A DNA stretch of 43,524 nucleotides from positions 1 through 43,524 of the forward strand of contig CAZLCB010000002.1 in the NCBI GenBank assembly GCA_964558195.1, in the 5' to 3' direction. The notes beneath the pieces are model-generated. The model was given only the letters and a program-made list of their open reading frames with translations, was not told the origin of the DNA and did not search any database. Numbering within the stretch: position 1 is the stretch's first letter; every line of letters starts with the position of its first letter. A program made the position numbers and the translations under genes. Shown here in pieces: positions 1 to 43,524 of this stretch. Source of the DNA: an uncultured Gammaproteobacteria bacterium (GTDB lineage Bacteria; Patescibacteriota; Microgenomatia; UBA12405).

Positions 1-26
1 GTAACTTCGGCTTGAACAGATTGAGT

Positions 27-54
27 GGAAAGCAGAAAGTAGAAAGTAGAAAGA
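27..54 (+). repeat. heptamer-periodic block GGAAAGC AGAAAGT AGAAAGT AGAAAGA
   Basis: Four consecutive 7-nt units read directly. Same word family as 10181-10260, 29271-29308 and 42707-42734. Confidence 0.7.
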
Positions 55-155
55 GCGAGAATTGTTTTAATTGTTTTGGCAGGTTTCACGGTAATTCGGG
101 ATTTTAATTTTTAATTTGATTTTTTATTAATTAATTCTAAACTTTATTTTAATAA

Positions 156-1577
156 TTAGAAAGTAGCGGTAGCAATAAAGTTAACCTCGTTTTGGTAAGT
201 GCCTGCCGGTTGTTGGTTGCCAACAGTGATACGGTAACAAATGTAAGCAGAGTCAGTGCCCGCAGGTACATTAGTTCGACTAAGGATAGTTTGAGCATTA
301 GCGTAACCAACACCAAAAGATTTATATTGACCAGAGGTGGTAATGCCCAGGGTAGCTCCGGCTGAAGTAGTTCCAACTTGGAGAGCATAACCGAAACCAG
401 AAGTAGTATTGGTGGTCCAAGCAGTAGCGGTAGTAGCACTACAAGAGCCATCACATTTAGTATCAGGAATAGTAGTGGCAGCACCAAGCATAGTAAGCTG
501 ACCGGATTCAAAGGTTTGAATAGTATACCCATTGGTAGCATTGGTAGTACATTGAACAAATTGAGCTAAGTTGTTAAAGGCAGATAGGTTAAGAGAACCA
601 AAATTAACACTGGCTCCAGTAGTATCAGCAGCACCATTACCTATGGCAGTGCCACAAAGATTAGTTCCCGGAGTAGTAACACCACTATTACCGACAGAAA
701 AAGTAATAGTTGGATCAACAGTGGCGGTGACGCGAACAGATTCAGTAACAGCAATTTTTCCTGAAGTAGTATCTTCGTCGATAACAGTACCAGCGGAATC
801 AAGATGGCGAAGAATGAAAGTATAAGTGTCAGCAGAAGCGTTAGCTTGACCAACAACATGGTTAGTGGCTGGCGCAGGATTTAGGAGCATATTACTAGCA
901 TTACCAATAACGATACTACCAGTAACACCAATAGGGTTAGTACCGCCTACAGGTAGAGTACAAGTGACAATGTGATATGAGTTACCAGAAACAATGGCGG
1001 TGGTACCAACATCACCAGCAGTAGCACCCCATGGACAGGTGACAGCGGCATTTAAAAGAGTACCTTGGTCAAAACCAGCGGTGTCGGGGGAATTGTCTGC
1101 TTGTGAAGTGCCGTTAGCTTTAATAAGAACTTGCCATTTACCAGCGGTAATAGAACTTTGAGGTTTAAAAGAAACAGTGTGAACGGCATATCGAGGAACA
1201 ATAACACTTAAACCAGCGGCAATATTACTTGATCCGATGGCAGTGTTGAGGGCGATACCATTATTGTCAACTAGACCTTTGATGATATAAGTATTGGTAC
1301 CACTAAGGCTATTTTGGATAGAAACAGTGTCACCAACGTCTAAATTGTAGTTATTAATAGAGAGAGTGGTACCAGTGGCAGTGACATAAATAACTGAATC
1401 ACCGGCAGTGTTACCAGTGCCAAGTCGGGCAAAATAAGAAAGTTGAGCCGAGGAAAGTTGGTCTTTTAATTCGGTAGATGGACTGGCTTGAGAATTGTTA
1501 GGGTTGGTGAGGTAAAAAAAAAGTGGCAAAAAAAAGACGAAGCACAGAGCACTTTTCCAAACTGAATGACGGTTCAT
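156..1577 (-). CDS. secreted surface protein, paralog A (shared C-terminal beta-rich module ending AGTYQNEVNFIATATF)
   Basis: Long ORF. I start it at the internal ATG 1577 (MNRHSVWKSALCFVFFLPLFFYL, a signal-peptide-like N-terminus). It is collinear with ORF 1972-3438 along its whole length (LKDQLSSAQLSYF, GKWQVL, CPWGATA, NPAPA.NH.VGQANASADTYTFI, IPDT.CD, YICYRIT). Confidence 0.75.
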   Translation of the reverse strand: MNRHSVWKSALCFVFFLPLFFYLTNPNNSQASPSTELKDQLSSAQLSYFARLGTGNTAGDSVIYVTATGTTLSINNYNLDVGDTVSIQNSLSGTNTYIIKGLVDNNGIALNTAIGSSNIAAGLSVIVPRYAVHTVSFKPQSSITAGKWQVLIKANGTSQADNSPDTAGFDQGTLLNAAVTCPWGATAGDVGTTAIVSGNSYHIVTCTLPVGGTNPIGVTGSIVIGNASNMLLNPAPATNHVVGQANASADTYTFILRHLDSAGTVIDEDTTSGKIAVTESVRVTATVDPTITFSVGNSGVTTPGTNLCGTAIGNGAADTTGASVNFGSLNLSAFNNLAQFVQCTTNATNGYTIQTFESGQLTMLGAATTIPDTKCDGSCSATTATAWTTNTTSGFGYALQVGTTSAGATLGITTSGQYKSFGVGYANAQTILSRTNVPAGTDSAYICYRITVGNQQPAGTYQNEVNFIATATF

Positions 1578-1751
1578 TTTTAGGTTTTTAAATAATGTAT
1601 ATATACAAGATAAATCGAAACAAATATCCTTGTCAATAAGCAAAACAGATTTTATTGGTAACAATTAGTTGGTGATAATTAGAATATTTTTGGATTTTAC
1701 AGAGACAAATAGTTGGTTTATAAATATGGTATAAAAATTTATTATCATATA

Positions 1752-1982
1752 ATGATAAGTAAGGAAGAAATTCATTTAGCTAAAAAAATAAGACAATACA
1801 GAAAGGAAGCTGGGTTGACTCAGGAGATAATGGCGGAAAAATTGGGTTTAAGTTCAAAGTATATTCAATTTATAGAGAATGGGAGACGAAGGCCGTCTTT
1901 GAAGGTGGTTTATAAAATTGCGAAGATACTAGGAGTGGATACTTGTAAATTGTTTTGTCCGGATAATCGACTTAAAAAGTAG
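1752..1982 (+). CDS. XRE-family helix-turn-helix transcriptional regulator
   Basis: LAKKIRQYRKEAGLTQEIMAEKLGLSSKYIQFIENGRRRPSLKVVYKIAKILGV is a typical Cro/C1 HTH. ATG at 1752 is preferred over the TTG at 1713. The 3' end overlaps the convergent gene by 11 nt. Confidence 0.8.
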   Translation: MISKEEIHLAKKIRQYRKEAGLTQEIMAEKLGLSSKYIQFIENGRRRPSLKVVYKIAKILGVDTCKLFCPDNRLKK

Positions 1983-3438
1983 CCGTAGCAATAAAGTTGA
2001 TTTGATTTTGGTAAACACCGGCTTCTTGGAAATTGGAAGCGGTGATACGGTAGCAGATATAGGCTCGGTCTTCGGTTGATGGAGTAGAATTTCGACTCAT
2101 AATGGTTCGAGCGTTAGCATAACCTTGACCAAATGGCTTGGCAGAAAAAACACTATTATGTTCAAAAGTGACTGGAGAACTATTGATAGATTCGAGAGAG
2201 TAGCCAAATTGAGAAGTACTAACATCAGTGTCCCAGTCATTGTTGGTGTTAAGATTACAAGCACTACCAGAATCACAAACAGTATCGGGAATAATACTAC
2301 TACTGCCAGCACTGGTAATAGTTAAAGGAGAATTTTCAAAAACTTGAACAGTGTAGCCACTAAGAGCGTTGGTAGAACAAGTAAATCGTTGAGCTAAGGT
2401 ATTAAATTGGCCAAGACTTAAAGAACCAAAATTAACTCCGGTGGCGGTAGTTTGAGCAGCTCCGTTAGAGAGAGTGGTGCCACAACGAGTAAATCCCGGA
2501 GTAGTGGTACCGATAGCGTCGATGTAAAAAGTAATGGTAGGGTCGATAATAGCGGTGACTTGAATTGATTCAGTAAGGGCGATTTTTCCAATAGTAGTGT
2601 CATTGTTAATGATATTACTCGACGAATCGGTGTGTCGGATAATAAATGTGTAAGTGTCGGCCGAAGCATTGGCTTGGCCAACAGTATGGTTAACGGCCGG
2701 GGCGGGATTAATCAACTGATGAACATTACCGATGATAATAGTTCCGGTTTCGCCACTGCCAACAGGGTTGGTTCCACCAGTTGGTAAACTGCAGGTAATT
2801 AGGTGGTAAGGTCCGGTAGAGCCAACACTTAATCCGGTAGTTAAAACTACAGTAGTACCGACAGAGGCAGTAGCCCCCCAAGGGCAAGTAATGTCGGTTG
2901 AAAGAAGGCCATTTAAATCAAAACCGCCCTGATCAGGCATGCCGTCGTCTGGTTTTTCGGCAGCAATACCGGTGGCTTTTAAAAGAACCTGCCATTTACC
3001 TTCTGTAACAGAGCTTTGAGGAGAAAAAGAAATATTGTGAACAGCTGATCGGGTGGCAACAACATAAGCATCGGCAAAAGTGTTGACGGCATCGAGACCA
3101 GTGTTGATAAAAATAGCATTAGTGCCGGCAATGTCACTAACAGTATAAATGGTGCTACCAGTAGTGGCTTTGGCGATAGCAATAGTGTCACCAATGAATA
3201 GATTGTAATTGTTATTGGAAGGGGCAGAGCCAGAATCAGTCATAACGGTGATCAAGGAATTATTTTCAGTATTATTAGCATCTAAACGACCAAAATAGGA
3301 GAGCTGAGCTGAAGAAAGCTGATCACGAAGATTGGTAACAGGAGTTGATTGGGTAGTTTTGGGGGAAACAAAGGAATAGCCGAGAGCACAAATGAAGGTA
3401 ATTAAAATAAAATAAATTTTAGAGCGATATTTGTTCAC
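1972..3438 (-). CDS. secreted surface protein, paralog B
   Basis: Paralog of 156-1577. A GTG at 3438 gives the signal-like N-terminus VNKYRSKIYFILITFICALGYSFV. The start is uncertain; the ORF track starts at TTG 3474. Confidence 0.7.
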   Translation of the reverse strand: MNKYRSKIYFILITFICALGYSFVSPKTTQSTPVTNLRDQLSSAQLSYFGRLDANNTENNSLITVMTDSGSAPSNNNYNLFIGDTIAIAKATTGSTIYTVSDIAGTNAIFINTGLDAVNTFADAYVVATRSAVHNISFSPQSSVTEGKWQVLLKATGIAAEKPDDGMPDQGGFDLNGLLSTDITCPWGATASVGTTVVLTTGLSVGSTGPYHLITCSLPTGGTNPVGSGETGTIIIGNVHQLINPAPAVNHTVGQANASADTYTFIIRHTDSSSNIINNDTTIGKIALTESIQVTAIIDPTITFYIDAIGTTTPGFTRCGTTLSNGAAQTTATGVNFGSLSLGQFNTLAQRFTCSTNALSGYTVQVFENSPLTITSAGSSSIIPDTVCDSGSACNLNTNNDWDTDVSTSQFGYSLESINSSPVTFEHNSVFSAKPFGQGYANARTIMSRNSTPSTEDRAYICYRITASNFQEAGVYQNQINFIATATF

Positions 3439-3555
3439 TAATAAGAGAATAATGTTTTTGGGAAATGTTTGCAAGATTTAAACTAGCTGAAGGTTGAAAA
3501 AAAGGCTGTTTTATATTAAAGTAAGACGTTATTAAAAATTAATAAGGAAGAATAT

Positions 3556-6201
3556 ATGAATAAATATGTCTACTTTTTCGGCGATGGTAAAGCTGAAGGC
3601 GACAAAGATATGAAATATATCCTGGGAGGAAAGGGAGCTAATTTGGCAGAAATGACCAATTTAGGAATTCCGGTTCCAGCCGGGTTTACTATTTCAACTG
3701 AAGTCTGCCGATACTATTATAATAATGGCAAGAAGTATCCAACAGAACTTAAAGAACAGATTAATGCGGGTTTGAAAAAACTTGAAGAAAGTACTGGTAA
3801 AAAATTTGGTGATGTCAAAAATCCGTTATTAGTCTCAGTCCGATCCGGAGCAGCAGCTTCGATGCCAGGAATGATGGATACTATTTTAAACTTAGGTTTA
3901 AATGAAAAAGTAGTCGCAGGAATGGTGGAAAAAACTGGTAATGCTCGATTCGTTTGGGATTCTTACCGAAGGTTTATCCAAATGTACTGTAATGTAGTAG
4001 AGAACATGGAACATGAAAAATTGGAACATGTAATCAATACAGTCAAGGCTAAAAAAGGGATCAAAGAAGACACTCAAATGACAGCCGAAGATTGGCAGGA
4101 AGTGGTTAAGGGTTATAAAGAAATTTATAAAGTAGAAAAAGGTAAAGATTTTCCTGAAAGTTCAGAAGACCAATTAAATGGAGCTATTGGAGCAGTTTTT
4201 GGTTCTTGGAATAATCCACGAGCAATTATTTATCGTCAATTAAATAAAATTGATGAAAGTAAAATTTTTGGAACTGCCGTCAATGTTCAATCAATGGTTT
4301 TCGGAAATATGGGTGATGATTGTGGAACCGGTGTGGCTTTCACTCGTAATCCATCAACTGGAGAAAACAAAGCTTACGGTGAGTATTTAATGAATGCTCA
4401 AGGTGAGGATGTGGTGGCCGGTATTAGAACTCCAAAAAAATTGGAAACTCTTAAAGAAGATAATGAAACTGCATTTAATCAATTAATGGATATTTTTAAG
4501 AAATTGGAAGGCCATTACAAGGATATGCAGGATGTTGAGTTTACAATTGAAAACGGTAAACTTTTTATTCTTCAAACCAGAAATGGTAAGAGAACCGCTC
4601 CGGCTATGGTAAAAGTAGCTGTCGATTTGGTAGAAGAAAAAATGATTGATGAAAAAACTGCTTTGACCAGAGTCGAAGCTGATAAACTCGACCAATTACT
4701 TCATCCAACTCTCGATCCAAAAGCAAAAGCTAATTTTAAAGTGATTACTAAAGGTTTACCAGCGTCCCCAGGTGCAGCTAACGGTCAAGTAGTTTTTACT
4801 GCCGAAGAAGCAGTTAAATGGGCTGAAGATGGTAAAAAAGTCATTTTGGTCCGAGCTGAAACTTCACCAGAAGATTTAGCTGGGATGAATGCAGCTCAAG
4901 GTATTTTGACCGCTCGTGGTGGTATGACTTCTCATGCAGCAGTAGTAGCTCGAGGTATGGGTAAATGCTGTGTTTCCGGATGTGGTGAAGTTATCGTCAT
5001 GACTGAGGCTAAAATGTTCAAAATTGGTGATCTCGAAGTCAAAGAGGGAGATATTATCACTCTTGACGGTTCAACCGGTGAAGTTTTCTTAGGCCAAGTA
5101 GCTACCACGGAAGCAACTTTGAGTGGAGATTTTGCAAAATTAATGAAATGGGCTGATGAAACCAGAAAATTGGATGTCAGAACCAATGCAGATACTCCAA
5201 AAGATGCTAAGGTAGCCCGAGAATTTGGAGCTCAAGGTATCGGTTTGTGCCGAACTGAACACATGTTCTTTGAAGAAGACAGAATTTTTGCCATTCGCCA
5301 AATGATAATTTCTGACACTGTCGAACAACGACAAGTGGCTTTGGAAAAAATCTTCCCAATGCAAAAGAATGATTTTAAAAAATTATTTGAAATCATGAAA
5401 GGTCTGCCGGTTAAGATTCGTTTACTTGATCCACCTCTACACGAATTCGTACCTCATGAAGATAAAGATATCAAAGCTTTGGCAGAAGAAATGGGAATTT
5501 CTTTTGAAAAACTCAAAGAAAAAGTTGAATCTCTTCACGAATTTAACCCAATGATGGGTCACAGAGGATGTCGACTTGGTGTCACTTTCCCAGAAATTAA
5601 CCAAATGCAAGTAAAAGCTATCATGGCAGCAGCTTGCGAATTGGCTAAAGAAACTGGTGAAAAAATCGTTCCAGAAATCATGATCCCATTAGTAGGGGAT
5701 GTAGAAGAATTAAAATGGCTTAAAGCCAAATTAATTCCAGTCATTGAGGAAACTATGAAATCTTATGGTGTCGAATTGAAATATGAAATCGGTACTATGA
5801 TCGAAATTCCTCGAGCAGCAGTTACTGCTGATGAAATCGCGGCTGAAGCAGAATTCTTCTCCTTCGGAACTAACGATTTAACTCAAATGACTTATGGATT
5901 CTCTCGTGATGATGCTGGTAAATTCATTAAAGATTACTTGCGCGAAAAGATTTTGGTTGAGGACCCATTCAAGAGTGTCGATCAAAAAGGTGTCGGTAAA
6001 TTAATGGAAATGGCAGTTAAATTAGGTCGAGAAGGTAATAAGGATTTGAATATCGGTATTTGTGGAGAACAAGGTGGAGACCCTGAAACAGTTAAATTCT
6101 GTCACAGAATTGGTCTTAACTATGTCTCTTGCTCACCTTACCGAGTACCAATTGCTCGTTTGGCTGCTGCACAAGCCGTTGTCGAAGAGGCCAAAAAATA
6201 G
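3556..6201 (+). CDS. ppdK: pyruvate, phosphate dikinase
   Basis: 881 aa. The N-terminus YVYFFGDG..GGKGANLAEM..GIPVP.GFTIST, the phosphohistidine region GGMTSHAAVVARG and the C-terminal PEP-utilising TIM barrel (GLCRTEHMF, FSFGTNDLTQ) are all present. Confidence 0.97.
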   Translation: MNKYVYFFGDGKAEGDKDMKYILGGKGANLAEMTNLGIPVPAGFTISTEVCRYYYNNGKKYPTELKEQINAGLKKLEESTGKKFGDVKNPLLVSVRSGAAASMPGMMDTILNLGLNEKVVAGMVEKTGNARFVWDSYRRFIQMYCNVVENMEHEKLEHVINTVKAKKGIKEDTQMTAEDWQEVVKGYKEIYKVEKGKDFPESSEDQLNGAIGAVFGSWNNPRAIIYRQLNKIDESKIFGTAVNVQSMVFGNMGDDCGTGVAFTRNPSTGENKAYGEYLMNAQGEDVVAGIRTPKKLETLKEDNETAFNQLMDIFKKLEGHYKDMQDVEFTIENGKLFILQTRNGKRTAPAMVKVAVDLVEEKMIDEKTALTRVEADKLDQLLHPTLDPKAKANFKVITKGLPASPGAANGQVVFTAEEAVKWAEDGKKVILVRAETSPEDLAGMNAAQGILTARGGMTSHAAVVARGMGKCCVSGCGEVIVMTEAKMFKIGDLEVKEGDIITLDGSTGEVFLGQVATTEATLSGDFAKLMKWADETRKLDVRTNADTPKDAKVAREFGAQGIGLCRTEHMFFEEDRIFAIRQMIISDTVEQRQVALEKIFPMQKNDFKKLFEIMKGLPVKIRLLDPPLHEFVPHEDKDIKALAEEMGISFEKLKEKVESLHEFNPMMGHRGCRLGVTFPEINQMQVKAIMAAACELAKETGEKIVPEIMIPLVGDVEELKWLKAKLIPVIEETMKSYGVELKYEIGTMIEIPRAAVTADEIAAEAEFFSFGTNDLTQMTYGFSRDDAGKFIKDYLREKILVEDPFKSVDQKGVGKLMEMAVKLGREGNKDLNIGICGEQGGDPETVKFCHRIGLNYVSCSPYRVPIARLAAAQAVVEEAKK

Positions 6202-6211
6202 GCTGTTTTGA

Positions 6212-6238
6212 TAGGGGTGTATTGTAATACGTCCCTAC
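6212..6238. repeat. degenerate copy of the REP-like palindrome (TAGGGGTGTATTGTAATACGTCCCTAC)
   Basis: Imperfect inverted repeat matching the perfect palindrome at 6624-6651. It lies between the ppdK stop and its terminator. Confidence 0.6.
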
Positions 6239-6250
6239 GCTTGGAATTTT

Positions 6251-6277
6251 AAACCCCGTCGAAAGGCGGGGTTTTTG
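6251..6277 (+). terminator. rho-independent terminator of ppdK
   Basis: AAACCCCGTC GAAA GGCGGGGTTTTT: GC stem with a GAAA loop followed by a T run. Confidence 0.8.
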
Positions 6278-6302
6278 GTGTGAGAAAAGGTTATTATTAT
6301 TT

Positions 6303-6893
6303 ATGGTTTTTTATCGAAGATCGATTCGATTAAAAGGATTTGATTATTCGCAGAATGGTTGTTATTTTGTGACGTTTTGCACATGGAAACGGTTGAATAT
6401 TTTAGGGAAAATTATTGATAATAAAATGGTGTTAAATAATTTGGGTGAGATTGTAAAAAATGAATTAATCAAAACAGAAAAGATTCGGGAGAATGTAAAA
6501 ATTGATGTTTTTCAAATTATGCCAAATCATGTTCATTTAATTTTGGTGATAAAAAATACCCCAGATATTAAAAATAATAATGTAGGGTATTGCGGGGGAA
6601 ATGTAGGGTATTGTGGGAAAGATGTAGGGGCGTATTGCAATACGCCCCTACGGGATAAAAATAAATTTACATCACCGAAAAATAATTTGGGATCAATAAT
6701 TAGAGGGATTAAATCAACGACAAGTAAACAGATTGGCCAGATTGAATTAGATGGTTTACCAGTTTGGCAGAGAAATTATTTTGAAATAATCATTAAAGAT
6801 GAAACAGAATATTTAAAAATTAAAAATTATATAGAAATTAATCCTGCTATTTGGAATAGAGATAGAAACAATTTGTTAGTAAAAAAGATATAA
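6303..6893 (+). CDS. IS200/IS605-like Y1 HUH transposase, REP-associated tyrosine transposase (RAYT)-like
   Basis: Contains the HUH motif MPNHVHLIL and the downstream tyrosine motif WQRNYFEIII. The length and N-terminus (GFDYSQNGCYFVTFCT) are typical of COG1943-type proteins. It also carries an internal palindrome. Confidence 0.8.
   Translation: MVFYRRSIRLKGFDYSQNGCYFVTFCTWKRLNILGKIIDNKMVLNNLGEIVKNELIKTEKIRENVKIDVFQIMPNHVHLILVIKNTPDIKNNNVGYCGGNVGYCGKDVGAYCNTPLRDKNKFTSPKNNLGSIIRGIKSTTSKQIGQIELDGLPVWQRNYFEIIIKDETEYLKIKNYIEINPAIWNRDRNNLLVKKI
6579..6641 (+). repeat. three tandem 21-nt units inside the RAYT-like gene
   Basis: The units are AATGTAGGGTATTGCGGGGGA, AATGTAGGGTATTGTGGGAAA and GATGTAGGGGCGTATTGCAAT. 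They encode NVGYCGG NVGYCGK DVGAYCN. Confidence 0.8.
6624..6651. repeat. perfect 28-nt palindrome GTAGGGGCGTATTGCAATACGCCCCTAC (REP-like)
   Basis: The sequence is self-complementary as read. Related copies lie at 6212-6238 and 26608-26631. Confidence 0.9.
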
Positions 6894-6911
6894 AATCGTT
6901 TCACCTGGTAT

Positions 6912-6940
6912 TTGTATTATAGGATAGAAAATGGTATAAT
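6912..6940 (+). promoter_or_regulatory. sigma70-like promoter: TTGTAT, 17-nt spacer, extended -10 TGGTATAAT
   Basis: Hexamers and spacing read directly. The module is homologous to 7524-7552. Confidence 0.5.
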
Positions 6941-7083
6941 ATGATGTTGGGTTAAATTCAAGTTTACTTGAATATTTAGCCAGAACTTTAAAAATCTTTA
7001 AACAGAAACTAAGAGAAAACAAACGAATTGTTGGTTGTTAGTTTCTGTTTGAAGAATGGGTGACAGGAGAAAGGAGTATTAGT

Positions 7084-7413
7084 ATGGATATGGGTACTTT
7101 AGCTGGTATTGGTTTGGTCTTACTCATAATCGTGTTGGCGGTAATATCAGCGTCGGATGAACCATCAAAGAAGAAGGTAAAGGGCAAAGTCTTGGAAAAG
7201 CATTTTGTTCCGTCACACGACGAGACCGTCATCTTAACGTCGATGATATTTGTTGATGGTGTGGCTGTTCCGTTACACACACCATCAAAAGAGCATCGCG
7301 ATGATGCTTGGTACTTGGTTGTCGAAGTTAAGGAGGGCAAGACTGAAAAATGTCTTGTCTCACGAGATGTTTACGACAAGGTTCAAGTTGGAGAATTTAT
7401 TGATCTGAAATAA
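7084..7413 (+). CDS. small membrane-anchored hypothetical protein (GC-rich orphan unit)
   Basis: An AAGGAG SD lies 7 nt before ATG 7084. There is an N-terminal TM helix (LAGIGLVLLIIVLAVI). GC content is clearly higher than in neighbouring genes. The gene has its own promoter and terminator. Confidence 0.6.
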   Translation: MDMGTLAGIGLVLLIIVLAVISASDEPSKKKVKGKVLEKHFVPSHDETVILTSMIFVDGVAVPLHTPSKEHRDDAWYLVVEVKEGKTEKCLVSRDVYDKVQVGEFIDLK

Positions 7414-7448
7414 TAAGTCAGAAAGACAAAACCAACTTGAACAATTTG

Positions 7449-7505
7449 CCGGGTGGCGATTGGGTGAGCGAAAGCTTGCACTGATTGTCATCCGGTATTT
7501 TTTTT
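7449..7505 (+). terminator. long GU-rich hairpin with GAAA tetraloop plus T run
   Basis: A 21-bp stem (7449-7469 with 7474-7495) has one bulged A and about 7 GU wobbles, followed by TATTTTTTTT. It folds only as plus-sense RNA. Confidence 0.7.
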
Positions 7506-7523
7506 GGAAATGGTGGGTAATAT

Positions 7524-7552
7524 TTGTATTATAGGTGGTGCTTTGGTATAAT
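7524..7552 (+). promoter_or_regulatory. sigma70-like promoter: TTGTAT, 17-nt spacer, TGGTATAAT
   Basis: Same architecture and flanking sequence as 6912-6940. Confidence 0.5.
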
Positions 7553-7701
7553 TCGCGGGTTGAATTTTAATTCAATTTTGATTGAAGATTCAGTCAGAAC
7601 TTTAAATATTTAGCTGGGTAAAAGGTGTGGAATATTTTGTAAAAAGGGAATGGTTTTGAACTTAACTCCGCGAGGAGTAAGAATAGAAGGAGGAAGGGCT
7701 T

Positions 7702-8049
7702 GTGTTTATCTCTGTTCCTGTGAACTGGGTCCATGTTCCGGCGGATGATTGGCAGAGATGTTGGCGAGTGTTTGAAGTTCTTGAACTGAAGATAGAACCG
7801 GTTCGAGTGCTTTGCCCTTGTCAGGTGCCAAACAGCTTTGTCCTTGTGGCGTATGCTAAAGAGCCTGGGGCTCGCCCTCCGTATGAGGAGCACAGATTTA
7901 TCCTGATCAATGACTCACAAGAGCTTGTCAATGCTTTTAAAGTATTGATAGAGATGGATGAACAAGGGTATTCTGACAGGGAAACCTATTTCATGTTGAT
8001 CGAGGAGGCTAAGAATCAGGTGAAGGCGATGGCCAGCCCTTTCAAGTAA
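7702..8049 (+). CDS. hypothetical protein (GC-rich orphan unit)
   Basis: A GGAGG SD lies 8 nt before GTG 7702. The 115-aa ORF is about 50 percent GC by eye. I recognise no family. Confidence 0.55.
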   Translation: MFISVPVNWVHVPADDWQRCWRVFEVLELKIEPVRVLCPCQVPNSFVLVAYAKEPGARPPYEEHRFILINDSQELVNAFKVLIEMDEQGYSDRETYFMLIEEAKNQVKAMASPFK

Positions 8050-8055
8050 GGAAAC

Positions 8056-8131
8056 TCAACCTCGTATTAGGGGCTGAAAACTTTAGTTCCGGTAGTGGAA
8101 CAATAGGTTTTTGGTCCCTTGGAGGTTGAGA
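8056..8131 (+). terminator. long composite hairpin downstream of 7702-8049
   Basis: The outer stem is ACTCAACCTC with GAGGTTGAGAG. The inner hairpin is GTTCC GGTAGT GGAAC, and there is an internal T run. The 3' arm also supplies a GGAGG before the next ORF. Confidence 0.45.
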
Positions 8132-8132
8132 G

Positions 8133-8453
8133 TTGGTTTATATAGTTAGTGACTATACTGATGAGTCCACCTGTAAAGCAGGAGGTAAAAAAGGACGAAA
8201 AACCAAATTTGTGATAAAATCGGCAATTATGTCAAAAGAAGGAAATTTGTTTCAACCAAGAGATTGGAGAACAATAGGATTAGAGGCACATCAAAGAATG
8301 AGTGGTGGAGTGAGTTTAGATTTATGTGATAAATTGGTTGAGTGTTTGGCCAGTGATTTGCCTGATAATATTAAACGAAGATTACCTTGTGGCAAGAAAA
8401 TAAATGTTTGTTATGTACCAATGACGCCGGAAGAAAAGGTGTCATTTTTATAA
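8133..8453 (+). CDS. hypothetical protein
   Basis: The ORF has a TTG start 7 nt after GGAGGT, with an alternative ATG at MSKEGN. Its composition is low-GC like the host. Confidence 0.4.
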   Translation: MVYIVSDYTDESTCKAGGKKGRKTKFVIKSAIMSKEGNLFQPRDWRTIGLEAHQRMSGGVSLDLCDKLVECLASDLPDNIKRRLPCGKKINVCYVPMTPEEKVSFL

Positions 8454-8483
8454 ATTTAAATTATTTGTTATAATCCAAAAAAT

Positions 8484-8696
8484 ATGTCACAAGAAAATAT
8501 AGGTAAATATCCGTTTTTTGAGTTAGCAGCTAAGCATTTATTGCCAGACATGGTAGTTCGGACTAACCCAAAAATTAATTTAGATGAAAAACTAAGTGGT
8601 GATAGTGGAGATAAATTTGAAAATTCAACTTTTGATATGACTAGTCCAGCTAAGGATCTGATTTCTGGCTTAGGTCACAGGGAAGATGATAGATAA
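8484..8696 (+). CDS. hypothetical small protein
   Basis: 70-aa ORF. TATAAT at 8469-8474 sits exactly 9 nt before the ATG, so the transcript looks leaderless. Confidence 0.35.
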   Translation: MSQENIGKYPFFELAAKHLLPDMVVRTNPKINLDEKLSGDSGDKFENSTFDMTSPAKDLISGLGHREDDR

Positions 8697-8858
8697 GAAT
8701 ATTATCTTATAATATTGATTTTTGAGGGTTTTTGAGGTATAATAGGGCTGATTTTGGTAATGGTTAGCTTAATAGCTAAGCTAATGTAGTATATAAAAAA
8801 ACTAAAGTCGGACCTTTAAAAAGCACAAATCGACTGGATAGAGATGGAGGATGGATTT

Positions 8859-9206
8859 ATGGGTTTTGAATTGCAGTTGATTCAGATTGTTGGAGCGACC
8901 GTATATGATTTTCTTCGGAGGTGTTTGATTGACAAGAAGGTTCAAATCACTCGTAAAGATGAAGGGAGAACCTTTTTGATCATGATCTCCCGCCAGATTG
9001 GCGTGATGGTACAAATTCTGGATGATACGGTCAAGGCTAAGTTTGAGCCAATAACGTTGGCAGCTGCCAAGGTTTCAGATATAGATGCTGAAATCGATAG
9101 GGCAGTCTCGGCATTTAACCTTAACACGCAATTCGTGTGCGCCTATACAAAAGAAGAATCAAATTACCGAGTGGTATATGATTTTTCTTGTTTAGGCAGG
9201 AAATGA
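8859..9206 (+). CDS. hypothetical protein (GC-rich orphan unit)
   Basis: A GGAGGA SD lies 7 nt before ATG 8859. Upstream are GGTATAAT and leader hairpins such as TTAGCTTA ATAGC TAAGCTAA. Confidence 0.5.
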   Translation: MGFELQLIQIVGATVYDFLRRCLIDKKVQITRKDEGRTFLIMISRQIGVMVQILDDTVKAKFEPITLAAAKVSDIDAEIDRAVSAFNLNTQFVCAYTKEESNYRVVYDFSCLGRK

Positions 9207-9311
9207 ACGATTTGTCGATTTATTTGCGATAAAGGATGTGATGTTTGCCGGTGGGTGAAATTTGAAAATAAAAGGTAGGTGGCGGAAGCTACTTATTTTT
9301 TACAACAAACT

Positions 9312-10172
9312 TCATTCACCGGTATTTTTTTTGAAAAAATTTGAGATTCGGTTAATTAAGTAAGAAAGGAAAATAATAGTGCTGATTAAAATTAAGGGAG
9401 AAATCGGCATAACTATAAATGAAACAGAGGAAGAAGGAATATTGAGATTAGGATCAAATTCGAGAGTAGCAGTATATTTTCCGGGCCAAAGCGGTGGGGA
9501 AAGAGCACAGGCCTGCTGGTCGTTACAAGAAAATTGGCGGTAATAATTGGCTAAAATATTCTGCGAATCAAGCTTTAGTTCTTTGATAACCTGTTGGTTT
9601 TTGGAGACGGTAATTTTACCGGCGCTTTTGAAGAAATAGTTGGAATTATTTTGGATTTGTCCGGAAAATTTAATTGGAGTAAAAAAAACATCTTTAATTT
9701 TTGGGGTGAGAGAAAATTTTTGAATTAGACCTTCAGCTTTGGGATTTTCGGTGTTGGAAACACTAAGTAAGATGTGTGAACCGATTTGTCCTGATGTTTG
9801 GGAAATAGTAGTGCTGTTAGCAGACTTGTCGGGTGATTGATAAACAAAGAAGGTGGCATAGTAGTCAGAGAGAGAAGTTTGGGGTGAGGCGGTGATTTTG
9901 AGAACGATTTGGCGGGATTCTTGAGGTTGAAGAGTAAAGGGTTGGCCGAGTTTAAGATCGGAGTTGTTTAAAGAAAAATTTATATTAGGATTAGAAATTA
10001 GATTATTGTAAGTGACCGAACCGTTATCACCAGAGGGTAAAAAAGGGAGGATTTGAGTGTTAAGTTGAATAGCTTGATTAGACTCATTGGTAACTTGATA
10101 GGCTTGAGTAAGGGTAACGCCAGGTTTGAGAACGAATTCGATTTGAGGGGGAGTAAGAGAGAGGTTAAACAT
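9312..10172 (-). CDS. C-terminally membrane-anchored two-domain Ig-like protein (DUF916/DUF3324-like architecture, tentative)
   Basis: The pattern is beta-rich (LKPGVTLTQAYQVTNESNQAIQL; PGKYTATLEF). A single C-terminal TM helix (PISPLILISTIIFLSYLI) is followed by basic residues. The gene sits directly downstream of a surface-module gene. Confidence 0.6.
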   Translation of the reverse strand: MFNLSLTPPQIEFVLKPGVTLTQAYQVTNESNQAIQLNTQILPFLPSGDNGSVTYNNLISNPNINFSLNNSDLKLGQPFTLQPQESRQIVLKITASPQTSLSDYYATFFVYQSPDKSANSTTISQTSGQIGSHILLSVSNTENPKAEGLIQKFSLTPKIKDVFFTPIKFSGQIQNNSNYFFKSAGKITVSKNQQVIKELKLDSQNILANYYRQFSCNDQQACALSPPLWPGKYTATLEFDPNLNIPSSSVSFIVMPISPLILISTIIFLSYLINRISNFFKKNTGE

Positions 10173-10180
10173 ATATGAGT

Positions 10181-10260
10181 TGTAAAGTTAAAAGTATAAA
10201 GTTGAAAGTTATAAAGTATAAAGTTGAAAGTTATAAAGTATAAAGTAGAAAGTAAAAATA
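10181..10260 (+). repeat. AAAGT-family heptamer-periodic block including a 22-nt unit repeated about 2.6 times
   Basis: AGTATAAAGTTGAAAGTTATAA occurs at 10193-10214 and 10215-10236, followed by a partial third copy. The block fills the intergenic spacer. Confidence 0.85.
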
Positions 10261-10270
10261 TTTTTTAACA

Positions 10271-11065
10271 TTAGTATTTAGGGACGGCGATTAAATTAAT
10301 AAGATTTTCGTAATTACCGGCGGGTTGATTGCCAGAGATATTGATTTTGTAAGTGATGCGGGCGGAACGGTTTTTAACAGGAATATCTTCAGACATAATA
10401 ATTTGAGGGGATTCGGCTCGAGAGGTGGCGGCAAAAGGACGAAAGTAAGTGGAATTGGTAAAGTAGGAAGAGGTGCCGATATTAGTGGCGACACCACTAC
10501 TATTAATACCAATGGCATTAAAACCAAAGCCATATTTTGTAGAACTAGTCCAAACATCAGAAGAGGAGATACTACAACTAGTATCACAGTTGGTATCGGG
10601 AATAGTACTACTACTAATAGTAGAAAGAGGTTTATTGGCAATAGCCATAATTTGATAACCGTGACCAGAAGGGGTGGTAATGGAAATGATATTAGATTGA
10701 GTTGAACCAATATTCGGGGTTAGGGAACCAAAGTCGATAGAGACATCGCTAATACTAAAGGAAAATTTTTGAAAAGTGTCGTAAATATATTGAAATCCCG
10801 ATTTGACAATATAGCCAGAAGAGGTGAATTTACCCGGGGCATTTTGACCGACGGTATCGGTGAGTTGGTAATTGGCGGAAGTTTTTTTGCCACTGGTCAT
10901 ATTAAAATTACCCCAATCAATATGGTAGCTGGCTGAATCAAAACTTTGTCCTAAAATTTTTGGCAAAAATTTAGGAATTTCCAAGAAACAAATTCCAAGA
11001 AACAAAATGAATAAACCCACCTGTTTGACTTTCGTCAAACTTCCTCCCTTAAGAAGGGAGGTCAT
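10271..11065 (-). CDS. secreted surface protein, short paralog carrying the shared C-terminal module
   Basis: The C-terminal 165 aa align with the 500-aa paralogs (IDFGSL, IPDTNCDTSCS, FGFNA, ARITYKINISGNQPAGNYENLINLIAVPKY). I place the start at ATG 11065 because the upstream 28 codons of the track ORF read through a repeat element. Confidence 0.65.
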   Translation of the reverse strand: MTSLLKGGSLTKVKQVGLFILFLGICFLEIPKFLPKILGQSFDSASYHIDWGNFNMTSGKKTSANYQLTDTVGQNAPGKFTSSGYIVKSGFQYIYDTFQKFSFSISDVSIDFGSLTPNIGSTQSNIISITTPSGHGYQIMAIANKPLSTISSSTIPDTNCDTSCSISSSDVWTSSTKYGFGFNAIGINSSGVATNIGTSSYFTNSTYFRPFAATSRAESPQIIMSEDIPVKNRSARITYKINISGNQPAGNYENLINLIAVPKY

Positions 11066-11071
11066 ACTTGC

Positions 11072-11138
11072 TATGAAGTAAGTTAAGTTTCCCTTTTTAA
11101 GGGAAATGTCCCGAGTTTGTTGAGGGACAAAGGGTTTA
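11072..11138 (+). repeat. GC-rich nested-hairpin repeat (family A)
   Basis: TATGAAGTAAGTTAAGTTTCCCTTTTTAAGGGAAATGTCCCGA...GAGGGACAAAGGGTTTA. A second copy lies at 13573-13652 in the same orientation. Confidence 0.85.
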
Positions 11139-11783
11139 GTCTTCTTCATCTGATTGTTGGTCGACTTCAGTTTTTAATTTTTCGGAAGAATTGAGAAGGG
11201 ATTTGGCTGATTCTTTGATGTATTTAATTTGGTCTTTTTGAGTAGGTTGGAGAGGAGTGGAAAGAAGTTCGGAGCAATTGTCGATAATTTGACAAATGCC
11301 GGTTTTGAATTTTAATGACAACCACATAAGAATGTTAGTTTCACTAATGGAAAAATCGGTGTCGACTTTGTTTTTGTCGAGATATTGTTTACCAATAAAC
11401 CAGGAAAGAGGAGTAATAAGAAGAAGAGAACCAAGAGGAATTAATGATTGAAGGGAGTTAAGTGATTGACTGAGAAGAATAATTAAACCTAAAGAAAGGC
11501 TGAGAGTAACACTGGGTGGGTTTTGGAAAGCAACAGTAAAAAGTAAAAAATAAACAAGAAAAAAAAAGGGAGAATTGAGGCCATCCGTATAAAAAACGAC
11601 CAGACCAATAATGAAGGCGATGAGGTGAAGAGAAAAATGTTTTTTGAAAAGAGAGAGGAAAATAAAAGCTAGAGATATTAAAGCAATAATTTGGGGAATA
11701 AAATTTGAGGCAGATGAAATAGAAACCAGATAGGCGGTAAGGCAAGAGGCTAAGAATAAAAGGATACTAAAAACTTGGGTCAT
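11136..11783 (-). CDS. polytopic membrane protein with a C-terminal coiled, degenerate HisKA-like segment
   Basis: There are about 5 TM helices. The tail ILMWLSLKFKTGICQIIDNCSELLSTPLQPTQKDQIKYIKESAKSL resembles a DHp helix pair but has no His and no ATPase domain. Confidence 0.55.
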   Translation of the reverse strand: MTQVFSILLFLASCLTAYLVSISSASNFIPQIIALISLAFIFLSLFKKHFSLHLIAFIIGLVVFYTDGLNSPFFFLVYFLLFTVAFQNPPSVTLSLSLGLIILLSQSLNSLQSLIPLGSLLLITPLSWFIGKQYLDKNKVDTDFSISETNILMWLSLKFKTGICQIIDNCSELLSTPLQPTQKDQIKYIKESAKSLLNSSEKLKTEVDQQSDEED

Positions 11784-11804
11784 TAAAATAGTATAGAATA
11801 AATT

Positions 11805-12449
11805 ATGTTCAGGGAAAAGTTAGGGAAATTTGGTTGGGTGGATGGATTGTTAATTTTAGGAATGATTTTAGTGATAGCTGGGATTGGCATGAATTTTCAA
11901 AATAGTTTTTGGGAAAAAGCCGAGGTGAAATTAATTAAAAAAGAAATTTTAGTAACGCCCCACCAACAGCAATCACAGTTAGGCGGGCAGGCAAGTATTG
12001 GTGTACAAAGTAATAATAAAGTAACTATTGATGTAGGGGGGGAGGTAATAAATCCGGGGGTTTATACTTTAGATAAAGAGGCGAGAGTAAATGAGGCGTT
12101 GGTGATGGCAGGTGGTTTGTCGGCTAAGGCGGATCGTGATTGGGTAGAGAAAAATTTAAATAAGGCGGAAAAGTTAGTTGATGGGCAGAAGATCTTTATC
12201 CCTAAAACAGGAGATGTTTTAGGGAATTTTCAATTATCAAATTCCAATTTACAAGATACAATTGTAAGGATAAATTCTGCGACAGCAGAACAACTAGATA
12301 CTTTAAGTGGAATCGGTCCGGCGATGGCTGAAAGAATAATTGATTATCGGACGAAAAATGGGGGATTTAAGAATATAGAGGAATTAAAATTGGTGAGTGG
12401 AATTGGAGATAAATTGTTTGAAAAAATTAAGGATGATATTGCTCTTTAA
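11805..12449 (+). CDS. comEA: competence protein ComEA (SLBB domain plus helix-hairpin-helix DNA-binding domain)
   Basis: N-terminal TM helix, the SLBB-like segment VTIDVGGEVINPGVYTL, and the C-terminal INSATAEQLDTLSGIGPAMAERIIDYRTKNGGFKNIEELKLVSGIG. Confidence 0.9.
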   Translation: MFREKLGKFGWVDGLLILGMILVIAGIGMNFQNSFWEKAEVKLIKKEILVTPHQQQSQLGGQASIGVQSNNKVTIDVGGEVINPGVYTLDKEARVNEALVMAGGLSAKADRDWVEKNLNKAEKLVDGQKIFIPKTGDVLGNFQLSNSNLQDTIVRINSATAEQLDTLSGIGPAMAERIIDYRTKNGGFKNIEELKLVSGIGDKLFEKIKDDIAL

Positions 12450-12471
12450 ATATTTTATTTGACTCGGCAAT

Positions 12472-12535
12472 ATTTTTTTCGGGCTTGCAACCATCGTAAT
12501 ATCCACTCAGAGGCGGCGCCCTGCAAAAAACATTG
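12472..12535 (+). repeat. about 62-nt hairpin element (family M), intergenic copy
   Basis: The core ACCATCGTAATATCCACTCAG and the terminal inverted repeat TTTTTTCGGGC/GCCCTGCAAAAAA match the copy inside murB (26333-26394). Confidence 0.75.
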
Positions 12536-12598
12536 CCTGCGTCAAAATATATTTAGTATTTTTACTTCGCCCAGGGCGGGGTAAGGGTTTGAGAGAAA

Positions 12599-13555
12599 AT
12601 GAACTGGAAAATAAAAAAAATTTTAATTTGGATATTGTTGGGAGTGGTAGGGTTTTTGATGTACAGGTTTGTAAAAAGGGATATTTTGATATATGTGGTT
12701 AATCAAGGGTTGCCAGGAACAGAAGCGGGATTATTAAATGGGATGTTGTGGGGAGATAAAACTGGTTTCAGTAAAGATTTTTATAATCAATTAAAAAACA
12801 GCGGACTGGTTCATTTGGTAGTGGTGAGTGGTAGTAATATTATTTTGGTGTTTAAAGGGTTGGTAGAAAATTTAGCTAAGTTAATTGGAAGAAAAAAAGC
12901 GATTGGGTTAGGGTTTGTAGTAGTTCTGGGATATTTGGAGATAGTGGGTTGGGAGGTACCGATAGTGAGAGCGATGATTTTGGTATCGGTCATGTATTGG
13001 GCACAAATTTTGGGGAGAAAATATAATTTGGTCAGAGGTTTAATTTTGAGCGGATTAATAATTGTTTTGGCTTGGCCGGGATCACTTGGTGAAGTTAGTT
13101 TTTGGTTAAGTTTTATGGCATTTATAGGAGTAGTGACAAGCCCGTGGAAAGGAATATTGGCTTCAAGTTTTTGGGTGAGTTTGTGGATTAGCCCAATAAT
13201 GGGGTTGTTTTTTGGAAAAATTAATTTAGTGGGGCCGATAAGTAATTTATTGGTAATACTAGTAGTAGAAACAGTGACAGTAGTGGGTTTTGGAGGAACA
13301 TTTTTGGGGTTAATAGTGCCAGTGTTAGGGAAAATGGTTTTGTGGTCGATATGGCCATTATTAAAATATTTTGCGGTGGTGGTAGAGATGGTGGGGAGTT
13401 GGGGATGGGTTAATGTGGAGGTAAAATTTAATTATTTGATATTGTTGGGGTGGTATGTGATATTGATTTGGTTAAAAGTAAAATTGAATATGACCCACCC
13501 CTGCCCCTCCCTCAGGGAGGGGAAATCTTTCTATACCCCGCCCAGGGCGGGGTGA
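12599..13555 (+). CDS. comEC: ComEC/Rec2 competence-domain membrane protein (membrane part of a split comEC)
   Basis: Polytopic, with the ComEC signature region GLLNGMLWGDKTGFSKDFYNQLKNSGLVHLVVVSGSNI. The last roughly 25 codons read into the repeat cluster, so the true C-terminus is uncertain. Confidence 0.8.
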   Translation: MNWKIKKILIWILLGVVGFLMYRFVKRDILIYVVNQGLPGTEAGLLNGMLWGDKTGFSKDFYNQLKNSGLVHLVVVSGSNIILVFKGLVENLAKLIGRKKAIGLGFVVVLGYLEIVGWEVPIVRAMILVSVMYWAQILGRKYNLVRGLILSGLIIVLAWPGSLGEVSFWLSFMAFIGVVTSPWKGILASSFWVSLWISPIMGLFFGKINLVGPISNLLVILVVETVTVVGFGGTFLGLIVPVLGKMVLWSIWPLLKYFAVVVEMVGSWGWVNVEVKFNYLILLGWYVILIWLKVKLNMTHPCPSLREGKSFYTPPRAG

Positions 13556-13653
13556 GGGTTTTGAATTTTATTATGAAGCAAGTTAAAGTTGCCCTTTTTA
13601 AGGGAAATGTCCCGACCTTGCCTGCCGGCAGGCAGGAGGGACAAAGGGTTTAA
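13486..13653 (+). repeat. cluster of GC-rich hairpin repeats separating the two comEC ORFs
   Basis: Hairpins are CCCCTCCC TCA GGGAGGGG (13504-13522), CCCCGCC CAG GGCGGGG (13536-13552), CCCTTTTTAAGGG (13592-13604) and GTCCC..CCTGCC GGCA GGCAGG..GGGAC (13609-13642). It contains the family A copy 13573-13652 and the family B copy 13538-13562. Confidence 0.85.
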
Positions 13654-14475
13654 ATGAAACGATTAATTTTATTTGTTAGTTTAATTGGTTTGGTGGTGAT
13701 GTTTTGGTTAACATTGCCAGACAATAAACCAGTAGTAATAGTGTGTGATGTGGGACAAGGGGATGCGATTTTAGCAACATACAAAAATATTCAAATTTTG
13801 TTTGATGTGGGTCCGAAGAATAAAAAAGTATTGAAGTGTTTAGAAAATCATATGCCGTTTTGGGACAAAACAATTGAGGCAGTAGTTTTGAGTCATGGAG
13901 ATAGTGATCATACAGGTGGTTTAACTGACTTAATGAAAGTTTATAAAGTGGAAAATTTTTTCAGTAATGGTTATTTAGATAAGGAGATTGAACAAAATAT
14001 TTACTCACGAAAAATTAGTCAAAATGATGTACTTAGTTTAAGTTTGTTTAGTTTTGAAGTGGTGTGGCCTGAAGAAAAGTTGGAAAATGAAAAAGATGGT
14101 AATGAGAATTCGGTGGCAGGAATTTTATCAATCTATTCGGTAAGCTCAGGACAGGGTTGGTCGATGTTTTTGAGTGGAGATATGGAAAAAGAAGCGGAAC
14201 AGAAATTAGTTTGGCGCCAGATTTTAAATAAACCAGTAATGCTCTTAAAAGTGAGCCATCATGGATCGGCGACAGCAACCAGTGAAGAATTATTAGAGGT
14301 ATTAAAACCAAAAGAGGCGGTGATTAGTGTAGGGAAAGAGAATAGGTTTGGACATCCGACCAATGAGGTGTTGGAAAGGTTGAAGGATAAAGAAATAGAA
14401 ATTTTAAGAACCGATATTGAGGGGGAGATTATGGTGAAGATAAGTGCTGATAGACAGTCTGAGAGATTTCTTTGA
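13654..14475 (+). CDS. comEC: ComEC C-terminal metallo-beta-lactamase-fold domain protein
   Basis: N-terminal TM helix followed by MBL motifs: CDVGQGDAIL, LSHGDSDHTGG, KVSHHGS, FGHP. Confidence 0.85.
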   Translation: MKRLILFVSLIGLVVMFWLTLPDNKPVVIVCDVGQGDAILATYKNIQILFDVGPKNKKVLKCLENHMPFWDKTIEAVVLSHGDSDHTGGLTDLMKVYKVENFFSNGYLDKEIEQNIYSRKISQNDVLSLSLFSFEVVWPEEKLENEKDGNENSVAGILSIYSVSSGQGWSMFLSGDMEKEAEQKLVWRQILNKPVMLLKVSHHGSATATSEELLEVLKPKEAVISVGKENRFGHPTNEVLERLKDKEIEILRTDIEGEIMVKISADRQSERFL

Positions 14476-15415
14476 TAGCCTGGCTGGACTTTTGCAAGTC
14501 ACCACCTCGAGTCATAACACAGAGTAGATATGGTTTTTGAGGAAGATAAACGATACCGCAATCATGAAACTGAGTTTCGCCGGTGTCAAGAAATTTTCTT
14601 TCACCAAATTTATGAGCAACGACGATATTTTGAGGAACACCAGAAACAAGAGCATCTTTATATTTAGTTTGACTTAACATGGCTAAGGCTTTTTCGGACA
14701 TTTCTTGGTTGAGATATGAAGCGTTAAACAGAATACGATAAAATGAAGCATAATCCTTGACGGTAATAATGTTGCCATTGGGATTAGCAAAGGCCTTGGA
14801 GATGTCAATATCTAAATCTTTATAAACCTCTAAAACTTCTTCGTTGGTCAGGTTTTGAGAGAGAGTATTGTAGGCATCGTTATCTGATTCAATAATCATT
14901 TTTTCGAGTAATTCTTGAGTAGTATATTCCTGATTAGGAGCAAAAGAGACTGATGGTTTGATGTTTTGAATGGAATCTCCTTCAGATGTAACAATTAAGG
15001 GTATTTTTGTTTGAAGAATTTCCGGTTTCTTTTCGGCTTTTTTGAGGTAGGTAATAAGGACAGGAACTTTAATAAGACTAGCTGGGGCAAAGTATTCTTT
15101 TTCGTTGATACCAATCCAAGGTCCGTTATTAAGGTCACGAAAATAGATTGAAGCAAAGTTAATGTTTTTCTTTTGAATTTCTTGGTTGATGGTTTGATCG
15201 ATGAAGTTTTTTAAGGAACTAAGATTGTTGTTTTGGTTAAGGTCGGAGTTACATTCTAAAATAGGGTTAATATATTGATAACTGAATTTTTTTCGAATAA
15301 TTTCGTCAGTGTCTTTGGCATTTTCGCTATTATTTTTATTGGCAACAAAAAAACCGAGCAAAAAGGAAAACAGAACACTTAGAATCCATGGCCATAAAGT
15401 TCTGGGTGAGATCAT
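14429..15415 (-). CDS. class A beta-lactamase-related serine hydrolase
   Basis: N-terminal TM/signal segment, SxxK motif (PASLIKVP), SDN motif (IIESDNDA) and a K(T/S)G-like HKFG. The 3' end overlaps the convergent MBL ORF by 47 nt. Confidence 0.7.
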   Translation of the reverse strand: MISPRTLWPWILSVLFSFLLGFFVANKNNSENAKDTDEIIRKKFSYQYINPILECNSDLNQNNNLSSLKNFIDQTINQEIQKKNINFASIYFRDLNNGPWIGINEKEYFAPASLIKVPVLITYLKKAEKKPEILQTKIPLIVTSEGDSIQNIKPSVSFAPNQEYTTQELLEKMIIESDNDAYNTLSQNLTNEEVLEVYKDLDIDISKAFANPNGNIITVKDYASFYRILFNASYLNQEMSEKALAMLSQTKYKDALVSGVPQNIVVAHKFGERKFLDTGETQFHDCGIVYLPQKPYLLCVMTRGGDLQKSSQAIKEISQTVYQHLSSP

Positions 15416-15471
15416 TATCGTTTTATATTAACATAAAATAGATTGAAAAGTGATAGAATAGATGATACTTT

Positions 15472-18171
15472 ATGGCGGATTTTAAGTTAATTGAAAATAA
15501 GTGGGAAAAATTCTGGGAGGAACACCCAGAGATTTGTAGTGCCAAAAATCCAATAACCAAGAAACAAATTAATAATCAAGAAATAAACAAAGGTAAGAAG
15601 TATGTATTAGTGGAGTTCCCGTATCCAAGTGGAAGTGGTTTACATATTGGTCACGCTTTTAGTTTTACAGGGGCTGATGTTTACGCTAGGTTTCAGAGGA
15701 TGATAGGTTACAGCGTATTGTTTCCAATGGGTTGGGATGCTTTTGGTTTACCAACAGAGAATTATGCAATAAAAATGAAACGTAAGCCCCAGGAGATAAC
15801 TAGGGAGAATACAGATCATTTTAGAAAACAAATGAAAAGGTTGGCTTTTTCGTTTGATTGGGAGAGAGAGGTGGATACAACTGATCCACAATATTATAAG
15901 TGGACTCAATGGATTTTTATTCAATTATTTAAAAAAGGACTGGCTTATAAAAAAGAGATGCCAATTAATTGGTGTCCGAGTTGTAAAATTGGTTTGGCTA
16001 ATGAAGAAGTAGTCGATGGTAAGTGTGAAAGGTGTGGAGTTGAAGTTTCCCGGAGAAATATATCCCAATGGGTAGTAAAGATAACAGATTATGCGGATAA
16101 ATTAATTGAGGGTCTGAAAGGAACTGAGTTTATTGAAAAAGTAAAACAACAACAGATTAATTGGATAGGAAAGTCGGAAGGGGCAAATGTTAAATTTCTA
16201 ATTTCTAATGACCAATTTCTAAGCAAAACGGAAAAGCAATATCTGGAGGTGTTTACTACTAGACCGGATACACTTTTTGGAGCAACTTTTATGGTAATAG
16301 CACCGGAGCATAATTTAGTTGAAAGTTTAAAGTCAAAAGTTGAAAGTGAAAGGTGGGAAGAAATCAATAATTATGTAAAAAATGCGAGAAAAAAGAGTGA
16401 TATGGAAAGGACGGAACTTTCCAAAGATAAAACGGGAGTGTTCTCGGGATTATATGCGATTAATCCAGTGAATAATAAACAAATTCCAATCTGGATAAGT
16501 GATTTTGTATTGGCCAGTTACGGGACCGGAGCAATTATGTCAGTGCCGGCCCATGATGAGAGAGATTTTGCTTTTGCAAAAAAGTTTGGTTTAGAAATAG
16601 TACCGGTGGTATCTCCAGAAAATAATCAATGGGACTTTGATAAAAAACCCTATACAGATGTAGACAATGGAAGAATAATTAATTCGGAACCGATTGATGG
16701 CATGGTGCCGTCAGCGGCTTTTGAAAAAATGATAAAGTGGCTAGGGGAAAAAGGGATTGGGGAAAGAACGGCATCATATCATTTAAGGGATTGGATATTT
16801 AGCCGACAACATTATTGGGGAGAACCAATACCAATGATTAAATGTGATAAATGTGGTTGGGTGCCAGTACCAGATGAAGAATTACCAATAGTGTTACCAG
16901 AAGTGGAGGCATATGAGCCGACTGACGATGGTAAAAGTCCATTATCAAAAATTGATAGTTTTGTGAAATGTAAATGTCCTATTTGTGGCAAGGAAGCTGA
17001 GAGAGAAACCGATACGATGCCAAATTGGGCAGGAAGTGATTGGTACTTCTTGGGATATATATTGGCTAATAAAATTAATAACCAAGAAACAATAAACAAG
17101 AAACAAAATAAAGAAATAATTACTCAACGAAATTGCCACGGTTCGACTAATGTCGAATCTCGCAATGACGAAGCTAATGATACATTTACTGATATATTTA
17201 GTTCTAGTCAAGAAGAATTAAAATACTGGTCACCGGTAGATATTTATATTGGTGGAGATGAGCATAATGTACTTCATTTGCTTTATTCTCGGTTTATTTA
17301 TAAATTTTTGTGGGAGTTAGGAGTTTTACCAAAGGAAAAACCAGAGCCATATTTTAAAAGAATTTCTCATGGGGTAATTTTGGGTCCAGATAATCAGAGG
17401 ATGAGTAAATCCAGAGGAAACGTAATTGTGCCGGAAACCGTAGCGGATAAGTATGGGGTGGATGTGGTAAGAATGTACCTGATGTTTATGGGGCCATTTG
17501 ATTCAACCATGGCTTGGAATGAAAAGACATTGATGGGAGTAAAAAGATTTGTTGATCGCTTTAATGAATTCGATGAAAAATTAAATAAGGAGATTAAGAT
17601 GTCTCAATTATTTATTAATAGTGAAGAAGAATACCCTGAAGTAAAGGTAATTATTAATAAAACAATTAAAAAAGTAACTGAAGATCTTGAGCAGTTTAAA
17701 TATAATACTGCTATCGCTTCAATGATGGAACTGATAAATAAACTTCAGGAAATTAGAATAAGTAGATCGATTAAGCCTATTACTGACGGAAAACCAAATT
17801 GGATGTTGGTTGTTAGTAAAGAAAGTGTTAAGAAAATAATTAAATTAATAGCGCCGTTGGCGCCGTATATGGCTGAAGAGATGTGGAGTATGGTAAGAGA
17901 CGAGAATGATGTAGTTTCGGTCCATTTGAGTGATTGGCCAAAGGTTGATGAAAAATATTTAGTCGAAGATGAAATTAGTTTACCGGTGGCGATTAATGGT
18001 AAAGTGAGAGGTCAAATTAGTTTATCAAGTGAAAAGTTAAAAGTTGAAAGTAAAGAAGAGATAGTTGCTAAGGCAAAAGAATTAGAGCAGGTTAAAAAAT
18101 GGGTAGGAGAGGGTAAGATAGTTAAAGAGATATACGTACCAGGGAAAATGGTTAATTTGGTGATACAATGA
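15472..18171 (+). CDS. leuS: leucine--tRNA ligase
   Basis: Motifs FPYPSGSGLHIGH (HIGH), TTRPDTLFGATF, GTGAIMSVPAHDERDF, DTMPNWAGSDWYF, and PVDIYIGGDEH with KMSKSRGN (KMSKS). Confidence 0.97.
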   Translation: MADFKLIENKWEKFWEEHPEICSAKNPITKKQINNQEINKGKKYVLVEFPYPSGSGLHIGHAFSFTGADVYARFQRMIGYSVLFPMGWDAFGLPTENYAIKMKRKPQEITRENTDHFRKQMKRLAFSFDWEREVDTTDPQYYKWTQWIFIQLFKKGLAYKKEMPINWCPSCKIGLANEEVVDGKCERCGVEVSRRNISQWVVKITDYADKLIEGLKGTEFIEKVKQQQINWIGKSEGANVKFLISNDQFLSKTEKQYLEVFTTRPDTLFGATFMVIAPEHNLVESLKSKVESERWEEINNYVKNARKKSDMERTELSKDKTGVFSGLYAINPVNNKQIPIWISDFVLASYGTGAIMSVPAHDERDFAFAKKFGLEIVPVVSPENNQWDFDKKPYTDVDNGRIINSEPIDGMVPSAAFEKMIKWLGEKGIGERTASYHLRDWIFSRQHYWGEPIPMIKCDKCGWVPVPDEELPIVLPEVEAYEPTDDGKSPLSKIDSFVKCKCPICGKEAERETDTMPNWAGSDWYFLGYILANKINNQETINKKQNKEIITQRNCHGSTNVESRNDEANDTFTDIFSSSQEELKYWSPVDIYIGGDEHNVLHLLYSRFIYKFLWELGVLPKEKPEPYFKRISHGVILGPDNQRMSKSRGNVIVPETVADKYGVDVVRMYLMFMGPFDSTMAWNEKTLMGVKRFVDRFNEFDEKLNKEIKMSQLFINSEEEYPEVKVIINKTIKKVTEDLEQFKYNTAIASMMELINKLQEIRISRSIKPITDGKPNWMLVVSKESVKKIIKLIAPLAPYMAEEMWSMVRDENDVVSVHLSDWPKVDEKYLVEDEISLPVAINGKVRGQISLSSEKLKVESKEEIVAKAKELEQVKKWVGEGKIVKEIYVPGKMVNLVIQ

Positions 18172-18307
18172 TGTATTGGTGTTGCTGGTTTGAAACCAAG
18201 TGACATAGTTAATTAAATTGGTTCGATAAAATAATACAGAATATATCAAGCAGTTTGATATTTTGACTGCTAACGGTTATTAAATTGGTTGAAAGACCGA
18301 ATAAATC

Positions 18308-19537
18308 ATGAAAACTGAAACTTTAAAGCTAAAGAATGGAATTAGAGTAGCAATAGTGCCAATAATTGGCCTAAGGTCGGTGACAGCTGAGGTATTTTTG
18401 AAAATTGGATCGAAATATGAGAAAAGTAATGAATTTGGAATCAGTCATTTTTTGGAACATATGGCTTTTAAGGGAACGATTAAGAGGCCGACAGCAACGG
18501 ATATAAATAAAGAAATTGATAGTAAAGGAGCGGGATATAATGCAGGAACAGGCCAGGAAATGACTTCTTACTATATAAATACGACCAGAGAAAATATTCC
18601 TTGGGCAGTAGAGATGTTGTCGGATATTTTAACTAATTCGGTGTTTGATAAGGATGAGGTTTTAAAAGAGCGAGGTGTCATTATTGAAGAGATAAGAATG
18701 TATCAAGATAACCCAATGATGGGTTTGTCGGGAGAATTGACAAAATTTTTGTATGGTAAGTCACCAATTGGTTGTTGGGATATTGCCGGAGAAGTAAAGG
18801 ATATTGGAGGGGTTAATCGGGATAAAGTAGTTGACTATAGAAATAGATTAATTAATTCGGAGAATATTGTAGTGGTTTTGGCTGGAGATGTTGATTCTGG
18901 AGCTTTTGGTGAAGTAGAAAAATATTTTGGTAGTTTTAGTTTGGGTAAGGTGAATAAATTGGATGAAGTAGAGGTAGTTTTAAATCAGGAAAAAGAAAAA
19001 AAGATAATTCGAGAAGTTGAGCAAGGTCATTTCGCCATGGCAGTACCGGCTTTAAGAAGTCGAGATGAAAGAAAATATGCTTTTAGGTTGTTGGATATAA
19101 TTTTGAACGGCAATAGTTCCTCGAGACTTTATCAAAAGATTAGAGAAGATCAGGGATTGGCTTATTATGTCTATTCAATTTCGGAAAGTTTTGAGGAGGC
19201 TGGTTTTTGGGGAGTTCAGTCAGGAGTAAAGTTGGATAAAATCGATGAGGCAATGGAAATAGTAAGAAAAGAAGTTTTGTCTATTAAAGACAGTGTTAGA
19301 GAAGATGAACTACAAAGGGCAAAAGATTATTTAACTGGAAAAGTAAAGTTAGCTATGGACAAGACGAGTTACTGGTCAAGTTTGATTGGTCAAAAATGGT
19401 TATTAGAAGATGAATTGGTGGATATAGAGAAAGAATTAAAAGAATATCAAAAGGTAGGCCTAAAAGAGGTTTCAGATTTGGCGGGGGAAATTTTTAGACC
19501 AGAGGAGATTAGGCAGGTTTTGATAGTAAAAAAGTAG
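18308..19537 (+). CDS. M16 family (pitrilysin/insulinase-like) zinc peptidase
   Basis: HxxEH motif in GISHFLEHMAFKGT. About 410 aa, with the typical two-domain length. Confidence 0.85.
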   Translation: MKTETLKLKNGIRVAIVPIIGLRSVTAEVFLKIGSKYEKSNEFGISHFLEHMAFKGTIKRPTATDINKEIDSKGAGYNAGTGQEMTSYYINTTRENIPWAVEMLSDILTNSVFDKDEVLKERGVIIEEIRMYQDNPMMGLSGELTKFLYGKSPIGCWDIAGEVKDIGGVNRDKVVDYRNRLINSENIVVVLAGDVDSGAFGEVEKYFGSFSLGKVNKLDEVEVVLNQEKEKKIIREVEQGHFAMAVPALRSRDERKYAFRLLDIILNGNSSSRLYQKIREDQGLAYYVYSISESFEEAGFWGVQSGVKLDKIDEAMEIVRKEVLSIKDSVREDELQRAKDYLTGKVKLAMDKTSYWSSLIGQKWLLEDELVDIEKELKEYQKVGLKEVSDLAGEIFRPEEIRQVLIVKK

Positions 19538-20416
19538 GTTTTTGAATAGGAAATGTTATTACAGGTTGTTGTAAGAACGTTTTAGCATTTGAATGTTTAT
19601 TCTGCTAGATAGAATTAGTGATTTTTTTATTTGGTTTATTAGGGTAAATTTCTATTTTTGATAATTTTTAGATTAGTTATTATAGGGTATTTTTAGATGG
19701 AAAAAGTTGACTTAAAATTGATTGGCTATGATTTTAAATGATATATTTTAAAAATTAAATTTTTATTGACCAACCAAGATAGTTGGTGGTGTAATGGAGG
19801 AGTAGGTTTTTGGCTATAAAAATGATTTAATTGATACTAATTAGAGATTGTTGCGGAGAAAAATATATTTTTAAGTATTAAATGATATAGAAGAGTAAGT
19901 TTTAAAAGTGATTATTTTGCGGTTATTTTATAGGAATAAGTTTAGGTATAAGTGATTCATTAAAAATGCGGAGATTAATAAAAATATGCGGTTAATTAAT
20001 ATATTTTAGCTTTAAAATATGCGGTTAATTGGTTTTGTTGGTGAGATTGGAAGGTAAAAAAGTTAGTTCTGAAGAAAGACGAATAAAGGTGAAATGAGAT
20101 TTGGTTTTGGTGAGACAAAATTATTTTTTAATAGTTTAAAAATAAAGAGTATTGAAACTGGTAAAAAAAGGATTTTTGGAGGCGATTTAGAAGAAAATGT
20201 TGTTTGAATTATAGGTTTATAGATTGATATATTGAAGTTAAAATATTTGTCAGTTTTGTTGGTTAAGTGCTAAGACTAGAAGTGAAACAGAGTCAACTGA
20301 AGCTATGGTTAAAAGTGAAATTAGATTGGATTTTGTGAGTATCCTCAGAAGGAACCCGCCTCGCGTCGACAAGCAACGCGAGTCGAGGCGGGTTGAACCT
20401 GGTTTGTGTTATTTAG

Positions 20417-20488
20417 TATCCCCAGGGGGAATTGAACCTCCATTTGTCGCTTAGGAGGCGACCGTTCTATCCGTTGAACTATGAGGAC
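20417..20488 (-). tRNA. tRNA-Arg (anticodon CCT)
   Basis: Manual cloverleaf: acceptor GTCCTCA/TGGGGAT (two GU pairs), D arm GTTC/GAAC, anticodon stem GTCGC/GCGAC with loop CTCCTAA, T arm GGAGG TTCAATT CCCCC (one A-C mismatch). No encoded CCA. Confidence 0.8.
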
Positions 20489-20580
20489 ATATTAGTTTGT
20501 CAGCTTGTCAGACTATCAGCTTTTTAGTTAAAAATTTATTTCTGAGAGGCTGAAGAACTGACCTTCTGAATAACTAAGGG

Positions 20581-20654
20581 TCGGGGATACTGGATTCGAA
20601 CCAGCAACCTCAGCGTCCCGAACGCTGCACGCTAGCCAATTGCGCCAATCCCCG
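20581..20654 (-). tRNA. tRNA-Pro (anticodon CGG)
   Basis: Manual cloverleaf: acceptor CGGGGAT/ATCCCCG, anticodon stem CAGCG/CGCTG with loop TTCGGGA, T arm GCTGG TTCGAAT CCAGT, discriminator A. Confidence 0.9.
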
Positions 20655-20741
20655 GTGAAGTAGCTTATTATAGCTTATTTTAGTAATACTGGTTTTGATA
20701 TGGTTGACGGTGGGCAAAAGTATATTTATACTGATTAATAT

Positions 20742-20978
20742 ATGACAGATCATGATAGAAACGTAAGGACGTTAGTAGTTTGTTTTGTTTTGGCTTTGGC
20801 AGTTTTAGTGCCTTTAAGGTTGTCACAAGAAAGACCTCTCTCACCAGTATTGGTAAGACAGGCGGAGGTTTTAGGTGAAACCGAAGTTGAAGAAACTGAA
20901 CAAATGGATTTAATTTATGCCGATGAAGTGGTATTGCCTGATGCTGAAATTTTGGAAGTAGTGGAAACTGAAGAGTAA
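20742..20978 (+). CDS. small membrane protein with acidic C-terminal tail, hypothetical
   Basis: TM helix LVVCFVLALAVLVPL. Promoter is TTGACG, 17 nt, TATACT, with the -10 box 9 nt before the ATG. Confidence 0.4.
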   Translation: MTDHDRNVRTLVVCFVLALAVLVPLRLSQERPLSPVLVRQAEVLGETEVEETEQMDLIYADEVVLPDAEILEVVETEE

Positions 20979-20994
20979 TTAAATAACGAATTAG

Positions 20995-22203
20995 TTATTT
21001 TTTGATGGAGAGGGAGTAAAGGTTTTCAGTAGAAGAGAGGGAGAGGTTGGTAAGAATAATTACTTTGCTGCCGTCAGACCAGGGATAAACACAGTTAGGG
21101 TCAAAATTTGAAGATAAGATGGTTTGTTGGTTGGTGCCATCGTAGTCGATGACTTTTAAGCTTTTATCTTGGACGTAGATAAGATTATTAGTGTTTGGTA
21201 TCCAGAAGATCTGAGAGACATCTTTTTGAGAACCAATAAGGAAGTTAGTGTCATCTTTAATATCATAAACATAATAATTGCCGGATTTAACTTGGCGACT
21301 TTGGGTTTGGGTGCTTTGAGCCGGCGGAGGAGTAATAATATTGTCAGTTATTTGTCCGTCAGCTTGGGCTAAATAAAGAATTTTATCTTCCTTAGTGGAA
21401 TATTGGACGTGCTGGGCTGATATAGTAGAAATTAATGGTTGAATATCTTTGGGAAGCTTGTCAATTTTGTTGGTGATAATTAAAGTTGTTTGGGTTTGCC
21501 AGTCGGTGTAAATCTCTTTGAGGTTTTTGGTGACGTCGGTAAGTTTTTGAGAAGAAATAGGGCTATCAAGGGAAAGGAGATAGTTAATTTTTGTTTTGGG
21601 GTTATTAGCAAGAACTTGTCGAGAGTTAGGTGAAAAGGTGTATTTAAATTCAGTCCAATTGATAATAGCGGAGTTGGTGGCTAACTGGCGAGTATCGCTG
21701 CGAAGAAAGGAAATGGGTAGACCATTGGACTCGATAAGGTAAAGACCGTTGTCTTTGGTGGCTGAAGCGGAAGCAACGGCATAAATAATTTTAGTATTAT
21801 CGATATTGGCTGAAGGATTGATAGCGCCGGTTAAAGTGATGGGTTTAAGATCAGGGACAGAACTAAAAAGTTGAATATCAGCTAAATAAACAGTTTCTGG
21901 TTTGACGGTAATATCTTTTTGCCAAGGATTGAAACCATTTTTACTGATTTTGAGATTATAGACACCAGGGGAGAGATTAAAAGTATCATCAGTGGCGGTA
22001 ATGAGTTTGTCGTTGATGTAAACAGAGGCACCTTTGGGATAAGAAACAGTAGAGATGATTCCGGTAGGGTCGAGGGTAAAGCCGTTTTTGAGGGAGAACC
22101 GGTAACCTCGGGCAAAAATGGAAATGAGATAAGTAAAGCTGATAATAAAAAAACCAACCAGGGCAATGAGAATAAGACTGCGTCGGTTCGAGCTATTTTC
22201 CAT
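20995..22203 (-). CDS. PEGA-domain membrane protein with C-terminal beta-rich (TolB-like) region
   Basis: N-terminal TM helix followed by a PEGA-like segment (YPKGASVYINDKLITATDDTFNLSPGVYNLKISKNGFNPW). Divergent from mreB. Confidence 0.6.
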   Translation of the reverse strand: MENSSNRRSLILIALVGFFIISFTYLISIFARGYRFSLKNGFTLDPTGIISTVSYPKGASVYINDKLITATDDTFNLSPGVYNLKISKNGFNPWQKDITVKPETVYLADIQLFSSVPDLKPITLTGAINPSANIDNTKIIYAVASASATKDNGLYLIESNGLPISFLRSDTRQLATNSAIINWTEFKYTFSPNSRQVLANNPKTKINYLLSLDSPISSQKLTDVTKNLKEIYTDWQTQTTLIITNKIDKLPKDIQPLISTISAQHVQYSTKEDKILYLAQADGQITDNIITPPPAQSTQTQSRQVKSGNYYVYDIKDDTNFLIGSQKDVSQIFWIPNTNNLIYVQDKSLKVIDYDGTNQQTILSSNFDPNCVYPWSDGSKVIILTNLSLSSTENLYSLSIKK

Positions 22204-22250
22204 AATTTTATTATAACTTAAGTGGTAGTTGGTTAGTGTATCATATTTAT

Positions 22251-23252
22251 ATGAAATTGCTGAAAAAGTTAGGAATAGACTTGGGGACAGCTAACAGTAT
22301 TGTGTGGGAAGCCGGTAAAGGAATTGTATTGAATGAACCAACAATTGTGGCGGTTGGAATTGAAGACAGAAAAGTGTTGGCGGTGGGTAATGAAGCTAAA
22401 AAAATGTTAGGGAAAACGCCGGAGTATATTGAAGTGGTTTGCCCTTTAGAAGATGGAGTAATTGCTGACTATGAAGTAACCGAGGCGATGTTGAGGTATT
22501 TTTTGCGTCAAGTAATGGGAAATAATTGGTTTATTGGTCCTGAGGTGATGGTGTGTGTGCCGGCGGGAGTAACTCAGGTGGAGCAAAGAGCAGTGTTAGA
22601 TGCAACTTTATCGGCTGGAGCTCGAAAGGCTTATTTAATAGATGAGCCGTTGGCGGCGGCAATTGGAGCAAAAATCCCAGTGTCGGAACCGTTTGGAAAT
22701 ATGATTGTGGATATTGGTGGTGGAGCAGCGGAAGCAGCGGTAATTGCTTTGGGAGGAGTAGTAACCCATAAAAGTGTAAAAGTTGGGGGTCAGAAATTAG
22801 ATAGAGCAATTATGGATTTTTTGAAAAAGAAACATAATTTAATTATTGGAGAGCAAACGGCCGAACTTATTAAGACAAAATTAGGGACGGCAATAAAACC
22901 AAAAAAAATAGAGACAATGGAAATCAATGGTCGAGACTCAATATATGGTTTACCAAAAAATATGTTGGTTGATAATGAAATGGTTTATGAGGCTTTGGCG
23001 CCAATGCTAGAAATGATCATTACTGTAATTAGAGATACTTTGGAAATAACTCCGCCGGAATTGGTGTCAGATATTGTGGATAGAGGGATTGTGTTAAGCG
23101 GAGGAACGGTTCAATTAAAAAATTTTAATACTTTAGTAACTCGAGAAATCGGAGTATCGGCCCATGTGGCGCTAGAGCCACAATTTTGTGTGATTAAAGG
23201 AACTGGAGTAGCAGTAGAAAATTTGGAAATTTATCGTCGGGCGATCAGGTGA
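22251..23252 (+). CDS. mreB: rod shape-determining protein MreB
   Basis: Actin-fold motifs GIDLGTANS, VPAGVTQVEQRA, DIGGG, GIVLSGG. ATG 22251 is preferred over GTG 22236. Confidence 0.93.
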   Translation: MKLLKKLGIDLGTANSIVWEAGKGIVLNEPTIVAVGIEDRKVLAVGNEAKKMLGKTPEYIEVVCPLEDGVIADYEVTEAMLRYFLRQVMGNNWFIGPEVMVCVPAGVTQVEQRAVLDATLSAGARKAYLIDEPLAAAIGAKIPVSEPFGNMIVDIGGGAAEAAVIALGGVVTHKSVKVGGQKLDRAIMDFLKKKHNLIIGEQTAELIKTKLGTAIKPKKIETMEINGRDSIYGLPKNMLVDNEMVYEALAPMLEMIITVIRDTLEITPPELVSDIVDRGIVLSGGTVQLKNFNTLVTREIGVSAHVALEPQFCVIKGTGVAVENLEIYRRAIR

Positions 23253-23282
23253 TACAGTTGCGATTTATATCTTATAAATCTT

Positions 23283-23315
23283 AAATTTCTAATTTCTAAT
23301 GTCTAATTTCTAATT
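23283..23315 (+). repeat. TTTCTAA-family heptamer block
   Basis: AAATTTCTAATTTCTAATGTCTAATTTCTAATT is nearly identical to 16192-16223 inside leuS and related to 24118-24145. Confidence 0.85.
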
Positions 23316-23644
23316 AAAATTAAGACTTATAATTAGCAATTTTATTTTTTGAGATAAAAAATAATATAAATAGTTATTTTTCCTTATTTATCTGTATTTT
23401 TAAGAGTAATAAAATTGTTCTAAAATAAATATTTAGCGGAAAATAAATTTTTAAAACAAAAACCTATAACTTGACAGGATTAGGGTGGGTGATATAGTTA
23501 AACTATAAAACTTATTTTTTATTAATATAAGATATGTTTTTGATGATTTTTTGCCGTTTTTTGAAGTTTTAAAAATGTTAAAATCAATTAGTGAAAGAAA
23601 AGAGATTAAAAAAACAGTCAAAAAAGGGTAAAGTGAGGTTAAAA

Positions 23645-24472
23645 ATGGCCGGGCTGAGTGATAACTTTTTCCTAAGTTACTGGAAAATATTCGATATATC
23701 GCTTTTTGGCAGACCTAGGGTTGATCTGCTAAATATTATAGGAAGAAATTTAGACTCAGGCACAAAAAAATATTGGATAGCGACGGTTAACCCGGAATTT
23801 GTGATGGCGGCAGAGAAGGACAGAGTTTTTAAGGATATTCTGAAGAGAACAAGTTTAAATGTGGTGGACGGGATAGGACTCGTCTGGGCTAGGGAATTAG
23901 ATCGTAGATCGTTGATTGTAGATCGTAGAAATTTAGTAAAAAAAACAATTCTAGCTTTTAAAGTTGGGGTAGAGGTTCTGAAAGGAAAGCACAAAGAACA
24001 AATATCGTCAGGGGCGGATTTGATTTTGGAATTAGCCAAAATGGCTAAAGAAAAAAATAAAAAAATATTTTTATTAGGTGGTTGGCAAGACAGAGCAAAA
24101 AAAACAGCCGAATTTTTAATGTCTAATTATCTAATTTCTAATAAAAAAATTGAGTGGTGTGCGGGTGAACCGGAGATTAGTAATGAAAAAGTGTTGAAAC
24201 AAATAAATCAATTTAAACCAGATATTTTGTTGGTGGCATATGGGATGAAGAGACAAGAATTTTGGGTTAATGATAATTTAGAAAAATTGGATGTAGGTTT
24301 AGTGATGGGAGTGGGGCGAAGTTTTGATTATTATAGTGGAGATTTGAAAAGAGCACCGAGTTGGATAAGGAAGATGGGGATGGAATGGTTTTATTCTTTA
24401 GTCAAAGAGCCAAAAAGATTTAAAAGGCAATTGGTGTTGCCAAAATTTATCTGGAAAGTATTATTTAATTAG
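23645..24472 (+). CDS. WecG/TagA/CpsF family glycosyltransferase
   Basis: Motifs NPEFVMAAEKD, VVDGIGLVWA, KIFLLGG, PDILLVAYGMKRQEFW, GVGRSFDYYSGDLKRAP, MEWFYSLVKEPKR. ATG 23645 has a GAGGT SD. Confidence 0.85.
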   Translation: MAGLSDNFFLSYWKIFDISLFGRPRVDLLNIIGRNLDSGTKKYWIATVNPEFVMAAEKDRVFKDILKRTSLNVVDGIGLVWARELDRRSLIVDRRNLVKKTILAFKVGVEVLKGKHKEQISSGADLILELAKMAKEKNKKIFLLGGWQDRAKKTAEFLMSNYLISNKKIEWCAGEPEISNEKVLKQINQFKPDILLVAYGMKRQEFWVNDNLEKLDVGLVMGVGRSFDYYSGDLKRAPSWIRKMGMEWFYSLVKEPKRFKRQLVLPKFIWKVLFN

Positions 24473-24479
24473 TTAATTT

Positions 24480-24893
24480 ATGGAGCTTAGAGAACAACAA
24501 GGTAAAGAATTTGTAATGAAACAAGATTTACCAAAATCTTTGTCGGTAGAAAAAATTCCAATGGAGAATCGACCGAACTTTGATGATTGGAAAGAACTTC
24601 AGGGTGGTATACCAGACTTGGAGCCATTTATGAAGGATAGATTTGGAAGAATTCTTTCTTATAATGTGGTTCATAATTATGAAAATTTAAAAGATCCGTC
24701 GGGTACAGGAGCAGTAGTAGTAACGCCGTTGTTTACAGCAGAAAAATGGGATGAAAATCCCTATGTTTATCGTAAAAATGGAAATAGAGAGGTGGCTTTT
24801 CCGGTGGCATTGGTTTGGGCTTGTCACGGAAAACCTTGTGAAATTAAAAGTGGCGGCAGGGATAAATATCCCAGAAGAAAAGTGACAAAATAA
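24480..24893 (+). CDS. hypothetical protein
   Basis: 137-aa ORF with host-like composition. I recognise no motif. Confidence 0.4.
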   Translation: MELREQQGKEFVMKQDLPKSLSVEKIPMENRPNFDDWKELQGGIPDLEPFMKDRFGRILSYNVVHNYENLKDPSGTGAVVVTPLFTAEKWDENPYVYRKNGNREVAFPVALVWACHGKPCEIKSGGRDKYPRRKVTK

Positions 24894-25042
24894 TATCCTA
24901 TAATGGTTGACTGTTTTGAATTAATGAGGTAAAATCCGGCGTTGTACTTTAAAATAAATTTTCTGAGCAAGACTGAATTTCGAGTTGTCGGGATTGAGTT
25001 TTGCTCAGAAGAGCAAAAACGGATGAAAGGGGATTCTGGCCG

Positions 25043-25528
25043 ATGAAGGATCTGTTGGTTTCGAAGGTTTCAGTGGAAACGGTACTAGGAACTACGAGGT
25101 TGGTTATGTGGGCACCGACGGCAAGTGGTTGTTATGAGCCTGGTTTTGATTGCATTCAATGGACAGATGTTCAGCTTCAGAGAGAAACCTATTTGCAGAG
25201 GATTCCGCATACCACCTATGACTGTCACGAATCAATTGATCCAACTTGGCCGACCAAGGAAGTTGTTGCCGATGTTTTTGGCAGGCCGGGATGGAAAGGT
25301 GAACCGATTTATCGTCGGCTGGAGAAGCTGATGGAATCAGGAACTGATTTGTCTTTGTTGCTTCCCGGAAGCCGGAGGCATATGCCGATCTATTTTGCCA
25401 AAGGCAACAGATTGTTGGCTGTTTGGGATGGATCGACTGGAGCGATCTTGTTGGTTGAAGAACTGCCTGAAAGTTGCAAAAACTTTTATCAGGCAGCGTT
25501 CGCCAATACTCGGAGACAGGTTGCTTAA
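25043..25528 (+). CDS. hypothetical protein (GC-rich orphan unit)
   Basis: ATG 25043 follows AAGGGGA. About 48 percent GC by eye. Upstream promoter-like CCTATAAT, a 10-bp leader stem (24961-24970 with 25001-25010) and a downstream 10-bp stem (25544-25553 with 25579-25588). Confidence 0.5.
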   Translation: MKDLLVSKVSVETVLGTTRLVMWAPTASGCYEPGFDCIQWTDVQLQRETYLQRIPHTTYDCHESIDPTWPTKEVVADVFGRPGWKGEPIYRRLEKLMESGTDLSLLLPGSRRHMPIYFAKGNRLLAVWDGSTGAILLVEELPESCKNFYQAAFANTRRQVA

Positions 25529-25661
25529 TATAATTCCCTTGTTGGGTATGGTAAAAAATTGGATTAATTTCCATTTTGTACCATACCCATGTCCGTTAAA
25601 TGTTTATTGTTGAAAACAATACTGATGAGTTTTTCCTAAATTTAGGAATAAAACGAAACAT

Positions 25662-26585
25662 TTAGAACTGGCCGAGGAATTTTATTTCCGGTTCGAGAGC
25701 GATGCCTAATTTTTCTTGAGCTTGGGTTTGAATGAATTTAACTAATTTAAAATAATCGGCAGCAGTGGCATGACCTTTATTGATAATAAAGTTAGCATGA
25801 AGGGGACTGATTTGAGCATCACCAATAGAATAACCTTTGAGATTTAATTTTTGATCGATAATCATGCCAGATGAGTCTTGGTTTGGGTTATTTTTGAAAA
25901 CTGAACCCAGGGAATTCATTGATTGAACAGAAGATTTTCTTTGTAAAATACTTTGAAATTTTTGTTTGGCAGTAGCAGTATCACCAGAATTTAATTGCAA
26001 AATGGCAGAAATTATAAAATTATTAATTTTTTCAACAGAAATGACGAATTGGGAAAATAAATGTTTATCGTCACCGTGAATATTGCCGGCAATAGCACCG
26101 CCGACAGTGGAGGGAATGTAGGCAAATTCTTCCAGACCAACCAAGTTATTATCTAAAGTAAAATTAATGAGTTGGGGAAGCTGGACACCAGAAGCAACTT
26201 TTACTTGATTGTTGGGTAAAATTTCTATTTCGTTGGAATCATTTTTGATAACAATGCCGCGAAGGCCAGAATCGGAAATTAAAACATTGGAGCCATTTCC
26301 TATTATGGAAATTGAAAATTTGCCTCGTAACGAATTTTTCGAGGTGCTCGCACCATCGTAAAATCCACTCAGCGGCTTGCGCTCCTCAAAAATTGTTACT
26401 TCGGTGTTTTCATTTTTTAAAAAATTTAAAATTTTTTTAAATTCTTCTGATGATTTGGTGTGAATAAAAATATCGGCAGGACCGCCGATTTTGACGGTGG
26501 TGTAAGGGGCAAGGGTGTGATTTTGGTAGATTTCGGAGTTGGGGAAATTAGATTTAAGGTTAGAGTAAAGTTTATCGATATTCAT
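25662..26585 (-). CDS. murB: UDP-N-acetylenolpyruvoylglucosamine reductase
   Basis: Motifs HTLAPYTTVKIGGPAD, IIGNGSNVLISDSGLRG, IPSTVGGAI, and the C-terminal GDAQISPLHANFIIN. It contains an extra in-frame segment at 26333-26394. Confidence 0.88.
   Translation of the reverse strand: MNIDKLYSNLKSNFPNSEIYQNHTLAPYTTVKIGGPADIFIHTKSSEEFKKILNFLKNENTEVTIFEERKPLSGFYDGASTSKNSLRGKFSISIIGNGSNVLISDSGLRGIVIKNDSNEIEILPNNQVKVASGVQLPQLINFTLDNNLVGLEEFAYIPSTVGGAIAGNIHGDDKHLFSQFVISVEKINNFIISAILQLNSGDTATAKQKFQSILQRKSSVQSMNSLGSVFKNNPNQDSSGMIIDQKLNLKGYSIGDAQISPLHANFIINKGHATAADYFKLVKFIQTQAQEKLGIALEPEIKFLGQF
26333..26394 (+). repeat. about 62-nt hairpin element (family M), copy inside murB
   Basis: Terminal inverted repeat AATTTTTCGAGG/CCTCAAAAATT. 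The core ACCATCGTAAAATCCACTCAG matches 12472-12535. Confidence 0.75.
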
Positions 26586-26607
26586 AAGGGAATTATAACA
26601 AAGAGGG

Positions 26608-26631
26608 AGGGGCGTATTGCCATACGCCCCT
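26608..26631. repeat. REP-like palindrome copy AGGGGCGTAT TGCC ATACGCCCCT
   Basis: 10-bp perfect stem matching the 6624-6651 palindrome. It lies 23 nt upstream of the murB start. Confidence 0.85.
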
Positions 26632-26794
26632 ACAAAAAGGGGAAATTGAACCTAAATTATATCTTATATAATAAATAATTTTAGATAGTAAAAAAATATG
26701 GGTTGTGAATGTGGAAAAGTGGAGAAAAATTGAAACGACCTATAATTTTTTGAGGAAGTTTTTGGTATAATTAGGGATATTTTTTAAAGAAAAA

Positions 26795-27376
26795 ATGAGA
26801 GAAATTTGGAAACCTGATAAAAAGGAAAAACGGATTTTTAGACCAGATAAGGGTAAGTTGATGCTTCAAGATTTTTATGAACATAATGACAGGATTGAAT
26901 TCGATGTTTTGTCTGGTTCGGTTTTGATGTTTTTTGAAGAAGTTGGTGAACCAGGTGAAAGCTGGAAAACAGTTAGTTTGGCTAGAGTTGTTTTGAATAA
27001 AAATCCGGATAATTTATTTAATTCTGGCCTTTTAGATGTCAGGTCAGATGTGGCAAGTTATTACGATAACAGAACGAGTTCTGAGGTTATTTCGGAAGAG
27101 GATATGTCATTGGTAATTTATCGTGATGTAACTGAACTATCTTTGAACCGTTTTTTGTATGGTATGGCGAGGCATTTTAAGTGGAAAAGGGATTTTACAA
27201 ACGGAAATGAGATTGCGAGGAAAGAGATGGGTGAATGGTATTCGTTGGTTAAAGGTTTAGAAGGGCTTTTACCAGAGGAAAAAATAAGGATTAGTCAAGT
27301 GTATAGGAGAATTATGAGAACTTGGAATGATGTTGATCTATGGGAGCGGATTAACAGTGCAGGAAAGAAAAACTAG
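26795..27376 (+). CDS. hypothetical protein
   Basis: 193-aa ORF preceded by the extended -10 TGGTATAAT (26764-26772). No family recognised. Confidence 0.5.
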   Translation: MREIWKPDKKEKRIFRPDKGKLMLQDFYEHNDRIEFDVLSGSVLMFFEEVGEPGESWKTVSLARVVLNKNPDNLFNSGLLDVRSDVASYYDNRTSSEVISEEDMSLVIYRDVTELSLNRFLYGMARHFKWKRDFTNGNEIARKEMGEWYSLVKGLEGLLPEEKIRISQVYRRIMRTWNDVDLWERINSAGKKN

Positions 27377-27407
27377 GAATAGATTTATATTGTGATATTC
27401 TGGTTTT

Positions 27408-27899
27408 ATGAAAGGTAAAGTTTTAGGAATTGATCCGGGTTTGGCTAATACTGGTTGGGCAGTGCTGGAACCGGTAGATAGTAATCCAGAATATAAATTG
27501 ATTGAATGCGGTTGTTTAGTAACTAAAATAACCAGTAGTTCGGCGAAAAGATTGAATATGATTTATGAAGAATTGGAAGGGTTAATTAAAAAATATCAAG
27601 TGAAAGCAGTGGCTTTTGAGTCGTTATTTTTTGCTAAAAATGCCAAGTCGGCATTGAAAGTGGCAGAAGCTATTGGGGTAATAAAAATTTGTGGTGAGAG
27701 AAATATAATTGAAGTGGCAGAATTTACACCATTACAAGTAAAAATGGCTTTGGTGGGTTACGGTCGGGCGGAAAAAGGTCAGGTAGAAGAGATGGTAAGA
27801 AGATTTTTGTGTTTGAAAGAAAATATTTCACCGTCTCATGCTTCGGATGCAGTGGCGGTGGGGTTGACGTATTTATTTACTAATAAGAGTTTGATATAA
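27408..27899 (+). CDS. ruvC: crossover junction endodeoxyribonuclease RuvC
   Basis: VLGIDPGLANTGWAVLE and the downstream ESLFF and HASDAVAVGL catalytic acidic motifs. Confidence 0.92.
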   Translation: MKGKVLGIDPGLANTGWAVLEPVDSNPEYKLIECGCLVTKITSSSAKRLNMIYEELEGLIKKYQVKAVAFESLFFAKNAKSALKVAEAIGVIKICGERNIIEVAEFTPLQVKMALVGYGRAEKGQVEEMVRRFLCLKENISPSHASDAVAVGLTYLFTNKSLI

Positions 27900-27924
27900 A
27901 AATTAATATATTAGATACTATAAA

Positions 27925-28695
27925 ATGGAAAGCGGAGCCGAGATAAAAATTAATCAGCCAGAAGTGAAGTCGGTTGAGGAAAAGATAAAGGACAGATTTT
28001 CTCAAACAAAACCCGATAGGTTAGTAGAATATTTAACCGGATTGAGATTAGGTGACCCTAAATTATTAGATAGACTAGAGGAAGATCAAGAAATAGTTAG
28101 AGCTAAATACGGATTGAGAAATAGAAATTTTAATTTATCAAATCCAAGTGATTATGAAAGTTATCTGAGAGAATTAGCACAAGTAAATGGTGTTTCTATT
28201 AGACCAACAAGTGATTGTGGTCAGGTCATTCGCGAAAATATGGATGATAATAGGAGTGTTTTTATTGAGAATGATAGCGTAATTGGGAATAATATCGATA
28301 AATCTACAAGAGAAGAATACTTGGGAAGTTTGATAAATCTTGAGCATGAAGTGATACATTCTTTACAGTATAAGTTAACTCCAGATATGCCAATAGAAGT
28401 TTGTGAATATGAGGCTTATATCGCTAATTGGGCAATTAATTATTTAAGAAAAAACCCTACAGTTGTTGAGTATATGTTTAGTTGTGGAATAGACAGATCG
28501 GTTAATGATTGGTATAGAGAGCAAAGTGAAAAATTTGGTGAAATTGTTCGACCGAGCTGGGATAGTCCGGAATATTTTTTACTAAATGTGGATGGAGTGA
28601 GTCAAGAACAGATTGACGAATACAAGGCTAGACAAGTTGATAAAGGCAGTAAGGATTTGGTAATAAGTCAAGCTTTGGATAATGTTCGGGTTTAG
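27925..28695 (+). CDS. hypothetical protein with HExxH motif
   Basis: LEHEVIHSLQ is the only recognisable motif. The gene is inserted between ruvC and ruvA. Confidence 0.5.
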   Translation: MESGAEIKINQPEVKSVEEKIKDRFSQTKPDRLVEYLTGLRLGDPKLLDRLEEDQEIVRAKYGLRNRNFNLSNPSDYESYLRELAQVNGVSIRPTSDCGQVIRENMDDNRSVFIENDSVIGNNIDKSTREEYLGSLINLEHEVIHSLQYKLTPDMPIEVCEYEAYIANWAINYLRKNPTVVEYMFSCGIDRSVNDWYREQSEKFGEIVRPSWDSPEYFLLNVDGVSQEQIDEYKARQVDKGSKDLVISQALDNVRV

Positions 28696-28709
28696 TGTAA
28701 AATGGGTTT

Positions 28710-29282
28710 ATGATTTCGAGTTTGACGGGAAAAATAAATAGGATTTGGGGAAATAATTGTGAAATAGAAGTTGGAGGAGTAGGATATCTGCTTTTTGTAG
28801 GAAAGAATTTTTTGAAAAAACATAATGTGGGTGAAGAGTTGACAGTGGCAACATATATGGCGGTGTCGGAAAATGATATTAATTTGTTTGGATTTGAAAA
28901 TTGGGACGAAGTAGATTTATTTAAAATGTTAATTTCAGTATCAGGAGTGGGACCAAAAACAGCTGCAGGAATTTTGGGAGAGACTGAAAGTTTAGCCATT
29001 ATTAAGGCAATTGGAAATGCTGATGTGAGGTTTTTTGAGAAGATTAAAGGAATAGGTAAGAAAACTGCCCAAAGAATTATTATTGATTTGAAATCAAAGA
29101 TTGGGGGTTTAGGGGAGTTGGATTTAACAAAAGATGAAAAAATGGTTGATGATGATTTGGTAATGAGCTTAAAACAATTGGGATTTGATAAAAAAGAAAT
29201 TGATAAAGTGACGAATAAATTACCAAAAGAATTGGAAACAACGGAAGAGAAATTAAGTTGGTGTTTACAAAATTTAAGTTAA
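28710..29282 (+). CDS. ruvA: Holliday junction branch migration complex subunit RuvA
   Basis: N-terminal OB-like segment (I..L.G.I...) and HhH motifs (VSGVGPKTAAGIL, IKGIGKKTAQRIIIDLK). Confidence 0.9.
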   Translation: MISSLTGKINRIWGNNCEIEVGGVGYLLFVGKNFLKKHNVGEELTVATYMAVSENDINLFGFENWDEVDLFKMLISVSGVGPKTAAGILGETESLAIIKAIGNADVRFFEKIKGIGKKTAQRIIIDLKSKIGGLGELDLTKDEKMVDDDLVMSLKQLGFDKKEIDKVTNKLPKELETTEEKLSWCLQNLS

Positions 29283-29308
29283 AAGTAGAAAGTATAAAGT
29301 TGAAAGTT

Positions 29309-30271
29309 ATGAAAGATAAAAAAATTTTAGATCAGAAAGCGGAAGTGGAGGAGAAAATTGTTGAGAAAAAATTGCGACCACAGAAGTTGAATGAATTTAT
29401 TGGTCAGGAAAAATTGAAAGAACAATTGGATATTTTTTTGAAGGCGGCTAAAGCTCGAGAGGAGACTTTGGATCATATTTTGTTTTATGGTCCACCAGGT
29501 CTAGGAAAGACAACTTTGGCCTGTTTAATGGCTCGAGAAATGAATTCTAATATCAAGATGACCTCTGGACCAGCGTTGACACGAGCAGGGGATTTAGCCT
29601 CTATTTTGACTGGTTTAAAGAAGGGAGATTTTTTATTTATCGACGAAATTCATCGATTAAACAAATTAGTAGAAGAGATGCTTTATTCGGCAATGGAAGA
29701 TTTTGCTTTGGATATTGTGTTAGGTAAGGGACCGGCAGCAAAAACAGTGAGACTTAATTTGCAAAAATTTACACTGGTAGGAGCAACAACTAGAATTGGT
29801 TTAATTTCCGGACCAATGAGAGATAGATTTGGTTATGTCCAACAATTGGATTTTTATGAAGATACGGATTTAAAGGAAATTGTGGAACGAACCAGTGAAG
29901 TGTTGGGAGTAAAAATAGAACCAGAGGCGGCCGAATCAATTTCTAAAAGATCGCGGGGAACGCCAAGAATTGCTAATAGATTATTACGACGAGTGAGGGA
30001 TTATGCCCAGGTAAAAAATGATGGATTGATAACTTTGAAAGAAGTGAATGATTCTTTAAAAATGCTTGGGGTGGATAATTTAGGATTGTCTGATGCAGAT
30101 AGACGGTATTTAGATGTGGTCAAAAGACAGTATGGTGGTGGTCCAGTGGGGGTAGAGAATATCGCCGCCAGCTTATCGGAAGACGTGGGAACGATTACTG
30201 AAGTTTATGAACCGTTTTTAATGAAGAAAGGATTAATTAAAAGGACACCGAAAGGGAGGGTTAGTTTGTGA
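29309..30271 (+). CDS. ruvB: Holliday junction branch migration DNA helicase RuvB
   Basis: LRPQKLNEFIGQE, Walker A GPPGLGKTTLA, Walker B LFIDEIHRL, GATTR, RGTPRIANRLLRR. ATG 29309 is preferred over the upstream TTG, which reads through a heptamer block. Confidence 0.95.
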   Translation: MKDKKILDQKAEVEEKIVEKKLRPQKLNEFIGQEKLKEQLDIFLKAAKAREETLDHILFYGPPGLGKTTLACLMAREMNSNIKMTSGPALTRAGDLASILTGLKKGDFLFIDEIHRLNKLVEEMLYSAMEDFALDIVLGKGPAAKTVRLNLQKFTLVGATTRIGLISGPMRDRFGYVQQLDFYEDTDLKEIVERTSEVLGVKIEPEAAESISKRSRGTPRIANRLLRRVRDYAQVKNDGLITLKEVNDSLKMLGVDNLGLSDADRRYLDVVKRQYGGGPVGVENIAASLSEDVGTITEVYEPFLMKKGLIKRTPKGRVSL

Positions 30272-30459
30272 AGGAAAATGGAGGGAAAATAATTGATTTT
30301 GAAACGGCTAGAAAAAGTATTCAGATTAGAAAATGGGAAAAATTTTTTAAAACTCCCGAAGGTAAGGATTATATGAGATTAGTTGAGGATAGAGTAGAGA
30401 GAATTGATGACCCTGAAGTACCGTCTATTTATAAAATAAGTAAATTAAAGGGAAAGTAG
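30268..30459 (+). CDS. small hypothetical protein
   Basis: 63-aa ORF whose GTG start overlaps the ruvB stop (GTGA). Confidence 0.35.
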   Translation: MKENGGKIIDFETARKSIQIRKWEKFFKTPEGKDYMRLVEDRVERIDDPEVPSIYKISKLKGK

Positions 30460-30476
30460 TTTTTTGTTTTAACAAT

Positions 30477-30505
30477 TTGACAAAATTATTTTGATTGGGT
30501 ATATT
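30477..30505 (+). promoter_or_regulatory. sigma70-like promoter: TTGACA, 17 nt, TATATT
   Basis: Hexamers read directly. The -10 box ends 8 nt before ATG 30514. Confidence 0.55.
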
Positions 30506-30513
30506 TGGGATAG

Positions 30514-30720
30514 ATGACTGAAGCAGTAGGTCAATATAATGAAAAGTTTATGTTGAATTCTTTAGGAGTGACGGTGTTGGATAAGGCGATTTTACAAGAA
30601 GAAGCAAAGAAAAATCTTTTAAGGGTTCCAAAGTTAGGAGACGAAATGAATGATAAGGATTCTGATGATGTCGAGTTGTTGGATTTACCAGGAATAAGGC
30701 AAATATCTGAAATGAGATAG
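30514..30720 (+). CDS. small hypothetical acidic protein
   Basis: 68-aa ORF directly after a near-consensus promoter. Confidence 0.4.
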   Translation: MTEAVGQYNEKFMLNSLGVTVLDKAILQEEAKKNLLRVPKLGDEMNDKDSDDVELLDLPGIRQISEMR

Positions 30721-30745
30721 TAGGAATAAATGGGCAGGTTTTGAT

Positions 30746-31000
30746 TTATTCGGCTTGGATTCCCAATAGCCAGAGAACAGCCTCTTTGCGGTAGCGGCGA
30801 TCACCACGAGCATTGATACGGATAGCCGGAAGTTTACCCCGTTTACCCCAGCGTTTGATGGTGAGTTTGCTGACACGAAGAAGATCGGCGACTTCGGCGA
30901 CGGTCAAAAGATCAGGCAAGTTGTCGATAGAGACGCCATTGATTTTTTTGGGCGATGATTGTTTCACAAGTTTGTCTTGTGATTCAGTTTGAATATCCAT
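30746..31000 (-). CDS. excisionase-family/MerR-like helix-turn-helix DNA-binding protein (GC-rich orphan unit)
   Basis: LLTVAEVADLLRVSKLTIKRWGKRGKLPAIRINARGDRRYRKEAV matches the excisionase-type HTH pattern. GAGGAG SD 7 nt upstream. Leader hairpin TTAACTG TATT CAGTTAA (31031-31048). Confidence 0.7.
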   Translation of the reverse strand: MDIQTESQDKLVKQSSPKKINGVSIDNLPDLLTVAEVADLLRVSKLTIKRWGKRGKLPAIRINARGDRRYRKEAVLWLLGIQAE

Positions 31001-31161
31001 TTGGTGGCTCCTCTTGTATCAAAATAATGGTTAACTGTATTCAGTTAATCACATTGGATATTAGTGTGTCAATGAGATGAAAAACTAGGTTAATAAATTT
31101 GGCCAATTTGTGTTGGGAAACTAAATTTTTGGAATTATTATTTTTGTGACATAATGAATGT

Positions 31162-32175
31162 ATGATTAAATCTGACCAAAATAAGAAAGATTTTAAAATT
31201 GCTTTTTTTGGAGTGAAGAGTTGGGAAAAAGAAATTATTGAAAGAGAAATTAGTAGATTAGATACATTTGGAGTAGGTATATTTAAAGAAGAGGTTCAAG
31301 ACAATTTAGAATTGGCAGCTAAATATGACATCATTTCTCCGTTTATTTATTCGCAGTTTGATGAAAAGACTTTAGAAAAATTGCCGAATCTAAAAATGGT
31401 GGCAACTAGGTCGACGGGGATGGATCATATAGATTGTAATCGGTGTAAAAAAAATGGAGTGATAGTGGCCAACGTGCCAGTGTATGGATCGAACACGGTG
31501 GCGGAATATGCTTTTGCTTTGTTGTTGGCAGTGAGTCGAAAAATTGTGGTAGCTCATCAATCAGTAGAGGAGGGTGAGTTTAACCCCGAGGGTTTGACTG
31601 GGGTAGATTTGTATGGAAAAACATTGGGTGTAATTGGTTGTGGAAAGATAGGACAAAATGTAATCAAGATCGCCAGAGGCTTTGGAATGAAAGTTTTAGG
31701 GGTGGATGGATACCTGGACCCAAAATTAGAAAAAACAAGTGGTTTTAAATATGTCGATTTGGAGACATGTTTGAAAAATGCCGACTTTGTAACTTTACAT
31801 GTACCGGCGATTCCAGAAACTCATCATATGATTAATAAGAAAAATATTAAATTAATGAAACGGGGGAGTTTTTTAATTAATACAGCTCGAGGAGCAGTAG
31901 TAGAAACTGAGGCAATAGTGTGGGCGTTGAATAATAAGATTTTGGCGGGAGCTGGCTTGGACGTAACTGAGGAAGAAATGATGGTAGAAAGTATGAGTGT
32001 AGTAATGAGTAAAAAAATTACTAAGGATAATTTGCAGGATATTTTGAGTTTCCATATGTTAAGAGACAGGGATGATGTGGTATTTACGCCACATAATGCT
32101 TTTAATACTAAAGAGGCGATAGAAAGAATAGTAAAAACGACTGTAGAAAATATAAAAACTTTTATAGATAAGTAA
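31162..32175 (+). CDS. D-isomer specific 2-hydroxyacid dehydrogenase (D-lactate/phosphoglycerate dehydrogenase-like)
   Basis: NAD-binding GVIGCGKIGQNVIKIARGFGMKV, catalytic region INTARG..V, and FTPHNAF. Confidence 0.85.
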   Translation: MIKSDQNKKDFKIAFFGVKSWEKEIIEREISRLDTFGVGIFKEEVQDNLELAAKYDIISPFIYSQFDEKTLEKLPNLKMVATRSTGMDHIDCNRCKKNGVIVANVPVYGSNTVAEYAFALLLAVSRKIVVAHQSVEEGEFNPEGLTGVDLYGKTLGVIGCGKIGQNVIKIARGFGMKVLGVDGYLDPKLEKTSGFKYVDLETCLKNADFVTLHVPAIPETHHMINKKNIKLMKRGSFLINTARGAVVETEAIVWALNNKILAGAGLDVTEEEMMVESMSVVMSKKITKDNLQDILSFHMLRDRDDVVFTPHNAFNTKEAIERIVKTTVENIKTFIDK

Positions 32176-32211
32176 GTTGGTATAATAAATTAAATTAGAA
32201 GTTACATAAAT

Positions 32212-33267
32212 ATGAAAGCAGTAATAATTTGTGGTGGTATAGGTTCAAAAATGTGGCCAATGAGCAGGAGCTCTATGCCTAAACATTTTTTGCCATTAAT
32301 TGGAAATAAATCGTTGTTTGAGTTGAACTATGAGGCTTTAAGAAAGAAATTTAGTCCGGAGGAAATATTTTTACAAACAAATGAAGTTCAAGCCAAAATT
32401 GCCAAGAATTTAAAACCAGAAATTCCAGAGGAAAATATTTTTGTGGAACCAGAAATGAGAAATCAGGGTCCAGCTACCGGGTTTGCGGCGGCTCAATTGA
32501 TCAAGAGAGGTTTTGGTGATGAACCATTTATTTTGGTTCAAGCTGATGTATTACGAGAACCGGATGAAAAATTTTTGCAAATGATTGATGAGGCAGGAAA
32601 ATTAGCTGGTGAGACCGGTAAATATTTGACTGGTGGTTTTGTGCCAAATATGGTGGTGGCTGGGGTTGATTATTTGGTTAAAGGTAATTTGGTGTCGGAA
32701 GAAAATGGAGTCAAAATTTATGAAGTAGCCGACTATATCGACAGAACTGAAGAAGAAAAAATCAATCAATATTTGGGAACAGATAAGTTGTTACTCCATG
32801 CCAACCATACAACCATGACACCAAATAAGTTATTGGAAATGTATAAAAAATACAAGCCGGAGTGGTATCAACCGTTGGTAAATATTTCTCAAAACGGTGA
32901 TGTGATTGAAAATTATGTAGCTATGCCAAAGGGAGCAATTGAAGAAGTAACTAAAATTGTGTACAAAAATAATGAGGCGTTGGTAGTAGAATTACCGTTT
33001 AATTGGGTAGATTTTGGAACTTGGGAATCGGTAGCTAATTATATGAAGGAAAAAAATATGTATGAGGCGACTGATGTATTTGAGGCAGATTCCCATGGTA
33101 ATTTTGTTTATCGAAGCGATAAAAAATATGTGGCATTAATTGGAGTAGAGGATTTGGTAGTGGTAGATACTAAAGACGGTTTATTGATAACTCGAAAAAG
33201 TTTGACAGGAAAAGTCGGTCAAGTGGTGGACAAATTAAAGGAAGAAGGACGAAATGAGTTACTCTAA
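32212..33267 (+). CDS. mannose-1-phosphate guanylyltransferase-like nucleotidyltransferase
   Basis: The N-terminus MKAVIICGGIGSKMWPMSRSSMPKHFLPL is typical of ManC/CpsB-type NTP transferases. Confidence 0.8.
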   Translation: MKAVIICGGIGSKMWPMSRSSMPKHFLPLIGNKSLFELNYEALRKKFSPEEIFLQTNEVQAKIAKNLKPEIPEENIFVEPEMRNQGPATGFAAAQLIKRGFGDEPFILVQADVLREPDEKFLQMIDEAGKLAGETGKYLTGGFVPNMVVAGVDYLVKGNLVSEENGVKIYEVADYIDRTEEEKINQYLGTDKLLLHANHTTMTPNKLLEMYKKYKPEWYQPLVNISQNGDVIENYVAMPKGAIEEVTKIVYKNNEALVVELPFNWVDFGTWESVANYMKEKNMYEATDVFEADSHGNFVYRSDKKYVALIGVEDLVVVDTKDGLLITRKSLTGKVGQVVDKLKEEGRNELL

Positions 33268-33751
33268 AAAACCAAAAACTGATGAGTATTACATTAAAAA
33301 ATGTATTGCTCTAGCAGAAAAGTCAGTAAAAAACGGCGAGGCGCCGTTTGGGAGTTTGATTGTGAGGAATGGCAAAATAATTGTGGCCGTGACTAATGCC
33401 AATGAGAAAAATCATGATGTCACCAGTCATGCTGAAATTATGGCCATGAGAAAAGCCCAGAAAAAACTAAAGACTAAAGATTTGGCAGATTGTGAAATTT
33501 ATTCTAATTGTGAACCGTGTCCGATGTGTTCGTTTATGATGAGAGAATTACACTTTAAAAAAGTGGTTTATGGGGTGAAATCACCAAATATGGGAGGTCA
33601 TAATAAATGGAATATTTTACAAGATAAAGATTTGTCTAAAATTAAGCCATTTTTTAGTGATGAACCAGAAGTGGTTGGAGGAGTGTTAGAAAAAGAGTGT
33701 AAAGAAACCTATACCAAAATTGGTTGGGGTGATTTTTTGGAGAAAAAATAA
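33254..33751 (+). CDS. CMP/dCMP-type zinc deaminase (TadA/guanine deaminase-like)
   Basis: HAEIMA and CEPCPMC zinc-binding motifs. Overlaps the upstream gene by 14 nt. Confidence 0.8.
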   Translation: MSYSKKPKTDEYYIKKCIALAEKSVKNGEAPFGSLIVRNGKIIVAVTNANEKNHDVTSHAEIMAMRKAQKKLKTKDLADCEIYSNCEPCPMCSFMMRELHFKKVVYGVKSPNMGGHNKWNILQDKDLSKIKPFFSDEPEVVGGVLEKECKETYTKIGWGDFLEKK

Positions 33752-33839
33752 AATTATTTGGAGTGGTGGATTGGAAGTGTTTTGATTTTGGTAGCAGCAG
33801 TGTTGCCGAATATAAAAATTAAAATATAATACAACCAAT

Positions 33840-34355
33840 ATGATAGAAAATATTAATTATGAACAAGAAATCCAATCTGTTGATCAAACGGTTGCAAAAC
33901 AGGGAAGTAAATATTGGGATGAAATTGGTATTAGATGTAGATGGGAACTTCATTCGCTACCAGAATATATAGATGGAGATGAACTTTTGAGTATGGGTGT
34001 GATGGAGAAGATGATGGCTATTTCAAATGTGGAATGTCTGGGTGATTTTACTGCCAGTTTAGTCGAGGGGTACAGTACTGAGAGTGGAGGTAAAGAACAT
34101 TATCGGTTTTCTGTAATATTTGGAGATGGGAGCGATAATAAAAAATTTAGTTATTTGAGAGAATATACAGCAACAACTGAACATGGAGAAATAACTGGTA
34201 TGGTTCAATCTACTGTTGGGTTGTCTGTTGAATCAGAAGATAAACACTTTGATATATCTAAAAGGATCGCTGATGTTTATGTTGAGGATATGGAGGCAAT
34301 GTATACAGATTGGAAAAATTGCTGGAGCGAAGGTCATTTTGTGATAGCAAGGTAA
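33840..34355 (+). CDS. hypothetical protein
   Basis: 171-aa ORF. TATAAT at 33825-33830 is exactly 9 nt before the ATG. Confidence 0.45.
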   Translation: MIENINYEQEIQSVDQTVAKQGSKYWDEIGIRCRWELHSLPEYIDGDELLSMGVMEKMMAISNVECLGDFTASLVEGYSTESGGKEHYRFSVIFGDGSDNKKFSYLREYTATTEHGEITGMVQSTVGLSVESEDKHFDISKRIADVYVEDMEAMYTDWKNCWSEGHFVIAR

Positions 34356-34382
34356 TTTATTTTGATAAATCAAAAACCCCTC

Positions 34383-34406
34383 CGAAAGGAGGGGTTTAAA
34401 GTTTAA
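34383..34406. terminator. bidirectional terminator AAACCCCTCC GAAA GGAGGGGTTT
   Basis: Perfect stem flanked by an A run and a T run. It sits between the convergent genes 33840-34355 and rplL. Confidence 0.85.
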
Positions 34407-34419
34407 GTAAGAATTAAAA

Positions 34420-34809
34420 TTATTTTAATTCAACTTGAGCGCCGGCGGCTTCTAATTTTGCTTTAGCATCATTAGCAGCATCTTTTTTCATAGTACCGAG
34501 AGAAGCTGGGGTAGCATCGACCATATCTTTAGCTTCTTTCAAACCTAATTCTGGTTTGAATTCACGGACAACTTTGATAACAGCGATTTTGTTGGTACCA
34601 CCAGAAGTGATGACAACATCAAATTCACTCTTTTCTTCAGCAGCAGGAGCAGCAGCACCAGCAGCAGGAGCAGCAGCGGCAGCAGGAGCGACAGCGACAG
34701 CTTTGACATCGAATTTTTCTTCGATACCTTTAACGAGTTCAGACAATTCTAAAACTGAAAGTTCAGAAATAGAATCTAATATTTTTTGCAATTTTGCAGA
34801 AAGTTCCAT
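34420..34809 (-). CDS. rplL: 50S ribosomal protein L7/L12
   Basis: N-terminal dimerisation helix, Ala/Pro hinge ([17 protein letters not shown]), and the C-terminal domain [20 protein letters not shown]. Confidence 0.97.
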
Positions 34810-34910
34810 ATTTTTGTTTTATAATTAATAATTTTAATTTTCGAATTTTCAAAATCCAGTTTTCAATGAATGAATTAATTATTTAATTTTTTAATTAAAA
34901 CATTAATAAA

Positions 34911-34943
34911 TTGATTGGTATTTGAAAATTGTAAATTGGTAAT
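34911..34943 (+). repeat. heptamer-periodic block (GATTGGT ATTTGAA AATTGTA AATTGGT)
   Basis: Read directly in the rplJ-rplL spacer. Confidence 0.55.
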
Positions 34944-35462
34944 TTAATTTTGCTCTTGTTTGTCAGCAACGGCTTTAAGAGCTAAAGCGAGTTGGGTTTG
35001 GTTATATTTCAAACCATAAGCAAGACGTTGTAAAGGATTGACTAATCCACCTAAAAGTTGAGCCATGAGGGCTGATTTGGATGGAAGAGAAATGAATTGC
35101 TTAAGTTCATCAAATCCGAGAAGCTTTTTGTCGTAGACACCGTATTTGAAGGTGATGAAATCATGATCTTTGTTGACTTTATCAATCTCTTTTAAAGGAT
35201 TGACTTCATCTTCGTTACAGAAGGTGATGGCGGTTGGGCCAGTCAAAGTTTCAGGGAGAGTAATACCGATGTTGGCAAAAGCACGAGCAATAAGGCTGTT
35301 TTTGACAACTTCAATTTTACCGCCCGCAGCACGAACGTTATCGCGAAGAGCAGAAACGTCAGCAGCGTTGAGACCCTGATACTGAATCAAAGCACAAGAT
35401 TTAGCACTTTCAAGCTTGCTGGTGATATCAGCGACTTGATCTATTTTGGCTTGATTTGGCAT
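34944..35462 (-). CDS. rplJ: 50S ribosomal protein L10
   Basis: 172 aa. Position immediately upstream of rplL and L10-like sequence (ALIQYQGLNAADVSALR). Confidence 0.92.
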   Translation of the reverse strand: MPNQAKIDQVADITSKLESAKSCALIQYQGLNAADVSALRDNVRAAGGKIEVVKNSLIARAFANIGITLPETLTGPTAITFCNEDEVNPLKEIDKVNKDHDFITFKYGVYDKKLLGFDELKQFISLPSKSALMAQLLGGLVNPLQRLAYGLKYNQTQLALALKAVADKQEQN

Positions 35463-35600
35463 TTATCTTTTAAATTAGTAATTTACCGAAATTGAGGCTT
35501 TTAAAAAGAAAAAGGCCTCGGTAACCGAGGCGCAGATAAAACAAAATTAGATTGTTTTAACCTCGGTGGGACTTATTGGTATGCCTACTATCTTCGGTTG
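35463..35600 (-). promoter_or_regulatory. structured rplJ 5' leader (possible L10 autoregulatory leader)
   Basis: Stems such as GCCTCGG TAA CCGAGGC (about 35513-35529) and a repeated CCGAGG/CCTCGG. Assignment to the L10-leader class rests only on position. Confidence 0.35.
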
Positions 35601-35663
35601 ATGGGGAATTATAACAAAAATATATTAGCTTGTCAGTATGTCAGTTTTTCAGCTAATCAGACT

Positions 35664-35730
35664 AAAAAAAAAGGAACTATGGGTGTTGCGAAATGTGGAT
35701 CTTACGATCAATCACAAAATACAACACCCA
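35664..35730 (-). terminator. long-loop hairpin plus T run downstream of 35799-36032
   Basis: TGGGTGTTG (35680-35688) pairs with CAACACCCA (35722-35730). On the minus strand this is followed by T9 (A run at 35664-35672). Confidence 0.55.
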
Positions 35731-35798
35731 CAGAGTGGAAAGATTTATGGCTTATGGTCAAATACGCTCTTTCCGGGCGTTGGGTTCAGGTTTTGTGG

Positions 35799-36032
35799 TT
35801 AGTAACAGATGAAGAGTTGCAGTTCGAATCTTTTTGCGAGCTCTTCGACCTCTAGCCGGTGGCTGTCGAGATAGGCAATGCCGCCCTCACCGTCGATTTC
35901 TGCGTGAACACCTTTCGTCTTGAGGGTACCGATAAGATCGGATATTACCCCCAAAGAGGCTTTGCGTTTCAGCGCTTCTTCTTCTGTCTTGGGTGGACGC
36001 GTGGTGGCAGGGATGACAATAGATCGTTCCAT
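35799..36032 (-). CDS. hypothetical small protein (GC-rich orphan unit)
   Basis: GGAGGAG SD 9 nt upstream. Leader hairpin at 36065-36081. About 50 percent GC. The leader is homologous to that of 36832-37116. Confidence 0.55.
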   Translation of the reverse strand: MERSIVIPATTRPPKTEEEALKRKASLGVISDLIGTLKTKGVHAEIDGEGGIAYLDSHRLEVEELAKRFELQLFICY

Positions 36033-36206
36033 CTGACTGTTCTCCTCCGCGACTTATATTCCTACACCGAAAGTTTCGGTGCTAGGTACGAGGGCTTAAA
36101 GTGCGAAAAACCTGATTTATATTTTTAGAAAAAATATGCAAATTATATATTCCCAAAAATATGGGATATTTTAATATTTTGATAGTGAATGGTCAAGAGG
36201 GGAGAA

Positions 36207-36259
36207 ATAAAAACCCGCTACTAGCAATTTTGTCTCGCGACAATATTGTTTTGGCGGGT
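36207..36259 (-). terminator. long hairpin with GCGA tetraloop plus T run downstream of 36273-36665
   Basis: On the minus strand: ACCCGC...CAATATTGTC GCGA GACAAAATTG...GCGGGT followed by TTTTTAT. Confidence 0.6.
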
Positions 36260-36272
36260 AAAGCCGAGATAT

Positions 36273-36665
36273 TCAGTTGACCTGAAAATCTTTGGTGTTG
36301 ATGAACGAGAAAAGGATACCGGTTTTGGTTCTGAATGGAAGGTTGATGATAAAGTCATTGAAGATTTCTAACTGAATCTTTCTGGTAAATTCGAAAATAT
36401 TAGTGATTTCATCGAGTTCACCGTTGGATAGTTGGTCGAGTACATCCCAGAATAATTTGGCGTCCTTGGGGGCTCCGGTAGCGGCGGTTCTTTCGTACTT
36501 GGCAATTGTTGTTTTGAGCAACTGATTGTCGGGAGGATTAACCAAAAATTTGGTTAATGTTAAGTCGATAGCCTTGTCGTCGGTCTCTATATAACCATCG
36601 AATACCAGAATCAGATTAGTCTTCTTACGATCGTTGGTGATCATGAGAGAAGATATGTACTTCAT
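36273..36665 (-). CDS. hypothetical protein (orphan unit)
   Basis: 130-aa ORF with a GAAGGA SD 7 nt upstream. It has its own CCTATAAT promoter-like box and its own terminator. Confidence 0.55.
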   Translation of the reverse strand: MKYISSLMITNDRKKTNLILVFDGYIETDDKAIDLTLTKFLVNPPDNQLLKTTIAKYERTAATGAPKDAKLFWDVLDQLSNGELDEITNIFEFTRKIQLEIFNDFIINLPFRTKTGILFSFINTKDFQVN

Positions 36666-36760
36666 GGGTGGATCCTTCTTTCTTTTTAAAATGTGCTTGC
36701 TGTTAAGCCTGGTATTTTAACTCTTTACAGAAGATTTTTCAAATTATAGGATATTTTTGA

Positions 36761-36828
36761 CAAAAAAGAGGCCCGCAATAAACAAAATCCCAATGAAGGG
36801 AAAATGCCTATTGCGGGCGCATGGGGTT
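36761..36828 (-). terminator. long-loop hairpin plus T run downstream of 36832-37116
   Basis: GCCCGCAATA (36771-36780) pairs with TATTGCGGGC (36819-36828). On the minus strand this is followed by CTCTTTTTTG. Confidence 0.55.
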
Positions 36829-36831
36829 TGT

Positions 36832-37116
36832 CTAAACGGGTGCAGTGAACAAGGTTACGGGGGTGATCGGCCGATCAGACTTACGGGTGTAAAACAGGTG
36901 ATACCCGTAAGTGGTGATAGCTTGACTGATATTCTCACGTTCATCTTCCGGGAACGTGATGGTGTCTGTTCCTTGGCTGATGCGTATGTCGCTGTTGGGA
37001 TGCCTAGTTTTGAAATCGGTGACGAAATTCAAGAGATCGTCTCCGATGACCTTGTCGTTGAGTGCCTGTAATGTTGAGACACAGGGATGTCGGGTGAGCA
37101 GTGCTGTTTTAGACAT
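36832..37116 (-). CDS. hypothetical small protein (GC-rich orphan unit)
   Basis: AGGAGGT SD 10 nt upstream and leader hairpin at 37143-37160. Chosen over the antisense ORFs 36757-37071 and 36956-37180 because of these signals. Confidence 0.5.
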   Translation of the reverse strand: MSKTALLTRHPCVSTLQALNDKVIGDDLLNFVTDFKTRHPNSDIRISQGTDTITFPEDERENISQAITTYGYHLFYTRKSDRPITPVTLFTAPV

Positions 37117-37302
37117 ACGGCTTCCAACCTCCTTTTATTACCACACCGAGGTATCGGTGTTGGCTTCTATATTTAAATAAACCCAAAATCTGAATGTGCG
37201 AAAAAACTTTATTTTTATAAATTGCTTTAATCTATATTTAAAGTTTTGTATGAAGTGAAGTTTAGTTTAAATAAAGGGGAAAGTCAAGATTATAGGACAA
37301 AA

Positions 37303-37340
37303 ATTAATTACTAATTACGAATTATTAATTACTAATTAAG
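37303..37340 (+). repeat. heptamer-periodic block (TTAATTA CTAATTA CGAATTA TTAATTA CTAATTA)
   Basis: Read directly upstream of the hydrolase gene. Confidence 0.7.
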
Positions 37341-37358
37341 TTATAAAATAAGATAGTG

Positions 37359-38435
37359 ATGAAGATTTTAAAATTTATCGGAATATTTATTTTATTTTTG
37401 GGGATAGGTGTGGGGTTGGGAAAATTTTTGAATAAAAAAACCGGTTGGTTGTCACCATTGGGAACAAAAATTGTAAATCGAGAAAAACCAAAAGAGAAAA
37501 ATACTGGTTACTTGGCTAAATATAATTTTGAAAATTTAAAAAAAATAGAACCTCAAACATCAGAAATTAAGATTGTAGAAGAAAATAAGGTTTTGGAAGA
37601 GGCGAGGAAAAATTTGATTAAGGCTTATGATAAAGAGGGGATTAAAAAAGAAAATAATTTTACTAGCTATATAATTACTTTTGAAAGTAATGGAAAAAAA
37701 ATAAGCGGAATGATGAATGTGCCCGCCGACAGCTCCGCAGTCTTGGCGGGTAAACCGGCAATCATTATGATTCGGGGTTATGCCGAATCGACGGGTTATT
37801 TTGTAGGGTCTGGAAGTTGGAAAGCAGCTGATGAATTGGCGAGGAATGGTTTTGTAACTATAAGTTTGGATTTTTTGGGGTATGGATTGTCTGATGGTGA
37901 ATCGAAAGATATTTTGGAAGCTAGGTTTGAAAAACCAATAAGTGTGTTGGATTTGATTGCGGCAGTGAAAAAAATAGATTATGTGGATGGGACAAAAATT
38001 GGAATTTGGTCGCATAGCAATGGAGGGCAAATTGCTATTTCGGTCTTGGAAATAACGGGAGAAAATTATCCGACAGTGCTGTGGGCGCCAATGACTAATC
38101 CATTTCCTCAAAGTATTTTAGAGACGATGGATGATAGTGAGGGTGGAAAAATTGTGAAACAAAAAATTGCTGATTTTGAAGAAGATTATGATAGCAAACT
38201 TTATTCAATCGATAATTTTTATGAATGGATTAAAACACCAATTTTGATTCATCAAGGAACGGCTGATGTGTGGTGTAAAGTGGAATGGCAAGAGAATTTA
38301 AAAGATAAATTAACCAAATTAGGGAAAGAGGTGGAGTTGGATGTAAGGCAGGGAAATGATCATAATTTAAAACAATCGTGGGATGAAGTAATAAAAATGG
38401 ATGTGGAGTTTTTTAGAGAAAAGTTTGGAATGTAA
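37359..38435 (+). CDS. alpha/beta hydrolase (prolyl oligopeptidase/dienelactone hydrolase-like), membrane anchored
   Basis: N-terminal TM helix. Nucleophile elbow GIWSHSNGG and later D and H candidates (GTADVW, GNDHNL). Confidence 0.7.
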   Translation: MKILKFIGIFILFLGIGVGLGKFLNKKTGWLSPLGTKIVNREKPKEKNTGYLAKYNFENLKKIEPQTSEIKIVEENKVLEEARKNLIKAYDKEGIKKENNFTSYIITFESNGKKISGMMNVPADSSAVLAGKPAIIMIRGYAESTGYFVGSGSWKAADELARNGFVTISLDFLGYGLSDGESKDILEARFEKPISVLDLIAAVKKIDYVDGTKIGIWSHSNGGQIAISVLEITGENYPTVLWAPMTNPFPQSILETMDDSEGGKIVKQKIADFEEDYDSKLYSIDNFYEWIKTPILIHQGTADVWCKVEWQENLKDKLTKLGKEVELDVRQGNDHNLKQSWDEVIKMDVEFFREKFGM

Positions 38436-38528
38436 ACCCTTCCTAAATCCTTCCCTTGACAGGGCAGGACTTAATAAATTTTTATTTTCCCTTGCCCTGT
38501 CAAGGGAAAGGGGTAGGGGTTAGGGTTT
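38434..38528. repeat. 95-nt imperfect inverted repeat with AAACCCT/AGGGTTT termini
   Basis: Arms are AAACCCTTCCTAAATCCTTCCCTTGACAGGGCAGG and CCCTTGCCCTGTCAAGGGAAAGGGGTAGGGGTTAGGGTTT around an AT-rich loop. It begins inside the hydrolase stop codon. Confidence 0.8.
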
Positions 38529-38619
38529 AAAGAATTTATTATTGAGAAAAAGAGTTGACCTTTTAGAGAGAAATATCCTGATTTATTGAGGCAAAATGTT
38601 TGTTACAATAGGTTTAGAT

Positions 38620-39192
38620 ATGCAAATATATTTTGTAGCCTCATCTAGATTAGTGGGCAAGGATAAAGAACTTTATTCATTGATGTATAAAACAATTTCG
38701 ACTGAGCATAAAATGGTGAGTGATAAGGTTTGGAGATGGGTGAAAAGCGGTGTAGAAGATTTGAGGGGTGATCCACAGGCAAAAAAAGAAAATTACAATG
38801 AAACTTTGAAATGTATTAATAAATCAGATATTGTGATTATGGAAATTTCCGGGCACAGTATGTCGATGGGCTATATTTTGAGTAAAGCTTTGGAAATTAA
38901 CAAACCGGTGATTGCCATGTATAAGGAAGAAATGGAACCGGTGTTTATAGCTGGTATGGATGATCCAAAATTGATTTTGGCAAAATATACTTCGGCTAAT
39001 GTAGAGAAAACTATTTGGGAGTCGATAAAAAAAGCTAAAGGTTTGATTGATGTTCGTTTTAATTTTTTTGTGTCACCAAAAATTTTGACTTATTTGGATT
39101 GGGTAGGGCAGAAAAGAATGATTCCAAAATCAGTTTTTTTAAGAAACTTGATTGAAAGAGAAATGAAAAAGGATAGGGATTTTAGAGGGTAA
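38620..39192 (+). CDS. nucleoside 2-deoxyribosyltransferase/DNPH1(Rcl)-like domain fused to a C-terminal ribbon-helix-helix-like segment
   Basis: MQIYFVASSR... and SDIVIMEISGHSMSMGYILSKALEINKPVIAMY resemble the Rcl/NDT fold motifs. The tail VRFNFFVSPKILTYLDWVGQKRMIPKSVFLRNLIEREM fits the RHH pattern. ATG 38620 is preferred. Confidence 0.5.
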   Translation: MQIYFVASSRLVGKDKELYSLMYKTISTEHKMVSDKVWRWVKSGVEDLRGDPQAKKENYNETLKCINKSDIVIMEISGHSMSMGYILSKALEINKPVIAMYKEEMEPVFIAGMDDPKLILAKYTSANVEKTIWESIKKAKGLIDVRFNFFVSPKILTYLDWVGQKRMIPKSVFLRNLIEREMKKDRDFRG

Positions 39193-39194
39193 GG

Positions 39195-40430
39195 TTATTG
39201 ATTTTCTTGTTTGAATTTGGCTTTGGTTTTGAGCCACCAGGGGGATTGACGGCAGAGTTTTGAGGAATCTTTTGGGTCGGATAAAATGTTTTTGACTAAT
39301 TCTTCCAAGTAAATCGTGTTCTGAGAACCTTTGACTAAAATAGTTTCGCCGCCTTTGATGTTATTTTTGAGATAATCAACAGCCTGCCACCAATAAGTAA
39401 ATTTTTGGGATTTGGGTCCAAAGTATTTTTTGGTTTGAGGGCCGATAGAAATTATAATGTCGGTGGATTTGGTAGCAATTTCATAGATACGACGGTGTTC
39501 AAAAGGTGTAGATTTGCCCAATTCTCTCATGTCTCCTAACACGGCTATTTTTTTTGTTTTAAAAGTGGAAAGAAATTTTAGCAATTCTTGACAGGCAAGT
39601 GGGGAGGAGTTGTAAGAGCTATCAATAATAGTAGTATCTTTGATACCTTTGAGGATTGAAGATCGTGAAGGAGGTAAAGAAAAATTATTTTGGATATTTT
39701 CGATAGCCTGTTTTTGGGGAAGATTAAAAAGTTTGGCCAAAGCCAGAGCTGCACCAAAACCAACGTCGTAAACTGGGGGAAGGAAAAAGTTTTTAAATTT
39801 AATATTAGTTGGTTCAAGATTAATAATATTTGAGTTAGTGGTATATTTGACAACCAATTTATCGTGAGGATTGATAATAGCAACTTTGGCTTGGTTGACT
39901 AATTTAGATTTTTCGGTGGCAATTTGATCAAGTGAATCAAAACACATCATATGAACTGAACTAACGTTGAGAAAAATACCAATATTAGGTTTGACAATGG
40001 ATAAAAGATAATCCATGTTTTTGGGCCAGGCAGCAGAATCAATACCCATTTCTAAAATTAAGATATCGTAAGATTTCCAATTAGTTAAATATTTGATGGG
40101 AGTAAGAATTAAGATTTTGAGCCAGGAAATGGGATGGTAGTCGTTGATTTTAAGATCAAGAAAACTTAAAGGGAGACCAGACTCAGAATTACAACCGTTG
40201 TTGGTTTTGACTTTAATATTTTTGGGAAAAACTGATTGACAAGCCAAGAGAGTGGAACTTTTGCCGGCTGATCCGGTAATACCAACAATGTCCAACTGTT
40301 TATGCTTCTTCTTTTGAAGAAAATGAACTTTTTTGAGTTGGAGTTGAGCAAAGAAACGGATATAGTTTAGAACAAAAAGAGATAGATATTTTTTCACTAA
40401 ACATATTTTATCAGGTATAATGGAATTCAT
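39195..40430 (-). CDS. murF: Mur ligase family protein, MurF-like (UDP-MurNAc-tripeptide--D-Ala-D-Ala ligase)
   Basis: P-loop IVGITGSAGKSST and Mur ligase central and C-terminal domain patterns (DSSYNSSP, VLGDMRELG). Adjacent to ddl. The N-terminal domain is short, so the substrate assignment is tentative. Confidence 0.6.
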   Translation of the reverse strand: MNSIIPDKICLVKKYLSLFVLNYIRFFAQLQLKKVHFLQKKKHKQLDIVGITGSAGKSSTLLACQSVFPKNIKVKTNNGCNSESGLPLSFLDLKINDYHPISWLKILILTPIKYLTNWKSYDILILEMGIDSAAWPKNMDYLLSIVKPNIGIFLNVSSVHMMCFDSLDQIATEKSKLVNQAKVAIINPHDKLVVKYTTNSNIINLEPTNIKFKNFFLPPVYDVGFGAALALAKLFNLPQKQAIENIQNNFSLPPSRSSILKGIKDTTIIDSSYNSSPLACQELLKFLSTFKTKKIAVLGDMRELGKSTPFEHRRIYEIATKSTDIIISIGPQTKKYFGPKSQKFTYWWQAVDYLKNNIKGGETILVKGSQNTIYLEELVKNILSDPKDSSKLCRQSPWWLKTKAKFKQENQ

Positions 40431-41351
40431 ATGAAAAAGATTAAGGTTTTACTCTTAATGGGTGGTGGTGGAAGCGAACACGAAGTGTCTTTGTCTTCGG
40501 GCGAACAAGTATTGAAAAATTTTGATAAAGAAAAATATGAAGTAATTCCGATGGTGATGGAGGCTCAAAATTTGGATTTGGCAAAAGTAAAAGAAATTGC
40601 ACCGGATTTAGTCTTTATTGCCCTTCATGGCGGAGTGGGTGAGGATGGAACAATTCAAAAAATATTTGAGGATGAAGGAATTAAATTTATCGGCTGTGGA
40701 TCGGAAGCGTCACAAATTGGGATGGATAAAATTAAATTTTTGGAATTAGTGAAAAAAAATGGAATACCGGTACCTAAGGGGTTAAATATAACCAAAGGTG
40801 AATTGGTTGATTTGGATGTGGTAAAAGAATTGGGAGATAAGTGGGTGGTTAAGCCGGCTGGTCAAGGATCAAGTGTAGGGGTAACTATAATTGATAATTT
40901 AGATAAATTAGATGAAGCTTTGGAAGAATCTTTTAAATATGAAGAGAGAGCGATAATTGAAGAATTTTTACCAGGAATGGAAGTGTCGTGTGGAATTGTA
41001 GGAAATGAAGATCCACTAGCTTTGCCGGTAATTGAAATTTGTCCTAAAAATAATTTTTTTGATTATGAGGCAAAGTATACAGCAGGGAAGTGTGAAGAAA
41101 TTGTGCCAGCTAGACTAAGTGAAGAAACGACGAAAAAAATTCAAGAGTATGCATTGAAAGTTTTTGAATTAGTGGGAGCTAGAGGTTTTATTAGGGTCGA
41201 TTTTGTGGTGAAAGATGAAAATCCGATAATTTTGGAAATGAATACAATTCCAGGATTAACACCAAATTCGTTGTTACCTAAAGAAGCAAAAGCGGCAGGA
41301 ATAGAATATGCCCAATTGTTGGATAAAATGATTGAGTTGGCGCTGGAGTAA
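40431..41351 (+). CDS. ddl: D-alanine--D-alanine ligase
   Basis: KVLLLMGGGGSEHEVSLSSG, HGGVGEDGTIQ, ATP-grasp core (KPAGQGSSVGV) and C-terminal EMNTIPGLT. Confidence 0.93.
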   Translation: MKKIKVLLLMGGGGSEHEVSLSSGEQVLKNFDKEKYEVIPMVMEAQNLDLAKVKEIAPDLVFIALHGGVGEDGTIQKIFEDEGIKFIGCGSEASQIGMDKIKFLELVKKNGIPVPKGLNITKGELVDLDVVKELGDKWVVKPAGQGSSVGVTIIDNLDKLDEALEESFKYEERAIIEEFLPGMEVSCGIVGNEDPLALPVIEICPKNNFFDYEAKYTAGKCEEIVPARLSEETTKKIQEYALKVFELVGARGFIRVDFVVKDENPIILEMNTIPGLTPNSLLPKEAKAAGIEYAQLLDKMIELALE

Positions 41352-41442
41352 AAAGTTTTTCAGCTTGTCAGATTATCAGCTATTCAGTAAAACAACCAAA
41401 AACCCCTCCTTTCGGAGGGATTAAAGTTTAAAAAAGGAATCG

Positions 41443-41460
41443 ATCCCGCAGTGGCGGGAT
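41443..41460 (-). terminator. terminator downstream of rplA (ATCCCGC AGTG GCGGGAT)
   Basis: 7-bp GC stem followed on the minus strand by CGATTCCTTTTTT. A second hairpin, CCCTCC TTTC GGAGGG, lies at 41404-41419. Confidence 0.65.
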
Positions 41461-41472
41461 TTCGGTTAAGTT

Positions 41473-42225
41473 TTACTTAACCTCAACTTTGACACAGGGA
41501 CCCATGGTAGCACAGAGAGCCAATTTTTTGATTTTGTTGGACTTGACTACTTTGATAAGTTCTTCGATGTTAGCGGCTAATTCATCGACTGGTTGAGAAA
41601 TTTTACCGACTACCATATGAACAATAGGAGCTTTTTTCTCGGTTTTGACCATAGTTTTGGCTACTGACAAACGTTTAACGGCAGTTTCTGGATCATCGGT
41701 TAGCGTTCCGTTTTTGGGATTTGGCATTAAACCTTTTGGACCTAAAACACGAGCGAAAGGTAACAATTTTGGCATGGTAGCTGGAGTAGCGATAACGATG
41801 TCAAAATTAACTTGACCATTTTTGATTTCAGCCAAAATAGTGTCGTTGAGAATAACGATTTTTTTACTGGCGGTTTCTAAATGAGGGAAAGTGATTTCGC
41901 CGACATTACCAATATCATAAGTAGTGACGTGAGCTTCGATTTTTCCTTCAAATTTTGAAAAAGAAGTGTCTTTAACTAAAGAAATGGCTTCTTTTAAGGA
42001 ATAATATTTGTTAACATCGACTTTTTTCTTCGAGGCTTGATATTTTTTGCCACGAACTTTAGCGATTTTAACTTTGTGGATTTCAGCAGTTTCTTCAGTT
42101 TCAGTAGAAGTTTCTTCGACTACGGTCTCTTCAGTTACGGCCTTTTGTTCAAGCTCTTGGCTTTGAACTTCCACACTTTCTTGTTTAGCTTTTTTAGCTT
42201 TATTTTCTTGTGAGGTTTTGCTCAT
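41473..42225 (-). CDS. rplA: 50S ribosomal protein L1 with acidic N-terminal extension
   Basis: L1 body motifs (GKKYQ, DIVIATP, LGPKGLMPNPK.GT). About 55 extra Glu/Thr/Lys-rich residues at the N-terminus. Confidence 0.9.
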   Translation of the reverse strand: MSKTSQENKAKKAKQESVEVQSQELEQKAVTEETVVEETSTETEETAEIHKVKIAKVRGKKYQASKKKVDVNKYYSLKEAISLVKDTSFSKFEGKIEAHVTTYDIGNVGEITFPHLETASKKIVILNDTILAEIKNGQVNFDIVIATPATMPKLLPFARVLGPKGLMPNPKNGTLTDDPETAVKRLSVAKTMVKTEKKAPIVHMVVGKISQPVDELAANIEELIKVVKSNKIKKLALCATMGPCVKVEVK

Positions 42226-42227
42226 AA

Positions 42228-42265
42228 TTTAGTGCGCTAGAGTGTTAGTGCTCTGGTGCTTTAGT
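42228..42265 (+). repeat. heptamer-periodic block (TAGTGCG CTAGAGT GTTAGTG CTCTGGT GCTTTAG)
   Basis: Read directly. It fills the rplK-rplA spacer. Confidence 0.6.
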
Positions 42266-42278
42266 AAAATAATAATTA

Positions 42279-42704
42279 TTATTGGATGATTTCAACACCC
42301 ATAGATTTAGCGGTGCCAATGACTGAGCGTTTGGCAGCTTCAAGATCTTTAGTATTTAAATCCGGCATTTTAGCTTGGGCGATTTGTTCAACCTGAGCCA
42401 TAGTTAACTTGCCAACTTTTTCTTTGCCGGCAGTACCAGTACCCTTAGAAATACCAGTCATTTTTTTGATCATGTCAGAAACCGGAGGTTTTTTGAGAAT
42501 GAATTCAAAAGAACGATCTTCATAAATAGTGACGACAGCCGGAATAACTGAGCCTCGTTGATCTTTGGTTTTTTCATTAAATTCATTACAGAAATCCATG
42601 ATTTTAATACCATGAGGACCAAGAGCGGTACCAACCGGAGGAGCTGGGTTAGCAGAACCTGCCTGAATAGCGATTTTGACGATTGCTTTAATTTTTTTAG
42701 CCAT
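42279..42704 (-). CDS. rplK: 50S ribosomal protein L11
   Basis: Motifs KIAIQAGSANPAPPVGTALGPHGI and MDFCNEFN. 141 aa. Confidence 0.97.
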   Translation of the reverse strand: MAKKIKAIVKIAIQAGSANPAPPVGTALGPHGIKIMDFCNEFNEKTKDQRGSVIPAVVTIYEDRSFEFILKKPPVSDMIKKMTGISKGTGTAGKEKVGKLTMAQVEQIAQAKMPDLNTKDLEAAKRSVIGTAKSMGVEIIQ

Positions 42705-42706
42705 AA

Positions 42707-42734
42707 ATTAGTTGAAAGTATAAAGTTATAAAGT
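42707..42734 (+). repeat. AAAGT-family heptamer block
   Basis: TTAGTTGAAAGTATAAAGTTATAAAGTT fills the nusG-rplK spacer. Confidence 0.75.
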
Positions 42735-43331
42735 TTAAAGTTCCTTGGTGACTTGTAAGAAATCGAGTTCGACTGGAGTTTCGCGTTCGAAAAAGGAAAC
42801 AAGAACTCTGATTTTACCTTTTTCTTGGTCAATACTATCAATAGTACCAATGAAGTCAGCAAATGGACCACTGGTGATTTTGACAATATCACTAACAGAA
42901 AAGGGAGTTTCATATTTGGGCTTTTCTTCTTCAGTGTGGTTGAGAATTTTGTCAACTTCACTTTGAGGAATAGCTTGAGGTTTGTTTTCGACACCAATGA
43001 AACCGGTGACACCTTGGGTAGTACGAACCGTAATCCAAGAATCATCACTGAGAGACATTTGAACTAAAACATAGCCAGGAAAAGTTTTTTCTTGAGATTT
43101 AACTTTTTGACCACGTCGAATAACCATTTTGCTTTGAATAGGGACGATAGCTTGAAAAATTTGATCTTCGAGACCCATGGTTTTAATACGGGTTTTGAGA
43201 GCTTCTATAACTTTGTATTCGTGACCAGAATAGGTGTTGATGACGTACCAGGCAGCATCGAAACTGGGTTCACGAGAAGAGAGTTTAAAAAGAAACTCTT
43301 TTTGTGTAGTTTTTGTAGATGTTTTTGGCAT
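42735..43331 (-). CDS. nusG: transcription termination/antitermination protein NusG
   Basis: NGN domain (WYVINTYSGHE, FPGYVLVQM) and KOW motif (DIVKITSGPFADFIGTI). Confidence 0.95.
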   Translation of the reverse strand: MPKTSTKTTQKEFLFKLSSREPSFDAAWYVINTYSGHEYKVIEALKTRIKTMGLEDQIFQAIVPIQSKMVIRRGQKVKSQEKTFPGYVLVQMSLSDDSWITVRTTQGVTGFIGVENKPQAIPQSEVDKILNHTEEEKPKYETPFSVSDIVKITSGPFADFIGTIDSIDQEKGKIRVLVSFFERETPVELDFLQVTKEL

Positions 43332-43333
43332 AA

Positions 43334-43524
43334 TTATTTTTTGGTTCCGGCGGTAGAAGCGACTGTCGGAAGGGGATTAATTGTTGGTTCAACTGATTGA
43401 ATCTGTTCAGTTGAAACTGGAGCTTGATTTTTTAAATTACCAAGTAAGCCAATTGAATTGGTAAAAAGATAATCAAAACCACCTAAAATAAGGGAAATGA
43501 TAATCGAGATAGATATTACCACAA
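43334..43524 (-). CDS. secE: preprotein translocase subunit SecE (5' end outside the window) with extended C-terminal tail
   Basis: Position immediately upstream of nusG and a single TM helix (ISISIIISLILGGFDYLF). Truncated by the window edge. Confidence 0.6.
   Translation of the reverse strand, partial: VVISISIIISLILGGFDYLFTNSIGLLGNLKNQAPVSTEQIQSVEPTINPLPTVASTAGTKK

Follow-up and report, generated by a model that had tools for sequence, protein, structure and literature searches.

Two hairpin copies in the window

The window (the whole 43,524-nt stretch of DNA analysed here) holds two copies of a hairpin repeat, one inside a gene and one between genes. The host gene is murB (25662-26585, minus strand), which encodes a UDP-N-acetylenolpyruvoylglucosamine reductase of 307 aa. 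Its assignment rests on Pfam (MurB_C, 7e-26; FAD_binding_4, 7e-15), on similarity of the product to MurB in the PDB (1.9e-34), and on a Foldseek search in which the best matches of the modelled protein were MurB structures. The repeat occupies 26320-26408 on the plus strand, antisense to murB; it matched covariance model R1 over 26316-26410 (70 bits, E 1e-15) and could be aligned with 55 other copies. The second copy (12459-12545, plus strand; model R1 match 12455-12548, 114.8 bits, E 1e-28) is found in the spacer between a comEA-like gene with SLBB and HhH domains (11805-12449, plus strand; Pfam HHH_3 1.5e-23, SLBB 9e-8) and, downstream, a comEC-like gene with a Competence domain (12599-13555, plus strand; Pfam Competence 1.2e-36). 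This spacer copy starts ~10 nt past the comEA stop, ends ~54 nt before the comEC start and is co-oriented with both genes.

Both hairpins carry an apical core of 21 nt, ACCATCGTAAWATCCACTCAG, that is found at only two places in the window, 12490-12510 (ACCATCGTAATATCCACTCAG) and 26352-26372 (ACCATCGTAAAATCCACTCAG), each time as an exact match over 21 nt. In shuffled window sequence, no occurrence was expected by chance (100 shuffles). The cores are both on the plus strand, in agreement with the common orientation reported by the initial annotation of this DNA, and the two copies are identical at 20/21 core positions, which corrects the 20 of 22 given there. With filters off, no further decayed copies were detected in the window beyond the two known ones; a weak match at 39064-39132 (E 0.027) was dismissed as an extra copy since it has no core.

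The extent of the element also had to be revised. It had been described as ~62 nt long with terminal inverted repeats, and its second copy had been placed at 12472-12535. The quoted repeats are indeed present, both in murB (AATTTTTCGAGG at 26333-26344 and CCTCAAAAATT at 26384-26394) and in the spacer copy (TTTTTTCGGGC/GCCCTGCAAAAAA), but the two copies can be aligned over ~90 nt rather than 62, and the true hairpin measures ~88 nt, reaching 12459-12545 in the spacer. The difference is made up by additional outer stems, GTAAC/GTTAC plus CC/GG in the murB copy and GAC..GGCAAT/ATTGCC..GTC in the spacer copy. The arms of the element are complementary end to end, and its 88 nt have no coding capacity for a transposase. 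As RNA, the murB copy folds with -20 to -22 kcal/mol (z -3.4).

The repeat family, its sites and its strand polarity

A single scan of GTDB genomes with the core returned 21 loci, and the whole hairpin was common to 18 of them, which we regard as true copies. Their hosts were Ca. Shapirobacteria MAGs, one 'Parcubacteria' MAG, and several MAGs labelled 'uncultured Gammaproteobacteria'. Exact-core matches in Bacteroidales/Fibrobacter coding sequence (L004, L017, L018) come without the hairpin and were rejected as chance matches. Metagenomes scanned with the core contributed 28 more loci with at least 27 copies, and viral contigs gave no copy. A covariance model was built from 22 copies, and the search with it recovered 56 copies, 49 of them distinct, from Ca. 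Shapirobacteria-like MAGs and metagenomes. Our core is thus not confined to the two sites noticed at first but belongs to a hairpin family with covarying stems. The carriers represent one clade, since proteins encoded next to the true copies share 60-96% identity among themselves and with those of the window; the nearest named MurB orthologs are from Ca. Shapirobacteria. The family consists of ~88-nt hairpin repeats restricted to a Ca. Shapirobacteria clade (Patescibacteria/CPR), with a long imperfect stem, an asymmetric 21-nt apical core, and 1-3 exact-core copies per MAG.

Across the 56-copy alignment, standard pairs were found in 96.2% of stem cells, compared with 86% when partners were shuffled and 46-60% in slid controls. 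Changes on both sides were counted in 95 stem cells, and 11/18 pairs had a compensatory change. Covariation of this strength indicates that the hairpin is under selection or active maintenance. It extends to the terminal bases, which covary as TTGAC/GTCAA, TTGGC/GCCAA and TTAAT/ATTAA. The invariance of the core needs to be interpreted with caution and is partly a search bias, considering that all copies from the databases were retrieved by exact matching to the core; copies that were found by the model only, and that have no exact core, show diverged cores (L015:1192, L039:1005, L041:6348, L026:1766).

Several known signals were considered for these hairpins. They are bordered by a T-run (5') and an A-run (3'); as the T-run precedes and the A-run follows the hairpin on both strands, there is no U-tail behind it, and an intrinsic terminator was ruled out. 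A promoter was rejected as well, for no -10 box lies at a usable spacing from the TTGACT of the 5' end. Rfam searches around both window copies, at gathering and at permissive thresholds, gave no credible match and no ribozyme or intron signature, and our literature search for palindromic or MITE elements in CPR/Patescibacteria found nothing relevant.

The 56 copies collapse to ~12-13 orthologous sites. Among them are the comEA-comEC spacer, the two flanks of a jag-like gene and of a small zinc-ribbon gene, a position upstream of an epmA-like gene, murB, and leuS. A count of coding and intergenic copies had been suggested at the outset; by site, two of ~13 fall within genes (murB and leuS). 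Two copies initially placed inside ORFs (L001 and L020) turned out to precede the start codon of the epmA-like gene by a short distance. Even genomes with only 65-90% identity in the flanking proteins share sites, and presence or absence among related genomes varies at every site examined. The comEA-comEC spacer, for example, is occupied in the window, L008, L021, L029, and L042 and empty in L010, L032, and L035, and in some genomes other, GC-rich palindromes are found in the same spacers. Filled and empty sites were too diverged for a target-site duplication or a sharp junction of an empty site to be resolved, and no flanking direct repeat was seen.

The leuS copy is the second case of the element within a coding sequence. 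In locus L005, which belongs to another genome, the element is in frame at leuS residues 226-255 (SPDSISILSSSHHRNIHSAACGRKIDTSSAF) and is read in its own sense. According to protein and DNA alignments, it is absent from four leuS orthologs (those of the window, L033, L042, and L050), and the empty counterpart of the L005 insertion site lies at 16147-16200 (plus strand) in the leuS of the window (15472-18171). Since the murB copy is antisense and the leuS copy sense, the family tolerates coding sequence in both orientations, which is also the case for Rickettsia palindromic elements (PMC10969869).

All copies share one orientation relative to GC skew. The skew of the window is strong and uniform (+0.20 to +0.44), with no drop across blocks of minus-strand genes, and only ~60% of the genes are on the plus strand (counted from the ORF list). 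The core strand, the one on which ACCATCG... is read, is the G-rich strand in 56/56 copies, with a flank skew of +0.20 to +0.52. Where skew and gene strand disagree, namely at murB, at the site upstream of the epmA-like gene, and in L013 and L024, the orientation follows the skew; six additional loci likewise have murB on the C-rich strand. Counted by site, polarity is the same at ~13/13, for which the chance probability is ~1 in 8000. GC skew is usually taken to mean that the G-rich strand corresponds in sequence to the lagging-strand template, the strand left single-stranded for a short time at the replication fork, and on that interpretation the core strand is the lagging-strand template. 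A comparable orientation bias is known for IS200/IS605 elements, as these excise from and insert into the lagging-strand template (PMC5027513, PMC6006769).

The fixed polarity bears on whether the repeats could work as RNA. For intergenic copies, the typical distance is 1-26 nt from the preceding stop codon and 30-50 nt to the following start. Both neighbouring genes run in the direction of the element in ~40 of 50 copies, and at ~9 of 11 intergenic sites the element directly follows a stop codon, between two genes that share one direction on the G-rich strand. Such placement, together with the covarying stems and the positions conserved between genomes, would suit a host-functional hairpin in intercistronic RNA, either for processing (for instance an RNase III substrate) or for stability (for instance a 3' stabiliser like REP/Correia), with the murB and leuS copies as accidents. 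This explanation is at odds with an element that follows the skew where the gene strand disagrees, with two in-gene copies that are read in opposite senses, and with the negative Rfam result. It also fails to explain the polarity, because a near-palindrome folds in either orientation, and we consider an RNA role to be quite unlikely. Folding energies were uninformative as a guide to a functional RNA strand. The reverse strand, opposite to the flanking genes, folds more stably in 48/48 copies (stem counts of 15 G·U vs 10 A·C), and this difference stems from the nearly invariant apical part.

The MurB insert and nucleotide-level constraint

Translation of 25662-26585 reads through the element in frame (...TIFEERKPLSGFYDGASTSKNSLRGKFSISIIGNGSN...), in accordance with the initial annotation. 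The extra segment, TEVTIFEERKPLSGFYDGASTSKNSLRGK, corresponds to the codons of MurB residues 61-89 (26319-26405, minus strand), as delimited by alignments with PDB structures and orthologs and by AlphaFold. A tryptic peptide within the insert would be PLSGFYDGASTSK, or KPLSGFYDGASTSK with a missed cleavage. Residues ~56-93 stand opposite 3-4 residues in the Listeria and Bacillus structures (Listeria 3tx1: 56-87 vs 3). The insert had been put at 20-28 extra residues; it is real, but the excess amounts to ~29 aa over solved structures and to 25 aa over the closest insert-free orthologs.

To place the insert among related proteins, the MurB linker was defined as the stretch between KIGGxAD and GNGSN, which could be scored in 114 orthologs. 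Its baseline is 26-30 aa, and a length of 51-59 aa was found in 23 of the 114, so relatives do not all carry a segment of such length. The recognisable element peptide (FEERKPLSGFYDGASTSKNSLRGK and variants) is present in 13 of these 23 long-linker MurBs, and many other linkers, at 32-45 aa, resemble partial deletions. Judging from these alignments, the element inserted into the variable MurB linker ahead of the GNGSN loop, which binds FAD, and the insert appears to have decayed or been partly deleted since in many lineages. The closest orthologs are informative in this regard. MurBs of 282 aa that are 87-95% identical to ours lack exactly 75 nt (25 aa) at the insert position and retain GCCGAAGCAAAC; as this resembles the end of the element, they are probably deletion derivatives of the insert.

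Copies in murB are found in the window, in L011, in proteins P0003, P0005, and P0030, and in others. The insertion is old: the insert is present in orthologs that are only 61-69% identical overall (P0030, P0036, P0119). In every murB and leuS copy examined the frame is open, including the decayed copies of P0049 and P0066, whose internal frameshifts are compensated.

The structural prediction is compatible with a flexible insert. The AlphaFold2 model of MurB, based on an alignment of 41 sequences, has a mean pLDDT of 80 and agrees with MurB crystal structures outside the insert. Residues 65-88, which lie between a helix (46-58) and a strand (91-95), have pLDDT <50, which fits the surface loop considered in the initial annotation but is no proof of one. 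Based on this model, the insert is likely a disordered surface loop of ~25-29 residues that would be translated and tolerated by the enzyme.

An insert that never reaches the protein might be excised at the RNA level or skipped by programmed ribosomal bypass of the hairpin, as in T4 gene 60 and the mitochondrial 'byp' elements. In favour of this explanation are the stable hairpin in a coding region and a nucleotide conservation higher than a disordered loop needs. We regard it as highly improbable, considering that the frame is open and in phase in all murB and leuS copies examined and that the insert has no stop codon, no take-off/landing codon pair, and no Rfam ribozyme or intron signature.

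Conservation within the murB copy is pronounced at the nucleotide level. At third codon positions in the element, the window shares 90-97% identity with P0002, P0005, and P0030, compared with 49-68% in the rest of murB. For the window and P0030, 27/30 third positions agree in the element vs 133/273 elsewhere in murB (Fisher p = 9e-6). The outer stem shows a compensatory change between murB copies (GTAAC/GTTAC to GCAAC/GTTGC). The murB copy of P0036 has a GATAAT/ATTATC outer stem and a CAG/CTG inner stem, as in intergenic variants, and that of P0119 has an alternative core, CTGAGGCCTCTGGCGAAGG, in common with the intergenic copy L015:1192. This conservation could reflect either selection on the hairpin in place, homogenisation by gene conversion, or repeated re-occupation of the site.

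These results also bear on another explanation of the insert, a native, lineage-specific loop of MurB whose similarity to the comEA-comEC spacer arose by chance or by local duplication. The hypervariability of the MurB linker in this clade would agree with such a loop. A 21-nt core beyond chance, the same 88-nt hairpin at ~13 unrelated sites in many genomes, the absence of the segment from the closest orthologs, and synonymous sites conserved far above the rest of murB do not, and a native loop is already refuted.

Proposed mechanism and comparison with known systems

Our preferred interpretation, to which we give a probability of about 0.55, is that the repeats form a new non-autonomous palindromic family in CPR, RPE/REP-like in kind, that acts as a single-stranded DNA hairpin. 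It builds directly on the observed family membership, the compensated hairpin, the insertion relative to orthologs, the open frame, the fixed polarity, and the conservation at synonymous sites. In the proposed course of events, one copy inserted long ago into the MurB linker, stayed in frame, and would now be translated as a tolerated loop. The lagging-strand template would expose the element, non-autonomous and of the REP/MITE/RPE kind, as a single-stranded hairpin, and in this form it would be recognised, spread and/or homogenised. This would account for the same polarity in every copy and for the nucleotide conservation within a gene.

Several observations argue against simple selfish mobile DNA. 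No transposase, target duplication, or viral-contig copy was found, and the copies are few and hold conserved positions. A tblastn search with an IS200 TnpA query, a weak test, detected no Y1 transposase/nuclease in 424 kb of loci from incomplete genomes, and no parent insertion sequence with the same ends was seen in the same 424 kb. Low copy number and conserved sites fit a stable, possibly host-useful element better than an active spreader. It is conceivable, if doubtful, that the repeats are not merely selfish and that a dedicated protein reads them, for instance in priming or restarting replication or in organising the chromosome, so that each base pair is preserved even within the coding sequence of murB.

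In its fullest form, host use would mean a set of about a dozen polar DNA sites at fixed positions, including two in essential genes, where hairpins on the lagging-strand template serve as signals, for instance for primosome assembly or restart or for another protein linked to replication or segregation. An absolute skew polarity (56/56 copies, ~13 sites) would be expected of such signals, as would the low copy number, the conserved positions, the synonymous-site conservation in murB, and the compensatory changes between orthologous copies. Yet presence varies at every site examined, unrelated GC-rich palindromes occur in the same spacers, the murB copy has decayed or been deleted in many lineages, and the leuS site is new in a single genome, as for a mobile element. 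We know of no protein that binds these sites, and we consider a fixed set of host signals unlikely.

In-frame palindromic repeats in essential genes are best known from Rickettsia. Their counterpart in Patescibacteria, another lineage of reduced genomes, points to small hairpin elements as a recurrent origin of protein loops and of variable length in core genes. CPR annotation and phylogenomics are affected too, as the lengths of the MurB and LeuRS linkers vary because of such elements. An RPE-like element in a reduced genome will not surprise specialists; what is unusual is its strict polarity and its conservation in position and at synonymous sites. Compared with the initial annotation, the uniform polarity on the G-rich strand and the third-position conservation of the element inside murB are new. 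Strict polarity and synonymous-site conservation together offer a concrete handle on a single-strand DNA enzyme or host factor in these uncultivated organisms.

Among known systems, the initial annotation had pointed to the Rickettsia palindromic elements (RPE). The in-frame palindromic inserts in murB and leuS bear out the resemblance, but the likeness is functional only, and membership in an RPE family is not demonstrated. The alphaproteobacterial RPE-1 to RPE-10 are ~100-150 bp long and are present in dozens per genome, nearly half of them in ORFs (Ogata et al. 2000, summarised in PMC10969869). In common with them, our elements are small dispersed palindromes of a reduced genome, some of which lie in frame in unrelated housekeeping genes where the extra peptide would be tolerated. 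By the same description, they differ in length (88 nt), in the number of sites (~13, only two of them in genes), in their host (Patescibacteria, not Rickettsia/Rickettsiales), in a polarity fixed by skew, and in their conserved orthologous positions.

REP/REPIN sequences are 20-40 nt long and strictly extragenic, have hundreds of copies and a 5' GTAG-type tetranucleotide, and are associated with a REP-flanked gene for RAYT (TnpA-REP), a Y1 HUH nuclease (PMC3116915, PMC6006769). With our family they share hairpins with covarying stems, a frequent position after operon stop codons, a probably non-autonomous nature, and probable processing as single-stranded DNA. However, our hairpins have 88 nt, two sites inside genes, and 1-3 exact-core copies per MAG, and neither a 5' GTAG-type tetranucleotide nor a REP-flanked RAYT gene was seen in our loci.

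IS200/IS605 elements and their miniature derivatives, which transpose as single strands by 'peel and paste', resemble the family in an orientation tied to the lagging-strand template and, in the proposed mechanism, in the recognition of a DNA hairpin instead of double-stranded inverted repeats (PMC5027513). They make no target-site duplication, and none could be resolved here. Their ends carry a pair of different subterminal hairpins but lack terminal inverted repeats, whereas our element is a single hairpin from end to end, and neither a TnpA gene nor a fixed tetranucleotide at the flanks was found.

The ERIC, Correia/NEMIS, and BOX MITEs are likewise imperfect palindromes of ~100 nt that are transcribed within operons and are occasionally intragenic with an open frame (PMC10969869). 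The terminal inverted repeats, small size, and lack of transposase coding of our element are those of a MITE. ERIC, Correia, and BOX also have TA or other target duplications, a parent IS or host-factor sites, and both orientations, and none of these was shown here.

A further parallel are integron attC sites. These imperfect palindromes, 57-141 nt in length, act as folded polar single strands in which structure is more conserved than sequence. In attC the ends are conserved and the centre varies, which is the reverse of our repeats. An attC identity was rejected, as RYYYAAC/GTTRRRY boxes are absent, the ends read TTGRC...GYCAA, and there is no context of cassette arrays or an integrase; our copies are single and lie between core genes such as comEA/comEC, the jag-like gene, and leuS. 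Judged by these comparisons, rather than being a demonstrated member of RPE, REP, IS200/IS605, or attC, the element would best be described as a new family within a known type of repeat.

The murB–137-aa gene interval

Between murB and a 137-aa gene, the G+C content of the window is visibly above that of the neighbouring sequence (24961-25589). This G+C-rich segment is flanked by inverted repeats (24961-25010 and 25543-25589) and contains an ORF of 175 aa (25001-25528, plus strand) that begins with TTG and for which no Pfam match was found. The segment looks like an acquired cassette, because two syntenic loci from related genomes (L022 and L023) carry other genes at this position.

The segment is followed by a type III hammerhead ribozyme motif (RF00008; 25597-25664, plus strand). 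At its 3' end, the motif overlaps the stop codon of murB, which is encoded on the minus strand. The Rfam match reached 40.2 bits (local E ~4e-7), which is below the gathering score of 48.5. The motif retains an intact core (CUGAUGAG...CGAAAC) and an intact GUU cleavage site.

Palindrome families and paired element copies

The 88-nt hairpin element shares its clade with other palindromes. A second, GC-rich family of the CCCTTGACAGGGCAAGGG / GCCCAGGGCGGGGTAAGGG type sits in intergenic spacers, and in some genomes it fills the same spacers that hold the 88-nt element in others. Its members were located at 38442-38517 and 12567-12590 of the window, and in related loci at ~3950-4020 of L002, ~3055-3100 of L010 and in the comEA-comEC spacer of L032. 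A perfect palindrome, GTAGAGACG...CGTCTCTAC, was observed in L033 (2735-2762), L050 (3280-3307) and L035 (1195-1222) and is absent from the window. It lies in frame within leuS in L033 and within comEA in L035, and represents a further palindrome family residing in genes of the same clade as the 88-nt element. The window also holds a perfect 14+14 palindrome lacking a spacer (GTAGGGGCGTATTG/CAATACGCCCCTAC; 6624-6651), in or beside the ORF at 6303-6893.

Elsewhere, two co-oriented copies of the 88-nt element flank one small gene (L003, 240-942; L049, 165-877; L009, 974-1689; L015, 1192-1685). These single genes encode a jag-like KH/R3H protein or a zinc-ribbon protein, and the paired arrangement is conserved between these different genomes.

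GC skew and inserts in LeuRS

GC skew across the window (1-43524, 4-kb windows) is very strong and uniform, at +0.20 to +0.44. Positive skew is maintained in blocks of minus-strand genes, with only ~60% of genes on the plus strand.

Lineage-specific inserts are numerous in the core enzymes of this clade. In LeuRS, a 29-aa segment of the window protein (ETINKKQNKEIITQRNCHGSTNVESRNDE, ~residues 575-605; leuS at 15472-18171) is missing from the L005 ortholog, while the latter has 19-aa and 36-aa segments that are missing from the window LeuRS.

Follow-up and report, generated by a model that had tools for sequence, protein, structure and literature searches.

A likely strain-variable islet of small, GC-rich genes between a hydrolase gene and the rplJ-rplL operon of a Shapirobacteria-like bacterium

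The stretch of DNA analysed here (43,524 nucleotides, hereafter the window) belongs to a Shapirobacteria-like bacterium of the candidate phyla radiation (CPR) that has a tiny genome. The segment 35664-37300 contains three monocistronic units on the minus strand, A (35799-36032, 77 aa), B (36273-36665, 130 aa) and C (36832-37116, 94 aa), i.e. the three open reading frames (ORFs) that an earlier note had described at these coordinates are present. The segment is flanked by an alpha/beta-hydrolase gene (37356-38435, plus strand) on one side and by the rplJ-rplL operon on the other, and all three units point in the same direction as rplJ. The genes around the units (hydrolase, p198, murF, ddl, rplJL, rplKA) are cellular and none of them is a phage gene. 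The layout of a unit consists of a predicted sigma-70-type promoter, a 5' UTR of 40-130 nt, an SD sequence, a small ORF and a predicted intrinsic terminator with a long hairpin. Each unit has a predicted promoter and a predicted terminator of its own, which agrees with their description as autonomous, individually expressed small genes.

The promoters were recognised by their match to the consensus. In unit C the promoter module (37259-37297, minus strand) is composed of TCCTATAAT, a C, TTGACT, 17 nt and TAAACT, with the -35/-10 site at 37287-37259, and it lies in a region of 20% GC that is shared divergently with the hydrolase gene. In unit B (36714-36751, minus strand; -35/-10 site at 36742-36714), TCCTATAAT is directly followed by TTGAAA, 17 nt and TAAAAT, and the module is conserved in L018, L002 and L003 (L-numbers denote the related loci compared, about 30). 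The promoter-like site of unit A (TTGACC, 17 nt, TAAAAT; 36196-36168, minus strand; 10 of 12 consensus matches) is kept in L028, where it is found directly 3' of the terminator T1 described below. In the whole window there are exactly three copies of the composite TCCTATAAT-N0-3-TTGAMW (0.01 would be expected), one each upstream of B, of C and of a further unit, G. The claim that each unit has its own promoter-like box thus stands at the level of consensus predictions.

The 5' UTRs of A and C share a short GC hairpin that is followed by an A-rich stretch. The one of unit A (36033-36109, minus strand) contains the box GTTTTTCGCACTTTAAG (36093-36109), the hairpin CACCGAAACTTTCGGTG (36065-36081) and the SD sequence GGAGGAG (36042-36048); its hairpin is kept in L006 and L028 with substitutions confined to the loop. 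The one of unit C (37117-37206, minus strand) contains the box GTTTTTTCGCACATTCAG (37189-37206), which is also seen in slot 1 of L001 and L003, the hairpin CACCGATACCTCGGTG (37144-37159; folding z = -3.1) and the SD sequence AAGGAGG (37128-37134). The distance from the SD to the ATG is long in both (11 nt). The earlier note had ascribed a 5' leader hairpin and a strong GGAGG-type SD to each unit; this is true of A and C, but the leader of B has no significant hairpin by the fold test and its SD is weak (GAAGGA). The leader design, i.e. hairpin, A-rich stretch and AGGAGG, recurs in at least 12 units of the relatives, in which the stems differ and the geometry is the same. Two shorter motifs were considered as common signals and rejected. 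The box TTTTTCGCAC is present only at the A and C units and at the slots orthologous to them, which is better explained by common descent than by a role as a regulon signal, and the leader motif ACTTTAAA is not enriched. Stabilisers of mRNA that combine a 5' stem-loop with a strong SD are found in Gram-positive bacteria and phages, e.g. the ompA-type and aprE-type hairpins and the cryIIIA STAB-SD. The leaders of A and C resemble these in that a short perfect hairpin directly precedes an A-rich stretch and an AGGAGG of consensus type. They differ in that they are predictions from the sequence, in that B lacks the hairpin, and in that the hairpin of A and C is not at the predicted 5' end because the box lies 30-50 nt further upstream.

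Long hairpins with a T run are predicted as terminators after all three ORFs, as the earlier note had proposed. Downstream of A (35664-35733, minus strand) a long imperfect hairpin (35677-35733) is followed by UUCCUUUUUUUUU. The 146-nt region that contains this hairpin and the T9 run has a folding energy of -36.5 kcal/mol (z = -4.3), and none of 200 shuffled sequences was as stable. The terminator of B, T2 (36205-36259, minus strand), is composed of an imperfect hairpin (36213-36259) and UUUUUAUUU and folds with -17.9 kcal/mol (z = -2.3). T1, the terminator of C (36761-36818, minus strand), has a long hairpin (GCCCGCAAUAGGCA...UUAUUGCGGGC) followed by CUCUUUUUUG (-36.6 kcal/mol, z = -7.2), and it is 85% conserved in L018, L002, L003 and L028 despite different upstream ORFs. 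The rplJ side of the segment is bounded by a probable ribosomal protein L10 leader in the rplJ 5' UTR (35499-35615, minus strand; Rfam RF00557), which scores 42.5 bits against a gathering score of 44, with E = 5e-5 over the full model and at the correct position and strand. It is preceded by a promoter-like site for rplJ (CTGACA, 17 nt, TATAAT with an extended TG; 35608-35636, minus strand; 11 of 12 consensus matches). The ~160 nt immediately preceding rplJ are kept in every relative, and homology with the relatives resumes ~10 nt upstream of the rplJ -10 box.

The dN/dS values and the conserved protein lengths show that units A and B are real protein-coding genes on which purifying selection acts. 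The dN/dS value of A is 0.22 against its L006 ortholog and B gives 0.13-0.28; the range of the two is 0.13-0.28 compared with 0.04-0.13 for the flanking genes. Both families are tiny, i.e. 4 clusters for A and 7 clusters plus two remote relatives for B, among 5.8 and 1.8 billion proteins. The members of the A family have 77-79 aa and keep this length down to 70% identity. All members of the B family have 130-131 aa, down to 50% identity, and their C-terminal half is conserved. The two remote relatives of B are full-length (134-135 aa) and were found by a profile search of 1.8 billion representatives, in which two further matches to repeat proteins were dismissed as spurious. Wherever context is available, the members of both families are found at this one locus: the orthologs of A lie between the hydrolase gene and rplJ, including a 70%-identical homolog, and a 50%-identical homolog of B has the same position. 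B is unrelated to A and C by sequence.

Unit C, placed between its SD and T1, is probably a protein-coding gene as well. Its close copies are only identical ones, from one strain population (L015-L017). A structured non-coding RNA or a spurious ORF, at C and possibly also in the GC-rich first slot of the relatives, seems an unlikely alternative to us. It would fit with the finding that no homolog of C was found in 5.8 billion proteins, and with the three frames of 84-104 codons that are open in this GC-rich stretch, owing to which the length of the ORF is not significant alone (p ~0.07). The gene callers and the NCBI record have an antisense ORF (36757-37071) instead of C, and an AF2 model from the single sequence reached a mean pLDDT of just 55. 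However, C starts 11 nt after a perfect AAGGAGG and ends ~13 nt before a conserved terminator, which is also the placement of tiny ORFs in the relatives whose variation is of the synonymous type. C has no Rfam match, and the folding z-score of its ORF region is merely -1.9. Rfam scans with gathering and with permissive thresholds gave only two tRNAs and the probable L10 leader, and the coding regions are not unusually structured, so the non-coding RNA explanation was rejected. C is moreover weakly similar over its full length to another SD-led ORF, in slot 3 of L002 (BLASTP, E = 0.005), and to the A family (P = 51%, E = 1.5e-4 when hhalign compares that family with C and the L002 ORF together). 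BLASTP finds no similarity between A and C, and their HMM E-values are 0.1-0.2 in a 245-sequence database; their leaders can be aligned. A and C probably descend from a tandem duplication and have since diverged very strongly. Also on the side of a protein gene, the AF2 model of C has an alpha/beta core (pTM 0.50), and a Foldseek search of this model against the PDB gave nothing below E = 0.17.

The GC3 values of A, B and C are 0.54, 0.53 and 0.58, compared with a mean of 0.30 (sd 0.04) in the 40 other ORFs of the window. The corresponding z-scores are +5.4 to +6.6, and those of the codon fit to core usage are -5.0 to -6.5, i.e. the per-gene computation bears out the distinct composition and codon choice that the earlier note had seen. 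The GC content of about 42-52% proposed there is too high for B, whose overall GC is just 0.40, but GC3 is raised in all three units. It is apparent that the units also differ from the other genes in their translation signals. An SD-like motif was found in 7 of the 8 units (A-C and the five further units D-H listed below) and in 6 of the 40 other ORFs; the remaining 34 show none, in line with the remark that the neighbours mostly lack an SD. A -10 box of the leaderless type, ending 4-12 nt before the start codon, is present in 17 of these 40 ORFs, in none of the 8 units and at 6% of random positions. In other words, about 40% of the other ORFs in the window look leaderless. A search of the literature on SD use in CPR bacteria, leaderless genes and hypervariable small genes found nothing directly relevant.

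The atypical GC3 appears to be a lasting rather than a passing feature of the two families. It amounts to 0.47-0.56 across all orthologs of A and B, and the polarised third-position changes are balanced (~28 GC>AT vs 22 AT>GC, which are small counts). Since these changes are balanced, the GC3 of ~0.5 looks like a stationary, maintained state and not like that of a decaying import. The same hotspot of the relatives also harbours AT-rich genes, i.e. a methyltransferase-like gene and toxin-antitoxin pairs, so recombination-driven GC bias alone is insufficient to account for the GC3 of ~0.5. We infer that high GC3 and SD use are maintained properties of a resident class of genes and not traces of a recent import.

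The gap between the hydrolase gene and rplJ is highly variable across the ~30 related loci. Its length is 310 nt in L041, ~370 nt in L035 and up to 2.6 kb in L002. More than 15 unrelated families of small genes or ORFs are found in it, which makes this one gap a hotspot of insertion and replacement; of the loci compared, only L007 and L037 have a RelE-like (RelE/ParE-like) plus RHH pair. Each of the units A, B and C occurs in few loci and is absent from most of the relatives, although their flanking proteins are 85-99% identical. Relatives with near-identical flanks have other small genes at this spot, or none. The synteny comparison thus corroborates that the units are accessory and variable, and the islet shows replacement or presence/absence between close relatives within bounds of conserved genes. 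The near-identical strain L016 is uninformative in this respect because its islet is identical. We consider it likely that 35664-37300 is a strain-variable accessory islet, grown in a divergent spacer, once only ~0.3 kb long, that separates the hydrolase gene from rplJ-rplL, and now composed of three monocistronic units. The patchy distribution of A and B needs many losses or transfer between strains.

The breakpoints lie in shared regulatory modules. Positions 19-186 and 528-592 of the gap are conserved with L028, L018, L002 and L003, and positions 187-527 are unrelated (z ~0 against shuffled sequences). Compared with L028, the indel of B has its junction at the 3' end of the T2 stem, and the segment whose gain or loss involves B runs exactly from the 3' end of one terminator stem to that of another, similar one. 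A shell of promoter and terminator can therefore persist while the inner ORF differs. Hyper-divergence in place was rejected as an explanation of the swapped ORFs, as the C slot and the F slot show no DNA or protein similarity beyond that of shuffled sequences. The turnover may proceed by ordinary homologous or illegitimate recombination, with no dedicated recombinase; it would join DNA of different strains at promoter and terminator modules that resemble each other. The 5' hairpin, the strong SD and the strong terminator might yield stable, efficiently translated and insulated transcripts, and this could matter where the core genes are mostly leaderless.

Five more units were listed in the earlier note as built in the same way: D (7084-7413), E (7702-8049), F (8859-9206), G (25043-25528) and H (30746-31000). 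Their GC3 z-scores are +3.0 to +5.2, and D, E, F and G have strong hairpins, so the likeness holds in part. The hairpin of G has no T run, and G has no SD-like motif by the pattern used (AAAGGGG by eye). H has no terminator hairpin; it is a conserved core gene for an HTH_17 protein (74-100% conserved in eight loci) and stands outside the set. In strains whose flanks are 98.6% identical, D and F have given way to other sequence (the F slot, 8822-9230, in L045), and G is absent from L009 and L010. Several units are thus similarly built, but they do not make up the single family that had been suggested, as B shares no ancestry with A and C, and the product of H belongs to the core.

The earlier note had taken the foreign composition as a sign of horizontal acquisition and of a phage or mobile-cassette origin, and this part of it found no support. 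The corresponding explanation is that the units are recently acquired foreign DNA (phage morons, plasmid genes or genes of a GC-richer donor), with GC3 and SD use reflecting the donor. The strongly atypical composition and codon usage, the presence/absence polymorphism between close relatives, the IS200-like Y1 transposase that adjoins unit D and the promoter-plus-terminator layout, which fits the definition of a moron (PMC3594210), would be in accordance with it. Yet the A and B families are limited to this lineage and to one locus, they have diverged at synonymous sites (dS) about as much as the flanking genes, and the balanced third-position changes give no sign of a decay toward AT. No phage genes are nearby, and H has the same "foreign" traits yet is a core gene. 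No matches were found for A, B and C in 50,697 phage genomes (tblastn), for A, B, C, E and G in IMG/VR, or for A-G in Pfam, PHROGs, PADLOC, NCBIfam and the PDB sequences. Nor did any match to a plasmid or an integron turn up. In view of lineage-restricted, locus-bound families, flank-like divergence, stationary GC3 and these absent matches, a recent foreign or phage origin is not supported, and we regard it as improbable. In lambdoid prophages, morons are autonomous pieces of "more DNA", each equipped with a promoter and a factor-independent terminator (Cumby et al. 2012, PMC3594210). The units are like them in being single small genes with a predicted promoter and terminator, in having a GC that differs from the neighbours (GC3) and in being present or absent between collinear conserved neighbours. 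They differ in that the flanks are cellular core genes (hydrolase, rplJL, murF, ddl) and not phage genes, in that no viral homologs were found in the phage genomes and IMG/VR, in that their composition appears stationary, not imported, and in that the families are fixed to one chromosomal locus. All in all, A, B and C are probably real, unusually GC-rich accessory genes that are native to the lineage (C being a probable gene), and neither recent foreign nor phage imports.

As to the function of these native genes, the proteins evolve 2-4 times faster than the flanks and share their hotspot with RelE/RHH pairs, for which reason a role as cytoplasmic accessory factors in strain-level conflict or in host/phage interaction can be proposed tentatively. 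The AF2 model of B, built from a 7-sequence alignment, is poor, with a pLDDT of 52. A more specific proposal would make the units orphan singletons (toxins, antitoxins or immunity genes) or parts of an anti-phage defence system; it appears quite improbable. The proteins are indeed small, fast-evolving and strain-variable, and the RelE/ParE-like plus RHH pair occurs in the same hotspot in L007 and L037, but PADLOC, Pfam, NCBIfam and the PDB sequences gave no matches, inspection of the A, B and C sequences found no membrane or secretion signals, and each unit is monocistronic with its own terminator, i.e. not a two-gene operon of the kind that defines type II modules.

The variable content also invites comparison with integrons. 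Integron cassettes are generally promoterless and are expressed from Pc, and a cluster of attC sites that lacks an integrase is called a CALIN. The units resemble both in being co-oriented small ORFs with an imperfect hairpin after each and with strain-variable content, and one indel junction is at hairpin ends. They differ in that no attC core sites and no IntI integrase were found (a CALIN would not need one), and in having their own promoters and terminator-like hairpins with T runs. It is highly doubtful, in our opinion, that fixed expression slots (promoter/TSS box and hairpin terminator) receive unrelated small ORFs drawn from a common pool of GC-richer cassettes, with the loading targeted to the regulatory hairpins; this would amount to an integron-like exchange without IntI or attC, and the SD-led, GC3-rich cassettes would make up an accessory proteome that is translated separately, the rest of the genome being leaderless. 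That the units are cassettes of an integron-like or hairpin-targeted site-specific recombination, with the imperfect hairpins being recombination sites and not merely terminators, is very improbable: the co-oriented array, the long imperfect hairpin 3' of each ORF, the B junction exactly at the 3' ends of two stems and the ORF-precise swaps with the hairpin kept would fit, but there is no R''/R' core pair (RYYYAAC...GTTRRRY) at or near any unit, such pairs are at chance level window-wide (8 vs 8.9 +/- 4.6 in shuffles), the window ORFs and the called genes of neighbouring or overlapping contigs include no integrase or tyrosine recombinase, each unit has a promoter-like module, the T runs after the hairpins are as in intrinsic terminators, the families are fixed at one locus and do not move between sites, and a single example of a hairpin junction was found.

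Flexible genomic islets or hypervariable regions are known from population genomics as fixed positions between core genes. The islet described here is like them in its fixed position, conserved bounds and strain-variable content of unrelated genes, including toxin-antitoxin pairs. It differs in its tiny scale (0.3-2.6 kb, one to three single-gene units), in the regulatory shells that are kept around swapped ORFs, and in that its resident genes are a compositional and translational class apart from the leaderless core.

CPR bacteria (Patescibacteria) have tiny genomes in which the majority of accessory genes lack an annotation. The present locus provides a clean, alignable example of the gain, loss and swap of single small genes at a fixed hotspot, although its practical payoff will be modest before a function has been found. 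It also illustrates that a gene with atypical GC and a strong SD is not necessarily a recent import; in the present case these features characterise a resident class of genes that have leaders and are translated from an SD, as opposed to a largely leaderless core. If the split between SD-led and leaderless genes is confirmed genome-wide, it would improve gene calling in CPR bacteria, as exemplified by unit C, where the callers took the antisense frame, and it would suggest that strain-specific small proteins are expressed under a regime of their own.

The window has 36.4% GC, and the closest relatives found with the L10 protein are MAGs labelled Candidatus Shapirobacteria or Patescibacteria, which argues that the source organism is a CPR bacterium. 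The genes rplL (34420-34809) and rplJ (34944-35462) lie on the minus strand. Upstream of rplJ there is an L10 leader (35499-35615, minus strand; Rfam, 42.5 bits, just under the gathering score of 44), directly preceded by a near-consensus rplJ promoter-like site (35636-35608, minus strand). An alpha/beta-hydrolase gene occupies 37356-38435 on the plus strand, followed by a 198-aa gene (p198), murF, ddl and then rplA, rplK, nusG and secE. The usual secE-nusG-rplK-rplA-rplJ-rplL cluster is split (41473-43522 vs 34420-35462), i.e. rplA and rplJ are about 6 kb apart, with ddl, murF, p198, the hydrolase gene and the hydrolase-rplJ spacer in between. The split is already present in a distant relative (L012), and rplA adjoins rplJ in the outgroups L013 and L043. 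A CAGC/GTCAG-rich repeat motif (…CAGCTTGTCAGA-TATCAGC…) is found beside tRNA-Arg (20483-20534), right upstream of the rplJ promoter (35616-35667) and between ddl and rplA (41343-41402); a role as upstream promoter element for genes of the translation apparatus is possible.

The spacer holds three minus-strand ORFs, exactly where the earlier note had placed them: unit A (35799-36032, 77 aa), unit B (36273-36665, 130 aa) and unit C (36832-37116, 94 aa). Their deviant GC content and codon choice, which had been claimed by eye, were confirmed by calculation: GC3 is 0.54, 0.53 and 0.58, respectively (z = +5.4 to +6.6 against the 40 other window ORFs, 0.30 +/- 0.04), and the fit to core synonymous codon usage has z = -5.0 to -6.5. 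The five units described as similar, D (7084-7413), E (7702-8049), F (8859-9206), G (25043-25528) and H (30746-31000), have GC3 z-scores of +3.0 to +5.2. An SD-like motif precedes 7 of the 8 units vs 6 of the 40 other ORFs. Each of A, B and C follows a promoter-like site (consensus prediction), and the composite TCCTATAAT-N0-3-TTGAMW has three copies in all, ahead of B, C and G (0.01 expected for the window). Folding also predicts the long hairpin terminators with a T run that had been proposed for the three genes. The C terminator (T1, 36761-36818; -36.6 kcal/mol, z = -7.2) is followed by CUCUUUUUUG, the B terminator (T2, 36205-36259; -17.9 kcal/mol, z = -2.3) by U5AUUU, and the long hairpin of A (35677-35733) by a U9 run whose end, 35664, is the left boundary originally assigned to the region. 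Strong hairpins are also predicted at D, E, F and G. The uniform build claimed for the units has exceptions: B has an overall GC of just 0.40, a weak SD (GAAGGA) and a leader hairpin that is not significant; G lacks an SD-like motif under the pattern used and its hairpin has no T run; H has no terminator hairpin. H encodes an HTH_17 protein with synteny conserved in eight loci and a 100% identical C-terminal half; it is a core gene and is to be dropped from the set.

The units and the core genes also differ at their 5' ends. A TATAAT-like hexamer ending 4-12 nt before the start codon was found in 17 of the 40 non-unit ORFs and in none of the 8 units, the chance rate at random positions being 6%, which suggests that first-in-operon core genes would mostly be transcribed as leaderless mRNAs. 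Examples are 20995-22203(-), 25662-26585(-), 40431-41351(+), 8484-8696(+) and 33840-34355(+). The units appear to be a class of their own, in which leaders are long and initiation depends on an SD. Unit A, unit C and at least 10 units of relatives have a perfect short hairpin (6-10 bp) directly 5' of an A-rich run and AGGAGG. Its geometry is conserved and its stem sequence varies (CACCGA, GGCCA, ATCGGC, TGCCG, ATCAACC and others), which disfavours a common operator and argues for a role at the RNA level, e.g. in mRNA stabilisation or ribosome-access control.

For comparison, some 30 related loci were drawn from genomes and metagenomes; their hydrolase, p198, rplJ and rplL proteins have 60-99% identity with the window's. 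The spacer is 310 nt long in L041 and about 370 nt in L035, and reaches 2.6 kb in L002. Homologs of B occur only in L002, L003/L021 and L018, and those of A only in L006, L028/L042 and L054/L055; C is confined to contigs that are identical with the window. L001, with a 99% identical L10, has none of the three; its spacer contains three other SD-led small ORFs and a methyltransferase-like gene. Clustering of the ORFs of all spacers gave more than 15 unrelated families, and conservation throughout is confined to the last ~160 nt, which contain the -10 box of the rplJ promoter as well as the L10 leader. A, B and C are thus not conserved in synteny across the lineage but strain-variable accessory genes, and the spacer is a true insertion hotspot. 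One of the families, located in the spacer of two more distant relatives (L007, gap 1048-1583; L037, 157-734), is a pair that sequence inspection assigns to a RelE/ParE-like toxin (…HPSLRIHKLTGELKDYWSISI) and an RHH-like antitoxin. The co-occurring strain L016 (JGI 3300028241) has an islet identical to that of the window and three tight patches with 43-73 mismatches per 200 nt (35400-35599, overlying the L10 leader, 37600-37799 and 38400-38599), which could be local recombination or assembly chimeras.

The turnover affects the ORFs more than their expression signals. At the hydrolase-side slot, positions 19-186 (promoter and box) and 528-592 (T1) of the window's gap are 80-85% identical to their counterparts in L028, L018, L002 and L003, and the intervening 335 nt (leader hairpin, SD, C ORF) are unrelated to the relatives' content (z ~0 vs shuffles). 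The place of C is taken in L018 (3140-3640), L002 (7520-8040), L003 (4740-5290), L019 and L028 by two tiny, very basic ORFs, one of ~44 aa (VEIVLAELIK...KNGRR) and one of ~47-54 aa (MSKKK...PTRRND...), between the promoter and terminator of C. Variation in the first is of the synonymous type, and this ORF ends in a stop codon that overlaps the AAGGAGG SD of the second. Unit B as a whole is an indel, bounded by the 3' ends of the T1 and T2 stems; with a slash marking the breakpoint, the junctions are ...TTATTGCGGGCC/TCTTTTTTG... and ...AGTAGCGGGT/TTTTATTTCTCCCC... in the window and ...TTATTGCGGGCC/GGTTTTATTTCTCCCC... in L028. The breakpoints lie within regulatory DNA. We suggest that ordinary recombination, both from strain to strain and among modules that resemble one another, would drive the exchange, the recombinants being filtered through selection for intact expression signals. 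A dedicated mechanism is not invoked, since there is just one hairpin-junction example.

Similar replacements were seen elsewhere in the window. In strains with 98.6% identical flanks (L045, L046, L048) the segment 6201-7521, i.e. an IS200-like gene and unit D, is missing, and a 92-aa membrane ORF takes the place of D; in the F slot (8822-9230) the leader upstream is kept at 98.6% identity and the terminator downstream at 77%, with an unrelated 112-aa ORF between them. L009 and L010 lack G and its 137-aa neighbour gene. Units D and E have promoter and leader modules that are copies of each other at 73% identity. The IS200-like gene (6303-6893, plus strand) encodes a Y1 transposase (Pfam Y1_Tnp, 1.2e-7), possibly RAYT-like, and contains a 27-nt GC-rich palindrome, GGGGCGTATTGC[A/C]ATACGCCCC (6623-6649), found again 20 kb off at 26608-26634. 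Two tandem minus-strand ORFs of ~500 aa each (156-1664 and 1972-3474) have common segments 71-76% identical, no Pfam match and an unusually high GC2 (~0.5). Short AAAGTTGAAAGT/ATAAAGT repeats (10176-10258, 16314-16361, 29274-29320, 42707-42740 and others) are apparently mainly intergenic or at gene boundaries.

A and B are, by their substitution patterns, genuine, fast-evolving proteins: A has a dN/dS of 0.22 and B one of 0.13-0.28, compared to 0.04-0.13 for the flanking genes. Among 5.8 billion proteins the B family forms seven 90%-identity clusters, every one of 130-131 aa and with a C-terminal half rich in invariant residues, and profile searching against 1.8 billion representatives added just two full-length remote relatives; the A family forms four clusters (77-79 aa). 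The units are not the single family that had been proposed. C was not found in a 15-billion-protein collection, its ORF length is not significant in the surrounding GC-rich stretch, and its AF2 confidence is low. Its start follows a perfect AAGGAGG, its stop lies ~13 nt ahead of the conserved terminator, and its leader can be aligned with the A leader (common GTTTTTCGCAC-TT-AG box, common CACCGA...TCGGTG hairpin). Over its full length C is weakly and collinearly similar to an SD-led ORF of L002 (BLASTP E = 0.005), and the pair matches the A family in hhalign (P = 51%, E = 1.5e-4). C probably codes for a protein and may be a paralog of A that has diverged very far. In its place, gene callers and the public record have an antisense ORF (86/104 aa, 36757-37071, plus strand), probably a strand mis-call within a GC-rich patch.

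A phage-derived, mobile or toxin/immunity origin, as raised in the earlier note, was not borne out: Pfam, NCBIfam, PHROGs and PADLOC gave no match for units A to G, nor did 50,697 phage genomes (tblastn; A, B, C) or IMG/VR (A, B, C, E, G), no attC-type cores were found at the units and no integrase in the window. Nothing connects the units with phages, plasmid-like elements, integrons or defence systems. Horizontal acquisition, read from the foreign composition, is not supported either. The B homolog at 50% identity and the A homolog at 70% still lie within the hydrolase-rplJ spacer, dS of both is of the same order as that of the flanks, GC3 is 0.47-0.56 across all orthologs, and outgroup-polarised third-position changes are balanced, albeit in small counts (~28 GC>AT vs 22 AT>GC). 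These data point to A and B as old residents with a maintained composition rather than recently imported genes that are losing GC. GC3 might be maintained through selection on mRNA properties or through recombination-associated GC bias; the latter is not the whole story, since AT-rich genes occupy the same hotspot.

The original observation was largely right and its interpretation half right: the units are autonomous, strain-variable accessory genes; they are lineage-native and locus-bound, and a foreign, phage or mobile origin is not demonstrable. The closest analogy is to phage morons, of which they are a chromosomal, non-phage counterpart within a micro-scale flexible islet. That they serve in conflict between strains or in interaction with a host is a tentative guess, to which we give less than even weight. 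The split between a leaderless core and SD-led, GC3-rich accessory genes, together with the pattern of kept shells and swapped ORFs, merits genome-wide study.
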